DNA of 64,000 bases, taken from Neoechinorhynchus agilis (taxonomy: Eukaryota; Animalia; Acanthocephala). Below, piece after piece: positions 1-64,000 of the stretch. Each line of letters opens with the position of its first letter. The stretch's first letter is position 1. The DNA lies in NCBI GenBank assembly GCA_051530055.1, contig CM121342.1, positions 62,001-126,000 of the forward strand, in the 5' to 3' direction. The notes below the pieces were generated by a model. The model had not been told where the DNA came from, searched no databases, and worked only from the letters and a program-made list of their open reading frames with translations. The translations under genes and the position numbers were made by a program.

Positions 1-190
1 AACGAGGAACGTCTCGCTCACATGACCTACGCCGATGATGTTATCCTCCTGGCCGACGACGCTGAAAGCCTGCAGAAGATGATTGAGATTTTACAAGTGA
101 AGTTGGCATTGAAGAGGCTATGTCTTAACGCTTCAAAATGCCTGATATATAGGCAGACGGTAAGACATTTAGAGGAGCAAAACGCTTGAA
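1..190 (+). mobile_element. RLE-type (R2-like) non-LTR RT fragment, cut by the window edge
   Basis: Frame +1 reads RLAHMTYADDVILLADDAESLQKMIEIL...LCLNASKC (RT YADD motif and following region), similar to the other R2-like copies here. Confidence 0.6.
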
Positions 191-199
191 TGTGAGAAA

Positions 200-1900
200 T
201 TTCGTTAGAAGTGATTGAGGGTGTCGATGAATGTGTAATGATTCTAAGATCATCAGCATGCATGAAGTATTTAGAATAAGATCGTTCAGAAAAATGTTGA
301 AAAGAATGGGGGAGAGAACAGCCCCTTGGAAAAACTCCCTTCTTGATTGCTAAGGTGTTCGAGGCGATGCTCACTATTTCGATAAATTGTAATCTATTGT
401 TTAGAATGCTTAGATGTTCAAGACCAAGAGAGTGAAGATTTGCTATCATTGTATCAATCTCCTGTGATGCCATTTGTAGATTGGCTGAGGTAGGATGTTA
501 GATGCCGATAATGGTTAAATTTCGGCTGCCTGGGCGAAGTTTGAGAGAGAGCGTTATGTTGATTTATTCTGAGTATGGTGATGGGTAAGGAGTTGAGGGA
601 GAGAGGGAGTAAGGGAAGGTCGGACCCAATGAAAATGGTGACGTGGAAAGACGTGTAGCCAAGGATCAAAGCGGTGACGGAATTGGAGGAGTGTAGCTAT
701 GTTTCCACAATGACTAGAATGTCTCCGTTGGTGGTAGTGGCTGAAGGTGAAGGATGATCTATTTTTGGTAACAAAATTCTTATGTCAGTGAAAGAAAATG
801 GAGGGAAATGGCTGTTTGAAAGAGCTTGAAGGGGGATGTAGTTTGCGAGAGTTGATTGTTGGGAGTGTTGGGTGGATATGTTTCTGAGCGGATTTTGAGC
901 GAGTGGCAATGTTTGATTCTGCCAACGTACAGTTGTGAATTTTGGAGATGTCCAAAAATTTACATGTGAGTGTTGAGAGTATGTTTTGGATTGTAATAAG
1001 TTAGCGGAAGGGGAGAGAAGACGGTTATGCATAGGCGAATGATGGATGGAATTTACAGTTTGAAGTTAGCGGTCTTGGTATATTCGGTACGGTAGGGAGG
1101 AATTGACAAGTAAGAAGCGCTTTTGAAGAAAGGAGGATGCGGTGTTTGGAAGATGGAAAGTGATTTTGAATTGACGATTAAGGGAGTTTTTGGAGTTTTT
1201 GTTGGGGATGCGCTGAAAGGAGACCGGGGAAGAAAAATAAAAAAGAATGCAGGAATGAGCTGTCGACAGACAGTATTAAGGTGATGAATGTAGTGTTTCT
1301 GAAGGTCTAATTTGGATAATGTTGTGATTTCGGGGATACTGGAGAGGAAGATGTTATGTGTAGTTCCGTAGTTGAATGATATATTATGATAGGGTTTGTT
1401 GCTAGAGGCCTGTTCCGGTGTTTGTTGAGGAAGATTGGTTTTGCGATAGGCATCAGTGGTAGAGGTGTATGGATGTTTTCGAACTAAAGGTCTTGTGGGA
1501 GAATTTTTTGCGTAAATAATCAAAGAAGGCGGGGAATTTTAATATAGTTTGGTGGACAGTTTTGAGCGAGTTAGGTGGAGAGTTTTGAGAGCTTCGAAAA
1601 GTTTGGGAGCAGGTGGGGATTTTTAGGAGAGGTGGGGCGAATTCAGAGCAACGGGAGATGATGGCAGGGGTGGAGAAGGTGTATCATTACCGAAATGAAT
1701 CACAGGGGTGATTGTTTTTGAGAGTATTCCTCCTGTTGTTCTTGTTTCCAGTCGTTCAGACGTTTCTTCGATCTTTTGTTTGACCGTAGCTATCTTGGTA
1801 GTTACTGAAGGTGAATCGCTTTCGCTTTTCCTATCGTTACCTTTTATTCAATTCACAATATCATACTCCACAGCAATTTTAGGGTCAAGTACTACATGCT
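200..1900 (-). mobile_element. Degenerate CR1/L2-like LINE (RT region)
   Basis: Frameshifted pieces NNRLQFIEI..SNTLAIKKGV.QGAVLSP.LFNIFLNDL..HADDL. Composition is like the 14.6-16.5 kb CR1 copy. Confidence 0.6.
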
Positions 1901-2624
1901 GAGTATCCTCTAAGGCTGGTTGGTACCAAATCCCAAGTAATTGTCGAAATATTCGCAGTGACCGCTTCACTATCCGATTTCAGTAAACCTTTAATTTGTT
2001 TCTTAGAATTCACCTTTGAATCCCTTGCCTGTCACATTTTTGACTTCGACCAAATGTTTAATCTTACGGGCTTCAATTTCGAACTGAATAGCCTCCGCTA
2101 ATATATTTATAACTGTGCTCATGGCTTCAATTAGTGAACCCTTTAGAGTTTAAGTAACTCGTTCAAAGCACTTATTTGGGGCGACATCTAGCTGATAACG
2201 TTGACGAAAAAAGAAAGAAGATGTTAACCGTGACGTTTATAGGACGCTGACGAGCGAGAACGTTGTCGAGAGAGAAACAGATCTTCTATCGTTTTTCACC
2301 AAAAAATCCGTCTCGATGTATTTCATTCCCTCCAAGCAAAGGGAGAGCAATTGGGCACCAGTTTTGGCATGTCCAAAAGGAACAGTAATAAAAGAATCAT
2401 ACTCGGTGGAGTTGAAATGTGGTAGTCAATTATAAAATTCAGATATATTATGAATTATTTTCGTTTCTTGTAATAAGAAAATCAAAGTTCTAAGGATGCG
2501 AACAGTAGTCATCTCGAAAGTGTCTGGAGGCTACCACCATAGCGATTGAAATCACTTGGCCCGATTTCCGAGAATTTAGAAAAACATGATTTTAATCGTG
2601 AAAAGTGATTAAAACTCCTGCCTC

Positions 2625-4450
2625 AAAATGTTTTATCATTTCGTAGCAACTTTGAAGCACCATGGATTTAATTCAGGTGTCTTTATTGAACTTCAATCTT
2701 AACACCAAGTGTCAAAATTCAAAAAGTTACAAGAAACTGCTATTGCAGATTAATTCAGCGTCAAAACTGGTTCTAGAAAAGTTAAATTGATCTAAAATTT
2801 AATGATGCTTTAATATCAATAATCAAGGTTATTAGTCTCAAAATTGAACAAGGAATAACTACAGAACCATGACAACTATCGCAAATCCGAATACAGATTT
2901 GGAATCAGCGCGTTAAGGTGTACTAAACGAACATGATTAATAAACTACAGATGTATTATTAGCATCGGAAATCGCATTATCATATTAGGTCAATAGTCAC
3001 AAGAGTGAAAGATCAATAAATTTGCAAGATTCATGAAAATCTATTAAAACCATTAAAATTAGCGAATCTGATATGCTAAGAATGTTTTATCATTTCGTGG
3101 CCACTTTGAAGCACCATGGATTTAATTCAAGTTTCTTTATTGAACTTCAATCTTAAAACTTAGTGTAAAAATTCAAAAAGTTACAATAAAACCGTTATTG
3201 CAGGTGAATTCAGCGTCAAAAGTAGTTCTAGAGAAGTTAAATATATTTAAAATTTATTGATGTTTTAAAATCAATAATCAAGGTTATTGGTCGTCAAATT
3301 GAACAACGAATAACTACAGAACCATGGCAGCTATAACAAATCAGAATACAGATTTCGAATCAGCGCGTTAAGGTGTACCAAACAAACATCATTAATAAAC
3401 TACAGATGTATTATTCGCATCGGAAATCGCATTATCATATTAGGTCAATAGTCACAAGAGTGAAAGATCACTAAATTTGCAAGATCTTTTAAAATTGGAT
3501 AACACCATTGAAATCAGCGCGTCAGATATGCTTAAACTGATATATCATTTTGTTACCACTTTTAAGCACCATGGATATAATTGAGGTGTCTTATATGAAC
3601 TAGAATCTTCAAACTTAGTGTCAAAATTTAACAAGCAACAAGAAACCGTTATTGCAGGTGTATTCAGCGTAAAAAGAAGATCTAGAAAAGTTAATTCTAT
3701 CTTAAATTTATTGATGTTTTAATATCAATAATCAAGGTTATAGGTCAAAAAATTGAACAACGAATAACTCAAGAACCATGACAGCTGACGAAGATCCGAT
3801 TACAGATTTGGAATCAGCGCGTAAGGGTGTACTAAATGAGCGGATCTAGCAAACTACCGCTGTATTATTCACGTCGGTAATCGCATGATCATATTTGGTC
3901 AAAAGTCACAAGGATGAAAGATTATTAAATTTACAAGAATCATTAAAACATGATAACACCATTGAAATCAGCGCGTCAGATATGCTCAAATTGATATATC
4001 ATATTGTTATCACTTTTAAGCACCATGGATATAATTCAGGTGTCTCATATGAACTAGAATCTTAAAACAAAGTGTCACAATTTAACAAGCAACAAGAAGC
4101 CGTTATTGCAGGTGTATTCAGCATAAAAAGTAGGTATAGAAAAGTTAATTTGATTTGAAATTTGTTGATGTTTTAATATCAATAATCAAGGTTATAAGTC
4201 TCAGAATTGAACAACGAATAACTAAAGAACCATGAAAGCTATCGCAGATCTGAACACATATTAGGAATCAGCGCGTAAAGATGTACTAAGATGTACATAA
4301 TGAACTGATTTAGGAAACTACAGCTATATTATTCACGTCCGTACTCGCATGATAAAATTTGGTCAAAGGTCACAATAGTGAAAGATCACCAAATTTGCAA
4401 GATTCATTAAAATTAAATAGCACCATTGAAATCCGCGCGTCAAATATGGT
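2625..4450. repeat. Tandem satellite, ~455-bp unit, ~4 copies
   Basis: AAGCACCATGGAT recurs at ~2655, 3108, 3563 and 4018; TTGAACAA.GAATAACT recurs at ~2844, 3299, 3754 and 4208. Confidence 0.9.
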
Positions 4451-4454
4451 AAAA

Positions 4455-7400
4455 TTTATAAACATTACCAATCAAATAAAGATTCGAAATTTGAAAACGC
4501 ATTCGTGTGGCTACCCCTCAGTGCTTAACTTCAATTTAGGCGCGCTTTTGGAAAACATTATCAATCAAATAAAAATTCGAAATTATAAAACGCATTCGTG
4601 TGCTCACTCTTAGTAATTTACTTAAATTAGAAGCACTTTTGGAATACATTATCAATCAAATAAAGACAAGAGAACACAAAATTCATACGTGTACTCACTC
4701 TTAGATCTTTACTTGAATTTATACGCGCTTTTGGAAAACATTATAAATCAAATAAAACCTCGAAATTTTAAAACGCATTCGTGTGCTTCCGCTCAGTGCT
4801 TAACTTTAATTTAGGCGCGCTTTTGGAAAACATTATCAATCAAATAAAAACGAGAGATTACTTAATGAATACGTGCACCCACTCTTGGATCTTTACTTTA
4901 ATTTAGACGGGCTTTTGGAAAACATAATATATCAAATAAAAATTCGAAATTTTGAAACGCATTCGTGTGCTCATTCTTAGTTCTTTACTTAAATTAGATA
5001 GACGCGCTTTTAAAAAACTTTATCAATCAAATAAAAACAAGTTTTTACAAAATGCACACGCGTACTTACTCTTAGATCTTTACTTTAATTTAAACACGCT
5101 TTTGGAAAACATTTTCAATACAATAAAAATTCGAAATTTGAAAACGCATTCGTGTGCTCATTCACAGTTCTACACTTTAATTTAGACACGCTTTTGGAAA
5201 ACATTATCAGTTAAATATTATCTCGAAATTTGAAAACGCATTCGTGCGCTCGCTCTTAGTGCTTCAATTAAATTAGACGCGCTCTTGGAAAACATTATCA
5301 TTCAAATAAAAACAAGAGATTACAAAATGCATAAGTGTACTCACTCCTAGATCTTTACTTCAATTTCGATGCACTTTTGGAAAACATTATCAATCAAATA
5401 AAAACTCGCAATTCTAAAACGCATTCGTTTGCTCACTCTTAGTGCTTGACTAACTTAGACGCGCTTTTGGAAAACATTATCAATCAAATAAAAACAAGAG
5501 ATTAAAAAATTCATGCGTGTACTCACTCTTAGATCTTTACTTGAATTTAGACGCGCTTTTGGAAAACATTATCAATCAAATAAAATCTCGAAATTTGAAA
5601 ACGCATTCGTGTGCTCACTCACAGTTCTACACTTTAATTTATATACGCTTCTGGAAAACATTATCAATTAAATATTATCCCGAAATTTGAAAACGCATTC
5701 GTTCGCTCGCTCTAAGTGCTTCAATTAACTTAGACGCGCTTTTGGAATACATTATCAATCAAATAAAAACAAGCGATTACAAAATGCATACGTGTACAAA
5801 CTTTTAGATCTTTACTTTAATTTGGACACGCTTCTGGAAAACATTACCAATTAAATAAAGATCCGAAACTTGAAAACGCATTCCTGTGCTCACTCTTAGT
5901 GCTTCACTTAAATTAGACGAACTTCTGAAAAACATTATAAATCAAATAAAGACAAGAGATTACAAAATTCATACGTGTACTCACTCTTAGATCTTTACTT
6001 GAATTTATACGCGCTTTAGGAAAAAATTATCAATCAAATAAAGACAAGAGATTACAAAATGCATTCGTGAACTCACTGATACATCGTTACCTTAACTTGG
6101 ACACGCTTTTGGAAAACATTATCAATCAAATAAAAGCAAGAGATAACAAAATGCAGACGTATACCCACTATTAGATCTATACTTTAATTTAGACGTGCTT
6201 TTGGAAAACATTATCAATCAAATAAAAACTCGAAATTTGAAAACGAGTTCGTGTGCTCGCTCTTAGTTATACACTTAAATTAGACGCGCTTTTGGAAAAC
6301 CTTATCAATAAAATAAAAACAAGAGATTACAAAATGCATACTTGTGCTCGATGTTAGATCTTTACTATAATATGGACGCGCTTTTGCAAAACATTATCAA
6401 TCAAATAAAAATTCGAAATTTGAAAACGCGTTCGTGTTCTCACTCTTAGTGCTTCACTTAAATTAGACGCGCTCTAGGAAAACATTGTCAATCAAATAAA
6501 AAGAAGAGATGACAAAATGCATACGTGTACTCACTCTTAGATCTTTACTTTAATTTAGACGCGCCTTTGGAAAACATTATTAATATAATAAAATCTCGAT
6601 ATTTGAAAATGCATTCGTGTTCTCACTCTCAGTGCTTAACTTTAATTTAGGCGCGCTTTTGGAAAACATCATCAATCAAATAAAAATTCGAAATTTGAAA
6701 ACGCATTCGTGTGCTCACGCTTTGTGCTTAACTTAAATTAGACGCGCTCTGACAAAACATTGTCAATCAAATAAAAACAAGAGATAACAAAATGCATACG
6801 TGTACTCACTCCTAGATCTTTACTTTAATTTAGAAACGCTTTTGGAAAACATTATCAATGAAACAAAAATTCGAAATTTGAAAACGCATTCGTGTGCTCA
6901 CTTTTAGTGCTTCACTTAAATTTGACGAACTTTTTGAAAACATTACCAATCAAATAAAAAAAGAGATTTGAAAACGCATTCGTGTACTCACTGTTAGTTC
7001 TTCACTTAAATTTAGACGCTCTTTTCGAAAAGATTATCAATCAATTAAAAAAAGAGATTTTAAAACGCATTAATGTACTCACTCTTAGTGCTTAACTTTA
7101 ATTTGGACGCGCATTTGAAAAACATAATCAATCATATAAAAGCTCTTGATTAAAAACGCATCCGTGTACACACTCATTGATCTTCTCCTAAATTTAGACG
7201 CGCTTTCGGAAAACATTATCAATCAAATTAAAACTCGAGATTTGAAAATTCATTCGTGTGCTTATTGTTTGTGGTTAACTTTAATTAAGACGCGCTTTTA
7301 TAAAATATTATCAATACAATAAAGACCAGATTTGAAGACGCATTCGTGTACTCACTCTAAGATCTTCACTTTAATTTAGGCGCGCTTTTAGAAAACATTA

Positions 7401-7930
7401 TCTATTCAATAAAAACTCGAGATTTGAAAGCGCACTCGTACACTTACTCTCAGCGCTCCACATTAATTTAGACGCGCTTTTGGAAAACACTATCACTATA
7501 ATAAAAACTGGAGATTTGAAAACGCATTCGTGTACCCACTCTTAGTGCTTCGGTGTAATATAGAGGCGCTTTTGGAAAACATAATCAGTAAAACAAAAAC
7601 TCGAGATTTGAAAACGCATTCATTTACTCACTCATAGTACTTTGCTTTAATTTAGACGCGCTTTTGGAAAACATTATCAATGCAATAAAAACAAGAAAAT
7701 TTTTTACGCATTCGTGTACTCACACCTTGTGCTTCACTTCAATCTAGACGCGCTTTCGGAACACATTTTCAATCAAATAAAACAAGAGATTTGAAAACGC
7801 ATTCGTTTACTCACTCTTTGTGCTTCGCTTTAATTTGGACGCGCTTTTGGAAGACATTATCAATTTAATAAAAACTGGAGATTTGAAAACGCGTTCGAAT
7901 ACTCACTCTTTGTGCTTCGCTTTAATTTGG
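4455..7930. repeat. Tandem satellite, ~91-92-bp monomer, ~38 copies, two alternating subtypes
   Basis: TTTTGGAAAACATTATCAATCAAATAAA recurs every 91-92 bp (about 4546, 4638, 4729, 4820, 4912 and onward). Confidence 0.95.
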
Positions 7931-9445
7931 AGCAGAAATAAAATTTGTAGAGATCGGGTGAAGGGGTTGATTCCGCGAGCTTCTTATAGTCGTTAGATTC
8001 GCTTACCAGCCTTTTCAACGCGTTGGAACGATTCGCCATCTCTCGCAGGGCTATTCGTCTCGAATCGATAACCGAGAGCAAGATGGATTTAAACCCGAGT
8101 CCGTCTCTAGAGAGTGGTAGGAAGATTACTCCGTCGTTCAAGTAGTGAGGTAGGAAAAGCAGCCTCTTCAAACGGACTCTCCAGTACTGATCCAAATATG
8201 TTAAACTCGTCAGTGAAATATCTTGCGCTGCTTGAAGTCTGAAAAGCACGCTTGGGAGGCCGTAGTCGTTTATTAAGTGTGCCGACTAAGTAGGGCTGAG
8301 GCCGGTTTGTCTTGTAGCTCTAAAGAGATCGTCGATGGCTTTCTTCATAGATGGAAGGTCGGTATCCTTAAATGGCGTTCCGCCCAAGTACTTGATTGGA
8401 TCGCCGTCGAGTATGGTATTAATCGTATCCGTTCCAACCTTGATGCTAGGACGATACTCAATCACCATTTTCCATTCCTGAAGTTTTGGATGCAGGATGC
8501 GCACTTCTGCGCACTCAACGACAGTCCCATTGAGCCCAAGAGGTCGACTGTAAGGCCTATCGTATGGTTCAGTTGCTCCGCATTGTCTGCCATGATTAGC
8601 ATGTCGTCGGCGTATATTAGATGCGATATCCTGCCTGTGCCAAGGTCTATGCCTATGTTGTCCTGTCCGAGCTTACCAACTAGCGTGTCGACGCAGGCGG
8701 CGAATAAGAACGGTGACAGTGGATCGCCTTGTGTTACCCCTCTAGAGATCCTAATCGGACCGATTGGTTTGCTAGCAGGATGGTTAATAGAGGTCTGTCC
8801 GGTGTTTAGCATATTTCTAACATATCGCTTGATGTAATGCGGGCAACCAAGATTCGTCAGACCGTTGACAACCGCACCGTGGCACACCGTATCAAACGCG
8901 GACTTTATATCCAGAACTGCGAGAGCTAGTGGACGTTTGTTAGACCTTGTGTAGCGGATAATGTTTCTTAACGTCATTAAATTGGTTAAGCATGCAGCTG
9001 AGCCGAACGCTGTCTGACCCCCCGAGAAACTTGTCGAGTTTCCCAGCCTTGACAAAACGATCCTGTGAAGCACTCTCAGTAAGATCGAAGACATTGTGAT
9101 CGGACGCCAATCTCCGATAGTTCCTATGGATTCGTCGTTCGCACTGTTCTTAGGTAGGAGGACTGTTTTGCACATGTTCCACGAGCGAGGGCAATCTCCG
9201 CATTGCAGTATCGCATTGAACAGGACGCACGCGAAAGTCAGCTTATTATCGAACCGACTTATGTCTCTGAGTGAGATTCGGTTGGAACCGGGCGAAGACG
9301 ACGACTTCACTCCCCTCATTGCAAGACGTACTTCCTCGATTGAAACTGGCGGAAAGGGGATTGCCGGTTCTAAAACCCGCGGGTACGACGAGTCGGGTTC
9401 GTGACCTCCGAAGAGTTGTTTGAAGTGGTCAGCGACGAGCGAGGG
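7931..9445 (-). mobile_element. R2-like RLE element copy A, RT and thumb only, truncated at both ends
   Basis: ORF 8462..9319 has WRPIT, LDIKSAFD, GVTQGDPLSP and IYADD; ORF 7860..8249 has the thumb motif IFLPLSRDGLGF. Confidence 0.9.
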
Positions 9446-12400
9446 TTTTGGCTACTACCTCTTTGATGCACTTATAGTATGCTTCTTTTTGTGCAGCGAT
9501 TTCTTCGGCTCTGGTTTTTGTTGTTTCATAATAAACGGCGAAATCAATTATGTAAGCACGTTTCTCCGAGTTTTCGATTAGTATCAAATCGGGCTTATAA
9601 AGCCGTCCTCCGGGGTCGTGCACTCGGTTATCTGTGTGACATTCATAGCGTGAGCCCCACCGTTTTTTAACGCCCATATAAAGCGTTTCTGCACCGCGTC
9701 GTGGCGCTCAATCATAGCCTGTGTGATTCTAATGCATTCGTTGAATGCATGTAGTTGGCTCTCGATTTGTGCTGTGCAATGTCTGCATTTTTTGTTCTGT
9801 TTTTGTCCATTCGCTGCAGGTTTGCGCCCACCTCAAGCATATTGTATCTTGTCTTTACCAGTTCGACGTATTGGTGATGATTGTCCTGCCGGTAGCGGAA
9901 TGATAATGTCTAGTGGTCGAAATGGCCGTTGGTAAAGGCATCGATTCCTTGCGACTGTGTTGAAGTCTGTCGCCACTTATTCTCCTGATTTCGTATGAAA
10001 TATTGGTGCATTGTTTTTGATGATTTATTGTAAGATGCACCGCCAATAGTTAAGAGATAGTTGTCGATCTGTGTTTTTTGCTTCGTTTCCTTAATGAGTT
10101 CCGGGTAGCGACGCTCCACTGCATTAAGACAATTCAAACGGGCTGTCAGTATTGAGTACTTGATGGAAGTGAAACCAAGCCCTCCTCTGCTCAATGGTAA
10201 AAACATGATCCCGTCATTTGTTGAATGCGGCAGGAACAGCAGTTTTTTTAGTCGAGTCCTCCAGACATGCTCTAATTGCTCAAGGGCCGTGATGGAAAGA
10301 TCGTGGGCAGCTTGAAGCGACGAGATTAAGGCAAATATTCCGTAATCATTTAAGAGATGAGCCGATTGTGTTGGGCTAAACCCTGTTTTTTTTCGTACAA
10401 TTGAAAAGCCAATTAACTTCTTCGATCGCAGATGATACTTCGGAATTTTTCCAAGGCCTGTTGCCCAAGTACTTAACGTTGTCTCCGTCTAGGATTGTGT
10501 CAAGTTCAACGTTGCCTATTTTAACAGCAGGTACCACGTCGATCACCAACTTGTTATTCACAAAACGGTGCGAGTAAGAACGGCATTTGCTTGGTGAGGG
10601 TTGCAGTCCCTTTTTGGCGAGGCCTTCATGAATTATATCTAGCATTGTTTGCAGCTCTGAGGGATTATCCGCCATCAGTAGAATGTCGTCAGCATATACT
10701 AGCTGGTTTATCCGCCCAAATTTGGTTGAGCATCCGGTCCCTAACTTATCTACTTGGCGTAGTACATCATCGATACAAAGTGCAAACACTAGAGGTGAAA
10801 GCGGATCCCCTTGTTTGACTCCCTGACGGAATGCGATGGGGTCGGAAGGTTTTGCGCTTGAGAGGTGAACCCTTGTATAAGACGATACGAATATTTCCAT
10901 TAGGTAGCGTCGTAGATGGTCAGGACATCCATGCTGGAATAAAGCTTCGTTTATTGTGCGGTGGCTCACTGTATCGAAAGCGGCGGTAATGTCCAATATA
11001 GCAAGTGCCATTGTTTTCTTTTCAAGTCGTTTAGCTTTTACACATTCCTTCAATATGAAAGAGTTCGCGAGACATGCCGAACTGTCGGAAGCTGATTGGC
11101 TGGTATGTAGTTCGATTGACTTCTTAAGCCGCTCAGCAATGAGTCGGTGAAAAATTCTTAAAATAACCGACGAGATTGTTATGGGCCTCCAATTCGCTAT
11201 CGATTTTAACTCTTCGTCAGTCTTCCCATTTTTTGGCAGCAATAATGTCTTATTCTCTAGCCACGCGCGAGGAGGTTTTCTTGCTTGTAGAATAAAATTG
11301 AAAAGCGTGGTTAAGCCGGCCAGGTGTTTATCAAATGCTCTTATGCTCCTTACTGAAACTTTGTCGACACCTAGTGCGCTGTTGGATTTGATACCTTTCA
11401 TTACCGCCTCTATCTCTTCGGCCGTGACGGCGTGCCAGAGCTCTGGTATGCCTGGTTGGTGTTCCAATCGTGGCGCCGGAATGTACTCATGTGTTCCTTC
11501 AAAGACAGAGCGTAGATGCTGCACTATCGAGTCGGAGTTGTGTGTCGGTTGGCGTCTTTCATCGGATTTGAATATCTGATTTGCCAGACGGCTGGTGTTA
11601 TTGAAGTACAGGGCTCGATAGCGTCTTCGCATAAGTTCCAGTGACTGCCTTCTGTTTAATCCGCGTGAGCGCTCGCATGGGTAGCATCCTGACTCGTCAA
11701 TCCAAACATTATAAGACGTTTTTGTCACTACTCGGGACCGAATACGTCTGGGATTTTCCGAGTGTTCGGTGTTTACTACGAACTCACAACGGTAGGCTGA
11801 GGCTGCACTCCACAGAATGAATTCCTTCGAGATTTCCTGGTCCCTTTGAAGCCCAGTAACCATCTCCTCCAAGTTAACGTTCGCGTCTCGTATATTTCCT
11901 GCGATTCTCTGAAAATGCTCGGGGTCCCCGTTTATTTTATCCAATTCCTCCACTGAGCTGGATTCTTGCTCACATGAAATGCAATTGTTGCCATCGTTTG
12001 GATTGAAGATCGCCTTATTTTAATAATTTTTAGACCCAGTGACTTCGCTTTAGACATAATAGAATTTCCGCCAGACTGGTGCCTTCCAGGGTTAAGATAT
12101 CGGGTATAACGCTCACATACTGCGTTCACAAAATCTTGTCCAACATGGGTATCGCAATTACGCATCTCCTCACTTTCACTCTCTAAGAATCGCCTGTACC
12201 GACGGTGGAGCTATGGCCTCTTCAGGCAGTCATTTTAGAATTCCAGCGGTTCAGCTGTTGTAAAAGAGCCTGCGGACAGATCGCTCATATTCTGAGAAAA
12301 AACGCAAGAGTCTAAGGATTTACTTCTTGTTGTATCGTAAAATCCGGTCCCATTACTGCAATTATATGGGTTCGCAACTTGAATGCTGACCTCGCTGGGT

Positions 12401-13209
12401 TGGTTCCGAGTGTTATAGGAATCTGGGAACATAGTTTGGCATAGCCGACTGTCTTCATGGTCGTCGCTGTCTGAGATAAGCGTACCTTCGCGGTTGCAGA
12501 ACGCTGGTATTTCTGCCACCTTCGAACTTGCGGCTGTACTTAAAAGGCACGCCTTGCTGTCCTCCATGGATAAGTCCGTTCTATGACTGTCGATTGTATC
12601 TACACTGCTAACTGACAACGGATCTGCTGCTAATAAAGGTCCGATCGTTTCGTCCGTAGTTTCCGTAATTCCGACACTGACCGAAGGGGGCGTAGGTGCA
12701 TCGCCATCTTTGGTAATTGCTAAGCTACACTGATTGCAATGTGAACGCACAGCCGGTAGATTTCGAAAAGATTTGAGGCAGTTACAGCAAAGAAACGTTA
12801 TTGTCTTGGCGCCATGCGAGCTTTTTGCGTGTGCCATAATACTGTTGTACCGCCCAATGCCTAAGAGAGACAACTGGCAGGCGGGACACCTAGCCGGCGT
12901 GTCATCTATGTTTGAGTACATTATGCTTACGGAATCCCTGCGTTCCGAGTGAGGTGATTTTGTCGACGCTTCAGTCATTAACTGTCGATATCTGTTCGGG
13001 TATTTTTCCTTGCATCTTCTCAAATGGATACCCACACTGCGAGATTCAATGTGTTCGTAGTTATCACATAATGGGCACTGCCAGGCTGCTACGACGGTGT
13101 TATGTTGTGCTCTTAGGTGCTCTATATGTAGCTTGTTTCGCGTTCGGCCTATGAATTGATCCTCACACAAATGGCAAGCAATATTTTGGACCTCTGTCGA
13201 CAAGTAACG
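9446..13209 (-). mobile_element. R2-like RLE element copy B, near full length but frameshifted (4 ZF, OTU-like domain, RT, CCHC, RLE)
   Basis: ZFs in ORF 12235..13263; RT in 10376..11953 (GVKQGDPLSP, YADD); CRHC..ESQLH..NEC knuckle near 9700-9790; RLE KPDL..IIDFAVYYE..K..Y in 9429..9677. Confidence 0.92.
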
Positions 13210-13858
13210 CAATAAAGTTTTCGAATAGGTCGAGGACAATTCGTCCCCAATGCCTCTAATCATTCGCTTTACCAGATAAAACTGTCTTATGCAACACCAG
13301 CTTTCCTGGGGGAAACTTCGAAGGGAATCAGCTACTGGATGGTTCGATTAGTCTTTCGCCCCTATACACAAATCTGACGATTGATTTGCACGTCAAAAAC
13401 GATACGGACCTCCACCAGAGTTTCCTCCGGCTTCATCCTACTCAGGCATAGTTCACCATCTTTCGGGTCTCAACATGTTCGCTCAATTGCGAACAACAAC
13501 CAACAGTACCTTGCATGTGCCATCCATCATAGGCGATGACCCGGCTAACGGCCAATAACCGCAGCTGGTTATCACAATCATTAAAAAAAACTCGCGTTAA
13601 CTATGCTATCCAGCTTTATTTATTTATCTGGATAACTCGCGCATTTGTTGAACTCCTTATCCCGTGTTTCAAGACGGTTCAAATGATGCCGCCGTTTTAC
13701 CCGCATTATCTTCTCGAACATCCGACTGAATCCGTAATCAACATCGACGAACAAGCCTAACAGTGAGTGAAACAACACCGAAAGAATCCAACGATGCTGG
13801 CGATTGCGTCATCGGAATGCTCAATTTTAGTTTAAAAACTCAACCTCAACCGACCGTT
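13210..13858 (-). rRNA. 28S rDNA pseudogene fragment (end of D2, D3, through helix 38)
   Basis: Reverse strand contains CCGTCTTGAAACACGG, GACCCGAAAGATGGTGAACTATGCCTGAG, GGGGCGAAAGACTAATCGAACC and GGTAAAGCGAATGATTAGAGG..ACCTATTC.AAACTTT. Confidence 0.92.
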
Positions 13859-14030
13859 AGGTCAACAACACGAACCTTTTTGCACCGCACGCTTCTCTGC
13901 CCAGCTCATAGAGCTTTCAATTACGTCACACCATCATGAACTCTTTTTACCACATGCTTCTCTGTCGTTCTCAGAGAGCTATCAATTAGGTCAACAACAT
14001 GAACCTTTTTGCACCGCACGCTTTCGAATA
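13859..14030. repeat. Short tandem repeat, ~64-bp unit, ~2.7 copies
   Basis: AGGTCAACAAC..GAACCTTTTTGCACCGCACGCTT at 13859 and ~13988, with a diverged middle unit. Confidence 0.6.
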
Positions 14031-14625
14031 TCACAGTTGTAGTTTAGGACGTCGGTCAATTTCGTACATCGCAACGCGCTGATTCCGAATCTGTATCCAG
14101 ATTTGCGATAGCTGTAATGGTTCTTGAGTTATTTGTTGTTCAATTTTGAGACAAACTCCCTTGATTATTGATATTAAAACGTCGATAAATTTAAGATAAA
14201 ATGAACTTTTTTAGATCTACTTTTGACGCTGAATTCACCTGCAATAACGGTTTGATGTGGCTTTTTAAATTTTTACACTTAGTTTAAGGATTGAAGTTCA
14301 TAAAAGGCACCTGAATTAAATCTGTAGTACTCGTTAGTGGTTACGAAATGATAAAACATTTTGAGCATATATAATGCGCTGATTTCAATGGTGTTTTCTA
14401 ATTTTAATGAATCTTGCAAATTTAGTGATCTTTGACTCTTGTAACTTTTGACCAAATATGATAATGCGATTTCCGATTCGAATATTGCAGCTATAGTTTA
14501 GGACGTCGGTTAATTTAGTACATCGCAAAGCGCTGATTCCAAATCTGTATCAAGATTTGCGATATCTGTAATGGTTCTTGAGTTATTCGTTATTTAATTT
14601 TTAGACAAACTACCTTGATTATAGA
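14030..14625 (-). repeat. 455-bp satellite, ~1.3 units, inverted relative to the 2.6-4.4 kb array
   Basis: Reverse complement matches the 455-bp unit (GCGCTGATT, TTATTCGTTGTTCAAT, CTTGATTATTGATATTAAAAC). Confidence 0.85.
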
Positions 14626-16550
14626 TATTGTCAATCAATTTAAGATAGAGGAGAGGGGAAAGTACGGCGCCTTTGGGGACCCCTTTAAATATCGGTAGAG
14701 AAGAGGAGCAAGAAGTTCCACATTGAATATATTGTTTGTAGTTAGAGAGGAAAGAGGAAATCCAAGCGAGTTGCAAAGTTGGGAGGCCAAAGCAAGCACA
14801 TGATTGGAGGAGAAGGGAGTGATCTACCGGCTCGAACGCCCTGGAAATATCCAGTTGCATGAGACGGACGGTTGATGCTGGCTTGGAATCTAAGCTGCGC
14901 CCAAGCGTATCGTAGATGCAGAGGAGGGCATCAGAACAAGAGTAATTGGGACGGAAAGCGAATTGGGAAGAGGAGATGTTTTTGGGGAAGAAGTGATGTA
15001 GACGGGTTTTAAAACATTTTTCTAAGATTTTAGAGAAAGGTGAGAGGATAGAGATGGGGCGATAGGATGTGGGGGAAATCTGCTTATCGTTTTTGGGTAG
15101 GGGGACGACACGGGCTTCCTTAAGACACGATGGGAAAGATCCCAATAGAAAGCTAAGGTTCGTCATGTGCATTAGAGGATCGATAAGTTCCGGGATGATG
15201 AGGCGAACGGCCCAATTCGGGATAGTCGAATTAGGTGAAGAATGACGGGGCAGGCGTTTAACGATCTCTAGGATTTCGAGAGGGGAAACTAAGGAAGGGC
15301 ATGTATGAATGGGCTGGTCAGAAAGTTAGAAGGGAGGTTGGGACAATAGATGGGAGGTTTAGGGAGGACAGAGGTTTTTATTCATGGAGTTAAGAATTGA
15401 GAGGAGATCAGATTTGGGGAGAGATGCGAAGGGGGCGGATCTACCAAGACCAGTGCCATTTTTTATTTCACGCCACCAGTTTTGATTGGGGACGGACGAG
15501 ATGAGAGGAATAATTTGCGGGCTATACGGATGCGTTTTGTCAGTCTGGAGTATAGGGAGGGGTAAGCAGGATTACCTGACCGGAAAGCTTTGGTCACCTG
15601 GATTTGAAGGGTTTTTAGAAAAGGCGAGAACCATAGAGGGTCGCGGTTCGAGATTCGTATTGTTTTGCGAGGAAAGGAGATCTTCATCGTAGATTCTATT
15701 AGATTTAACAAAGAGCCCATTGCAATCGAGGGGTCGGTGCCAAAGATGGTAGAGCAGTTCTGCGTGATAAGAGTATTGACACATGCAGCAAAGGCTTGGG
15801 TATGATGATCACGTTTATCCCAGACAACGTAGGGGTCGGAAAAGGAACGTTTTTGAGGTGATGAGGGGGAGAGAAGGATGGAACAATGGTCAGGTGAGGC
15901 GATCGGGGGAGTTCGGTAGTGCACGAGTATTGCCTGATGTTTGAGAAAATTTTATCAAGGCGGGAGGAGAAGCGTGTGGGGAAAGTAGCGAGTTGGGAGA
16001 GATGAGAGAGCGAGGGCAGGATCGGCAGTTTGTTAAAATCGCCCAATATGATGAAGTGATCTGAGGAAGTGGAAAGTAGGTCAGTAAATAAGGGGTCTAT
16101 TTGTTGAAGTGTGTTGGGGATGTTTGAGGAAGGAGGGCGATAAAGGCCAGCGATAGAGATCTCACGTTGGCCATTGCGAAGGGGGAGATGAAGTTGGATG
16201 TGTAGCCATTCAAGATCGTCGGAGATGAAAAGGTAGGGTGAAGAGCAATGGTAAGGGAGAGAGGCGCGGATGAAGATCGATATGACTCCCCCGTTTAGGA
16301 AGTCCCTTGTGAGGTTAAAAGCTTGAAAGTTCTGAAGGAAGACAGATAATTCGCTATGGGGTGAGAGCCATGTTTCCGTAATTACAAGGATGTCGGTGTT
16401 GCAAGAAGAGGCCACTATATAGAGCTATTCCAGTTTGGGGAGGAGGCTGTGGATGTTAGAATAAAAGATTATTGGAAAGGGATGTTTAGAAGGGACATGA
16501 GGGGTGGACACTGCCGGAGAGGGTTGAAGCTACGCAGAGAGAGAATGGAT
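14625..16550 (-). mobile_element. CR1/L2-clade LINE ORF2 (APE + RT), 3'-truncated and frameshifted
   Basis: APE: NIHSL, ITETWL, LYRPP, LGDFN, LDKIF, SPDH. RT: YRPISIL, QFAFRP, LDISRAF, GVPKGAVLSP. Confidence 0.88.
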
Positions 16551-16554
16551 GGGA

Positions 16555-18720
16555 ATTGCGCGTCTGAACATACTGCTTCCATCCGCAATATTTCGAGAGT
16601 GGTTTTGCCGGATGAAGTCTTGGAGCTACTCAGCTATGGTCCGGATTTTATTCCCTACAATCGATCAAAGAGAATCAACTATAGAATCAAGTTAGAAAAT
16701 ATCGCAATGAGAGTGGAAGTAGATAATCTAGATATCCCGATAAGGAAAATCGAGTGTTTCTATGAATCTGCCTTCAAGAGGAGAGGAGTGGATTCAAATG
16801 TTTCACGAAGGATGCTAAGAGGGGTGGATATGCTCAGGTTACTCACACAGATAGTTCCATTGAAGATCGATAAAGGATATGGGTACTGTGTAGTTAGTCA
16901 GCAACAGTATATTGGTGCAAGAGAGGAAATCTTAAATGGAGCTGAATTTTCAGGATTGTCTAAATGCCCAACGTCCAGCCGTAAAAAGGTATTTAATTCC
17001 TTTCTTTTGAACCTCAAAAAAAGAGGCAGGCTTCCGGATGTGGATTATAAGATCCTTCGCTCTACCGATGCGAAAACGCCAAAAATGTACTTGCGAAGGT
17101 ACATAAAGAGCCTGCCAAGTTAAGACCAATAATTGCAGCACACTCCACTTTCTGCACGAACATCTCAAGGATAATGAATAGCTGGTATGTTGAGGAGCCC
17201 AATGGGATCTTCGGACTGTAATAATTCCTTTAACCAAAACGACGGCTTTATTTCAACAAAAATGGAGTATAGGAAATGATGCGGCGCTAGTTAACATTCG
17301 CACCCAACTACGCATCGACACACTACTGATCTACGCATCGACACAATATTGATTATTATACCACGGAGAAGGTGTTGTCTTCGGGAGCTAACTTCGTATC
17401 AAGATTGAAATCATCGTGGAATTCCAAGTATAGAATGATGTCGGCAGATGTGGTTTCTCTGTTGACGAAAATTCCTATCGATGAAGTAATAGAACTCGCA
17501 GTTCCAATCCTGTATACGAATGCTGAATGGAAGTTAACTATAAGCGACTGGCGAAAATTATTGCATTTTGTACCAGATTCTGCAACTTCCAATTTAATGG
17601 CATCGACTACGACCAGATAGATGGAGTGGCGATGGGTAGCCCGTTAGCCCCTGTACTTGCTAAGCTGTACATGCGGCACTGAAAGGGCGAACATTTGTCG
17701 TCGATAAGAGGCATCAATACCTGGCTTAGATATGTTGACGACACGTTCCTGTTAATTGACCCTTCGGAGACTAATATAGATCGTCTTAAGTTCGAGTTAA
17801 ACGGAAAAGACAGGAATATTCAGTGGACGATTGAGGACGAAAATCAAGGAATATTTCCTTTTCTCAATGTAAGAATTGATCGATCATACAATTTTCACTA
17901 CACGACCAGCGTATATCGAAAGAGAGGTATAACAGTGGGCCTTGTGCAATGGACTTCAGCCCAACCTCGAAAATACAAGATTTCGAGGATCATATCGCTC
18001 ATCCTCTGCGCTCTCACACACTGCAGCAATGACAAGTTGGTCAACGAGGAGATTGATTTCCTAAAATATCTGTCAGGTCGATATGGCTATCCGCTCCAGG
18101 TTCTTGAAGAGTGTGTTCGGAATGTGTGGTATGTATCCCAAAGTGAGTCGAAGTCGATAAAGGAAAGTGTGTTTATTAAGCTACCATTTCCTGACGATCG
18201 CTCGTATCACGCGATGGAGCGTATGATGAAATCTGGATGCGATTCAAAACGAGTTGACGTTTACACCAAGAGGGGGCGTAATCTACATGGACTGATTTGT
18301 CCCAAGAAAGATCAGCAGACATCCGCCTCGGTTTACAAAATCCAGTGTTCTTGGTGCGAACAGGTTTACGTGGGACAAACCAACAATTTTAAAAGGCGGA
18401 TGAATGAACACAAATCTTTAATTGCTCGTAATACGGATATGAGTTCAGCAGTGGTGGCTCACACAAAAAATACCGGCCACAATTGATTTTAATGGTGCTG
18501 CCACACCCGTACGTAACGATAAACGATTTGAACGAATTGTTGTAGAGACCCTTTACATCAGCAGGTATAATACTTTTGAAGACAATAAGCCAGACTTCAG
18601 AGTGAGGATGAGAGTTCCACCGGATATAACTTGATAATCCCTGAATGTGTGTATTTTAGATTCTGAAGAAGATCCACGATAGAAGATCGAAATATTGAAT
18701 TTAACAAATAATCAATTGTA
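16555..18720 (+). mobile_element. Penelope-like element (RT + GIY-YIG endonuclease), frameshifted
   Basis: LLSYGPDF, KIDKG, SADVVSLLTKIP, GVAMGSPLAP, RYVDDTF, PFLNV, VYKIQCSWCEQVYVGQT..RMNEH. Confidence 0.92.
18663..18696 (+). ncRNA. Minimal hammerhead-ribozyme-like core at the Penelope 3' end
   Basis: CTGAAGA-A-GATC(CACGATAGAA)GATC-GAAA-TATT: conserved core boxes with a stem II. Stems I and III are imperfect. Confidence 0.5.
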
Positions 18721-18741
18721 GTTCCCTCAAAGAACCAACAA

Positions 18742-19490
18742 ATCAGGCATAGTTCACCATCTTTCGGGTCTCAACATGTACGCTCAATAGCGAGCAACAA
18801 CCAGCAGTACCTTGCATGTGCCATCCATCAAAGGTGATGACCCGGCTAACGGCCAATAACCGCAGCTGGTTATCACAATCATTAACAAACTCGCGTTAAC
18901 TATGCTATCCACCTTTATTATTGATCTGGATAACTCGCGCATTTGTTGTACTCCTTAGCCCGTGTTTCAAGACGGTTCAAATGATGCCGCCGTTTTACCC
19001 GCATTATCTTCTCGAACATCCGACTGAATCCGCAATCAATATCGACGAACAAGCCTAACAGTGAGCGAAACAACACCGAAAGAATTCAACGATGCTGGCG
19101 ATTGCGTCACTGGAATACTCAATTTTAGTTTAAAAAGTCAACCTCAGCCGACCGTTGCCTGCAAAGGCAATTTGACTATCACATAGATATGTGATCCTGC
19201 GAACTCATCCAATGTCAATTCACCAATATCGACAAAGTCAATAGGTGAAGTTCAACGCGTCTGCGGCAGAGGCACAGTCATGCAGAGCGTCAGCCAACAA
19301 ATTGCGATGTACGCTTCAGTACACATACACGAGTGTGTGTGTATGTACCAGCAGATAACACATCTGAATTGCCAAGACCGAACCTTATGCGTACCCATTT
19401 GCTTTTCAATGTGCAGTTTCACGTACTATTTAACTATCTTTTCAAAGTCCTTTTCAACTTTCCCTCGCGGTAGCAATAGTTACGTCCGCC
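18742..19490 (-). rRNA. 28S rDNA pseudogene fragment (conserved block before D2, D2, D3)
   Basis: Reverse strand has TACCGCGAGGGAAAGTTGAAAAGGACTTTGAAAAGA..GTACGTGAAA, CCGTCTTGAAACACGG and GACCCGAAAGATGGTGAACTATGCCTGA. It overlaps the 13.2-13.9 kb piece in sequence. Confidence 0.92.
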
Positions 19491-19620
19491 GTTCACTTAT
19501 TTCAAAAACGTCATCAGCTGAAAAAGATAAAACACGTGCTCATGCATTGTCTTCTGATTTTTAGCAAATAACATACAGGAAAACAGAAATCGACTTCAGT
19601 GTTTTATTTGTGCTGCCCAA
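19490..19620. repeat. Single monomer of the ~135-bp satellite
   Basis: ACACGTGCTCATGC..TCTTCTGATTT..GCAAATAACATACAGGAAAACAGAAATCGAC, as at 34.1-34.8 and 37.2-38.0 kb. Confidence 0.65.
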
Positions 19621-19785
19621 ATGGTGGCGTTTGTTGTGCGAAATGATTGAGTATTGCGGAACTGGCATCGGTAGCTCTCTTCTGAGTACACTTATGTTCT
19701 TTAAGAATCTGAAAAGGAATAAGCACGCGTCCCCGGCGGAAGGGGAATAACCTTGGACTCACGTATTAAAAACTTACAAACAATA

Positions 19786-19819
19786 CTGAAGAAGATCCGA
19801 GATAGAGGATCGAAATATT
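19786..19819 (+). ncRNA. Second hammerhead-like core (orphan Penelope terminal fragment)
   Basis: CTGAAGA-A-GATCC(GAGATAGA)GGATC-GAAA-TATT, with a perfect 5-bp stem II. Confidence 0.5.
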
Positions 19820-19879
19820 TAATTTAATTAAATTTAATTACTTTCTCCACTCGAACAAAACAATGATGAACTATCTTTT

Positions 19880-22300
19880 AAAAATATTTCGTTTTTCATC
19901 ACTTGCCATCTCCGCGTTAATTTGTCCCGGCAAACCATTCGAATAATTTGCTATAGTTATCCATTGTTGTCTTAATGTTCAAGGGGCACTCTTTTTTCTC
20001 CATCCTTGAGCACATCGGCCGCAAGCCTTAAGATGTTCGCCAAGTACAGGGTTCTGTTGCGTCGTCTCTGGTTCCCGATCTTCAAATATATTCAGGCTTC
20101 GACGCCTTGCCTGATTCATCAGAACGGATATTATATACTTATCTTGCGAAAAACCGGGACAAAGGATTCGGCTTTCTTACTTATCAAAAGGTAGTGGACC
20201 GTAAAATCACACCAGTATGCTTCGGCAGCTGCGAATATCACAAACATTGGAGATACTACGGTACCTTCTTGGAGTCCACCGAGGTGAATTTACAGTGCTA
20301 CGTTCGCGCCGGCGAAGCTTAGTGCAACCTTTTGGTAGTTCTCCAAATTGCTATGTACCTCTTTTGAGGTTATCGTAGTTACCTTTTTCCACAATGAAGG
20401 GCTTCCCGCCACGTGATAGGCGATCGTACCAAGCATCTGTTGAGGACCATCTTAAACGCCAACTGTTAGGACGAGAAGTCTTAAATTTTTTTAGAAGGAG
20501 TGATTCTTTACCATTGGAAAAGTTTCCTTTCGCCTTTTTTCGCCAATTTATTAACATCAAAGTCGATTCTATATCATGCTTCTGGAAAAACTTCTTCCCT
20601 CGCTCTAGAGGTAGCAGGTACTTCAGTGCTACGCCCGCAAGGCGACTATTGTTCATATCGCTTTGCTACCCCATCAACAAATTTTAAATTGGGGTTAGCC
20701 TTCCTTTTAATTGAGGATACGTCGATCGTTCTCGAGGTGACTGCGGTATCTGCGATGCAAATTCTTTTTACCGGAAGCCCTAATTCGGCATGTCATTACC
20801 CATGCTCTATTGAGCGGAAACTAAGGCCTCCCCTGCTCAGCGGTAAGTTTATCACTCCGCTATTTGTATGCGGGCAGAAACAATAGTCTTTTTAACTTGG
20901 TCCTCTAATGCTTATCAACTTTCCTTAAATCGCTTATTGACATAAACACCGCGTTCTGCAGGTCTACAAGGATACTTGGGAGTTCGTAGTCGTTTCATAA
21001 ATGAGCGGCTTGTGTTGGCGATAGTTGAGCATCCTTGGTTTTGTCCTACAAATCATCGAGAATTGCGAGTGTCTCACTTAATTCGGTTTTACGCCAAGGT
21101 GTACCATCAAGGTAGAATGTGGAGTCACCTTCTCATATGGGTTTTACATTCATCCCATCGATTGCTACAAAAGGCGTACTACCAACGCACAATTTCCAAT
21201 TTTTATAGTATTGTGAACAATTTTGGCATTTCTCGGAAGATAATTTTAGCCCCCTCTCTTAGTTGATGAACAGCTATGCTTGTCACTGCCTTTATTTCGC
21301 CTTCATCCCAATCAGGGCAATGTCGTATGCGTATGATATGCGCGGGACGTAGGTATTCTTGTTTCGGTATCCTTTGCCTCTTGCAGATCGACATCGTCCA
21401 TACAAATGGCAAATGACGTTAGTGAGAGTGGGTCTCCTCGTTTCTCACATCGATCAAATCGAATAGGCTTGGTTGGAGGGCCCTTTGGGCAGTGTATTTT
21501 TTTTAAAAGTGACTTGAATGCGTTCGATATATAACGATTTGTTGTTCGTAATATGTCCGATTGTTAAGCAGGCTCTCAATAACTTTTGCGGGAACAACGT
21601 GACCCCGAGCAGGATTTTTATGCATATGGAAAGCAATAGCATTTAGGCACATATTGCTACAACGCCGTAGCTTGATAATTTTTAATCCCATGGCTTTCGC
21701 TTCGGATTGGTTAGTGGTGCGGCTGGTGAACTTTTCACACCAAAGGTAATCACAATACATCTCATTGACTTCGTCGATATGATTTCGGTTGATCGAACCA
21801 CTGTGATCACGAAGTAGTACTGAAAGTGACTCCAGAAAACCGCGGTACCGATTATGAAGGTAGGTTGACTTTAGCGAGGTAAGTACGAACTCGCAAGCTT
21901 CTGCAGTCGTAAAGCGAGTTGGGCAAACTTCATTGTTCGGTTGATTGCTGGAACAGTAATCACTGCAAACCTTGATACGACGGATGTTGGATCGACGGAA
22001 ACCATCATTAAGGTTGGTTTGAGGCGGAATGTGATTGAGTGCGTCCTTGGATGTGTTTACTTCCGAGATACAAGTGCCAGCCCCAATATGGGTCACTCCG
22101 GAGTGCGCTGGATTGTTTGGCCGATGCACACCTTGTCACACTGGGTACACTATATTTTATACACACCTCGAGGCAAATCATTGCGCCCCTTCTTTTTAAA
22201 CGTCCCTTGGAATAATCGGGTTCGATTTCAATGGGATATGAAGTGGCCATCGATTGGATGGACCGAATAGATGGCAAAGACGTCTACTGTAAATTTGTTT
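19880..22300 (-). mobile_element. Highly degenerate R2-like RLE element (OTU-like domain, internal deletion, RT remnant, thumb, RLE)
   Basis: AMGLKIIKLRRCSNMCLNAIAFH in ORF 21503..22129; KRGDPLS..FAICMDDV near 21400; KRLLFLP...LPLSRG near 20850; IRSDESGK.SKP near 20100. Confidence 0.75.
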
Positions 22301-22700
22301 GCTACTCTCCGCAAACGACTGAACGTTGGTGCAAATGGCATTCCATTTTTACCTTTTTAAACTTTTTATTATTACTAGTCAAACCTTTGCACGCAAAAGT
22401 CCTTCAGTTCACCGGTCCAGGTACAAGGTAATGAGTCTAAATGCTTCATAAAAGTTATTAGGAACTGTGGCTTATGTTCGGCGGTTTCGACCTCGGATTG
22501 ATGTTCGAATAGTTTAACCCTTGACTTTCCAACCGTCACCAGATCGCAATCGGGGCACTTGAGCCCATGTCCCTGAGAGATTGCGTAGACAATTCTGCAT
22601 TCTCGGCTGACTTGTTCAGGGCTTATAATCTTCGCTAAATTGTTTCTCGATGCTTACGTTACGATTGCCGTTTGATTAACAGCTGTTGAGTTATATTCTG

Positions 22701-22830
22701 TGTTATAATATATGCCTGAGCTAGACCTGAACTAGGTTTTATTGAGCCAACGAAACGAAATAACAAAACGAACGTGCGCACACTTGAAACCGCCACTATC
22801 GATCGGTCAATTGTTACGCTCAATATCACA
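22701..22830 (-). repeat. 3' LTR (130 bp)
   Basis: Near-identical to 26141-26259 apart from an ~11-bp insertion; TG...CA ends. Confidence 0.92.
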
Positions 22831-25290
22831 ATCACCACCCCTTCAATATTGTTTTTTCCGAACGCGGCAGGACCTCCGGCTTGCCCATTTTCCATGACAT
22901 ACTCCATCCCCATCTTTTCCATTTCAGCGGTATCATTTTCTTTTGCGTCTCCTTAGAATTGAGGGTATTCTTTGCTCATTTTGTTCTCCGATAAATCGCC
23001 TCCAGTGGGAGCCAATCTCTGTGTGGAAACCAATTGGCGATGACCATCGGAGAATTCAATCAGTGCATTCTTTTCATTGGCGCTGATCAGTCCCACTTCG
23101 TTTACCTGGTCGTCAAATTTCCATTTGGGGTTCGTGTTTCGAAAGTAGGCTTTCTCATCGGACGAGATCCAGCCCGGTATGGGTGAGAAGATCTCGCATC
23201 GTCGCCGCAAGTCGAACATTCGCTCATGAGAGGTCTGACCAGTGCTCGTACAAAGTAGCATGCGTATTTTTACGAGTGCCTCATGAAGTACACCGGACCA
23301 TTTGCTTATGGACAGGTTCCTATCGTTTAGCATTAGCTCATCTGTTTTCAAGTAGTATGGCTTAGACAAGTGCGTTTCGACCTAACAGTATTGGCGGAGC
23401 AATCTTGACATGCGAACGCGAACGGGAACCTGGAATATTCATCGATGGCGACTAGTAGATATTGGTACCCACTGTTCGTACGAGGAAGCGGTCCTTCGAA
23501 GTCCATTGATAGACGTCCAAAAGGTCTCGTTGCCTTGACGAGGTGTAGACCTTGTGGCTTGAAAAACCTCGGCTTAATACAACAGCAAACAGGGCAAGCG
23601 GCGATAACTTCACGGATTTCCTGTAAAGAGAAGGCAATATTATTCTGCCTCGTATAATGCTGCATTCTTGTAACACCCGGATGACCAAGTTTTCTATGGA
23701 TTTCGTGGAGTCGTCGTAGTCTCGAACCATTTTCTCCGTCATATATTGCTGCGCAACTATCGCGTGACAGAACGTCGGCAGCTAGATTTTCTCGTCCGGC
23801 GCGATATTTCAATCTATATTTATAGGGGGATAGTTCTCACCTCCAACGAAGGATTCGCTCGTTTCTAATTTTTTTTGAATGTTGTTGGTTGAGATTCATT
23901 GCTTCCTTTTCGACGATATGGTATCGCTTTTCGTGTTTGTTCAATGTCTTCGAAAAGAAGGCCACAGGGCGTCCACTTTGGAATAAAGCCGCTCCAACGG
24001 CGTTTTCCGATGCATCTGTTTCAAGGACAAATTCTTTTCCTTCGTCGATACTATTAATCACCGCATTTTTGATATCGGCTTTTAGGGACTGAATCAAGGT
24101 CGTTATTTCATTGGACAAGGGAAATTTTATGTGATTCGATACCAGGAGCTGAATTCTCTTCGAATAATTCGGAATCCACCGACTGTAGTACTCGAACTTG
24201 TCGGTGGGAGTCGCTATGTCGTTGAGAGGCTTAAATCTGTTAGGGTCAGGTCTTAACTGCCCATCCCCGATTTCGTGTCCTAGCACAAAAGCTCTTTTGA
24301 GTCCATATCTGCTTTTCGAGCCGTATAGTTTCAGTCCTCTCTTGGTCGCCGCTTCCTTGAAACGTTCAAGATTTTGATCATGTTCTTGTTGGGTCTTCCC
24401 ACATATGACTACATCATCCAAATACGAATAAGTATTTCCGAGTTTATTTTCTTCGATGATGTGATTCATGAAGCGTTGGAACACGGCCACACCATTCGTG
24501 ACTCCCATGGGAATTTTCTTGAATCGGTATAATCTTCCGCAAGCTTCGAAGGACGTATAATTTCTCTCTTTGGTGTCTATCGGAACTTGATAGTATGCAT
24601 CCTTCAAGTCAATTTGACTAAACACTGTATTCTTTGCGATATCATTAACTATGGTTTCAATTTTCGGTAACGGGTAGGCATCCAGGTATGTTAACCTATT
24701 TATCGTTTGAGAAAAGTCGACAACAAGTCGTTTTTTGTCGTTTTCTTTTTTAACGAGGACAACTTGAGCACGCCACGGCGAGTTTTAAGTCTCTATAATA
24801 TCATCTTTAAGCATACGTCCTATCTCCGATTCGATAAGTTGAAAATCCGGTACAAAATACGATATAGATTTCGTGGCGATCGGCCGGCAATCAGCGCCCA
24901 AATTTTCGAAAAGGGTCGGACTGAATACGGTCTCGCTTGATGTATGATCGGTAACGGCGGCTGTCAATTCGAGAATGTTTTCCTCTCAATTCAGTTTTAC
25001 TCGTAATTCCTTGTTTAGTTTGATAAAGCACAAACCCAAGATAATGTCACAGCATAAGTCATGCAATGTATAGAATTCTAAATTTTCAATATTCTCTTCC
25101 TCATACTGTACATCGGTATAGGTCTTTCCTAGCGCCCTCTTTGTTGCACGTCCGGATTCCATAGAAACATTCATACATACAGGCTCTGAAACATGATTAA
25201 GTTTTTTCGAGGCGCTGTTGTCGATGAAATTGAAAGAGCTACCGGTATCGAGTAAGGCTTGAAACGTCTTGTTTTGAATCGTTACTGGGA

Positions 25291-26058
25291 TTACCAGCGA
25301 ATCTTAGCGAAATGCCCACTATTTTGGCAGTTATAACACCTGGCTTCGTTAGCAGGACATAGGTTTCTAAGATGTCGCTTATTCCCACAGAAAAAGCATA
25401 TTGATCGACCGGAAAATCCCTCGCTCTTACCGCTACCCATAGCAGCGTTGCAATTCAGATTTTCAGTTATAGAATCAGCAAAGGTAGAATCAGCGACGGT
25501 TAGACTGCGTAAGCATTCGCTGGTTTTACTGTCATCGAATTGTCCCAAATCATCTACCGCACATTTGATACTTTTCGAGATCGTGATAGCCTTTAATAGG
25601 ATCAAATCCTCGATTTCCAACAATCTTCCCCTTATGTTACTCGATTTGATCCCAAAAATAAATGCATCTCGGATGGATTCATCTTTGATATCTTCTCCAC
25701 TATATGTCTTGAAGCCACAATCACGAGCGATGCTCCTTAAGCTCAGGACGTATTGGTCGATGCCCTCCGAATCCAGCTGTTTGCGAGTGACGAGCAAATG
25801 TCGAGTAAATACAACATTTGGTTTTTTGACATAGAGCTTTTCCAAGGTAGAGAACGCATCGTCAAAACTTTGGGCTTCCTCGAGAAGCTCAAATACATCC
25901 GGTCCAATATTGGCAAATAGGTACTCGAGTTTGTCATCCTTGTTGTTGACCGATTGTATGAGGTACTTGAAGTTCCGTTTCCACAATTTGAATCTTTTCG
26001 CCGAACCGTTTTCATGCGGTAACGTATTGAACCGTTCGATTTTAAAGTTTGGGTTCAT
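25291..26058 (-). CDS. gag: gag of the gypsy element
   Basis: 255-aa ORF: FKLWKRNF, RKQLDSEGIDQYV..L..IARDCGF, IRDAFIFGI...RLLE, CFFCG..H...C and CYNC...GH knuckles. Confidence 0.85.
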   Translation of the reverse strand: MNPNFKIERFNTLPHENGSAKRFKLWKRNFKYLIQSVNNKDDKLEYLFANIGPDVFELLEEAQSFDDAFSTLEKLYVKKPNVVFTRHLLVTRKQLDSEGIDQYVLSLRSIARDCGFKTYSGEDIKDESIRDAFIFGIKSSNIRGRLLEIEDLILLKAITISKSIKCAVDDLGQFDDSKTSECLRSLTVADSTFADSITENLNCNAAMGSGKSEGFSGRSICFFCGNKRHLRNLCPANEARCYNCQNSGHFAKIRW

Positions 26059-26140
26059 TCTTTGGCATGAACTGGTTTAATCGTCCAATAGAGATTTTTC
26101 GTTCTCCATAGAATTCGAGTAAAAGGTTGGCTTAATAAAT

Positions 26141-26259
26141 TGTTATAATATATGCCTGAACTAGGTTTTATTGAGCCAACGAAACGAAATAACAAAACGA
26201 ACGTGCGCACACTTGAAATCGCCACTATCGATCGGTCAATTGTGACGCTCAATATCACA
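26141..26259 (-). repeat. 5' LTR (119 bp)
   Basis: TGTGATA...TATAACA with internal AATAAA, followed by gag. Confidence 0.92.
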
Positions 26260-26460
26260 TTCTGTACCATTTGCGTTAACAATCATCAACTGGTTGCTTA
26301 CATCCGGATCGTCGATTGTTTTCTCTTGACTAAGCTGTTGACATTCGTTGTCATTTTTGCGAAGAATATCTGAAGCGGAGGGAGCGCATGGCCCCGGCGG
26401 AGGGGAAATAACTACAGGCTTCGAAAGTTCAATAGCGTTGTTTGTGGTTTTAGACAAGGT

Positions 26461-26510
26461 AATAGCTACGTCCACCGTTTACCCGCGCTTAAATTAACTT
26501 CTTCACTTTA

Positions 26511-26541
<31 letters not shown>

Positions 26542-26715
26542 CGTCAACACCGATTACAGCTATCGCAATGCTTTGTTTTAATTAAACAGTTGGATTCCCC
26601 TTGTCCATACCAGTTCTAGGGCAGCAGTTTAACGTTAATCGGATCCCCGCGCAAGAAGCGAGCGTGCCCGTTTGGATACGCCGAACAAACGCGGAACATA
26701 GCTATCGCTGCCCAC
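26461..26715 (-). rRNA. 28S rDNA fragment running up to ~10 nt before the R2 site
   Basis: Reverse strand: CTAGAACTGGTATGGACAAGGGGAATCCAACTGTTTAATTAAAACAAAGCATTGCGA..GGTGTTGACGCAATGTGATTTCTGCCCAGTGCTCTGAATGT..GCGCGGGTAAACGGTGGACGTAGCTATTAC. Confidence 0.93.
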
Positions 26716-26721
26716 AACAAT

Positions 26722-26995
26722 TTGCCGATTATTACAAAAGAGGAAATTGAAATCACTGTCCGAGGAATAAAACCAGGAAGTGCACTCGATCCGGATAAAA
26801 TATCGCTGCGAAACATAAAGGCATTCGATCGCGATATTATTGGATTAACCTTTCTTTTTAATTCTATATTGCAACAAGGACATCCTCCAAAAACATGGCT
26901 GGAGAACAAAACAATTCTCCTACCAAAGAACAACTCAAGCTCTCGAGCATATACGGATCCAAAATCTGTGCGGCCGATCACCATATCTTTGATTT
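26722..26995 (+). mobile_element. R2-like RT N-terminal fragment
   Basis: ITKEEIE...GIKPGSALDPDKI...LFNSILQQGHPPKTWLENKTILLPK...RPITI, similar to copy B. Confidence 0.78.
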
Positions 26996-27600
26996 TACTA
27001 AGTCAAATTTTTGCACACAAAAATCCTTCAGTTCACCGGTCGTGGTACAAGGTAATGAGTCTAAATGCTTCATAAAAGCTCTTATGAACTTTGGCTTATG
27101 TTCGGGGATGTCGAACTCTTAAGAAAAAACCCATGCTTTCGCTAATGATTGTATGTTTCTAACATTCAATCAACGTTTACTAGCATAAATCGCCTTATAT
27201 TTTTCTATTTTTAGATTTTTACTTTTTTGTTAACATTAATTTTGGGTAAAAGATTTACATTGAAAAGGTGCCTGAGAATGCGTAAATTGTGTGAGGTGTT
27301 AGTAATAATTGTTTGGAAATTGATATTGGGGACATAAAATCATCAAAGAAATATTTAAGATCTTCATGAAGCCGACTAGAAAGGACTAAAATGCACTGTG
27401 ATTTGGATAGACTTAATAAAATCAGATAATCAATACATTGCTCTATTGTGAGTTTCTCCTTAGCCACCCTGTAGGTTTTATTTACAAAAATTATATCATC
27501 AGCATAACACGTCAATGAGGCTGCGGTACACTAGTCAGAGGATAAAGTAGGGTACTCGACGGGGAATCATCATAAGAGAAAGATTTCGTGAATATGATAT
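26995..27600 (-). mobile_element. APE-type LINE RT/3' fragment (related pieces at 22330-22480 and 38035-38500)
   Basis: SVPQ..CYADDIIF. The DNA at 26995-27110 closely matches 22370-22480. Confidence 0.55.
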
Positions 27601-27933
27601 TATAGGTTCTGGAGATTGCATTGTGAAGAATGCAAAAAATTATAGAATTTCCCTAATAAAATGGAGAGCTATTTTGTCAAATTTCTGAGACAATCCCACG
27701 GCAAAAATAGACCGTTTTTATTATGCGTGAGTTACTAAAACTGGATCACTCAAATTGTTTAACACGTAATTAAAATTTATTAATGACGGCAAAAAAAGTT
27801 TTGATTACGTAACCCGATCTTTTGGATGACGTCACTAAAAATTTTGATGTCGTAACTCACATTTGTTGATGACGTTTTAGCGGCGTCACGTTGAACGGAC
27901 CAAGTATTTTATTGTAATATCTACATTGGTCAA

Positions 27934-29425
27934 ATGCTTGTTGTCCTTTCTTCATTCGGCGAAAGGAAACTTCTTCCGGCTGCCCGTCATTCACGTGGAA
28001 GAAGTCGCCGCCACACTACAAACAGATTTGCACACATACTCGTGGATCTCGTAGGCCCTCTCCCACCTTCTCAGGGATTCACACACTTGTTGGCGATAAT
28101 AGATCGGTTCAAATGTCAGTTCATTAAAAGAGTGGTAAAGTATTTGGGCTATATGTTGGTTGATGGCAAGTTGTGTGCAAACAGCGAAAAAGTAGATGAC
28201 TTACAAAGAGCAATGGGACCCAGGAACAAAAGAGAGCTGCGTGCGTTTTTGGGAACTGCGAACTTCCTGGATCGCTTTATTCCGAACTTTCAGGCGATCT
28301 GCGCACCCCTATATGATTTGATTAAGACAAAAGCTGTTTGGATATGGCGGAAGGAGCAGACAGCGGTGTTCGAGCGCGTCAAGGAAGCTATCGCGAATCA
28401 CATTTCTTTAAAATTATATGACGAAAAGAAAGCACTAATTTTGGCGTGCGATGCAAGTGACTATGGTATTGGAGCCGCCTTATTTCAGACCGACGGTCGT
28501 GGACCCAGGGAAGCGCCAATCATGTTGACGTCACGAAAACTTAATCCCACGGAAGTGCAAGCGTTTTCATAAATACCTTTATGGGCGACATTTTGTGTTA
28601 GAAACTGATCACCAACCGTTAAAGCACATATTCGGGTACCAGAGGGACCTCAGCAAGATGACCAACGGAAGATTAGTGCGTTGGGCGATAATGCTAAACG
28701 AATATAACTTCGATATAAGATACGTTAAAGGAAAAACAAATTTGTATGCTGACTGCTTATCGAGGTTACCGAACGATCAGAAGAAATTTACTGTTAATTC
28801 AGTAGATGTAAAGTTACTAGCTGCAAATCACCAACAACGCGTTGAGGAGATACAGTTGTCGCGAAAAACGCTCGAGTTAGCAACTAAGCAGGATCGGACG
28901 TTCAAAAAGCTGCGGCAGCAATTGAAATACGGCTGGTCATCTAAAATGGACAGAGTTGATGATGCATACTGGAACCGGAGGGACGAATTGGCGGAGGAAA
29001 ACGGCCTTATGTTATATCAACATAAGCTCGTTATTCCGAAATGTTTGCGAGTGAAGGTACTCGAAAACCTCCACTAGGGACACCCGGGAATAGAGTCGAT
29101 GAAAAGACTCAGTAGACATGTTGTGTGGTGGCCACGAATTGGGGACGACATTGAAAGGTACGTGGGAAGATGCACACATTGTCAAAAATCGAGACCCGCG
29201 ATGCCGAAAGAGCCACTGTTCAGATGGGACATACCACGCCGTGTGTGGAGCCGGTTACATTTGGGTTTGGCGGGCCCAATAAAGAACAAGATGTTCCTGA
29301 TTCTGGTTGATGCTACAAGCAAATGGGTGGAGATATGGAATTTGGGTGAAAAGTCGACTACATCGAATATCATATACAATCTTAAAGATTGTTTTGCGAG
29401 GTTTGGCGTGCCCAATACAATCCGT
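27934..29425 (+). mobile_element. Ty3/gypsy pol fragment (RT end, RNase H, integrase N-terminal half)
   Basis: VKYLGY, ELRAFLG, LACDASDYGIGA, ETDHQPL, H.GHPGIESMK...VWWP...CTHCQ, VDATSKWVE. Confidence 0.88.
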
Positions 29426-30147
29426 GCCGTCATTGTACCTGCAAAAAAGAGACAGTAATGCATGCCCTTAACGAATGTGACAGTCATATCGACAATGATT
29501 GATCGACACGACCGAGTACAATAAAGGGTTATTTGGTCGCTTCAAAAGAAATTTCAAGGCCGGTAGAGAATTCTCCAAGATAACCGGATAACAACCGATG
29601 GCAAGCTTTACAAGCCCGATTTGATAATAGAAGATGTAAGAAATGAAGATGTCTTTATAGTCGACACCGCAGTTTACTACGAAACCTCACTAGAAAGAGC
29701 CGAGGAAATATCCACAGCTAAAGAAAAATACAACGCTATAAAAGAAACAGTTGCACAATAATTCAACACCAAAGTCTACAAAGTGCATACTGTAGGCCTC
29801 GCTATTGGCTCAAGGGGAACCTACAGTTCTGCTCTGCTCTGCTCAAGAGGCTCAGAATATTCAACATAGAGGGACGAACTGCGATTAATATGGCAAGAAC
29901 AGCCGCAGTAAGTTCGCCACGCGTATTCCATCACTTTAAGGGAAGATATTATCGACGGCGATCTAAATCTGCATCGCTTAAGTAAAAAGCAACTGCTTCA
30001 ATAATAGAGTTGATCTAAATCGCTAGGTATTAACAATCCAACAATATTTCAAAGATAGAAATTTAATTATGAAGACGATTTAACTCAGTATTTACTTCTA
30101 AGAACTGTAACCTTGTAAATTCAAATTTTATTGAATAAATACGCCTC
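29425..30147 (+). mobile_element. 3' end of an R2-like element (CCHC, RLE, 3' UTR) ending exactly at the R2 site
   Basis: RHCTCKKETVMHALNEC, LYKPDLIIE..IVDTAVYYE..KEKY, GLAIGSRG; UTR ends ..AATAAATACGCCTC|TAGCCAAATGCC. Confidence 0.87.
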
Positions 30148-30179
<32 letters not shown>

Positions 30180-30214
30180 TGCATGAATGGATTATTGAGA
30201 TTCCTACTGTCCCT
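30148..30214 (+). rRNA. 28S rDNA fragment, +1 to +67 from the R2 nick site
   Basis: TAGCCAAATGCCTCGTCATCTAATTAGTGACGTGCATGAATGGATTATTGAGATTCCTACTGTCCCT. Confidence 0.95.
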
Positions 30215-31004
30215 TAAATCGTTTTATTTTCAGGATGATCCCACCCAGCTCTGTTATTTCCAAACACGTGGTCTTCCCCAGGGATATCCATTATCGCCAA
30301 TTCTATTTTGTCTAGTGTCCCAATATCTTATTCAGAATTGTTCTGTCTGCCGTTCACTTGTACTTTATGCCGATGATCTTGCAGCTGTAATTCGGGAATC
30401 TAACTGTCTTCGCTCTTTATAAGGTCATGTCCTTAATTAATTTTTTTAAAAGCTCACTTTCTCGTATGGGACTTTCTTTAAATCCTACGAAGTCAAAATT
30501 TATTCTTAAATCTAGGTCGGGTTTGAGTAAACGCAAAATCAGGGAGTTTTTATGCATTTTATAATTCCGATTCTCTACCTTCTTATAATAAGATAAACAT
30601 CTTAGGACATATTTTTACGGCAAATTTATCTTGCACCGCCGATATCAATAAACTAAAAAGGCTTTTAAAGGTTGCCCGTGTCAAGGCTAAACGCGCGTTT
30701 AGTCTTGGAATATGCTTACAAGCGACAAAAAATATCTGGAATTCTTGGGCTATCTCTGGCCTAGTGTTCTATTCCAGAGGGAGACCGCCTGAACAACGCC
30801 TGAAATTCCAAATACCTTTCTCAACGCCCTGGCCAAACTACCTTACCCTTGGGGAAAGTTCCCTCGCTGGGCCGCGGAAAAAATGAACAAATGGATCGAC
30901 ATTTCCAAGGACTACATAGGATGTACGTCCTAAAAGTCTCCACAGTTTATTATGCTACGTGCTTCGTTTTCGAATAAATCGATTATTATTAAGTGGTTTG
31001 CCAC
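30215..31004 (+). mobile_element. APE-type LINE (RGRPPE family), fragment truncated at both ends
   Basis: KSFYFQDD..RGLPQGYPLSPILF, LYADDL, WAISGLVFYSRGRPPEQRL; homologous to 47167-47870. Confidence 0.85.
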
Positions 31005-31049
31005 GAAGAAATTAATTTTAGCGCCAGTAAACGGTGGACGTAACTATTA
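31005..31049 (+). rRNA. 28S rDNA fragment ending ~11 nt before the R2 site
   Basis: GAAGAAATTAATTTTAGCGCCAGTAAACGGTGGACGTAACTATTA matches the 26461 piece at 40 of 45 positions. Confidence 0.85.
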
Positions 31050-33000
31050 ATTCCTGGCAAAAATCTACAGAGAAAACTGGCATCGTATATTCGGAGTCAA
31101 TAGTGGCCCGCGTTCATCGGTTACTAAGCACTCATCTTTAGATGACGCTCATCGTACTGATCAACAGCAACACCAACATCATGAATTAAACAAACAACAG
31201 CAAACCAAGTGTGGCCAAAGACCGAGCAGCAATAATCCAACAGGCAAAACAATAAGAATTCATTACCCGATCGATCAAATCAACACGCTTCTTTGCCTGG
31301 CATGCAGTCTCGGATGTGTTGGACAGTCAAAATTTAAGCTACTACTCGCGCACCTCCACGGGGCCCATGAATTTGCGGAGGTTATTTGGATCTGTCCTAT
31401 TTGTGACCGTTTCGAGCATCGCGAATCTCGGAGTGTTGGACTACATTTCCGACGATGCAAAGCAATCCAACTTGAAAAATTCAGAAACTTGGTTTTGAGT
31501 TCTTCGAATCCTCATTGCAATGTTAATCCGGCAGTCTCCGCAATCATTTTTTACAAATCAGGAGAGGACGATCCGGCTGCTTGTCCATCATGTGAACTTT
31601 TACTGGTTGGAAAAGGAGGTTATAGCGCTCTTGTGAGCCATCTGGAAGACGCCCACAAATCAAACTCGATTATCTTTCAATGTCCAGCATGCGTTGTTAA
31701 CTATGGTACACTGCCAGCTAATCGGTCACATGTTATGCATTGTCAGACCGCTTCAAAAGATAAAAACTTGAAATCAGCACACAAACCAGAAGACTCAGAA
31801 AACTGCCTTAATTCAAATCGCGCAACCTCAGAAGCTTTTAAAGACTTTTCTCTAAAACGATTGCCAAGGCTATCGGATCTAGGAGGTAATCTTTTACAGC
31901 ACTCGCTTAACAAGACATGCCGAATGGATGATGATTTCAACGATTTTGTTCAGCAGGAAGTAAGGGTTACTACAGAAAGCAGTGACGACACAGGTGTTAA
32001 ATCTTCTCATCTTTCTCTAAATGCTGTGTACAATGACGCTCAATGCAATGGCGATGCATCAACCTCTGAAATTGCCACAGTCAGACCAGCCCCAACTTTT
32101 ATTCCTACCTCAACAATGACGTCTACCTTAAATCCAGTATATACCTCCGCGCAAACCTGTATCAGGTGCCTACACCCAATATTGGGGCATGCGCGTTTTC
32201 AGCACAGGAGGGACACGAACTTATTCTAAACTGTCTTCAACGACGGGATATTCATCCGCGCTAGCGTCATTTCTAAGCAATGAATCTGAAGTGCTACGCA
32301 ATCAAGCTGGTCCAGTGAATCAGGAATTCATCCAATTAAAGAATGCGCGATATCTGTCGTACTTAAAATGTGGGCGACAAGGTTCTCACGAATGCCCGTC
32401 GATGTCCCGCGCGTGCCGTCTCGGCCTCAAAATTATAAAGCTAAAGAAAAATTCAACAATGGTACTGGTGACCGCCGCCTTTCTCGTCCTCGAGAAACCT
32501 ACACAATGGAGGAGAGTAAAGGACCGCATCTTGAACTCTGTTTCACCTCATATAGTAAAAATGATTCCTGATGCAAATCTCACATTAAATCACACACTGG
32601 ATGCTACTAAAAATTACAACGAACTATTAGTTCACTTCATATTGAGGGCCGCAGCGACTGCCTATCAATGCGATTTTGTCGGGCATACTCCAAGCGACGA
32701 TGTTCCTATTCGAATTCGATCTCGCACAGTCAGGTACTTATCCCTTCGAAAGCTCGCGAGGCCTCAAATCAAAGCAGTCACACGACCCTATTAAAGGACG
32801 TTAACCTTCTAAACGACTATGCAATTCCATCCTTAATGGTTAAGCTCGAAGCCTCATGCGACATCGCCCACCAATCTCAGACGTAAAGACGAGCAATGGA
32901 GGTGCAGGCTAAAGAAGATTCTTAAGCTTACAAGGAACTTAGGGGAAGGAGCTTTCGATGAGTGTGAGCTGAGTCTAATCTCTCCAAGTAATGCTTTAGT
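31050..33000 (+). mobile_element. R2-like element copy C, N-terminal part (4 ZF + OTU-like), 3'-truncated
   Basis: CLAC..HLHGAH; ICPIC..ESRSVGLHFRRC; CPSC..HLEDAH; CPAC..HVMHC; LGLKIIK..AAATAYQCDF. Confidence 0.85.
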
Positions 33001-33029
33001 GTGGTAGATGAATAAAGCAAAAATAACTT

Positions 33030-33540
33030 CCATTCAAGGTACAGATGCTTTCTGGAGACGGAGAGCGATATCCTCCATCAATCGGAAGGCTCCATTGGTA
33101 GGGAAAAATACGTTTCCAACAAATTACGTTCACAGACGCTCTAAGATGCCTTCATAAGCCCATAGCTCCAAAATCGCTCACTTCATAGGCGAACAAAAAA
33201 GAACGACACAGGAACATGAAGGCAGCTATAGGAAACAGGCAGCAATTTATAAATGTGGAAAAAAACGAAAGAATTATTGTTTGTGTAATCATTTGGCGCG
33301 CGTTTAAATTTTTATCACTGTTTTTTTAATCGAAAAATAATTTATGAAGAGTAACCATGTAATGTGCTTTTCGAAAGTCTTTTTAAATTAACTGCGATTT
33401 TAATCGTCTTCTTAAGGGTTTTTTTAATGTTCATCATTGAATTTACGGACATTTTTAAGTTTTTCAAATGAAAATTTACAATCGATTTTTAAAGCTGGTA
33501 GAATAAAAAATTCAGTCAGATGAATCGATTGGTACCGTAA
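33030..33540. repeat. Unclassified dispersed repeat, inverted homolog at 40255-40775
   Basis: Shared blocks CTCTAAGATGCCTTCATA, AGCTCCAAAATCGCTCA, GCTCCATTG..AATACGTTTCCAA and ATAGGAAACAG. Confidence 0.6.
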
Positions 33541-33779
33541 TTAGATACGTTAAAAACCACTACGTTTTGAAAAAGGATGCAGCATCCAAAAATTTGCAAC
33601 CTATCTTTGCCGTGGAGAATGACAAGCGGCCACCTTATCTTAAAAAGGTTCACTTAATCTCGGAGAAGAGATCCCAGTAAGGGCTAGGCATAGCATATGA
33701 GCTACGACGTGAATGAGTGCTTATAAATGACGTCAGTCGAAGCTCTCGGAACCCGCTAAGAATTGATGACTAGATTTGT

Positions 33780-34090
33780 TGTCGACGTTTCGGGAAATTA
33801 ACTACATCATTGAAAGTTAAAAAGTGCTGAACATTAGCTGATTGAACGTGTTTTGTTTCGATTGAATTGTATCATAAAAAGAGCCTTGTGACGCTAGCAA
33901 AATTACATTGCAGCACGATGTCAAAAACCTGGGCATACATAGCGTGCCCCCTCTCCAGGAAACCAATGTAAGGGTTAGGTTTAGTATATAAGCTATGACG
34001 AGAGGAAGGCTTGTTGATAACTTCAAGTAAAGCTCTCTTAGCGGGCAGAGAAGCTTTTAAAACGTTCAATGATCCAATAACTTTAAAAAT
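33780..34090 (-). mobile_element. Possible CR1-like RT remnant
   Basis: LLEVINK..RH.....PYIGFLERG resembles the KVLEKVI..QYGF region; weak match. Confidence 0.4.
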
Positions 34091-34800
34091 GAGCAACGTC
34101 CGCCGTTTATCCATCATCAGTTTAAAAATAAGAACACGTACTCATGCAATATCTTCCAATTTTGAAAAAATAACAAACAGAAATACAGAAATCGACAGCA
34201 GCGTTTTATTCTTGCTTTAGTCTTTTCGTTGTTTTTAACAAAAACATGACGTCATCAGTTCAACAATTAAAACACGTGCTCATCCAATGTCTTCTGATTT
34301 TGAGAAAATTACAAACAGAAAAACATAAATCCACCGAAGTTTTCAGTGCTACTTCTTTTTCGTAGTTTATATTGAAAGCATTACGTCATCAGTTTGTAAA
34401 TTAGAACACGTGATCATGCAATATTTTCATATTTATTGCAAATAACATGCAAGAAAACAGAGATCGACTGCGGTGTTTTATTGGTGCTATAGTTTTTTCG
34501 TTTTTTACATCGAAAACATGACTCGATCGGCCATTTTGAGCAAATAACCTACAGGAAAACAAAATCGAGCGCAGTATATTATTGCGCCTTTACTTTTCTC
34601 GTTGTTTATATCGAAACCATGTTAAATCCACAACGCGTTTACCATTAACAAACTGAAAGTTACGTCCGCTGTTTGCTTGTTGCAAAAACGTCATCAGTTT
34701 AAAAATTGAAAAAGGTGCTCATTCAATATCTTCTGACTTATAGCAAATAACATACAGGAAAACAGAAATCGACGGCAGTGTTATATCGCTGCTTTATTTT
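34090..34800. repeat. ~135-bp satellite array, left part
   Basis: ACACGT.CTCATGC at ~34135, 34272 and 34406 (134-137-bp spacing). Confidence 0.85.
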
Positions 34801-34804
34801 TTTT

Positions 34805-37145
34805 CGTCGTTTGTGTCGTCGGTACTTGGTTGAGGCGCTGGAGCGGCATGATCTCGTGTCTGCTAACACTTTATTCCGCAAGCGTCCGTGGCGTTTGGTG
34901 ACGTTTATGGGTCAAAAGAATCCGTCCAAACATGCCATGGGAAAAAATCCCACGAGAAGCTTAGCCCAGCTTGACCATATATTGTTGAGACGTAGGGAAA
35001 AATGTCGGGTCCAAAACGCTGACACATTCACAGTTGATGGGTTGCCAACCGACCACAGGTTGGTGATGTGTCAGTTGAGCATAAGTGACTCGTTGTTCCG
35101 TAAGCCTCAGCATCCTCCACGTCTGTTATATGGCGCCCTCGCTAATGAGGAGAAGAGGAAAGAGTTCGATATCGAACTTGAGAATCAACTGAGCTCGATG
35201 CCAGCTGCTGAAACGGATATTGATTTTTATTACAAGTCAATCTGCGACGTAGTGACCGAAGCGGCCGAGAAAACCCTCCCAAAAATGAGGCGTATAAAAG
35301 CTGCAAAGGTTATATGGTAGGAGGACTGTGAATTTATGGCAATGGCAGAGCAGATCAAAACTCTAAGAAAAAGAGGAAAATGATCTGAGGCTCGCATTGC
35401 AAGTCTTGAACTTGCCAACCTCTACAATGAAAAGCAAAAGGCTTCGATAGAGGATGCAGTTCGCGGGATCGCATATAAGGAAGGTTTTGCTCGTACCTCC
35501 TTAGCATGGAGAGCGATAAACACTCTCACAGGAAGATTCCAAAGACAATCAACTTTAATTGAAGGTTCCTCCCCGGAAATCAGAAAAAAGAGAATCGCAA
35601 ATTATTTTGCGGAAATTCTCAATTCGCCATTATCGTCGTTGGAAGTGAGTTCTGCACTTCCAAAAGGCACAATCGTCGCAAGCACTGAGGCATACTTCAC
35701 TGGACCGATTTCCGTGAAGGAAGCGATCGCTGCGGCGAAAATGATGCGTGCGGGACGTGCATCACGCCCAGGTGGGATAATGGCAGTGGTACTGGGGTTT
35801 GAATATATTGCCAGAAAAATCATACCGATTCAAATCTGGCAAACGGCGCATTTAACAATGATCCAAAAGAAATGCTGCTCGACAAAGGTGAGTCTACAGA
35901 GGTATATCCTTGATGTCCAACACGGCAAAACTTTTCAGCAGCATTTTGAGATGCCGAATTCAGCCAATCCTCGAACCGTTTCTAAGAATTGAACAGAACG
36001 GCTTCAGGAAAGGTCGAATTGGCTTCGAGGAGGATCCTCGAGAAGGCACGAATTCATCAAATGGATGTGACGCTGGTATTTGTTGATTTCCGTCGAGCTT
36101 TCGATTCGGTAAATTGAACGATGATTGGCGGTATCTTAAAGGAGTATGGAGTGCTGCCGATCATTGTCACATCCGTTATGGCATTATATAAAAACACAAG
36201 GTCCGCCGTCAAGACAGCTGACGGTTTGACAGAATACTTTTCCACCACTTCAGGTGTTCTGCAGGGCGACACATTGGCTCCTTTCTTCTTCATCTTGGTG
36301 CTTGATTGGGTAATGAGATGGGCACTACAGAATGATGAAGATGGATTTCTTCTGTTGAGGAAAAGAGGTCGTAGGCATCCTGAGATACGCGCCTCCTACA
36401 TGGCATATGCCGACGACATCGTATTGATGTCCTCAACAGTCGAAGGAGCTCAACGCATGCTGAATAGACTGTGCGAGAGGGCGAGTATGATTGGTGGCGA
36501 AGGGCCGAATGGCGTTGAACAATTAAAACAGGTAGAGCGGTATGTCTATCTGGGAGCTACCGTTCCTTAGGTGAGTGCGGATGTCAGCCGACGGAGAGCT
36601 ATAGCTTGGAGAGCAACAGGGCAACTTGAACCACTGTTTGACAGTGGGTCTTTGCCAGATGAACTCCGTTCGCTGCTGTTCAGGACTCGCTACTACATTG
36701 CAGAGACCTGGACACTGTCACCAACGGCGACGAGGCAGTTGGACCAACATCATTCATGTCGCTTACGTGCGGCGTTCAACGTCAGATGGTCAGATAAAGC
36801 GACCAACAAAGCACTGTACAAGAGAGCCGGAGTCCAACCGCCCAGTGAATATTTGCGCCGCAGACGGCTGCGGTTCACGGGCAATATAATTCGGTCCGAG
36901 GCATCTTGCCCACAGGTCGTGCAACAGTTCCTTTTCTGGAAGCCAACGACATTGTGTCGTAAAGGCAAAGGGAACTGTCGTACATACGATGACCTGATTT
37001 TAAGAGACGCGAATTACCTGCATAACAGGACTGCTGTCGTGTATTTTAGATCCCTTGCGGAGTCTAATTCTATTTGACGGGCTTATACCTACGGTGCAAC
37101 GTAGGAAAGTACCGTTGCATACAATACACTACAATACAATACAAT
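34805..37145 (+). mobile_element. RTE-clade LINE, 5'-truncated, inserted in the 135-bp satellite
   Basis: APE end (ANTLF, QLDHIL, TDHRLV); RT (VDFRRAFDS, GVLQGDTLAP, AYADD, YVYLG); YIAETWTL; 3' hairpin TGCAACG..CGTTGCA; (TACAA)n tail at 37120-37145. Confidence 0.9.
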
Positions 37146-37149
37146 CGAG

Positions 37150-38030
37150 ACAGTCAGAGTTACATCCGAACTTATCTCGTTGAAAAAAGCGTAATCAGTT
37201 TTAAAAATTAAAACACGTGCTCATGCAACATCTTATTTTGAGCCAATAACATACCAAAAAACAGGAATGGACTGCGGTATCTAATTTGTGCTTTAGTTTA
37301 TTCGTTTTTTATATCGATAACATGACGTCATCAGTTTTACAATTGGAACACGTGCTCATGCAATATCTTCTGATTTTGAGCCAATAAACTTCCGCAAAAT
37401 AGAACACGACTGCGGTGTTTTAATTCTTTTTTAGTATTTCGCTTTTTACATCGAAAATATTACGTCATTAGCCTAAAAATTAGAACACGTGCCCATGCAA
37501 AATCTTCTAATTTTATGCAAATAACATAAAGGAAAACAGAATTCGATTGCTGTATTTTGTTGCTGCTTTTTTGTTGTTTGTATTGAAAACACGTTGAATC
37601 AAAAACTGTTCACCATTAAGACAGCATTAGTTACGTCCGCCGCTTACTCGTATAAAAAACGTAAAAAGTGTAAAAATTAATACACGTGCTCAGGCAATAT
37701 CTTGTCATGTCCAGAAAACAACATACAGGAAAACAGAAATCGACTGCAGCTTTTATTGTGCTTTAGTCTATTCGTTTTTTATATCGAAAACATGACGTCA
37801 TCGGCTTTAAAATTAGAACACGTGCTCATGCAATATCTTCTGATTCGAGCAAATAACATACAGGAAAATAATCCACTGCAGTGTTTTATTTGTGCTTTAG
37901 TTTTTTAGCTTTTTACATCATAAATATGACGTCATTAGCCTAAAAAAATTAGATTATGTGCGTATGATACATGATATATCCTCTGATTATGATCAAATAA
38001 CATACAGGAAAACAGAAATCGGCTACAGTG
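37150..38030. repeat. ~135-bp satellite array, right part
   Basis: ACACGTGCTCATGC at ~37214, 37348, 37485, 37682 and 37818. Confidence 0.85.
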
Positions 38031-38034
38031 TTTT

Positions 38035-38500
38035 ATTGCTGTGTGGACATAAAATCATCAAAGAAAAGCTTAAGAGGATCTTTATGAAGCCGATTGGAAA
38101 GTGCAATAAAATAAACTGTGTTTTGGATAGGCTTAGGGATAAGCTGATTTTAGGTAAAGATGGAATCAGATATTCAACACATTGTTTGATTAGGAGTTTC
38201 ACCTTAGCTTCCCTTTGGATTTTAATTACAAAAGTTATGTGGAATTATTGTTTAGGTCTACACTCGATAAATGATTATTTATTAGAGACGTTTCGAACCT
38301 CGTCGGCTTCATCTTCCGTTTGTTTGTTAACATGTCAGTGATGCATTAATTTTAAAATTTTGTGTTAGGTATTGGGAAGGCAGTAGATATAAAATAGGCG
38401 AAAGCGGCGAACACTGCGGTACTCCAGTAAGAGGATATTATAACGTTTTTGAGGTGGCATGGTCGCAATAGAAAGATTTCGTGAATTAACCCGGATGGGT
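38035..38500 (-). mobile_element. APE-type LINE RT fragment, relative of 26995-27600
   Basis: YPLTGVPQCSPLSPILY; DNA similarity to 27330-27600. Confidence 0.55.
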
Positions 38501-39199
38501 ATGCTTGAGTTACTAAAACTGCAATAAAAATAGGTTAGTACTAAGTAACGAAGGTTATTGGAATAATTAACAGATCTCCTGCCGTTTTTTACCAGAAAAA
38601 GTCCGTGTCGATATATTGCATCCCTCTAAGCAAAGGGATAGCAATTGAGCACGAGTTTTGCAAAAAGTAAATAGAATCCTGCGCCAGAAGATTAAAAAAT
38701 TTGGTGCCAGTGATGCTATTTGAAGAGGATAATTTTTGATTCATCGGCCATGCTTTTAGGATGTCATTAAGAATCCGATCAGAACGGATTGCTATTAGCC
38801 TGCGAAAAACTATGGATGGCCTATTGCATTTAGCACAACTTAGTAAGTGAAATTCAAATACTGTACCAAGAATATTATCTAACGTGACGGATTTTTGACG
38901 GTTTGAAAGTTTCGGCTTCTAGTTGGTGAAATTTGTCTTAGATAAAACGTTTCACAACCTAGGGGAAAAGTTTTTCACGGTTTCTAAAAAAGCACTTTCA
39001 TGTCTTTGTTGCTACCTGCATCTAGCAGTCCAGTGGCGTTTCTAAGGAACTTTATTGAGGAGAACGTCGTTACCCTGTTTAGCTAAGTATAGTTATCACC
39101 TCAGAATACAAAAGGATCTGCTTTCACATGATCTAAAGAAGGCCTGTTCTGGTTTATAGAGATAGATGCTAGCAGTCAACATACCTAAGATTAACCTGA

Positions 39200-40100
39200 T
39201 AAAATTGATGAGATAAAAGGTTATTGATTACAAAACGAAAGAGAGCGCGTTCCGTGTGAGCTTATAAGCAATGAGTCATTGGGTAGGCAGGACCATAGTG
39301 CAACGTCGTGTCTAGCAAAGTCAAACAAAAATACTTGACTTTTGACTCGAAGTAAGAATATAATACTCCTCCTATGCACGAAGAGATCTATGAATGAATG
39401 AGTGTTGTTTGTGACCAAATAAAAAGAGGGAGTCAGTAGCATCGTAAAGTCGAGAAATCTTACTGCGTAAACTATTGGTTTAATCGATTTAAGTGAGGGA
39501 TCATTAAAATCTCCAATTATAAAATCGATGTAAGATTTGAGAAGCCACTTAAGCCTATTTTCAGTGGAGGGACGATGCGTAAAATCGGGTCTTATGTATA
39601 AGTTCACAATGGTAAATTGCTACTAATTGAATAAAAAAATAAAGAGGGAGTAGGGCAATTCATTCGAAACGAATGAAGAGATAACATTTGCATTGAGTGG
39701 TAACTCAAAAATTGAAATGAGATCTGCCTGCCTTCTTGGCTCATACTCGGCTAAAGTCCGTTGGTGAGGAATTGAGCTCTTTGTTATGTTGTGGAGACTG
39801 AAGATCTAATTGGGGAGCCTGGAATTTAGGAAGTCACGAGAAAGGGAGATCCATTTCTGGATTGTTAAGTAGAACTTCATTGTTCCACCCTAATAGGTTA
39901 GATGATTGATACTTTTTACGCCATGGTTTCTGAATGAACCAATCAACGGGGTAACCATTGAACCATACATTGATTGTTTAGGCTTGACTGAATTGAACTG
40001 GATAGTTAATAAGTGTTGCAATCTATTAGTAGGATGGGCAAAATAGGCCTTCCGATTTACGCTTGAAGATGTCGACTAGGTAGGAGGTCCTTTGAGTTCG
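39200..40100 (-). mobile_element. Degenerate LINE APE region
   Basis: FIIGDFN and THSFIDLF motifs in ORF 39221..39607. Confidence 0.45.
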
Positions 40101-40254
40101 ACATCTTTTTAAAGGAGCTGAGTTTCTATACCGAATAAAGGAGAGCGAGCAATTACATTCTATGCTCCAAGATTAAGTGAACCTTTACAAGATAAAGTTG
40201 CCCTTTGTCATCATCCGCTGCAAAGTTAGCTTGCAAATGTTTCGAAACTAAGTC

Positions 40255-40775
40255 ATTTTTCACCAATCGACCCATCTGATTGAAAAAAACATATTTTATA
40301 TGCTGATAGCTTTAAAAAGCGATTATAAATTTTCATTGGAAGAAACTTAAAAACTGCGCTTTAATTCAATAATTAACACTTTTTATTGGAATACTTTAAA
40401 AAACGAAAGATTACAATTGCAAATTTTCACAAATTATTTCGATAAAAAAGCAATGATAAAAATTTAAACGTGCGCCAAATAATTTCACGGACTATTTCTT
40501 CCGTCTTTTGTACATTGCAAATCGCCGTCTGTTTCCTATCGCTGTTTGTACGTTCCGTGCATCGTTCTGCTTTGTTCGCTGATGAATTGAGCGATTTTGG
40601 AGCTGAAGGTTACTTTTAAACTTTGTACCGCGAACCTATGAAGGCATCTTAGAGCCTCAATGAACGTGAGTAATTCTTTGAAAATTATTGGAAACGTATT
40701 TTGCTTTATCAATGGAGCATTCCGATCGACGGATAATATCTCTCTAAATCTCAAGAAAACTTCTGTATCTTGGAT
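40255..40775. repeat. Unclassified dispersed repeat, inverted homolog of 33030-33540
   Basis: Same shared blocks as listed for 33030-33540. Confidence 0.6.
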
Positions 40776-40799
40776 GGCGATTATTGTTGCTTAGCTCAT

Positions 40800-43228
40800 C
40801 CGCCACGCTCTCATACGCCTCGATTACCGCAAGCACAGTCGACCGGATAAAATAGATACCCCTTCACACCTGCGTTTTGACTGTGCCGCATGATTCATAG
40901 ACAAGAACTGGCTCTGCACTTCCCTGGCACCTACGAAAGTAGGTAACGATACAGAAGGTAGGGGGTTGCAGCACTCTCCCATGCCTTCAGTTTTATCCAT
41001 CGTTCGATCGAACTCGTACTTTTGAACCGATTCGCGTCCTCTTATGTCATTGACGAGTTCGGGGTGTGTTCAAGCGACGGTTGTCATGGCCTTCTTCCTG
41101 TTGCTCATGACTTCGTGCTCGATTCCCCTTATCCCCATTCCGCCTTGATTGCGAGGGAGATTAAGCGCGCCATTATTGATGTAAGCCGGTAAAAATATAA
41201 TCTTTTTAATGGCCTTCTGCCAATATCGGTCAATTGGGTTGAGGTCTGTTATCGACATGTCATGGGCACTTTGTAGCTTCGGGATTACATGAAGGGAATT
41301 CCGTAGTCATTCAATAGGTCGATCGCTTGCGTTGAGCGTGTTTTGTGCAAAACGTGAGGTCTTCAATCATACGGCATACGGGGGATTATTGCGATAGCAG
41401 TTGAGGACGTAGTGATACACTGCGGCTCTGCCATTGGTTGCGTTTTCTTTAATACATCTTTTTCCTGACATTGGTTCACATGGCTGCATGCAGATACGAC
41501 ATCGTTATATTTTTTATGACACGAGCCGCATTTAATCGCGACGATCGATCATTGGTGGTTCGTCTTTAAGCAGTCGACAATTGCACTGCAGGCGACGCGT
41601 TAGTGCATTGGTTAACGTTCATCGTGAACCAACCGCTAGACCTAACGTACTAACTTGAAATCCGTCGACTTTGTATTCAGCTGCTACAATGGGAATTAAG
41701 GCCTTATACTTATCTTCTTTTGCCTTCATGACTTCCTCTGTACGATCAATTCCTGACTCATAGTAAACCGCAATATAGGTAAACCACAATGTCCGCAATA
41801 AATATTTATTTGCTTCTCGTATTTTCGATTATTTAGTCTGGTTTGAATAAGTTTCTTGCTTTATCATAATATCGGTAATTTTGGCGACTAATCATGCTTC
41901 CTTCGTGTTTTCTGCTAGGCTGCCATACTAGTCTTCGTTGAACTGTATCGTGGAATTTAGTCATTGAGTTGGATGAGTACTCGCACACTTTTAACACGTG
42001 AGCGCAAGTTTCGAGCGGAGCCGTGCAATGGTGGCATTGGTTCGTTCGATTCTTGTCAAAACGATTTAGCACCGATCCGACTTCAAGCAGCTGAAATCTG
42101 AGTTTTACTTGTTCTACATGGCCAGTGTGCCTGCCTTGTCGTTTGCGAATGGATAAAAGGCGCCGGTCTACGTTTCCGCTTGAAACCGTCGATTCCCAAG
42201 ATTTGTGTACCTACAGCTTTCTACTTTTCAATTAGAAATTTGTTCAACGCGTTCTTCCGGTTCTCGCTGGTATTTCCAGGATTGTCCCGAATGATCTTCA
42301 AGTATTCATTAACCTGGCCAATTTCCTTTGCAACGTCAACGCATGGCTGAAATTTGCTAAGTACACAACTCACTGATATATTTCGTGGTAAAATGAACGG
42401 AAACTAAGAGCGCCCAATGAAAGCGGTAGAAGAAAAGCCTTCATCTGAGGCATTATTCGGTATCTGAAGTCTCTTTGGTTTGGTTCTCCACTTGACATCG
42501 ATGCGGACAAGATAAGAGAGTGGTATGTTTCAGGCCGCTGCCAGTTTCGCCAAGAATATGGGCGCGGCGTAGTCATTTATAAGATGTGCGGTTTTGGAGC
42601 GGTGGAGTCGCGCGCTTTTCATTTCCTTGAAAAAACCTGCCTACTTCGCCCATTGCTTCAGTCAACGATGTGCCTCGCCACGGTTTTGTTGTCAACGTAT
42701 CTGTAGGCATAATAGTAGCACTTTTCGCTTGATAGCGCTAATCCTTTTCCATTAAGACCATCAGTCATTGCATTGATTATAATTTGTAAGTTTTTATCAT
42801 TGTCGGCCATGAAAGGCACGTCATCTGCATAGACTAAGTGCGAAAATGAGAAATCGTTCTTCAAGTGGCACCCAAGATTGATTTCTTTTATGGCAACAAG
42901 TGTATCGTCAAGGCACATGGCAAAAAGGAAAGGGGAGAGGTGACCCCCTTGTCGAACTCTTTTGAACTTTATCGGGTTAGACAACGGTTGGTTGTTCATC
43001 CTTAACCTCGTGTGAATTGACCGGTACAGCGCCATAATGTAATTGCGAATGTACTTCAGGCAGTTTTTATTTCGAAGGGCTGCATCTAAAGCACTATGGG
43101 AAATGGAGTCGAACGCCGACGTTATATCCAATACTGCAATTGAATACTGGCATTCTATTTGTTCGACGCTGTCTCAAGACTGCTCTCAAGGTCAACAGGT
43201 TGCTGTAGCAGGCAGACGAGTCAAACGC
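40800..43228 (-). mobile_element. Mosaic of degenerate R2-like fragments (RT, thumb, CCHC, RLE)
   Basis: LDITSAFDSISH, VRQGGHLSP, YADD (42658..43131); CHHC..ETCAHVL..C and KPD (41833..42072); LPRNQGGMGI (41070..41258). Confidence 0.8.
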
Positions 43229-43265
43229 CATGCACGTCACTAATTAGATGACGAGGCATTTAGCT
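43229..43265 (-). rRNA. 28S rDNA fragment, +2 to +38 from the R2 site
   Basis: AGCTAAATGCCTCGTCATCTAATTAGTGACGTGCATG. Confidence 0.9.
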
Positions 43266-44225
43266 GTTTTATTTATTTAAACACGGCCATACAACTAGTA
43301 AGATAACAATTAGGGTTTTTCGTTAGTCTAGCAGTTATCGTTGGTCTTTCGTCTGCTCTATTGGACTTCAGGTATTAGGTCGATCTCAGACTACCTCGGA
43401 GGACCAAAAGACCAGATTAATCTTTTATCCTGTTAATATTACTTTCTTGCCATTAACCTTTTCCTATCTTTATCCATTAAGAAATTGCTTATTGTAAAAA
43501 AGTGTGTGCATCATTGAATTCCAATCGAATTGTGTGGGAGCATTGGTCGCTGAAGTTAGGGTTAGAAGGAGATGGAAAGTAGAATACTTGTTCATTAGAT
43601 ATAAAGAACTTACCTTTATTATAAAATGAAGAGAAGAATAAGACTTTTCCCAAAAATAAGCGTGAGAGGAAAGATAAAAGAGGCTCATGAATAAGATTAT
43701 AATTTGATAAAAGTTTATGAAGCTTATAAAAACATCTAAAAAAGAAGGCAAACCTAAGTTCAGGAGGGCGACCTCTCCCTAAAAAACAGATAGAGCATCC
43801 TATGAGAGTTTTTAGAACTGGTAATATAATGTTAACATTCAAATCAAGATATTTGGCTCTATTAAGAACATATTTGATTTTTAGAAAGGTATTATTAATC
43901 GAAGAATTAATTAAAAATCTAAATGTCTTGGAAGGGAAGTCGATTCCTAGAACCCTGGTAAATTTCTTAATGTTGGAGGAGTTAAAATTGTGGTATTTAA
44001 TTAAATTATTGATTAAAACTTTCCTAGAAGAGAGCGAGTTAGTGAGGGGGATAAAAAAGGTTTTATTGGCATTGATGGTTAGATTAGCCACTTTCAACTC
44101 TGAGCTAAGGGTACTCAGAGCTGCTTGAATGTTGCATAGCCATATCTTCCAATATACTAACCTTTCAGAGAAGATATCGGCTGCTTACTTGGCTGTTTTT
44201 TTATAATAGCGCACGGTTTTTTTTC
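43266..44225 (-). mobile_element. APE-type LINE (RGRPPE family), 5'-truncated, intact 3' end, 10-bp TSD in 28S sequence
   Basis: ORF 43489..44097 (VLGIDFP, GRGRPPE); 3' end GTTGTATGGCCGTGTTTAAATAAATAAAAC resembles the 53.3-kb copy; flanked by GCATTTAGCT at 43256-43265 and 44226-44235. Confidence 0.9.
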
Positions 44226-44236
44226 GCATTTAGCTA
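44226..44236 (-). rRNA. 28S +1 to +11 (TAGCTAAATGC), one copy of the TSD
   Basis: Directly follows an RLE-element 3' UTR and carries the same C-to-T variant as 43229-43265. Confidence 0.7.
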
Positions 44237-45820
44237 AAGTCGAATTTATGGGAAGATAAGCAATATGTGTTTTTACATTTTTTCCTCGTGTTAGCTTTGC
44301 TTGTTTGTTTTCGTTTGTTTGTGTTTATACTTTTGTTGTTTTTCAATTGAAAATTGCTGTTGAGGATCGCAGCGAAAAATTGTGGTCCATAAAGTTATTG
44401 TAGACTTGAATGGACTTCGCTGCCGTTTAAGCCATGTTTAACGCGGTCTTGTCTGATAACTTGAACACGCGTAACCTTTTCAATAGTGCCGCCGCGTATG
44501 TTCCTCTTGTTCCGACTGCCAATCCAATAGTTTTTACGTCATGTTTTTTGAAATCATGTTGGATAGCTATGTTCTCAGCGATAACTTTGTACTTATTTTC
44601 TTTTTCGGCCACAATATTCTCTACTCGGTCGTTTGTCGTTTCATGGTAGACCGCAAAATCTATTATGTTGGCGGTTTTTCTGCTGTCGGTCTATGAGAAT
44701 ACGGTTCGGTTTGTAGAGGTGACCTTGGTTATCGTGGATACGGTTCTCGGTATGAATCTCCCACCGAGAGCCCCTTAACTGAGAATTTCAAAGAATAATC
44801 CGATTAGGCAATGAATTCTATATGTTCGTCTCTACATTCAACTAAAACCGGAGCAACAGGTCTCGCGGCATCATCGCTTAATGCGGCTGTATTGCTGGCA
44901 TCCTCTGCCAGTACATCATCGGCTTCCTCGGCTGTCCTGATAGCGGCTTCGGGTTCATCTTCGGGTATTGCCTCTAGGACTAGGGAATAAGATGGCGCAT
45001 TTATCGAATTTCCATCATGGACAGGAATAGGTATATTTCTAGATCCGATCTGACTAAGTTCGAATTTAATAAAACCATAATCATTACAATTCGCATGATC
45101 CCTCCGGGCAACATTGTTTAGTTCAGTCCGTCCTGCATTGCATTGCGCAAAACTATGATCTTCAGATTTCGCTTGAGTTTGTAACACAGGGTGTGAAATG
45201 CTATAAGATTCCACTGCGGCATCCTGATTGATGTCTTCGGCCCTTTCCCGTTGTGAACAATAATTAGAGTTGATATCATACACATCATTCAATACGGCCG
45301 AAGTGTATGACGCGTTGTCACGATGGACGACCGTCTCGCACGGTTCATCGAGGAGTCCATGATGGCAATCTCGGTTTTTTCTGTGAACTTGCAAATTATT
45401 AGCAACTACCAGTGTTGTTAGTTTGATCTCTGACATACTGGGCCAGATGAGCACGTGCGCTCACACATTTTGCATATTCGTTTATACTGCAGTATCCGCG
45501 GACAAGAAAAATTCAGAACCCCGTGACACCTCCGCAAATACGATTCCAACTCGTTGTATTGGCCAGTACTAGATATAATGGGGTTACACTTGCTGCACGT
45601 CGCTTAGACGGCTTCAAGTTATTGCTGGGAACTACTGGTTTTACAGCTTCCTTTAATGGGCGACGATACTTGTCTGGATCTTTTGCTCGACACCGCCTTA
45701 CATGCAGTCCAACACCTTTTGACTCGTTGTTTTTGTACCTGTTGCAGACAGGACAATTTCAGATACTCTCTCTAATTTAGTGTGTCTTGGTTAAATGGTC
45801 GATAAAGATTTTCACTTTCG
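44237..45820 (-). mobile_element. Internally deleted R2-like element E (ZF region joined to RLE), 3' end at the R2 site
   Basis: CPVC..ESKGVGLHVRRC near 45750; at ~44790 it jumps to RWEIHTENRIHD..LYKP..IIDFAVYHE..KENKY, GLAVGTRG. No RT between. Confidence 0.8.
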
Positions 45821-45825
45821 TCTTT

Positions 45826-46185
45826 CTAACCCACTATACTCAAATCGAGTTTGCGCAGCCGGCGCAATAGGTCTTTAGAAAAGCTTCCTCTTGGCCCAAC
45901 CACAGTTCCCAGAGTTTCAACATCATGGTGGGCAATATTGAATTCATCGGCCACTAAATTGCATATCGGAAGATATTTGGTTTCTTTTTGTCGCATTATA
46001 TCTTCCGCGCGTTTGTTGTGTGTTTCGTAATACACCGCTATGTCGAGCGTTGTGGCCCTTCGCTTTTGCGGTTTACTGGTATAATGCCCGGCTTGAACAG
46101 CCCTTCCCTGGGTCGTAATATCTGTTTTCCAGGTGCAATTCCATATCTGAGTAGGGCGTCGACAGCTCCAACCGATGAAACTCAA
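45826..46185 (-). mobile_element. R2-like RLE C-terminal fragment
   Basis: LDIAVYYE..KETKY..LGTVVGPRG. Confidence 0.75.
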
Positions 46186-46199
46186 TCAATACCTAAAAG

Positions 46200-47150
46200 T
46201 AATGCGTTCCAAGTTACACGAGCCCAAGAAGAGAAATTAGTGGGTACAATTAATGAGAGACAAGTCAATGCTCCTCCTCCGTCAAAGAACGAAGAAGCGA
46301 CAGCTCAAGCAGATAAGTCTCGCGCTATACACGAAAACAATTTGCATCGAACAATTTGTATTTCTCACCGATTTCAAGAGAAAAATCTGAATTTATTTGA
46401 TGTAGTCCAACAAGTACAACTCTAGATTCCAAGCCTTAAAATCCAAGTAAGTGGTAATGAACAGTTAAAAGCGAGGAGATACAAAATCCTTTTGCTGATA
46501 AACATAAGTGTACTCGAGATCGAAATTACAAACGTAACAAGAACACATCCTGAACACACTACAAAGAGGGTACGATTCGCGAAAAACGGGCAGGTTCGTG
46601 ATATTAATGATCCAAAGGTTGAGGAGGTCCCTATAATTCCTATGGAGAAGATTTCATCTACAGAAGAGGTGCGGGAACACCGGCCAGCTAATGCGATGCA
46701 ATTTCTTCAATAGAGCATGGAGGATAATAAGATGCATCTCTGCCTGAGGAGTTTTCTGCAATGCTAGATGCAGGAACTATCAGCCATAAAGGGAGCATTT
46801 AACAAATCCTACCTCGACAGTATGAGTTGGAGATATCTCCACTACTTGAGGCGACCTACAGAGAAGCAACAAAACAAATGTAAAAGCCTCCTTGAATTCG
46901 GACTTCGACCAGTAAACATAGCTAGAGGTCCTGATCAGCTTTTTCGTGTAATGAGCACCATGCTCCATGGAAATACAACGCCAAGCCTTAAGGTTATCGA
47001 AAAAATAATTAATGTTATAAATACTCATCAAAGCGATATGCGGAAGCTCGCTCTAAGGACTGCCGATTACTAATAATAACTAATTTAATTCGTAAAGGTG
47101 ACGCCAGATATCGCACACGACGTCTAGAACCAGTTGCTCAACAGTTATAA
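46200..47150 (+). mobile_element. Fragment carrying an OTU-like domain, probably a diverged R2-like N-terminal linker
   Basis: FGLRPVNIARGPDQLFRVMSTMLHG aligns with the OTU Cys box GL....VPGDGNCLFRAV..QL.G. Confidence 0.6.
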
Positions 47151-47159
47151 CCGGAATAT

Positions 47160-50100
47160 TATTCAATTATGACGTTGCTGTTCCAATCCATCTCAAGGAT
47201 TTGCTGGCCCACTCCACAGAGGGAATCCACTCAAAAGGAAGTCTCGACAGAATTTGCAGAAAGACGCAGCGGAAGGTTAGGCGTTGTTCTGGGGGCCTTC
47301 CTCTGGAATAAAAGACCAGACCTGAAATAGCCCATGCGCACCATATCGTTTTACAATTCTTGGCGCTAAGTCCGATACGTGCGGCACGTCTGGCCTTAAC
47401 TCTTGCCGTTTTCAGAAGTTTTTTCATCTTTCGCATATCAGATGCTGTCGATAGGTTATTCGTGAGTGTATAACCCAAAATATCGAGTCTCTTGTATACA
47501 GGGTCGAAATCTAACCCAAAAAACTCCTTTATACACTCTCTGATATTCTTCTTGCCTATTCTAGATTTAGATTTTATTAAAAATTTCGTCTTTTTTTGGT
47601 TCAAAGAAAGACCCATTTGAGGTAGGTGCGATTTTAAAAATTCAGCACGGCAGCCAATTTCGCACGTGCTCGTATGTAATTAGATTCTTTAATGACCACA
47701 GAGAGGTCATCGGTATACATCGTTATGCCCCGACAAACGGTGCAATTTTGAATGAAAAATTGGGTTGCCAAGCAAAAGAGTATGGGTGATAACGGTGAGC
47801 CTTGTGGAACACCCTTCGATTGATAAAACATAGTCCCTGCTGGATCGTCTACAAAAAAAATTGTTTGCATTTTAGTATGTTGTTTACCCTCGCAATAATA
47901 TTAAAAGGAAAACTAAAAAATCTTAAAATATTTACAATGAAGGTGATGTCGATATTATCAAAGGCTTTCGATATATCAAAAGAAATGAGAATGTTTGTCG
48001 ACATAGGATTTTTATAAAAATTATCTATAATATCATTGAGCGCAGTATGAACGGATTTCCCTGGTAGGAATCCATGACATCGCTCATCAGTTAGATGATG
48101 TATACAAGAAAATTCCAAAATAGATCTCGCCAAGACACGCTCGTAAATGGATACGAAAGAATTTTGAATGGGTATGGGCCTGACATCACTAGGTGAAGAA
48201 ACAGCCTTGCCTCTCCTTTTACAAAGAAAAATTCTTTTTGAAATGTTTATCTGAGGCCATTCCTCAGGTGAAGCTGCCAAAATGTGCTCTGCTAAACCTA
48301 TGATATTAGTTTGATTTAGCACATTCGTAGCTTTAAAACATGGGGACGAGCCATTGCTGGATGGAGGATTCCTGGAACCCCACCATTGGATAAAATCGTT
48401 CCTACATTGATCAAAACGACGCGGTTTAATTTTAATAAAATTATGGCAGACCGGAATCTTACTCGCTCCATTACAATGCTCAGCGCACAGAGCGCTCAAA
48501 ACATTTTCCCACCCCGAGGTTTTAATCCAATTAGCTGCGGCCCTCTTCCAAGGACGGAATCGTTTTGGTGCAGCAACCTGCCACCAAGGAGAAGAATATG
48601 GCACAAAAGATCTAATTCTCTTACTGTCGCAGTCTAATTGAAAACGAGTTCTACAAGGCCAATAGAAAGCGGACCAAAACCTAATAGAATCCTTATCATC
48701 GAATACCTTAGCCATAAAAAGTTTCTTGCCATACATGGAAAGTAATTTTGGTATTTGAATATTCGAGCCTATGCATCTCTTGACCATTGTCAAAATTGAA
48801 TCGCTAGCTGTGGCCACAAATTCATTCAGGTCGTTAAGCTGCATAAAGGCTCCAAATGTGGTGGCCAACTTTATTGCTGCATTAAAGATGTCTATATTGA
48901 GAGCACTCAATTTAAATTTACGGCACAAGAGAGTATTACTCGCCAAAACCCATACTAGGACATCATGTCCAGCAACTCGAAAAATTGATGATTGCGAAAC
49001 GAGTTTGGGTTTAACGGGAATGTTACTTCGTGCAAGGCACAAATCTAAAAAAGAATGGGACCTGCCGTCAGAAAAGGTAGGAGCAGTAGGAATAAGAAGT
49101 TCATGTGTGTCACCTGAACGTAAAATCGCCGAAACAGAAGTCAATTCGGGCTGCTAAAACATTTTTCATAATATCCTTATTCTGTGACAAGTGAATTTTT
49201 TTAGGTCTAATATAAAAATTCCCTAAAAGTAATTTCCTCCCCTGAAACGAATCGAAAATATAGCGTATGATAAATCTGGGGAGGTATACTCTGAAATTAG
49301 AGTTGGCTGGAGGTCCGTCCTAAAAATGGATAATAAACCTTGAGAATTGCTCAAAAAAGGCTTTGTGCAAAATAAAGAGTGTTCACTAGATAAGATATTA
49401 AAACTACTAGGAAGGTTGTTAAGGGAGTGGAGCGATTTAGTTTCTTGTACAAAAGTAATATCACATTTCTGTACTTCGGATAAAAGGCCAGGGATACCCA
49501 GAAGCCCGCCTGCGTTCCACTGCGCTATCCTCAATTCCATCGAGGCTTACCTTTGATGAGATTTTGGACTTTGTCCGCACAGACCTGAGCTTGTTCTTCG
49601 ATTATATTTCTCACGAGGTCCTCGTCTTCGTGCACCCTGACACAGGAGCTCGACTTCGTTTGCATGGTGATGGCGCAACACCGGTCGTTATTTGAAATTT
49701 ATTGAATTTGGTCGAGAGTGTCTCTATAAGACCATTTAACTGAGCCGCAAGTCTCCTCTCCAGCCCTTGGATGGCTGCGGTGATTCGCAGATCCACCATA
49801 TCCAAAATTTTGGATGAAAAGTCTGCGAATTTTTTCTCCAAGGTGACCTCATACGTCGGTCGAGGAATATCGACATATTTGGCAATTTGGTGGATCGGTT
49901 GTGTTTTTTCCGTCACATTGGTATTAGCATTCCGTCTTACGGGATTGTCGGATGACGACTCTAGCCTCCTCTGGGTCATTCGGGAGTCCAATGAGTTTTT
50001 ACTTTGAGATCCCTGTCGTCTCGCCCAACCAATATACTCTTTGAAGGCTGCACAGTTCTTTGAGAAGGCGCAATGTCCATCACGATTGCAGTTGGAGCAG

Positions 50101-50874
50101 TGACGTAACTTCCTCTCGAACTTTGAGCTGTGATGATCTTGGCCACAGAAAGCGCATCTCGTTATTTTGTACGGGCACTTTTGCTCCCAATGACCCCAAC
50201 ATTGGCAAGCGTTGCATCTCGGAAAGTGAAAGTCGTCATGGTGTGATATCTCGTTTGCTACGAATTTGACTTCCATTAATTGAAAAAACATCGTTGGGTG
50301 CATAGAGCATCCCTCCGTTCGACCTCAGCCTTCACAATTGCTTTGGGAATGCACTTACCCGTCCTCGAATTCAGGAAAAATAGAATTTTAACTCCAAATT
50401 TCTCCTCAAAAGCTCTCTTATCCGAATCATCGCTATCCGGTGAGAGTCCTGAAACCATAAAGGTTGAGTCGTAGCTCGTGTCAGTGATTGAAATTCCTGC
50501 CAAATCGCAGTTCTTCTTTGTGAAGGTTAGGTAAGCCTTGACGAAATCCGCGGTCATGAATTTGAATTTTCAGAATACCTCGAAAATAACTAAGGGAAGA
50601 GATTCGATGAGTGTCGTCTCTAAGAGATTTGAGCCATGGCGCCAAATAACGTCTGTGTAGCTCTTCTCTGGGTAAAATCGGCGTAGATTGTATTTTAATC
50701 GTATTGGGCCATTTCCTAGACGGCGCCTCCACGAAGTTTTTGTTAGTTTGTTCGCCGAGAATTTGAGCCCGGATGTCCGGAGGCACTGGGATTCTCAGAT
50801 TGTTGGATGGTCGTAACCCATCCTCCGCCGCAACAACAACAGGTTGCGAAAACATTGACGAACCGCCGATTACT
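47160..50874 (-). mobile_element. Two-ORF APE-type LINE (I/Jockey/R1 group, RGRPPE family), frameshifted and 3'-truncated
   Basis: ORF1 with three knuckles (CNACQCWGH..KC, CAFC..DH, CSNC..GH..C); ORF2 QWNAGG, VQETK, RPIPI, FDISKAFD, GVPQGSPLSP, YTDD, RGRPPE. Confidence 0.9.
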
Positions 50875-51350
50875 TGTCACTTGGAGAGGTCACTATAATG
50901 AAGGCACATTATCGATCGTGCCGTCACGCGCCAAAATAATGTGTGTTAGAACGATTGAGTTAGTGTGGGTTTTAAAAATATAGTTCGATTGTGCAGGCAT
51001 AGTGGGCAGGACATGTGGCGACGAGCGGTTGAGAAAAATTGTCAAACAGCAGTAGCAACTTCTTGAACAGTTGCTCACACGGGATGGTACCGATTCCACA
51101 AAAAAGGCAAAGGAACAAGCTTCCTCCTTTCGGGTTTTTCACAGGAAAACAAGGAAAGCTGGACAGCAAACAAGCAGACACTGAACTACCATTTCGCAGC
51201 GCAGAACATCACCGATGAATCAAGCAAAAAAATTTCCTTTCTTGAGTTGGACCTCCAACATATAAACTAATAACGAGTCTGAGCGCTGGCAGAGATGTCG
51301 CCGAATACGAATTCCAAGAAATATTTCAAATGTTGGACAAACACTTCACA
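50875..51350 (+). mobile_element. Mag-like gypsy 5' fragment: LTR (50875-51013), PBS, leader, gag start
   Basis: TGTC...GACA LTR ends; TGGCGACGAG at 51016; gag-like sequence ending ..PTYKLITSL..FQMLDKHF. Confidence 0.8.
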
Positions 51351-51559
51351 ATTCATAAACTCGTCAAATGCTCCCAGTGTCAGGAAGTGGACTGCCGTTT
51401 AATCCGAGCTATAACCTCACTTTTTTGCCGTTTATCGAGCATTTCCCGGTTCTTAGAACTTTTTTTATTTTGGTCGCTCCTCATAACCACCGAGCAGTGA
51501 AGTAGATTTAAAATAAAACATAGTTTTGTAGTGACCATTAACGACGTCATAAGGTTCAT

Positions 51560-52325
51560 GTTAACGTTTTCCGTGCTATGTTGCAAAAACCATTTTTGTG
51601 CGGCGACAGTAGATTTTTCGCTCTACTGATGCCAGCTACCACAACAATTGGTGACCCCGACGCTGTCGACCGTGGTTCGACAGTAGAAGCGAATAGCAAC
51701 TTGAATACCGTTTCTCTGAAGCTTCCCCAGGTGAGAGGGCAAATCGAATCCTTCACATAAGCGAGCTTGGAGACGAAAAGCCTACGGCGTTAATGGATGA
51801 GATGCTAGCGTACCTCGAAAGCAACCCACTATGTTTCTTATTCCGCGAAATATTTCTTGAACGCATGCCTGAGGAGATCCGATCTATTCTAGTTCATTAA
51901 AAAATAACCGAACCTCGTGAGCTTGCACGCGCTGCCGACAACATTTGGCAATCAAGGCAGCCTTTAGCGTCCTCAATTAAGAAAAAGATTGCGACCAGGC
52001 AAATCCTAGTAACAGTATCGGATTTCAAGGAAATGAAGATCACCTTGTAAGCGATCGGCGGATTTCAAATTGAAAGCCAACCCAAAAAACGAATTGACCG
52101 ATCATTAGTAGAGGCAATGATGATCGGTCCCTCTGTCAATAGCATCTTTCTCCTAAACGAACGCCAAACTGGACGACGGTTCATAGTCGATACTGGTGCC
52201 GAAGTCAGCGTCCTTCCAAGCACAACACTCGATGAACAGACCAAACCCTTTGGCAGAGCACTTACAGCTGCAAACGGTTCAACAATCCCAACAATGATCG
52301 AAGCCTGTTTCCTTGGAAATTTGTA
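51560..52325 (+). mobile_element. Gypsy gag/protease fragment of another family
   Basis: TVSLKLP (gag start) and RFIVDTGAEVSVLP (aspartic protease). Confidence 0.75.
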
Positions 52326-52332
52326 AGGATGT

Positions 52333-52920
52333 CTATGTGTGAGAAAAAAAATGTTGAAAATGTGAGCCAAGCTTGATTCGTGGCTCAATTTGAGGTTGCG
52401 TAAGAGCCATGACAACTGTGAAAACCCATAATAATAAACTTACTGTTATGGACGAATTCGCAAGTGCAACCATAAATGTGACTTCTCCGAGGATCCACCT
52501 AAACCATACGAAGAGCCAGATGATATTACTATAAATATTTAGAATGAAGATGTCCGCGTCAATTAGAAATGTAATTTGTTCCCAACTTGCAAATGCGATT
52601 CCGATCGAAACCCAAAACATCATCTTGATAAATGCAGCTTGATTGTCCTGCCCAATGCAGCGACCAATGAAAAAGCAATGGTGCGATCTTTTTTGAATAT
52701 TAACCTTGCAGATTTTGCATTCATGTGATCTTGGGGACTTTAATTCAGCCGGTTTGATTTCTGCAGATGCGTCTATCCAATTCAAAAGGATTTGAACTGG
52801 AAGGATATTATAAAGTAGCAACACTATCGGTCGAGCCTTTCGTTGAATTAGAATGTAAAAGGTGAAGACAATTTGGTGAAGATAAAATACAGTTAAAAAA
52901 ATGCGTTCAAACGAAAACAT
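52333..52920 (-). CDS. DHHC-family palmitoyltransferase-like membrane protein (ZDHHC22/24-like), SHHC variant, intronless 195-aa ORF
   Basis: PRSHECKICKVNIQKRSHHCFFIGRCIGQDN matches the DHHC cysteine-rich domain; hydrophobic segments on both sides; HHCFF.G.CIG..N pattern as in ZDHHC22. Confidence 0.78.
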   Translation of the reverse strand: MFSFERIFLTVFYLHQIVFTFYILIQRKARPIVLLLYNILPVQILLNWIDASAEIKPAELKSPRSHECKICKVNIQKRSHHCFFIGRCIGQDNQAAFIKMMFWVSIGIAFASWEQITFLIDADIFILNIYSNIIWLFVWFRWILGEVTFMVALANSSITVSLLLWVFTVVMALTQPQIEPRIKLGSHFQHFFSHT

Positions 52921-53149
52921 CGGTGAAAATGAAATGAGGATTGGTGACTTCTTTCAAATGATGAAAGTTTTGTTTTTAAATATCGTGAGCAATTGGTGCG
53001 TCACACTTTCACTTTCGCTTCGAGGACGGTTACAAATATTTAAACACAGGCTAACACGAGATCCATAGTGAATTTAGAAGTCACAAATCGTGTAAGATTT
53101 AAGATTAAGAAAACAAAATAGTAACAAATACTTTCACTCGCTTTTCTAA

Positions 53150-53306
53150 TAAAAGTTAACGGTGCATTGATGCAACTGCGGTTCGAAACGGCAAAGGTAG
53201 TTTAGGTAGACAGCATGAAAGATCATCGAATTTATAAACTCCGCAGCAGTACCTCCACCATTGTAGCGAGACATCTACATCGCAATCATTTATAAATTGT
53301 TCTTGA
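53150..53306 (-). mobile_element. R2-like RLE extreme C-terminal remnant
   Basis: ..LPKLPL..FRTAVAS resembles the RLE tail of other copies (ALNMARTA). Confidence 0.4.
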
Positions 53307-53957
53307 ATTATTATTATTATTTCACGCCTCATACAACATACACACAATCAATCTCTTAATTCCTCTTTCTTGCTTGATCTAATATGTCTCGGGCCCAAGA
53401 TGGCTGTGAGTTGTGGGACGATCTCTTAAATCCCCTCACAGCAGCCTCGAAAACCCTTCTTTTAATTCTTAAGTAATAATAATAATCCTTTTATTGTCCT
53501 GATCCTGTAAAAAAGAGAATAACATGAGAAAATCACTTACCTCATTCCTGTTAAGTATATTAGTTTGATTAATGGGTAAAAAACTAGATGGTTTATTGAA
53601 AAAGATTCTAAGAATTGAGGAGTTGTAATTAAAATATTTACAGCTAGAATAACAATAAGAATAAAACCAAATTTTAGACAAAAAATTCTTGTTAAAAAGG
53701 AAAAAAGGGGTTCCGTATCAATATTATTTTTAATAAGAATACTGCTAAGCTTATTCAGCATAGTAAGATAAAATGATAGTCTGTTTTCTGGGGGCCGGCC
53801 TCGTGCGAAAAAGCATATTGAACCCCCTAGAAATATTTTTAACACTTTAGAAATAAAAGGTGGGGAAATTGATAACCTTTTGGCTCTTTTGATAAAAATA
53901 TCTGTTTTTGTCAGACGCTATTGCTTGTAAGTTTTTAAATAACGAGTATCGACTTTT

Positions 53958-55463
53958 CTTTACATTCACCACCTCCCACCAAATTCCAGCTTTTGTCCTT
54001 CCTCGACCGTCGCCATCACGCTGGCAGCATTGCCCCGTTGTACTGCCAGCGAGATATTTTGTCGAAGAAATAAGCCTGCTCTTGAGTCTCCGGTTGCCTC
54101 TCTCAATTTCTTCGAGAGATCCTTGAGCAGAGAGAGTGCCGAGCTGCCGAGCGCTCCATACGTCTCTACCCCAAAGGGGACAAAATAGTGAGCCCTCGAT
54201 AGCTGCATATATTTTCGTACCTTCCTCCCTTCCGCTGCACTGGCGGCACCACCGGCGATTTCGAGGGAGTAGGGGATGTTGCTGGCTGCGAGGGCGTCCA
54301 CACACGTGGCGTCCCAGAGAAGGCATTTGTCCTCCCGCCACGGGAAGACCGAAATTCCATCGGGCCTACGGCCGTCTAGTCTGCAGAGGTGGGCGGGTTC
54401 CAGGATGTTCGGGAAGTTCGCCGTTCTCAACGCCCGAGAAATTACGTTATTGATTTCAGAATGGCGTGAAAACCTTCCTGCTGACCTTCTGCAGACGAGA
54501 CCGTGTCGCCCGAAAGCATCAACCAAAGACCCACATCGACAGCGATGGGGCGTGCATATCGGGAGACCGAGTCTTAAGGATACTGCGATCCTCGTCACCT
54601 CGTCCGTAAGAAGAGTTCCCACAGATGCCAGAGGAACAGCCTCCAACCACGCCCCAGATTCTCGTGTTGAAACTGCCAACAGTCTAGCTCGGACGACCCC
54701 ATCGCGAGAACCTGAAAGAAGAGAGCTGTGAGCTCTCGCGACAAGAGGTCCGTCCCAGATCGACTGTCTAAGGCCATTCACGGGAACTTGGTTAGCGCCT
54801 GTCTGCTGGCACCATTCCTCAACCGCCACCACGAAATCCCGGTCAAGACAAAACTTTTCTTTCAAAATGTTCTTCGAGACTGGTAGGCTCCCCTCAAACG
54901 ATCCAAGAAAGGCCGGCAAAGCAAGGTCGACTAGTGCCCGAATTCCCAATCCCCCAGATGACACAGGCAAAGAAGCTTGTCGCCACGCCTCATCTGAGAG
55001 CTGGACATTTAAAATACGCTCGAGGCAAGCCCTCACCTTATTGTCCAGCTTTGCCAATCCTTCTTTGTGTTTGAAAAATGTTGCTGTGCGAACCTTGTAC
55101 AATAATTTGGGGATGAAGAGCGCGTTCTTTATGAGAAACAAGGCTTCATGAGCCGAGAGAGCGCACACCCTATCGCACAGCAACGAAAGTTTCGGTATGA
55201 TATGGCCGATCTCATCTTCCACATTTGAATCGAAGACACAACTGCCCAAGAGGCTGAGTTGTTCCCGAGTCACGAGTTTCAGACCTGGAGCTACGGCCTC
55301 GAACCCAGCCATTAGTTCTTTGACTTTAGCGGCGTCTCCAATATTCAGTACAAGGAGCTCACATTTTCCAGCATTAAGCTCAATGCCCATCTTCGAGGTC
55401 TCCCTAATCAGCGTCTCCAAATCGCGCAGTACAACGGAGGGATCACCTCCGAGCGTAGCGTCA
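53958..55463 (-). mobile_element. CRE-clade RLE non-LTR element, 5'-truncated, uninterrupted ~500-aa ORF
   Basis: LDATLGG, QASLPV..GGLG, GAWL.A.P, RLG, CRCG..D.FG.H.L.C, RH..IN, EP..L..DGRRPDG, WDATC, K.RKY, PFGVET.G, LRQNISLAVQRGNAASV. Confidence 0.88.
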
Positions 55464-57620
55464 AGGGAAATCAACACCTAAAATCTTGGAATGCGATCTA
55501 AAATTGATATTAGGGAAATTGAAATTAGAAGATAATTCATTAATTAGAAGCTTCCTCGAAGCCAAAGTTTTAGTCAGTGGAATAAAGAAAGTTTTGTTAT
55601 TGTTTGTAACTAAATTGGCTTTCCTAAGTTCCGACGACAAAGATTGCATAAAATTGGCTATATTATTCGTTAGAATAGAAGATGTTCTAGCTTTACAAAA
55701 TAAGAATATATCATCCGCATAAACTAAAGGAAATATGGAAGATGATTTCTTTAAATTTTTGAAAATATATATAAGGGCAATTGAAAATAAGGTGGGCGAG
55801 AGTGGAGATCCTTGAGGAACACCATATCTAGAGAAAAATTTAGTGTGAGAAGGGTCCACCTCATAGTAAAAGGACTTGGATTCCATAAGATAGTTGGTTT
55901 TGTAGATAAGATTAAGAGGAACTTTAAGATTAACTAAAGCCTCATAAAGAAAGCCACGATCCAAGGCATCAAAAGCCTTATTAATATCCAGCTGAATGAG
56001 AAGTTTTTGTACATTAATATCTTCATTCATAGAATTAAGAGAGGATAAAAGCGATGTGACACCTTTACCTCTAATGAAGCCATGGAAAAAGTCGGGGATT
56101 AGCTTTCTACATACTAAAAAGTCATACAGTTTCCCGTTCACCGCTCTTTCTAAGCAAGAGACGATTGGGTTCTGTATGGAAATTACTCTGATGTGGGATG
56201 CGTTAAATATACGTCCTTTCGTTTTGGGAATAAAAATTTTCTTAACAATATTTATGTTAAGTAGATCATTAAAATCAATTTTCGATAAACGAAATCTACT
56301 AAAAAAGGTAGATTTTACCTTATCAGAAATAGAACTAAAAATTATGGGTGAAGTGCCATTTATATTATACGCTTTAGAGGGGTTAGATTTACAGGCCTTC
56401 AGAAAAACTTCAACTTCAAAATTCCACGAAAAGGACTTTTTATTAAAGATGGGAAGTGGAGGAGAAGAACATGCACTAAGAGTATGTGCCATCAAAATAG
56501 ACTCAATTACTGCAGGATAAGATATAGACCCTATCCAGTTAGATGCTTTTGCCTTCCAACAGACCGGTCTTCTTTTCAAAATACAGGACCAAAAGTCCTT
56601 ACCAAAGGACTTAAGAGAGATCAGCTTCTTTTTGTCCAACGAAACTTGATGATAAAACTTAGCTGTGTAAAATTTTTTCATAAATAAGTTTTTAAGGGGA
56701 GCGTTACCATACAAGTCAGCTATAACAGCATTTTTATAAAATATGTTGGCTTCATGACAAACAGGAGGTCGCTTGATCACAGACTTAGTAATTAAATTTT
56801 TATGTACAGAGAATAAAATGGCATTGTTAAAGTCAGATAAGGAGGATGAAGTGGAAGAGTTCATAAAAGAAAGGAGATCATTATTAAATTTTGAAAAGCT
56901 TTTAGGATTAAAAACGAAAGTGTCCTTAAGAGCGATGCCATTAGATTTAAAAAGGATAAGGTCATGTCCTAACAATCTCTGTGACTGAAGTTGGGAAGCA
57001 GGATAAAATAAAATAGGAATTGACTTTTTAATAATTGCACCATCCAAGAAGGTATGTCTATTAGATTTAACATTATGAAAAGAAGGAAATTTGGGGAGCA
57101 AAAAATTGTGAAACTTAAAAAAGGGCCTAAAAGCATTTAAAAAATTACTATTGAAGTCGCCTACGATAAAGTCAGGATTCCAGTAACGGAGGATATGCAA
57201 AAAAGATTTAGTAAATATACCCACGTGTCTGGGTTGAATATACAAGTTGCAAAGGATAAGAGTAGGAGAGAAAAGGGATGAGGTTCCATATAAGGGATTA
57301 TTAAAAGAAATAATTTGCATTGCAAAAGAAATATTTTTAGTTTGAAATAAAATTTTAGAAGAGTGAGATTTAAGAATAAATGTTTGAAGTCCTCCAGAAA
57401 ATCCAATGTGCTGATTGGTTGATGTGGAGCGAGGGAGAAGAACATGAGAATCATAATTATCGAAGAGAAGCATTTTAGAAAAGCCGGTTTCTTGAAAACA
57501 CAGCATGTTAACATAGTTATCAACTACACAAGGAGTAAGAAAATTAGGAAGACTAGAAGCCCTAGAGGCATTATATGTGATGAAAGAGAAAGGGCATTCC
57601 TTATAATTGGAACAAGTCAT
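55461..57620 (-). CDS. LINE ORF2 (APE + RT), cut after 719 codons by the CRE insertion
   Basis: ITYNA, FQETG, NLYIQP, VGDFNS, LDGA, GHDL; RVISI, LDINKAFD, GVPQGSPLSP, VYADDIF. Confidence 0.9.
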   Translation of the reverse strand: MTCSNYKECPFSFITYNASRASSLPNFLTPCVVDNYVNMLCFQETGFSKMLLFDNYDSHVLLPRSTSTNQHIGFSGGLQTFILKSHSSKILFQTKNISFAMQIISFNNPLYGTSSLFSPTLILCNLYIQPRHVGIFTKSFLHILRYWNPDFIVGDFNSNFLNAFRPFFKFHNFLLPKFPSFHNVKSNRHTFLDGAIIKKSIPILFYPASQLQSQRLLGHDLILFKSNGIALKDTFVFNPKSFSKFNNDLLSFMNSSTSSSLSDFNNAILFSVHKNLITKSVIKRPPVCHEANIFYKNAVIADLYGNAPLKNLFMKKFYTAKFYHQVSLDKKKLISLKSFGKDFWSCILKRRPVCWKAKASNWIGSISYPAVIESILMAHTLSACSSPPLPIFNKKSFSWNFEVEVFLKACKSNPSKAYNINGTSPIIFSSISDKVKSTFFSRFRLSKIDFNDLLNINIVKKIFIPKTKGRIFNASHIRVISIQNPIVSCLERAVNGKLYDFLVCRKLIPDFFHGFIRGKGVTSLLSSLNSMNEDINVQKLLIQLDINKAFDALDRGFLYEALVNLKVPLNLIYKTNYLMESKSFYYEVDPSHTKFFSRYGVPQGSPLSPTLFSIALIYIFKNLKKSSSIFPLVYADDIFLFCKARTSSILTNNIANFMQSLSSELRKANLVTNNNKTFFIPLTKTLASRKLLINELSSNFNFPNINFRSHSKILGVDFP

Positions 57621-58777
57621 TAAATGAATTTAGGACGTTTGGAATCTATAGATTCCAAGTTACGCAAAGATGGGGAAATATCTCTTTTATAATTTTCACA
57701 ATCGATCCAGTTATTAAAGTTAAATAATCTAGAAAAATTGTCGGAGGTAGAGTCTGGTGTAGAAATATTTTCCAGTTTGTGAAGGATCAAAGTAAGGATG
57801 TACTTAAGTAATGAAATTTCTTTATCGGGATAAAGTTGAGAAGTATTAATGGAAGATTTTAAACTATCAAGAAAGGATTTTTCCGGAGGTTTGGGGGGAA
57901 GTTTAGGCTTGTGACCATCAGGGGAAGGTTGAGTCTTCGACTCCTTAGAGGAAAAACCGTCCGAAGAGAAAGGATTATGTTGTGGATAGAATTCTCTATA
58001 ACTAGAATTATGGAATACTCGCTGTTTCGATGGTATGGAATCGTCAAAATATTTTTGCGCGAATTTGCAAGAACGTGCAAAGGCCGGATGATTCTTGCCA
58101 CAGTTTGCACAGGTAGCAGCATCAGAATTGGAGCAAGATGATTTGTGATGAGGACCTACACAAAAGATGCATCTGGAGGGGAAGACACAGTCAGATTCGT
58201 GGTGCCCCCATCTCGAACACCTCTGACATATCGTCAAATTATAATCATAGATAGAGTCCCTGTATCGGTCAAAAGTGACCCAGTATGAGAAAAAACCCCT
58301 GCCGGAGTTAGCTAGACTCTCGGCGACATTGATAGTAGCTGAACATAGGATGGCGTAGGCTGAACTAGCGTTGGGTCTAAACAGATATTTGACCAGTTTT
58401 ATACCTAACTCATCCTCAATTTTGCGAAAATCAGTAGTATCCAAGTCTTGAGGAGGATGGTCAACAGATTGGATGCTTAACTCCCCTAGCATCTTAGAAA
58501 AGAGGTCTTTACCGGCCGCATCGAAAAAAATAAAAAGGATGTGGAATTTGGTCACAGAGAACCTCTTTATCAAAAAATTCATATGTTTCTCACGACCATT
58601 CGGCAGTAAATACTTCTCGAAGAAATAACGCGAGAAATAGGAGGGGGAGTTAGTGCCCATGGCTTCTTTGGGAATTTTGATAACGAAATCCTCTTTCCTA
58701 ACAGGACGCTTAAACCTTGATGCATCGATAGAATGTTCCATCTGATCCCCTATGGAAACTTGTGCACAATCATTCAA
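57620..58777 (-). CDS. LINE ORF1, gag-like with three CCHC knuckles
   Basis: CQRCSRWGHHESDC, CIFCVGPHHKSSC, CANCGKNH..FARSC; its stop overlaps the ORF2 start (TAATG). Confidence 0.9.
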   Translation of the reverse strand: MNDCAQVSIGDQMEHSIDASRFKRPVRKEDFVIKIPKEAMGTNSPSYFSRYFFEKYLLPNGREKHMNFLIKRFSVTKFHILFIFFDAAGKDLFSKMLGELSIQSVDHPPQDLDTTDFRKIEDELGIKLVKYLFRPNASSAYAILCSATINVAESLANSGRGFFSYWVTFDRYRDSIYDYNLTICQRCSRWGHHESDCVFPSRCIFCVGPHHKSSCSNSDAATCANCGKNHPAFARSCKFAQKYFDDSIPSKQRVFHNSSYREFYPQHNPFSSDGFSSKESKTQPSPDGHKPKLPPKPPEKSFLDSLKSSINTSQLYPDKEISLLKYILTLILHKLENISTPDSTSDNFSRLFNFNNWIDCENYKRDISPSLRNLESIDSKRPKFI

Positions 58778-58923
58778 AACTTCACAATCACTCGGAGGGG
58801 GAGGGGGATAGTAGGAACAAACCTTAATCTAGACATGTCGGAAATAGGGTTTACCTGATTGCTGATATTCGAAGCGCAATTTTGCATCACGAAACAGCGC
58901 TTTTGTACGTTTTTTCTTTGTTA

Positions 58924-59700
58924 TAAAAATATAGTTCGATTGTACAGGCATGATGGGTAGGACATCCGGCGACGAGTGGTTGAGAAAAATTGTAAAACAG
59001 CAGTAGCAACTTCTTGAACAGTTGCTCACACGGGATGGTACCGATTCCACAAAAAAGGCAAAGGAACAAGCTTCCTCCTTTCGGGTTTTTCACAGGAAAA
59101 CAAGGAAAGCTGGACAGCAAACAAGCAGACACTGAACTACCATTTCGCAGCGCAGAACATCACCGATGAATCAAGGAAAATTTTTTTTCCTTTGTTGGGT
59201 TGGGCCTCCAACATATAAACTAATAACGAGTCTGAGCGCTGGCAGAGATGCCGCCGAATACGAATTCCAAGAAATATTACAAATGTTTGACAAACACTTC
59301 ACAAAACCGATACATTTTGTAACAGCCCGTTTCGGGTTTAGCCAATGCGAAATGCAAGTCAATCGTATGCGTCTTGGGTTGCTAAATTAAAGGAGAAGGC
59401 GAGTTCGTGTTTAGATAGAGATTTTTTCCATATACTGCCGAATGGACACACGGTCCACCAATTTCGGTCTGGGAAGCGCTGGTCTGCGCTCAATGCCCCA
59501 AGACCGTACTTATAAGTTTGAACATCCCTCCGGAATCTTAGACACCTCCAGGAGCCGGGACTCATCAGTGAGTTTCATCCCTTCAGCAGTATTTCGTTCC
59601 CTTTGATGTCCGTCATCGGTGGAAACGAATTTGAACCCGTTGACCCTACACTGGGATCTGGAGCATTAGTCCACTTGACCTCCTCAGCACACTACGGAAT
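58924..59700 (+). mobile_element. Mag-like gypsy 5' fragment (LTR end, PBS-like site, gag), same family as 50875-51350
   Basis: About 400 bp closely similar to 50955-51350; gag FLCWVGPPTYKLITSL..FDKHFTKP..TARFGF. Confidence 0.8.
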
Positions 59701-59808
59701 GTACAAACTTCGCCACTTTAGCCTGTATAATCTTTCCGGTTTTTTAGAATTTTTATATGTGGCTCAACCGGTAGTCTTTTGATTGATTTTTTCCATACAC
59801 GGCCGGTT

Positions 59809-61380
59809 ATGCCTGAACTAGGTTTTATTGAGCCAACGAAACGAAATAACAAAACGAACATGCACACACCTGAAACTGCCACTATCGATCGGTCGATAGT
59901 AACGCTCAATATCACAATCGCCCCCCCTTCAATATTGATTCTTCCGAACGCGGCAGGACCTCCTGACTTCTTGTCCATTCTCCATGACATACTCCGTCCC
60001 CATTTTTTCAATTTCAGCGGTATCATTTTCTTTTGCGTCTCCTTAGAATTGAGGGTATTCTTTGCTAATTTCGTTCTTCGATAAATCGCCTCCAGTGGGA
60101 GCCAATCTTTGTGTGGAAACCAATTGGCGATGACCATCGGAGAATTCAATCAGTGCATCCTTTTCATTGGCGCTGATCTGTCCCACTTCGTTCACTTGAT
60201 CGTTAAATTTCGATTTGGGGTCCGTGTTTCGAAGGTAGGCTTTCTCATCGGACGAGGTCCAGCACGGTATGAGTGAGAATATCTCGCATCGTCGCGGGAA
60301 GTCGAACATTCGCGCATGAGAGGTCTGACCAGTTCTCATACAAAGTAGCATGCGTATTATTGTGAGTGCCTCATGCAGTACACCGGACCATTTGCTTATG
60401 GACAGGTTCCTATCATTTTGTATTAGCTCAATTGTTTTCCAAATAGTTCCGTTGAGCCTTTCAAATTGCCCATTTCTCTGAGGATGATATGAAGTAGTAT
60501 GGCTCAGACAAATGCGTATCGAGTTGAGCCAATCGCGTAGGCACGTAAAAGAGGAACCTCGATCAGAATGAACATAATCGGGATATCCGAAGATCGCGAA
60601 TAATTGAGAGAGACATATCCTAACTGTGATATCGATTAGTTTCGACTACATCATAAATGTAATTATATTATCGATTACTAACCGTTATCGTTCGTTGTAC
60701 CATGAAACGTTTTCGCGGTTCCGTTAGCTAAATAAAACCACGTTTTCGGTTCTACAACACTAACAGCATTGGCCGAGCAATCATGACATGCGAACGCGAA
60801 CGGGAACCTGGAATATTCAACGCTCTAGCTACTTTTTGGACACTATTTCGTGACTTACCGTGTCAAATGCAGACGTTATGTCTAGTACCGCTACATGAAG
60901 CGGTTTCCTTTCGTGCCGCTTTTGCTTTAAAAGACTCCTTAATATAGGGATGTTTGACAAGCATGGCGTACTATCGAACGCGGTTTGATGTCCAGATACT
61001 GGACATTATGATCGTAATCTTGCAAGTATTATCCGATGGAAGATTCGTAGCAAAATCGACGATATAGTGATCGGTCGCATAGATTTTTGGATCTGTATGA
61101 CGGTGAGTTCGATTTGCTCTTTGGGAGGAGAATTGTTTTTTTTCCAGCCATGTTTTTGGAGGATGTCCTAGACGAAATATTGAGTTAAAAAGAAATGTAA
61201 CGAGGAAGCGGTCTTTCGAAGTCCATTGATAGACGTTCAAAAGGTATCGTGGCCTTGACGAGGTGTAGACCTTGTGGCTTGAAAAACCTCGGCTTAATAC
61301 GACAGCAAACAGGGCAAGCGGCGATAACTTCACGGATTTCCTGTAAAGAGAAGGCAATATTATTCTGCCTCGTATAATGC
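59809..61380 (-). mobile_element. 3' part of a second copy of the 22701-26259 gypsy family (integrase, PPT, clipped 3' LTR 59809-59917), interrupted twice
   Basis: DNA similarity to 22710-23660; keeps the integrase core SDRGS..YHPQRNGQFER that is missing from the first copy; PPT GAAGGGGGGGCGAT. Confidence 0.88.
60625..60759 (+). mobile_element. Solo LTR, 135 bp
   Basis: TGTGATAT...TACAACA, internal AATAAA, 5-bp TSD CTAAC (60620-60624, 60760-60764). Confidence 0.85.
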
Positions 61381-61760
61381 TACATTTCTTTTTAACTCAA
61401 TATTGCGTCTAGGACATCCTCCAAAAACATGGCTGGAAAAAAAACAATTCTCCTCCCAAAGAGCAAATCGAACTCACCGTCATACAGATCCAAAAATCTA
61501 TGCGACCGATCACTATATCGTCGATTTTGCTACGAATCTTCCATCGGATAATACTTGCAAGATTACGATCATAATGTCCAGTATCTGGACATCAAACCGC
61601 GTTCGATAGTACGCCATGCTTGTCAAACATCCCTATATTAAGGAGTCTTTTAAAGCAAAAGCGGCACGAAAGGAAACCGCTTCATGTAGCGGTACTAGAC
61701 ATAAAGTCTGCATTTGACACGGTAAGTCACGAAATAGTGTCCAAAAAGTAGCTAGAGCGT
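60820..61760. repeat. Inverted repeat of an R2-like RT segment: 380-bp arms, 181-bp spacer
   Basis: 60820-61199 is the reverse complement of 61381-61760; I saw only two mismatches. The arms encode PPKTWLE..RPIT..VLDIKSAFDTVSH. Confidence 0.93.
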
Positions 61761-62064
61761 GGCTCTCTGAGGCTGACAGAGAAGCTAAATATACGAGCTC
61801 GCTCAGAACAATGGGTTGTGGCAAAGACTCATTCAATGGGTCACGAGAATTGGGACACCGGAAACTTCGACCATCAACTTATTTCCTTCAGATATCGAAC
61901 AGACCAATACCGAAATTACGTTTAGCCTGTTAAGCTCCGATACCCGCTGATGGAAATGAGCTCATTCTTAAAACGAGTAGACAGAAACCGACCCGGTGCT
62001 TTTCAGGCCCTGTTCGTGTCCACACGAGACCCTTCTCCATGCGACGGAGTACGAAATGATATCA

Positions 62065-63570
62065 CAGTTGGAGCATATCTGATGCGCTAATTTCAATGGT
62101 GTTATCATATTTTTATGAATATTGCAAACTTAGTGATCTATCACTCTTGTGACTTTTGACCAATTATGATCGAACGATTTCCGACGTTAATAATACAGCT
62201 GTAGTTTGCTGAATCAGTTAATTTAGTGCATTTAACGAGGTAATTCCAAATCTGTATTCGGATTTGCGATAGCTGTCACGGTTCTTCAGTTATTCGTTAT
62301 TCAATTTTGAGGCCAATAACCTTGATTATTGATATTAAAACGTAAATAAATTTCAGATCAAATTAATTTTGCTAGATCCACTTTTGACGCTGAATACATC
62401 TGCAATAACGGTTTCTTGTTGCTTGTTAAATTTTGACACTTAGTTTTTAGATTCTAGTTCATATAAGACACCTGAATTATATCCATGGTGCTTAAAAGTG
62501 GTAACGAAATGATAAAACAATTTGAGCATATCTGACGCGCTGATTTCAATGGTGTTATCCAATTTTAATGAATCTTGCAAATTTAGTGATCTTTCACTCT
62601 TGTGACTTCTGACCAAATATGATCATGCGATTTCCGACGTCAATAATACAGCTGTAGTTGGCAAGATCCGTTCATTTAGTACATCTTTACGCGCTCATTC
62701 CAAATCTGTATTCAGATCTGCGATAGCTGTCAAGTTTTTTGAGTTATTCGTTGTTAAATTCTGAGACTTATAACCTTGATTATCTATATTAAACATCAAT
62801 AAATTTCAGATCAAATAAACTTTTCTAGATCTACTTTTGATGCTGAATACACCTGCAATAACGGCTTCTTGTTGCTTGTTAAATTTTGACCTAAGTTTTA
62901 AGATTCTAGTTCATATAAAACACCTAAATTATATCCATGTTGCTTTAAAGTGGAAACCAAATGATATATCAATTTGAGCATATCTGACGCGCTGATTTCA
63001 ATCGTGTTATCCAATTTTTATGAATCTTGCAAATTTGGTGATCTTTCACTCTTGTGACTTTTGACCATATATGATCATGTGATTACCAACGTGAATAATA
63101 AGCTGTAGTTTTTTCAATCAATTCATTCAGTACATCTTTACGCGATGATTCCAAATCTGTATCCAGATCTGCGATAGCTTTCATGGTTCTTGAGTTATTC
63201 ATTGTTCAATTCTGAGACTTAAAACCTTGACTGTTGATATTAAAACATCAATAAATTTCAAATATAATTAACTTTTCTAGATCTACTTTTGATGGTGAAT
63301 AGCCCTACAATAACGCCGTCTTGTTGCTTGTTAAATTTCGGCACTAAGTTTTAAGATTCTAGTTCATAAAGGACACATAAATTATACCCATCGTGCTGAA
63401 AAGTGGAAACAAAATGATATATCAATTTGAGCATATCTGACGTGCTGATTTCAATGGTGCTATTTAATTTTAATGAATCTTGTATATTTAGTGATCTTTC
63501 ACTCTTGTGACATTTGACCAAATATGATCATTCGATTACCGACGTGAATACTACAGCTGTAGCTTGCTAC
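62065..63570 (-). repeat. 455-bp satellite, ~3.3 units, inverted relative to the 2.6-4.4 kb array
   Basis: CCAT(G)GTGCT..AAAGTGG at ~62481, 62934 and 63387. Confidence 0.9.
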
Positions 63571-63666
63571 TGCGATTTAAAATATAAATATATGTACGCA
63601 AATCTCAATAGGTAAGTCGTCGATTATTGGTCGAAGGCGGCGAACAAACGTCCTAACGGTATAAAA

Positions 63667-64000
63667 TCAGCAGAATCCTTGCGGAGTGGAAATCACCAGG
63701 TATTTCTGCGATGCTTTGTTCACTGGTAGCTGTAAATAAGCTTTTTTCATATCTATCAAAGAAAACTTAGATCCATCTGATATTTTTTTCAGTACCTGAT
63801 CAATAGTGGGTATCAGATACGGGCCCGTTGTCAAATACTTGTTGATGGTTACTCGAAAATCGGCGCATATACGAATTTTTCCGCTGTCGCTTTTGACAAT
63901 CACTAATGGCGACGCCCACTCTAGCGGTTCTTTGTTTACATCTACGTGCTTCAGGATCCCTGAATTAGCCATTTCATCTAAAGTGCCCCATCGGGATTAC
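63667..64000 (-). mobile_element. Ty3/gypsy RT fragment running off the window edge
   Basis: WASPLVIV...IRICADFRVTINK...Y.IP..D...FSLIDMKKAYLQ...STPQG. Confidence 0.88.

What the first reader, a model, noticed from the sequence alone, without database searches (positions are those of the whole stretch)
11675..12040. R2-site retrotransposons carry a catalytically dead OTU (deubiquitinase-fold) domain before the RT
Seen: four diverged copies share a block in this position. Copy B reads LGLKIIKIRRSSIQTMATIAFH..PEHF..LEEMV..EFILWSAASAYRCEFVV..SGCY. The others are AMGLKIIKLRRCSNMCLNAIAFH (21540-21692), LGLKIIKLKKNSTMVLVTAAF..AAATAYQCDF (32420-32740) and FGLRPVNIARGPDQLFRVMSTMLHG (~46897). Established: the OTU Cys box is GL....VPGDGNCLFRA+..QL.G and the His box is G.HY. 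By my alignment the catalytic Cys is Q, M, M and Q, and the His is C in copy B; the domain is ~122 aa. Cysteine proteases occur in some RLE elements (Ulp1 type in NeSL), but I know of no 28S R2-site element with an OTU fold, active or dead. Inference: a retained pseudo-enzyme used for ubiquitin or RNA binding, or to shield the RNP from host ubiquitin pathways.
Basis: partly seen in the sequence, partly recalled or inferred. Interest (0 to 1): 0.85.

Follow-up and report, generated by a model that had tools for sequence, protein, structure and literature searches.

The report
Dead OTU domain inside R2 retrotransposons
A lineage of ribosomal-DNA-specific R2 jumping genes in thorny-headed worms carries, between its DNA-binding zinc fingers and its reverse transcriptase, a well-conserved copy of the OTU deubiquitinase fold that has lost both catalytic residues, a domain make-up I found reported for no R2 or other non-LTR element.

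Summary
The observation and the headline interpretation both hold. The window comes from Neoechinorhynchus agilis (Acanthocephala) and is a graveyard of transposons and 28S fragments.

A profile built only from the window copies found 15 protein clusters among 1.84 billion. They come from N. agilis, Pomphorhynchus laevis and three unnamed assemblies, and include two intact R2-type ORFs of 1492 and 1177 aa.

Two AlphaFold models (pLDDT 86.9 and 91.7) match only OTU domains in the PDB. The best is OTUD3: E 1e-6 to 5e-6, TM 0.77-0.83, rmsd 2.4 Å. Sequence profiles point the same way but weakly: OTUD5 is the top PDB hit at E 0.019, and Pfam OTU stays below its threshold.

The catalytic Cys position is L, M or Q in all 16 sequences. 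No His exists in the His box; an invariant Pro-Cys sits there instead. The domain is about as conserved as the RT (26-41% against 35-40% identity), so it is not neutral debris.

R2-site insertion is confirmed by junctions in the window and in relatives.

What the domain does was not tested. My best guess is a non-catalytic binding module, for nucleic acid or ubiquitin. This is a new variant of a known kind.

The parts
11675..11953 (-). Copy B, C-terminal two thirds of the pseudo-OTU domain. It runs from VEELDK... through AASAYRCEFVV (helix plus strand) to the invariant Pro-Cys (YPC, 11675-11683).
   Evidence: aligned with the family; fold and 78/80
11935..12054 (-). Copy B, N-terminal part of the pseudo-OTU domain: strand GLKIIKI, the 'Cys loop', and a helix that starts at Gln 11998-12000 in place of the catalytic Cys. 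It is read in a different frame from the rest; the frameshift is near 11950.
   Evidence: OTUD5 alignment register
12055..12210 (-). Copy B, conserved three-helix module upstream of the OTU fold (LHRRYRRFLE ... ERYTRYL). Its identity is unassigned; it may be Myb-like.
   Evidence: helices H2-8, H15-29 and H37-51 with pLDDT 81-92
11570..11629 (-). Copy B, motif RRRYRALYFNNTSRLANQIF. It is conserved in the family and marks the start of the N-terminal extension of the RT.
   Evidence: invariant R..ALY...T..LA.E
12235..13212 (-). Copy B, N-terminal zinc-finger region and the Ser/Thr/Asp-rich spacer of the R2 protein.
   Evidence: weak C2H2-type hits; homologous to copy C at 31258-31752
10463..11227 (-). 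Copy B, reverse transcriptase domain.
   Evidence: Pfam RVT_1 E 6.3e-33
9429..9677 (-). Copy B, restriction-like endonuclease region (YKPDLILIE...YIIDFAV). It is truncated at its C-terminal end, where a 5'-truncated second R2-like element begins (9436 downwards).
   Evidence: compared with the C-terminus of P0054
13216..13760 (-). 28S rRNA pseudogene fragment (Rfam LSU positions ~600-1100) fused to the 5' end of copy B by a 1.48-kb deletion relative to the paralogous locus L001.
32258..32791 (+). Copy C: three-helix module plus pseudo-OTU in one open frame (Met 32459-32461 at the Cys position). It stops before the last two strands.
31005..31053 (+). 28S remnant (…AGCGCCAGTAAACGGTGGACGTAACTATTA) at the 5' junction of copy C, ending about 12 nt short of the R2 site.
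21506..21859 (-). Copy A: three-helix module and the first ~50 residues of the pseudo-OTU (Met 21650-21652 at the Cys position), followed by an internal deletion into the RT.
26403..26716 (-). 28S fragment (Rfam LSU 2121-2337) that runs up to the R2 site (…GCTATTACCTTGTCTAAAA|CCACAAAC…). This is the 5' junction of an R2-type element, later split by an LTR retrotransposon.
46768..47169 (+). Copy D: the most OTU-like Cys box (GLRPVNIARGPDQLFRVMSTMLHG, Gln 46936-46938) and the helix/strand remnant NQLLNSYNRNIIQL. It is interrupted by stop codons.
   Evidence: its first ORF is P0046
20134..20490 (-). FAAAEAYWCDFTV, with two stop codons; Gln 20437-20439 at the Cys position.

Best explanation
The block is a pseudo-enzyme: an OTU (ovarian-tumour deubiquitinase) fold of about 130 residues built into the single protein of a lineage of R2 retrotransposons of acanthocephalans.

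The order along the protein is: C2H2/CCHC zinc fingers, acidic spacer, three-helix module, pseudo-OTU, RT N-terminal extension (ALYF..T..LA), RT, thumb, CCHC finger, restriction-like endonuclease.

Shown:
- The fold is OTU.
- The nucleophile Cys is replaced by Leu, Met or Gln, and the His is replaced by a hydrophobic or aromatic residue, in every member seen.
- The elements sit at the 28S R2 site.
- The domain has been kept for as long, and about as tightly, as the RT in several diverged sub-lineages. These include intact ORFs from at least two acanthocephalan classes.

Inferred:
- The domain cannot cleave ubiquitin.
- It was captured once, from an OTUD-type gene or from another mobile element, at or before the base of this lineage.
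- It now serves retrotransposition through binding rather than catalysis.

The role I think most likely (about 0.4) is a nucleic-acid-contacting or scaffolding module of the R2 ribonucleoprotein. It sits where canonical R2 proteins carry the Myb/spacer segment that contacts target DNA, next to the RNA-binding RT extension. It is as basic (pI 9.2-9.8) as the known nucleic-acid-binding parts of the same proteins.

Binding of ubiquitin, a ubiquitin-like protein or a charged E2 is the main alternative (about 0.3).

All five copies in the window are dead relics of this family.
For: Family is real: the window-only profile A2 found 15 clusters in 1.84 billion proteins. Named members come from N. agilis and Pomphorhynchus laevis.

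Intact elements: the 1492-aa and 1177-aa ORFs carry RVT_1 and a C-terminal KPD...IDFAV endonuclease motif.

Fold:
- Model of P0048 residues 371-600: pLDDT 86.9; the top 50 Foldseek PDB matches are all OTU; OTUD3 E 1.1e-6, TMt 0.81.
- Model of the P0054 core: pLDDT 91.7, pTM 0.86; OTUD1, OTUD5 and OTUD3 at E 1.5e-6 to 5e-6; OTUD3 TM 0.77/0.83, rmsd 2.4 Å over 141 columns.

Sequence:
- The family profile's best PDB hit is OTUD5 (E 0.019). 'sdLilrtia' aligns on 'GACLFRAVA', and 'lqaAanvyqcdfvv' aligns on 'MQAMAEMYNRPVEV'.
- Pfam OTU appears at E 0.033 for the family consensus and 0.066 for one member.

Dead site:
- The residue at the first turn of the helix after the Cys loop is L x9, M x4, Q x3 and never C.
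- The last hairpin has no His; Pro-Cys is invariant in 9 of 9.

Constraint:
- P0059 vs P0061: pseudo-OTU 40.6% identity, RT 38.6%.
- P0054 vs P0059: pseudo-OTU 26.5% (gapless over 170 aa, E 1.5e-25), RT 35.5%.
- The spacer upstream is unalignable.

R2 site:
- 3' junction in L003/L004: '...GGTTC|TAGCGAAATGCCTCGTCATCTAATTAGTGAC'.
- 5' junctions in the window at 26403-26470 and 31005-31053, and in L001 at ~8806.

Charge: pseudo-OTU pI 9.2-9.8, against pI 4.1 for the spacer and pI 4.7-5.4 for OTUD1/OTUD5 fragments.
Against: - The sequence-only evidence for OTU is below curated thresholds: Pfam 15.1 bits against a cut-off of 23.3.
- No single window copy hits OTU, and the window-only profile does not hit OTU structures.
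- The fold assignment rests on AlphaFold models built from only 17 sequences. The two models share the same alignment rows, so they are not independent.
- 'Dead' is inferred from sequence. No assay was run, and an invariant Cys lies close to where the catalytic centre would be.
- The charge argument is weak. Most of the R2 protein is basic, and the OTUD comparison uses partial sequences.
- The three unnamed sources (SRR34340284, GCA_028748465.1, GCA_028748445.1) could not be assigned to species.
- Whether relatives outside Acanthocephala (rotifers) have the domain is unknown.
Confidence: 0.72

Rival explanations
1. The pseudo-OTU is a non-catalytic reader or blocker of the ubiquitin system. 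It would bind ubiquitin, a ubiquitin-like modifier or a charged E2. OTUB1 is reported to inhibit UBC13 without catalysis (my own knowledge). The effect would be to damp DNA-damage ubiquitin signalling at the nicked rDNA target, or to protect the R2 protein from degradation.
For: - The fold is that of a ubiquitin-binding enzyme family, and the closest structures are ubiquitin-bound OTUD5, OTUD3 and OTUD1.
- Other mobile elements keep OTU or Ulp1 domains: Helitron and Ginger1 (PMC2836005); NeSL and Utopia-1_TSP (PMC4640811). This suggests a recurring link between transposition and ubiquitin/SUMO pathways.
- The domain is under strong constraint.
Against: - Both residues lining the cleft that takes the ubiquitin tail are replaced by bulky hydrophobic residues.
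- The domain is strongly basic, unlike the acidic OTUD fragments.
- Conservation of a ubiquitin-binding surface could not be examined.
Confidence: 0.3
2. The domain is still a protease with a rearranged active site that uses the invariant Cys of the Pro-Cys motif. It might, for example, process the R2 protein itself.
For: Pro-Cys is invariant in 9 of 9 sequences that reach it. By the pattern of the last hairpin, it lies two residues after the position where OTUs have the catalytic His, which is near the old active centre.
Against: - No conserved His, or other general base, occurs anywhere in the domain (one search lists all columns conserved at 75% or more).
- The canonical nucleophile position is hydrophobic.
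- R2 proteins are not known to need processing (my own knowledge).
Confidence: 0.05
3. The block is a neutrally decaying remnant of a once-active OTU, or of captured host sequence, with no present function.
For: All five window copies are broken. The catalytic residues are gone.
Against: - Intact 1177- and 1492-aa ORFs keep the block.
- It aligns without gaps between lineages whose RTs are only 35-40% identical, and it is as conserved as the RT.
- AlphaFold folds it with pLDDT above 90. The neighbouring spacer has diverged beyond alignment.
Confidence: 0.03
4. The resemblance to OTU is spurious: a chance motif match plus an over-confident structure prediction. The block would then be an R2-specific domain of another fold.
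For: Sequence-profile E-values to OTU are only 0.02-0.07. The alignment behind the models is shallow (17 rows).
Against: - Two models, of members only 20-21% identical over the modelled region, each give 50 of 50 top PDB matches to OTU domains of many subfamilies at probability 0.72-1.00 (nearly all 1.00).
- The independent sequence hit has the correct motif order and register.
- The helix predicted to start at the Cys-equivalent residue is what the fold requires.
Confidence: 0.04

Closest known systems
Canonical R2 retrotransposons (e.g. Bombyx R2Bm; A-clade and D-clade R2 of animals)
   Same: - A single ORF with N-terminal zinc fingers, RT, a C-terminal CCHC finger and a restriction-like endonuclease.
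- Insertion at the conserved 28S site, with the 3' junction directly before TAGC(C)AAATGCCTCGTCATC.
- 5' junctions with small 28S deletions.
   Different: - An OTU-fold domain of ~130 residues, preceded by a three-helix module and an acidic spacer, lies between the zinc fingers and the RT extension.
- The published architecture is 1-3 zinc fingers directly followed by a Myb domain (PMC13188248).
- No Myb is detectable by Pfam in these proteins.
- That 2026 survey of more than 330 new R2s mentions neither OTU nor Acanthocephala.
[quoted passage not shown]
   Same: An RLE-bearing non-LTR element that carries a papain-superfamily ubiquitin/UBL-protease-type domain upstream of the RT (PMC4640811).
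   Different: - The domain there is Ulp1/C48 and is described as a protease; here it is OTU/C85 and lacks the catalytic dyad.
- The targets differ: spliced-leader and U2 genes against the 28S R2 site.
- The host phylum differs.
OTU domains of Helitron and Ginger1 DNA transposons
   Same: An OTU fold recruited by a mobile element (PMC2836005).
   Different: - Those are DNA transposons, and their OTU domains are recognised by Pfam PF02338 and aligned with yeast Otu1.
- Here the host element is a non-LTR retrotransposon, and the domain is too diverged for Pfam and catalytically void.
Human OTUD3, OTUD5 (DUBA) and OTUD1 catalytic domains
   Same: They are the best structural matches (TM up to 0.83, rmsd 2.4 Å). 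The only sequence-level hit, OTUD5, has matching order of the Cys-box helix, the helical lobe and the 'AxxxY...V' helix-strand.
   Different: - Sequence identity is 12-15%.
- Cys is replaced by Leu, Met or Gln.
- The His-Tyr-Asp/Asn box is replaced by (hydrophobic)-Pro-Cys.
- The domain is basic instead of acidic.
Pseudo-deubiquitinases and non-catalytic OTU functions (OTULINL/FAM105A; OTUB1 inhibition of UBC13). Cited from my own knowledge, not checked here.
   Same: An OTU fold used without isopeptidase activity.
   Different: Those are cellular regulators. Nothing here shows that the R2 domain binds ubiquitin or an E2.

Membership tests
OTU superfamily (Pfam PF02338, MEROPS C85) | OTU three-dimensional fold: a strand, then the Cys loop, then a helix, a helical lobe and a C-terminal antiparallel sheet. 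| tested here: met
   Two AlphaFold models (pLDDT 86.9 and 91.7). All top-50 Foldseek PDB matches are OTU domains; OTUD3 gives TM 0.77-0.83.
OTU superfamily (Pfam PF02338, MEROPS C85) | Significant match to the family sequence profile. | tested here: inconclusive
   - Pfam OTU: 15.1 bits, E 0.033 for the family consensus (cut-off 23.3); one of 16 members at E 0.066.
- The family profile's top PDB hit is OTUD5 at E 0.019.
- Single window copies give no hit.
OTU superfamily (Pfam PF02338, MEROPS C85) | Catalytic Cys at the N-terminus of the helix after the Cys loop. | tested here: not met
   That position is L x9, M x4, Q x3 in 16 sequences. Window codons: 11998-12000 CAA, 21650-21652 ATG, 32459-32461 ATG, 46936-46938 CAG, 20437-20439 CAG.
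OTU superfamily (Pfam PF02338, MEROPS C85) | Catalytic His (with Asp/Asn) in the last beta hairpin. | tested here: not met
   No His in that segment in any of the 9 sequences that reach it. Pro-Cys is invariant there. The exact register is uncertain by one residue.
OTU superfamily (Pfam PF02338, MEROPS C85) | Deubiquitinase or UBL-protease activity. | not testable with these tools
   Needs Ub-AMC or di-ubiquitin assays on recombinant protein.
R2 retrotransposons | Single ORF with N-terminal zinc fingers, RT, C-terminal CCHC finger and PD-(D/E)XK restriction-like endonuclease. | tested here: met
   - P0054 (1492 aa) and P0059 (1177 aa): RVT_1 at E 3e-28 and 3e-37.
- zf-RVT at E 1.8e-4 in P0059.
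- CCHH/CCHC fingers and the KPD...IDFAV motif are read directly.
- Window copy B has the same parts in order.
R2 retrotransposons | Insertion at the conserved R2 site of 28S rDNA. | tested here: met
   - The 3' junction of the P0059 element is followed by TAGCGAAATGCCTCGTCATCTAATTAGTGAC.
- 5' junctions lie 0 to ~25 nt upstream of the site: window 26403-26470 and 31005-31053, and L001 ~8806.
- Copy B itself is joined to 28S position ~1100 only because of a secondary 1.48-kb deletion.
R2 retrotransposons | Myb domain directly after zinc finger 1. | tested here: inconclusive
   No Myb hit in Pfam at E up to 10. A confident three-helix module precedes the OTU fold, but it was not compared with Myb structures.
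R2 retrotransposons | RT groups with R2 in a phylogeny against R4, NeSL, Utopia, Hero and CRE. | not tested
   No reference set was available. The nearest named RT hits include an R2DM-annotated protein, at only ~30% identity.
NeSL/Utopia protease-bearing RLE elements | Ulp1-like (C48) cysteine protease domain upstream of the RT. | tested here: not met
   No Ulp1/SENP structure appears among the top 50 matches of either model. No Peptidase_C48 hit in Pfam.

The most novel reading that the evidence does not exclude
The R2 protein of acanthocephalans uses a dead deubiquitinase fold as a decoy or clamp for the host ubiquitin machinery (ubiquitin, a UBL or a charged E2) at the rDNA break it makes. 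This would locally silence the DNA-damage ubiquitin response or protect the RNP. It would be the first case of a non-LTR retrotransposon manipulating ubiquitin signalling through a built-in pseudo-enzyme.
Probability: 0.2. Interest if true: 0.85.

Novelty: new variant of a known kind. Interest (0 to 1): 0.62.

Why it matters
R2 proteins are the best-understood model of target-primed reverse transcription, and they are being engineered for site-specific transgene insertion. Their N-terminal architecture is treated as zinc fingers plus Myb.

A lineage that has kept a 130-residue pseudo-deubiquitinase in that region, as tightly as its RT, shows that the R2 chassis tolerates, and apparently benefits from, a large foreign domain at this position. 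Together with the Ulp1 domain of NeSL, it is a second independent link between RLE-type retrotransposons and folds of the ubiquitin/UBL system.

It also gives a naturally inactivated OTU domain. Working out what that domain binds could reveal either a host interaction needed for retrotransposition or a new way for an OTU fold to bind nucleic acid.

Finally, it adds R2 elements from Acanthocephala, a phylum that the latest survey I could read does not mention.

Tried and rejected
- Pfam scans of single window copies found no OTU hit.
- phmmer of copy D, and hmmsearch of the window-only profile A1, against PDB sequences gave only chance coiled-coil-type hits.
- The word-indexed protein search found nothing with copy B, and found only the window's own ORF with the family alignment. 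Its sensitivity was too low for this family. The exhaustive HMMER search was what opened the family up.
- Exact look-up of the window's zinc-finger ORF was not on record.
- An alternative frame of copy B reads 'NPNDGNNCISC', which looks like an intact OTU Cys box and is used by the gene model ACOME3_010352 (P0001). I rejected it as coincidence. The family alignment fixes the other frame (GLKIIKIRRSSIQTMATIAFHVSKNP aligns with P0048 GLKIIKIKKSSRMSLSAVAFHVHCNP), and copies A and C have nothing similar in their other frames.
- At first I read copy B's 5' flank as a new 28S target at position ~1100. The paralogue L001 showed this is a secondary deletion.
- dN/dS was not computed. All pairs of sub-lineages are 57% identical or less in the domain, or else identical, so synonymous sites are saturated. 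The window/L001 pair diverged after insertion. I used the comparison with RT conservation instead.
- Rfam found no HDV-like ribozyme in the 5' UTR.
- Rfam found no rRNA in L002-L004 at gathering threshold. The 3' junction was found by eye.
- A metagenome scan for further relatives found none.
- Searches for the assembly accessions in the literature found nothing.
Full report
**Where the window comes from**

The RT reading frame of the element under the finding is 97% identical to a gene model of Neoechinorhynchus agilis, a thorny-headed worm (Acanthocephala). One of the window's own ORFs is on record on a 16.4-Mb scaffold (P0046), the contig length also recorded for the N. agilis gene models P0048 and P0052. 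A second locus from the same assembly (L001) is 99% identical to 5.2 kb of the window.

The window is a transposon graveyard mixed with 28S rRNA pseudogene fragments and satellites.

**The observation**

| Copy | Coordinates | State |
|---|---|---|
| B | 11675-12054 (-) | Read from two frames; frameshift near 11950 |
| A | 21506-21859 (-) | Only the first ~50 residues of the domain |
| C | 32258-32791 (+) | One open frame; lacks the last two strands |
| D | 46768-47169 (+) | Several stop codons; most OTU-like Cys box (GLRPVNIARGPDQLFRVMSTMLHG) |
| E | 20134-20490 (-) | 'DGPQQMLGTIAYHV...FAAAEAYWCDFTV'; two stop codons |

All five are dead copies. The block is nevertheless a real protein domain. 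A profile built only from window translations (A2) was run against 1.84 billion representative proteins. It returned 15 clusters and nothing else, with E-values down to 6e-22 for proteins not encoded in the window.

**The family**

- The named hits are hypothetical proteins of N. agilis (Eoacanthocephala) and Pomphorhynchus laevis (Palaeacanthocephala).
- Three further sources could not be assigned to a species: a Logan assembly of SRR34340284, and GCA_028748465.1 and GCA_028748445.1.
- Two members are intact single ORFs of 1492 aa (P0054) and 1177 aa (P0059). Their order is: CCHH/CCHC zinc fingers, an acidic spacer, a three-helix module, the block, a conserved 'RNRALYF.NT..LA.E' motif, RT (Pfam RVT_1, E 3e-28 and 3e-37), a CCHC finger, and a KPD...IDFAV restriction-like endonuclease.
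- Window copy B has the same parts in the same order from 13212 down to 9429.

**Is it at the R2 site?**

In the window, copy B abuts 28S sequence that ends near position 1100 of the Rfam LSU model, which is not the R2 site. The paralogue L001 explains this. There, 28S runs on for another 1.48 kb to '...GCGCGGGTAAACGGTGGA', about 25 nt short of the canonical site. A ~150-nt 5' UTR and the same ORF follow. The window copy therefore has a secondary deletion.

Other junctions agree:

- Copy C is preceded by a 28S remnant ending '...GGTGGACGTAACTATTA' at 31005-31053.
- The 28S fragment at 26403-26716 runs up to the site itself before a new 5' UTR starts.
- The 3' end of the intact P0059 element is followed by 'TAGCGAAATGCCTCGTCATCTAATTAGTGAC...' in two assemblies. 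From my own knowledge of R2 junctions, this is the sequence that follows R2 insertions.

So these are R2-site elements with the usual ragged 5' junctions.

**Is the block an OTU fold?**

*Sequence evidence alone is suggestive but weak.*

- Single copies give nothing in Pfam.
- Against PDB sequences, copy D alone and the window-only profile give no OTU hit.
- With the 16-sequence family alignment (A3), the best hit among 177,635 PDB sequences is OTUD5 (E 0.019). The family's '...sdLilrtiaf' lies on 'DGACLFRAVAD', and 'lqaAanvyqcdfvv' lies on 'MQAMAEMYNRPVEV'.
- Pfam OTU appears at E 0.033 for the family consensus and 0.066 for one member, both below the curated cut-off.
- For scale, OTUD5 itself finds OTUD3 only at E 1.6e-5 and finds no other OTU subfamily. 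Weak scores are expected for a remote member.

*Structure prediction settles it.*

- A model of P0048 residues 371-600 has mean pLDDT 86.9, above 90 throughout the core. Its top 50 PDB matches are all OTU domains: OTUD3, OTUD5, Otu2, OTUD2, OTUD1, A20, OTUB2, OTULIN and nairovirus OTUs. OTUD3 is best (E 1.1e-6, TM 0.81 on the target).
- A model of the core of P0054, which is 20-21% identical to P0048 over the modelled region, has pLDDT 91.7 and pTM 0.86. Again it matches only OTU domains; OTUD3 gives TM 0.77/0.83 and rmsd 2.4 Å over 141 columns.
- The two models share the same alignment rows, so they are not fully independent. The agreement with the sequence hit makes an artefact unlikely.

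**Is it catalytically dead?**

- Across 16 sequences this position is Leu nine times, Met four times and Gln three times, and never Cys.
- Moving from a Cys codon to CAA/CAG or ATG takes two or three changes. The same substitutions occur in intact relatives. The loss is therefore old, not decay of these copies.
- In the last hairpin, where OTUs have 'G.HY(D/N)', the family has 'G..PC', with no His in any of the nine sequences that reach it and an invariant Pro-Cys.
The register is uncertain by one residue and does not change the conclusion.
- No other His is conserved in the domain.
- 'Dead' is therefore a strong sequence-level inference, not an assay result.

**Is it under constraint?**

Synonymous sites are saturated between all sub-lineages, so dN/dS was not informative. 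Instead I compared the block with the RT in the same protein pairs:

| Pair | Pseudo-OTU identity | RT identity |
|---|---|---|
| P0059 vs P0061 | 40.6% | 38.6% |
| P0054 vs P0059 | 26.5% (170 residues, no gap, E 1.5e-25) | 35.5% |

The spacer just upstream cannot be aligned at all. At least eight diverged sub-lineages in N. agilis alone carry the block. The domain has therefore been maintained by selection in active elements for a long time. The neutral-relic reading is rejected.

**How it most likely works**

*Shown:*

- An OTU fold without its catalytic dyad is an integral, conserved part of the R2 protein of acanthocephalans.
- It lies between the DNA-binding zinc fingers and the RT extension.

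*Inferred:*

- It acts by binding, not catalysis.

Two readings compete.

The domain is as basic (pI 9.2-9.8, net +4 to +11) as the zinc-finger, RT and endonuclease parts of the same proteins. The spacer, by contrast, is acidic (pI 4.1), and fragments of OTUD1 and OTUD5 are acidic (pI 4.7-5.4). The domain also occupies the place where canonical R2 proteins have the Myb/spacer segment (PMC13188248). Both former catalytic positions are filled by hydrophobic residues.

This tilts me, weakly, towards a nucleic-acid-contacting or scaffolding role in the ribonucleoprotein (about 0.4). A ubiquitin/UBL/E2-binding role is the main alternative (about 0.3). A rearranged protease using the invariant Cys is unlikely (about 0.05) because no general base is conserved.

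**Comparison with what is known**

- OTU domains are known in Helitron and Ginger1 DNA transposons (PMC2836005).
- Ulp1-like proteases are known in the RLE-type non-LTR elements NeSL and Utopia-1_TSP (PMC4640811).
- I found no report of an OTU fold in R2 or any non-LTR retrotransposon.
- The 2026 survey of R2 architectures mentions neither OTU, deubiquitinase, Acanthocephala nor rotifers.
- The literature check covers open-access full text only.

The element passes the tests for an R2. The domain passes the fold test for OTU, fails both catalytic-residue tests, and is inconclusive on the profile test. It is best described as an OTU-fold pseudo-enzyme, not as an OTU protease.

**Verdict**

- It is a new variant of a known kind: an R2 element with a new accessory pseudo-enzyme domain, apparently restricted to one phylum.
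- A specialist would be moderately surprised. It does not by itself open a long-standing question, but it is directly testable with existing R2 assays.
- Interest is 0.62.

Noticed in passing
window 13206-13263 (-) and L001 7482-8959: Relative to the 99%-identical paralogue L001, the window has a 1.48-kb deletion that fuses 28S position ~1100 to the 5' end of copy B. As a result, an ATG inside the 28S sequence (GCGAATGATTAGAGG) opens the long zinc-finger ORF listed at 12235-13263.
   Followed up: yes
window 11950-12020 (-); protein P0001 (ACOME3_010352): The other reading frame of copy B reads 'NPNDGNNCISC' exactly over the Cys-box region, mimicking an intact OTU 'DGNC' motif. The public gene model splices through the pseudogene and uses this frame. 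Judged a coincidence from the family alignment.
   Followed up: yes
family alignment A5 columns 138-139; window 11675-11680 (-): An invariant Pro-Cys (9 of 9 sequences) replaces the Tyr-Asp/Asn that follows the catalytic His in OTUs. It is the most conserved feature of the domain and has no explanation yet.
   Followed up: partly
window 12055-12210 (-); P0048 residues 371-435: A conserved three-helix module (LHPRYR.FLE ... Y..YL), modelled with pLDDT 81-92, precedes the OTU fold. It might be the missing Myb-like DNA-binding domain of these R2 proteins. No Pfam match.
   Followed up: partly
window 8304-9436 (-): A second, 5'-truncated R2-like RT (38% identical to copy B) starts exactly where copy B's endonuclease domain breaks off. 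Copy B therefore lacks its last ~70 codons and its 3' UTR. The same arrangement is present in L001.
   Followed up: partly
window 22950-26058 (-) and 27934-29458 (+): LTR-retrotransposon pieces: a Gag with a CCHC knuckle, RT, RNase H and integrase. The first lies between the R2-site 28S junction at ~26430 and the ORF of copy A, and probably split that element.
   Followed up: partly
window 16449-18486 (+): ORFs ending in a GIY-YIG nuclease domain (Pfam E 8.9e-6). This probably marks a Penelope-like retroelement, though no RT was checked in these ORFs.
   Followed up: no
window 14594-16415 (-): A non-LTR element of the AP-endonuclease type (Exo_endo_phos plus RVT_1), unrelated to the R2 family.
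   Followed up: no
window 53966-58777 (-): Three abutting long ORFs (385, 719 and 503 aa). The first has a Gag-like triple CCHC region and the second an RT. This looks like a nearly intact non-LTR element of another clade, without the OTU block.
   Followed up: partly
window 4460-7928; 2625-4454; 62054-63569: A 92-bp satellite (38 copies, with higher-order periods of 183 and 275 bp) and two arrays of a ~454-bp repeat. The same 92-bp satellite flanks the paralogous locus L001 (its bases 1-1650).
   Followed up: no
window 18743-19465 (-): Further 28S pseudogene fragments, 96% identical to the L001 28S. The region appears to derive from rearranged, R2-inserted rDNA units.
   Followed up: no
L001 8806-8960 (+): The ~150-nt 5' UTR of the copy-B family contains a strong hairpin (CUCCGC...GCGGAG) and folds somewhat better than shuffles (z -2.4). 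No HDV-like ribozyme family of Rfam matches it.
   Followed up: partly
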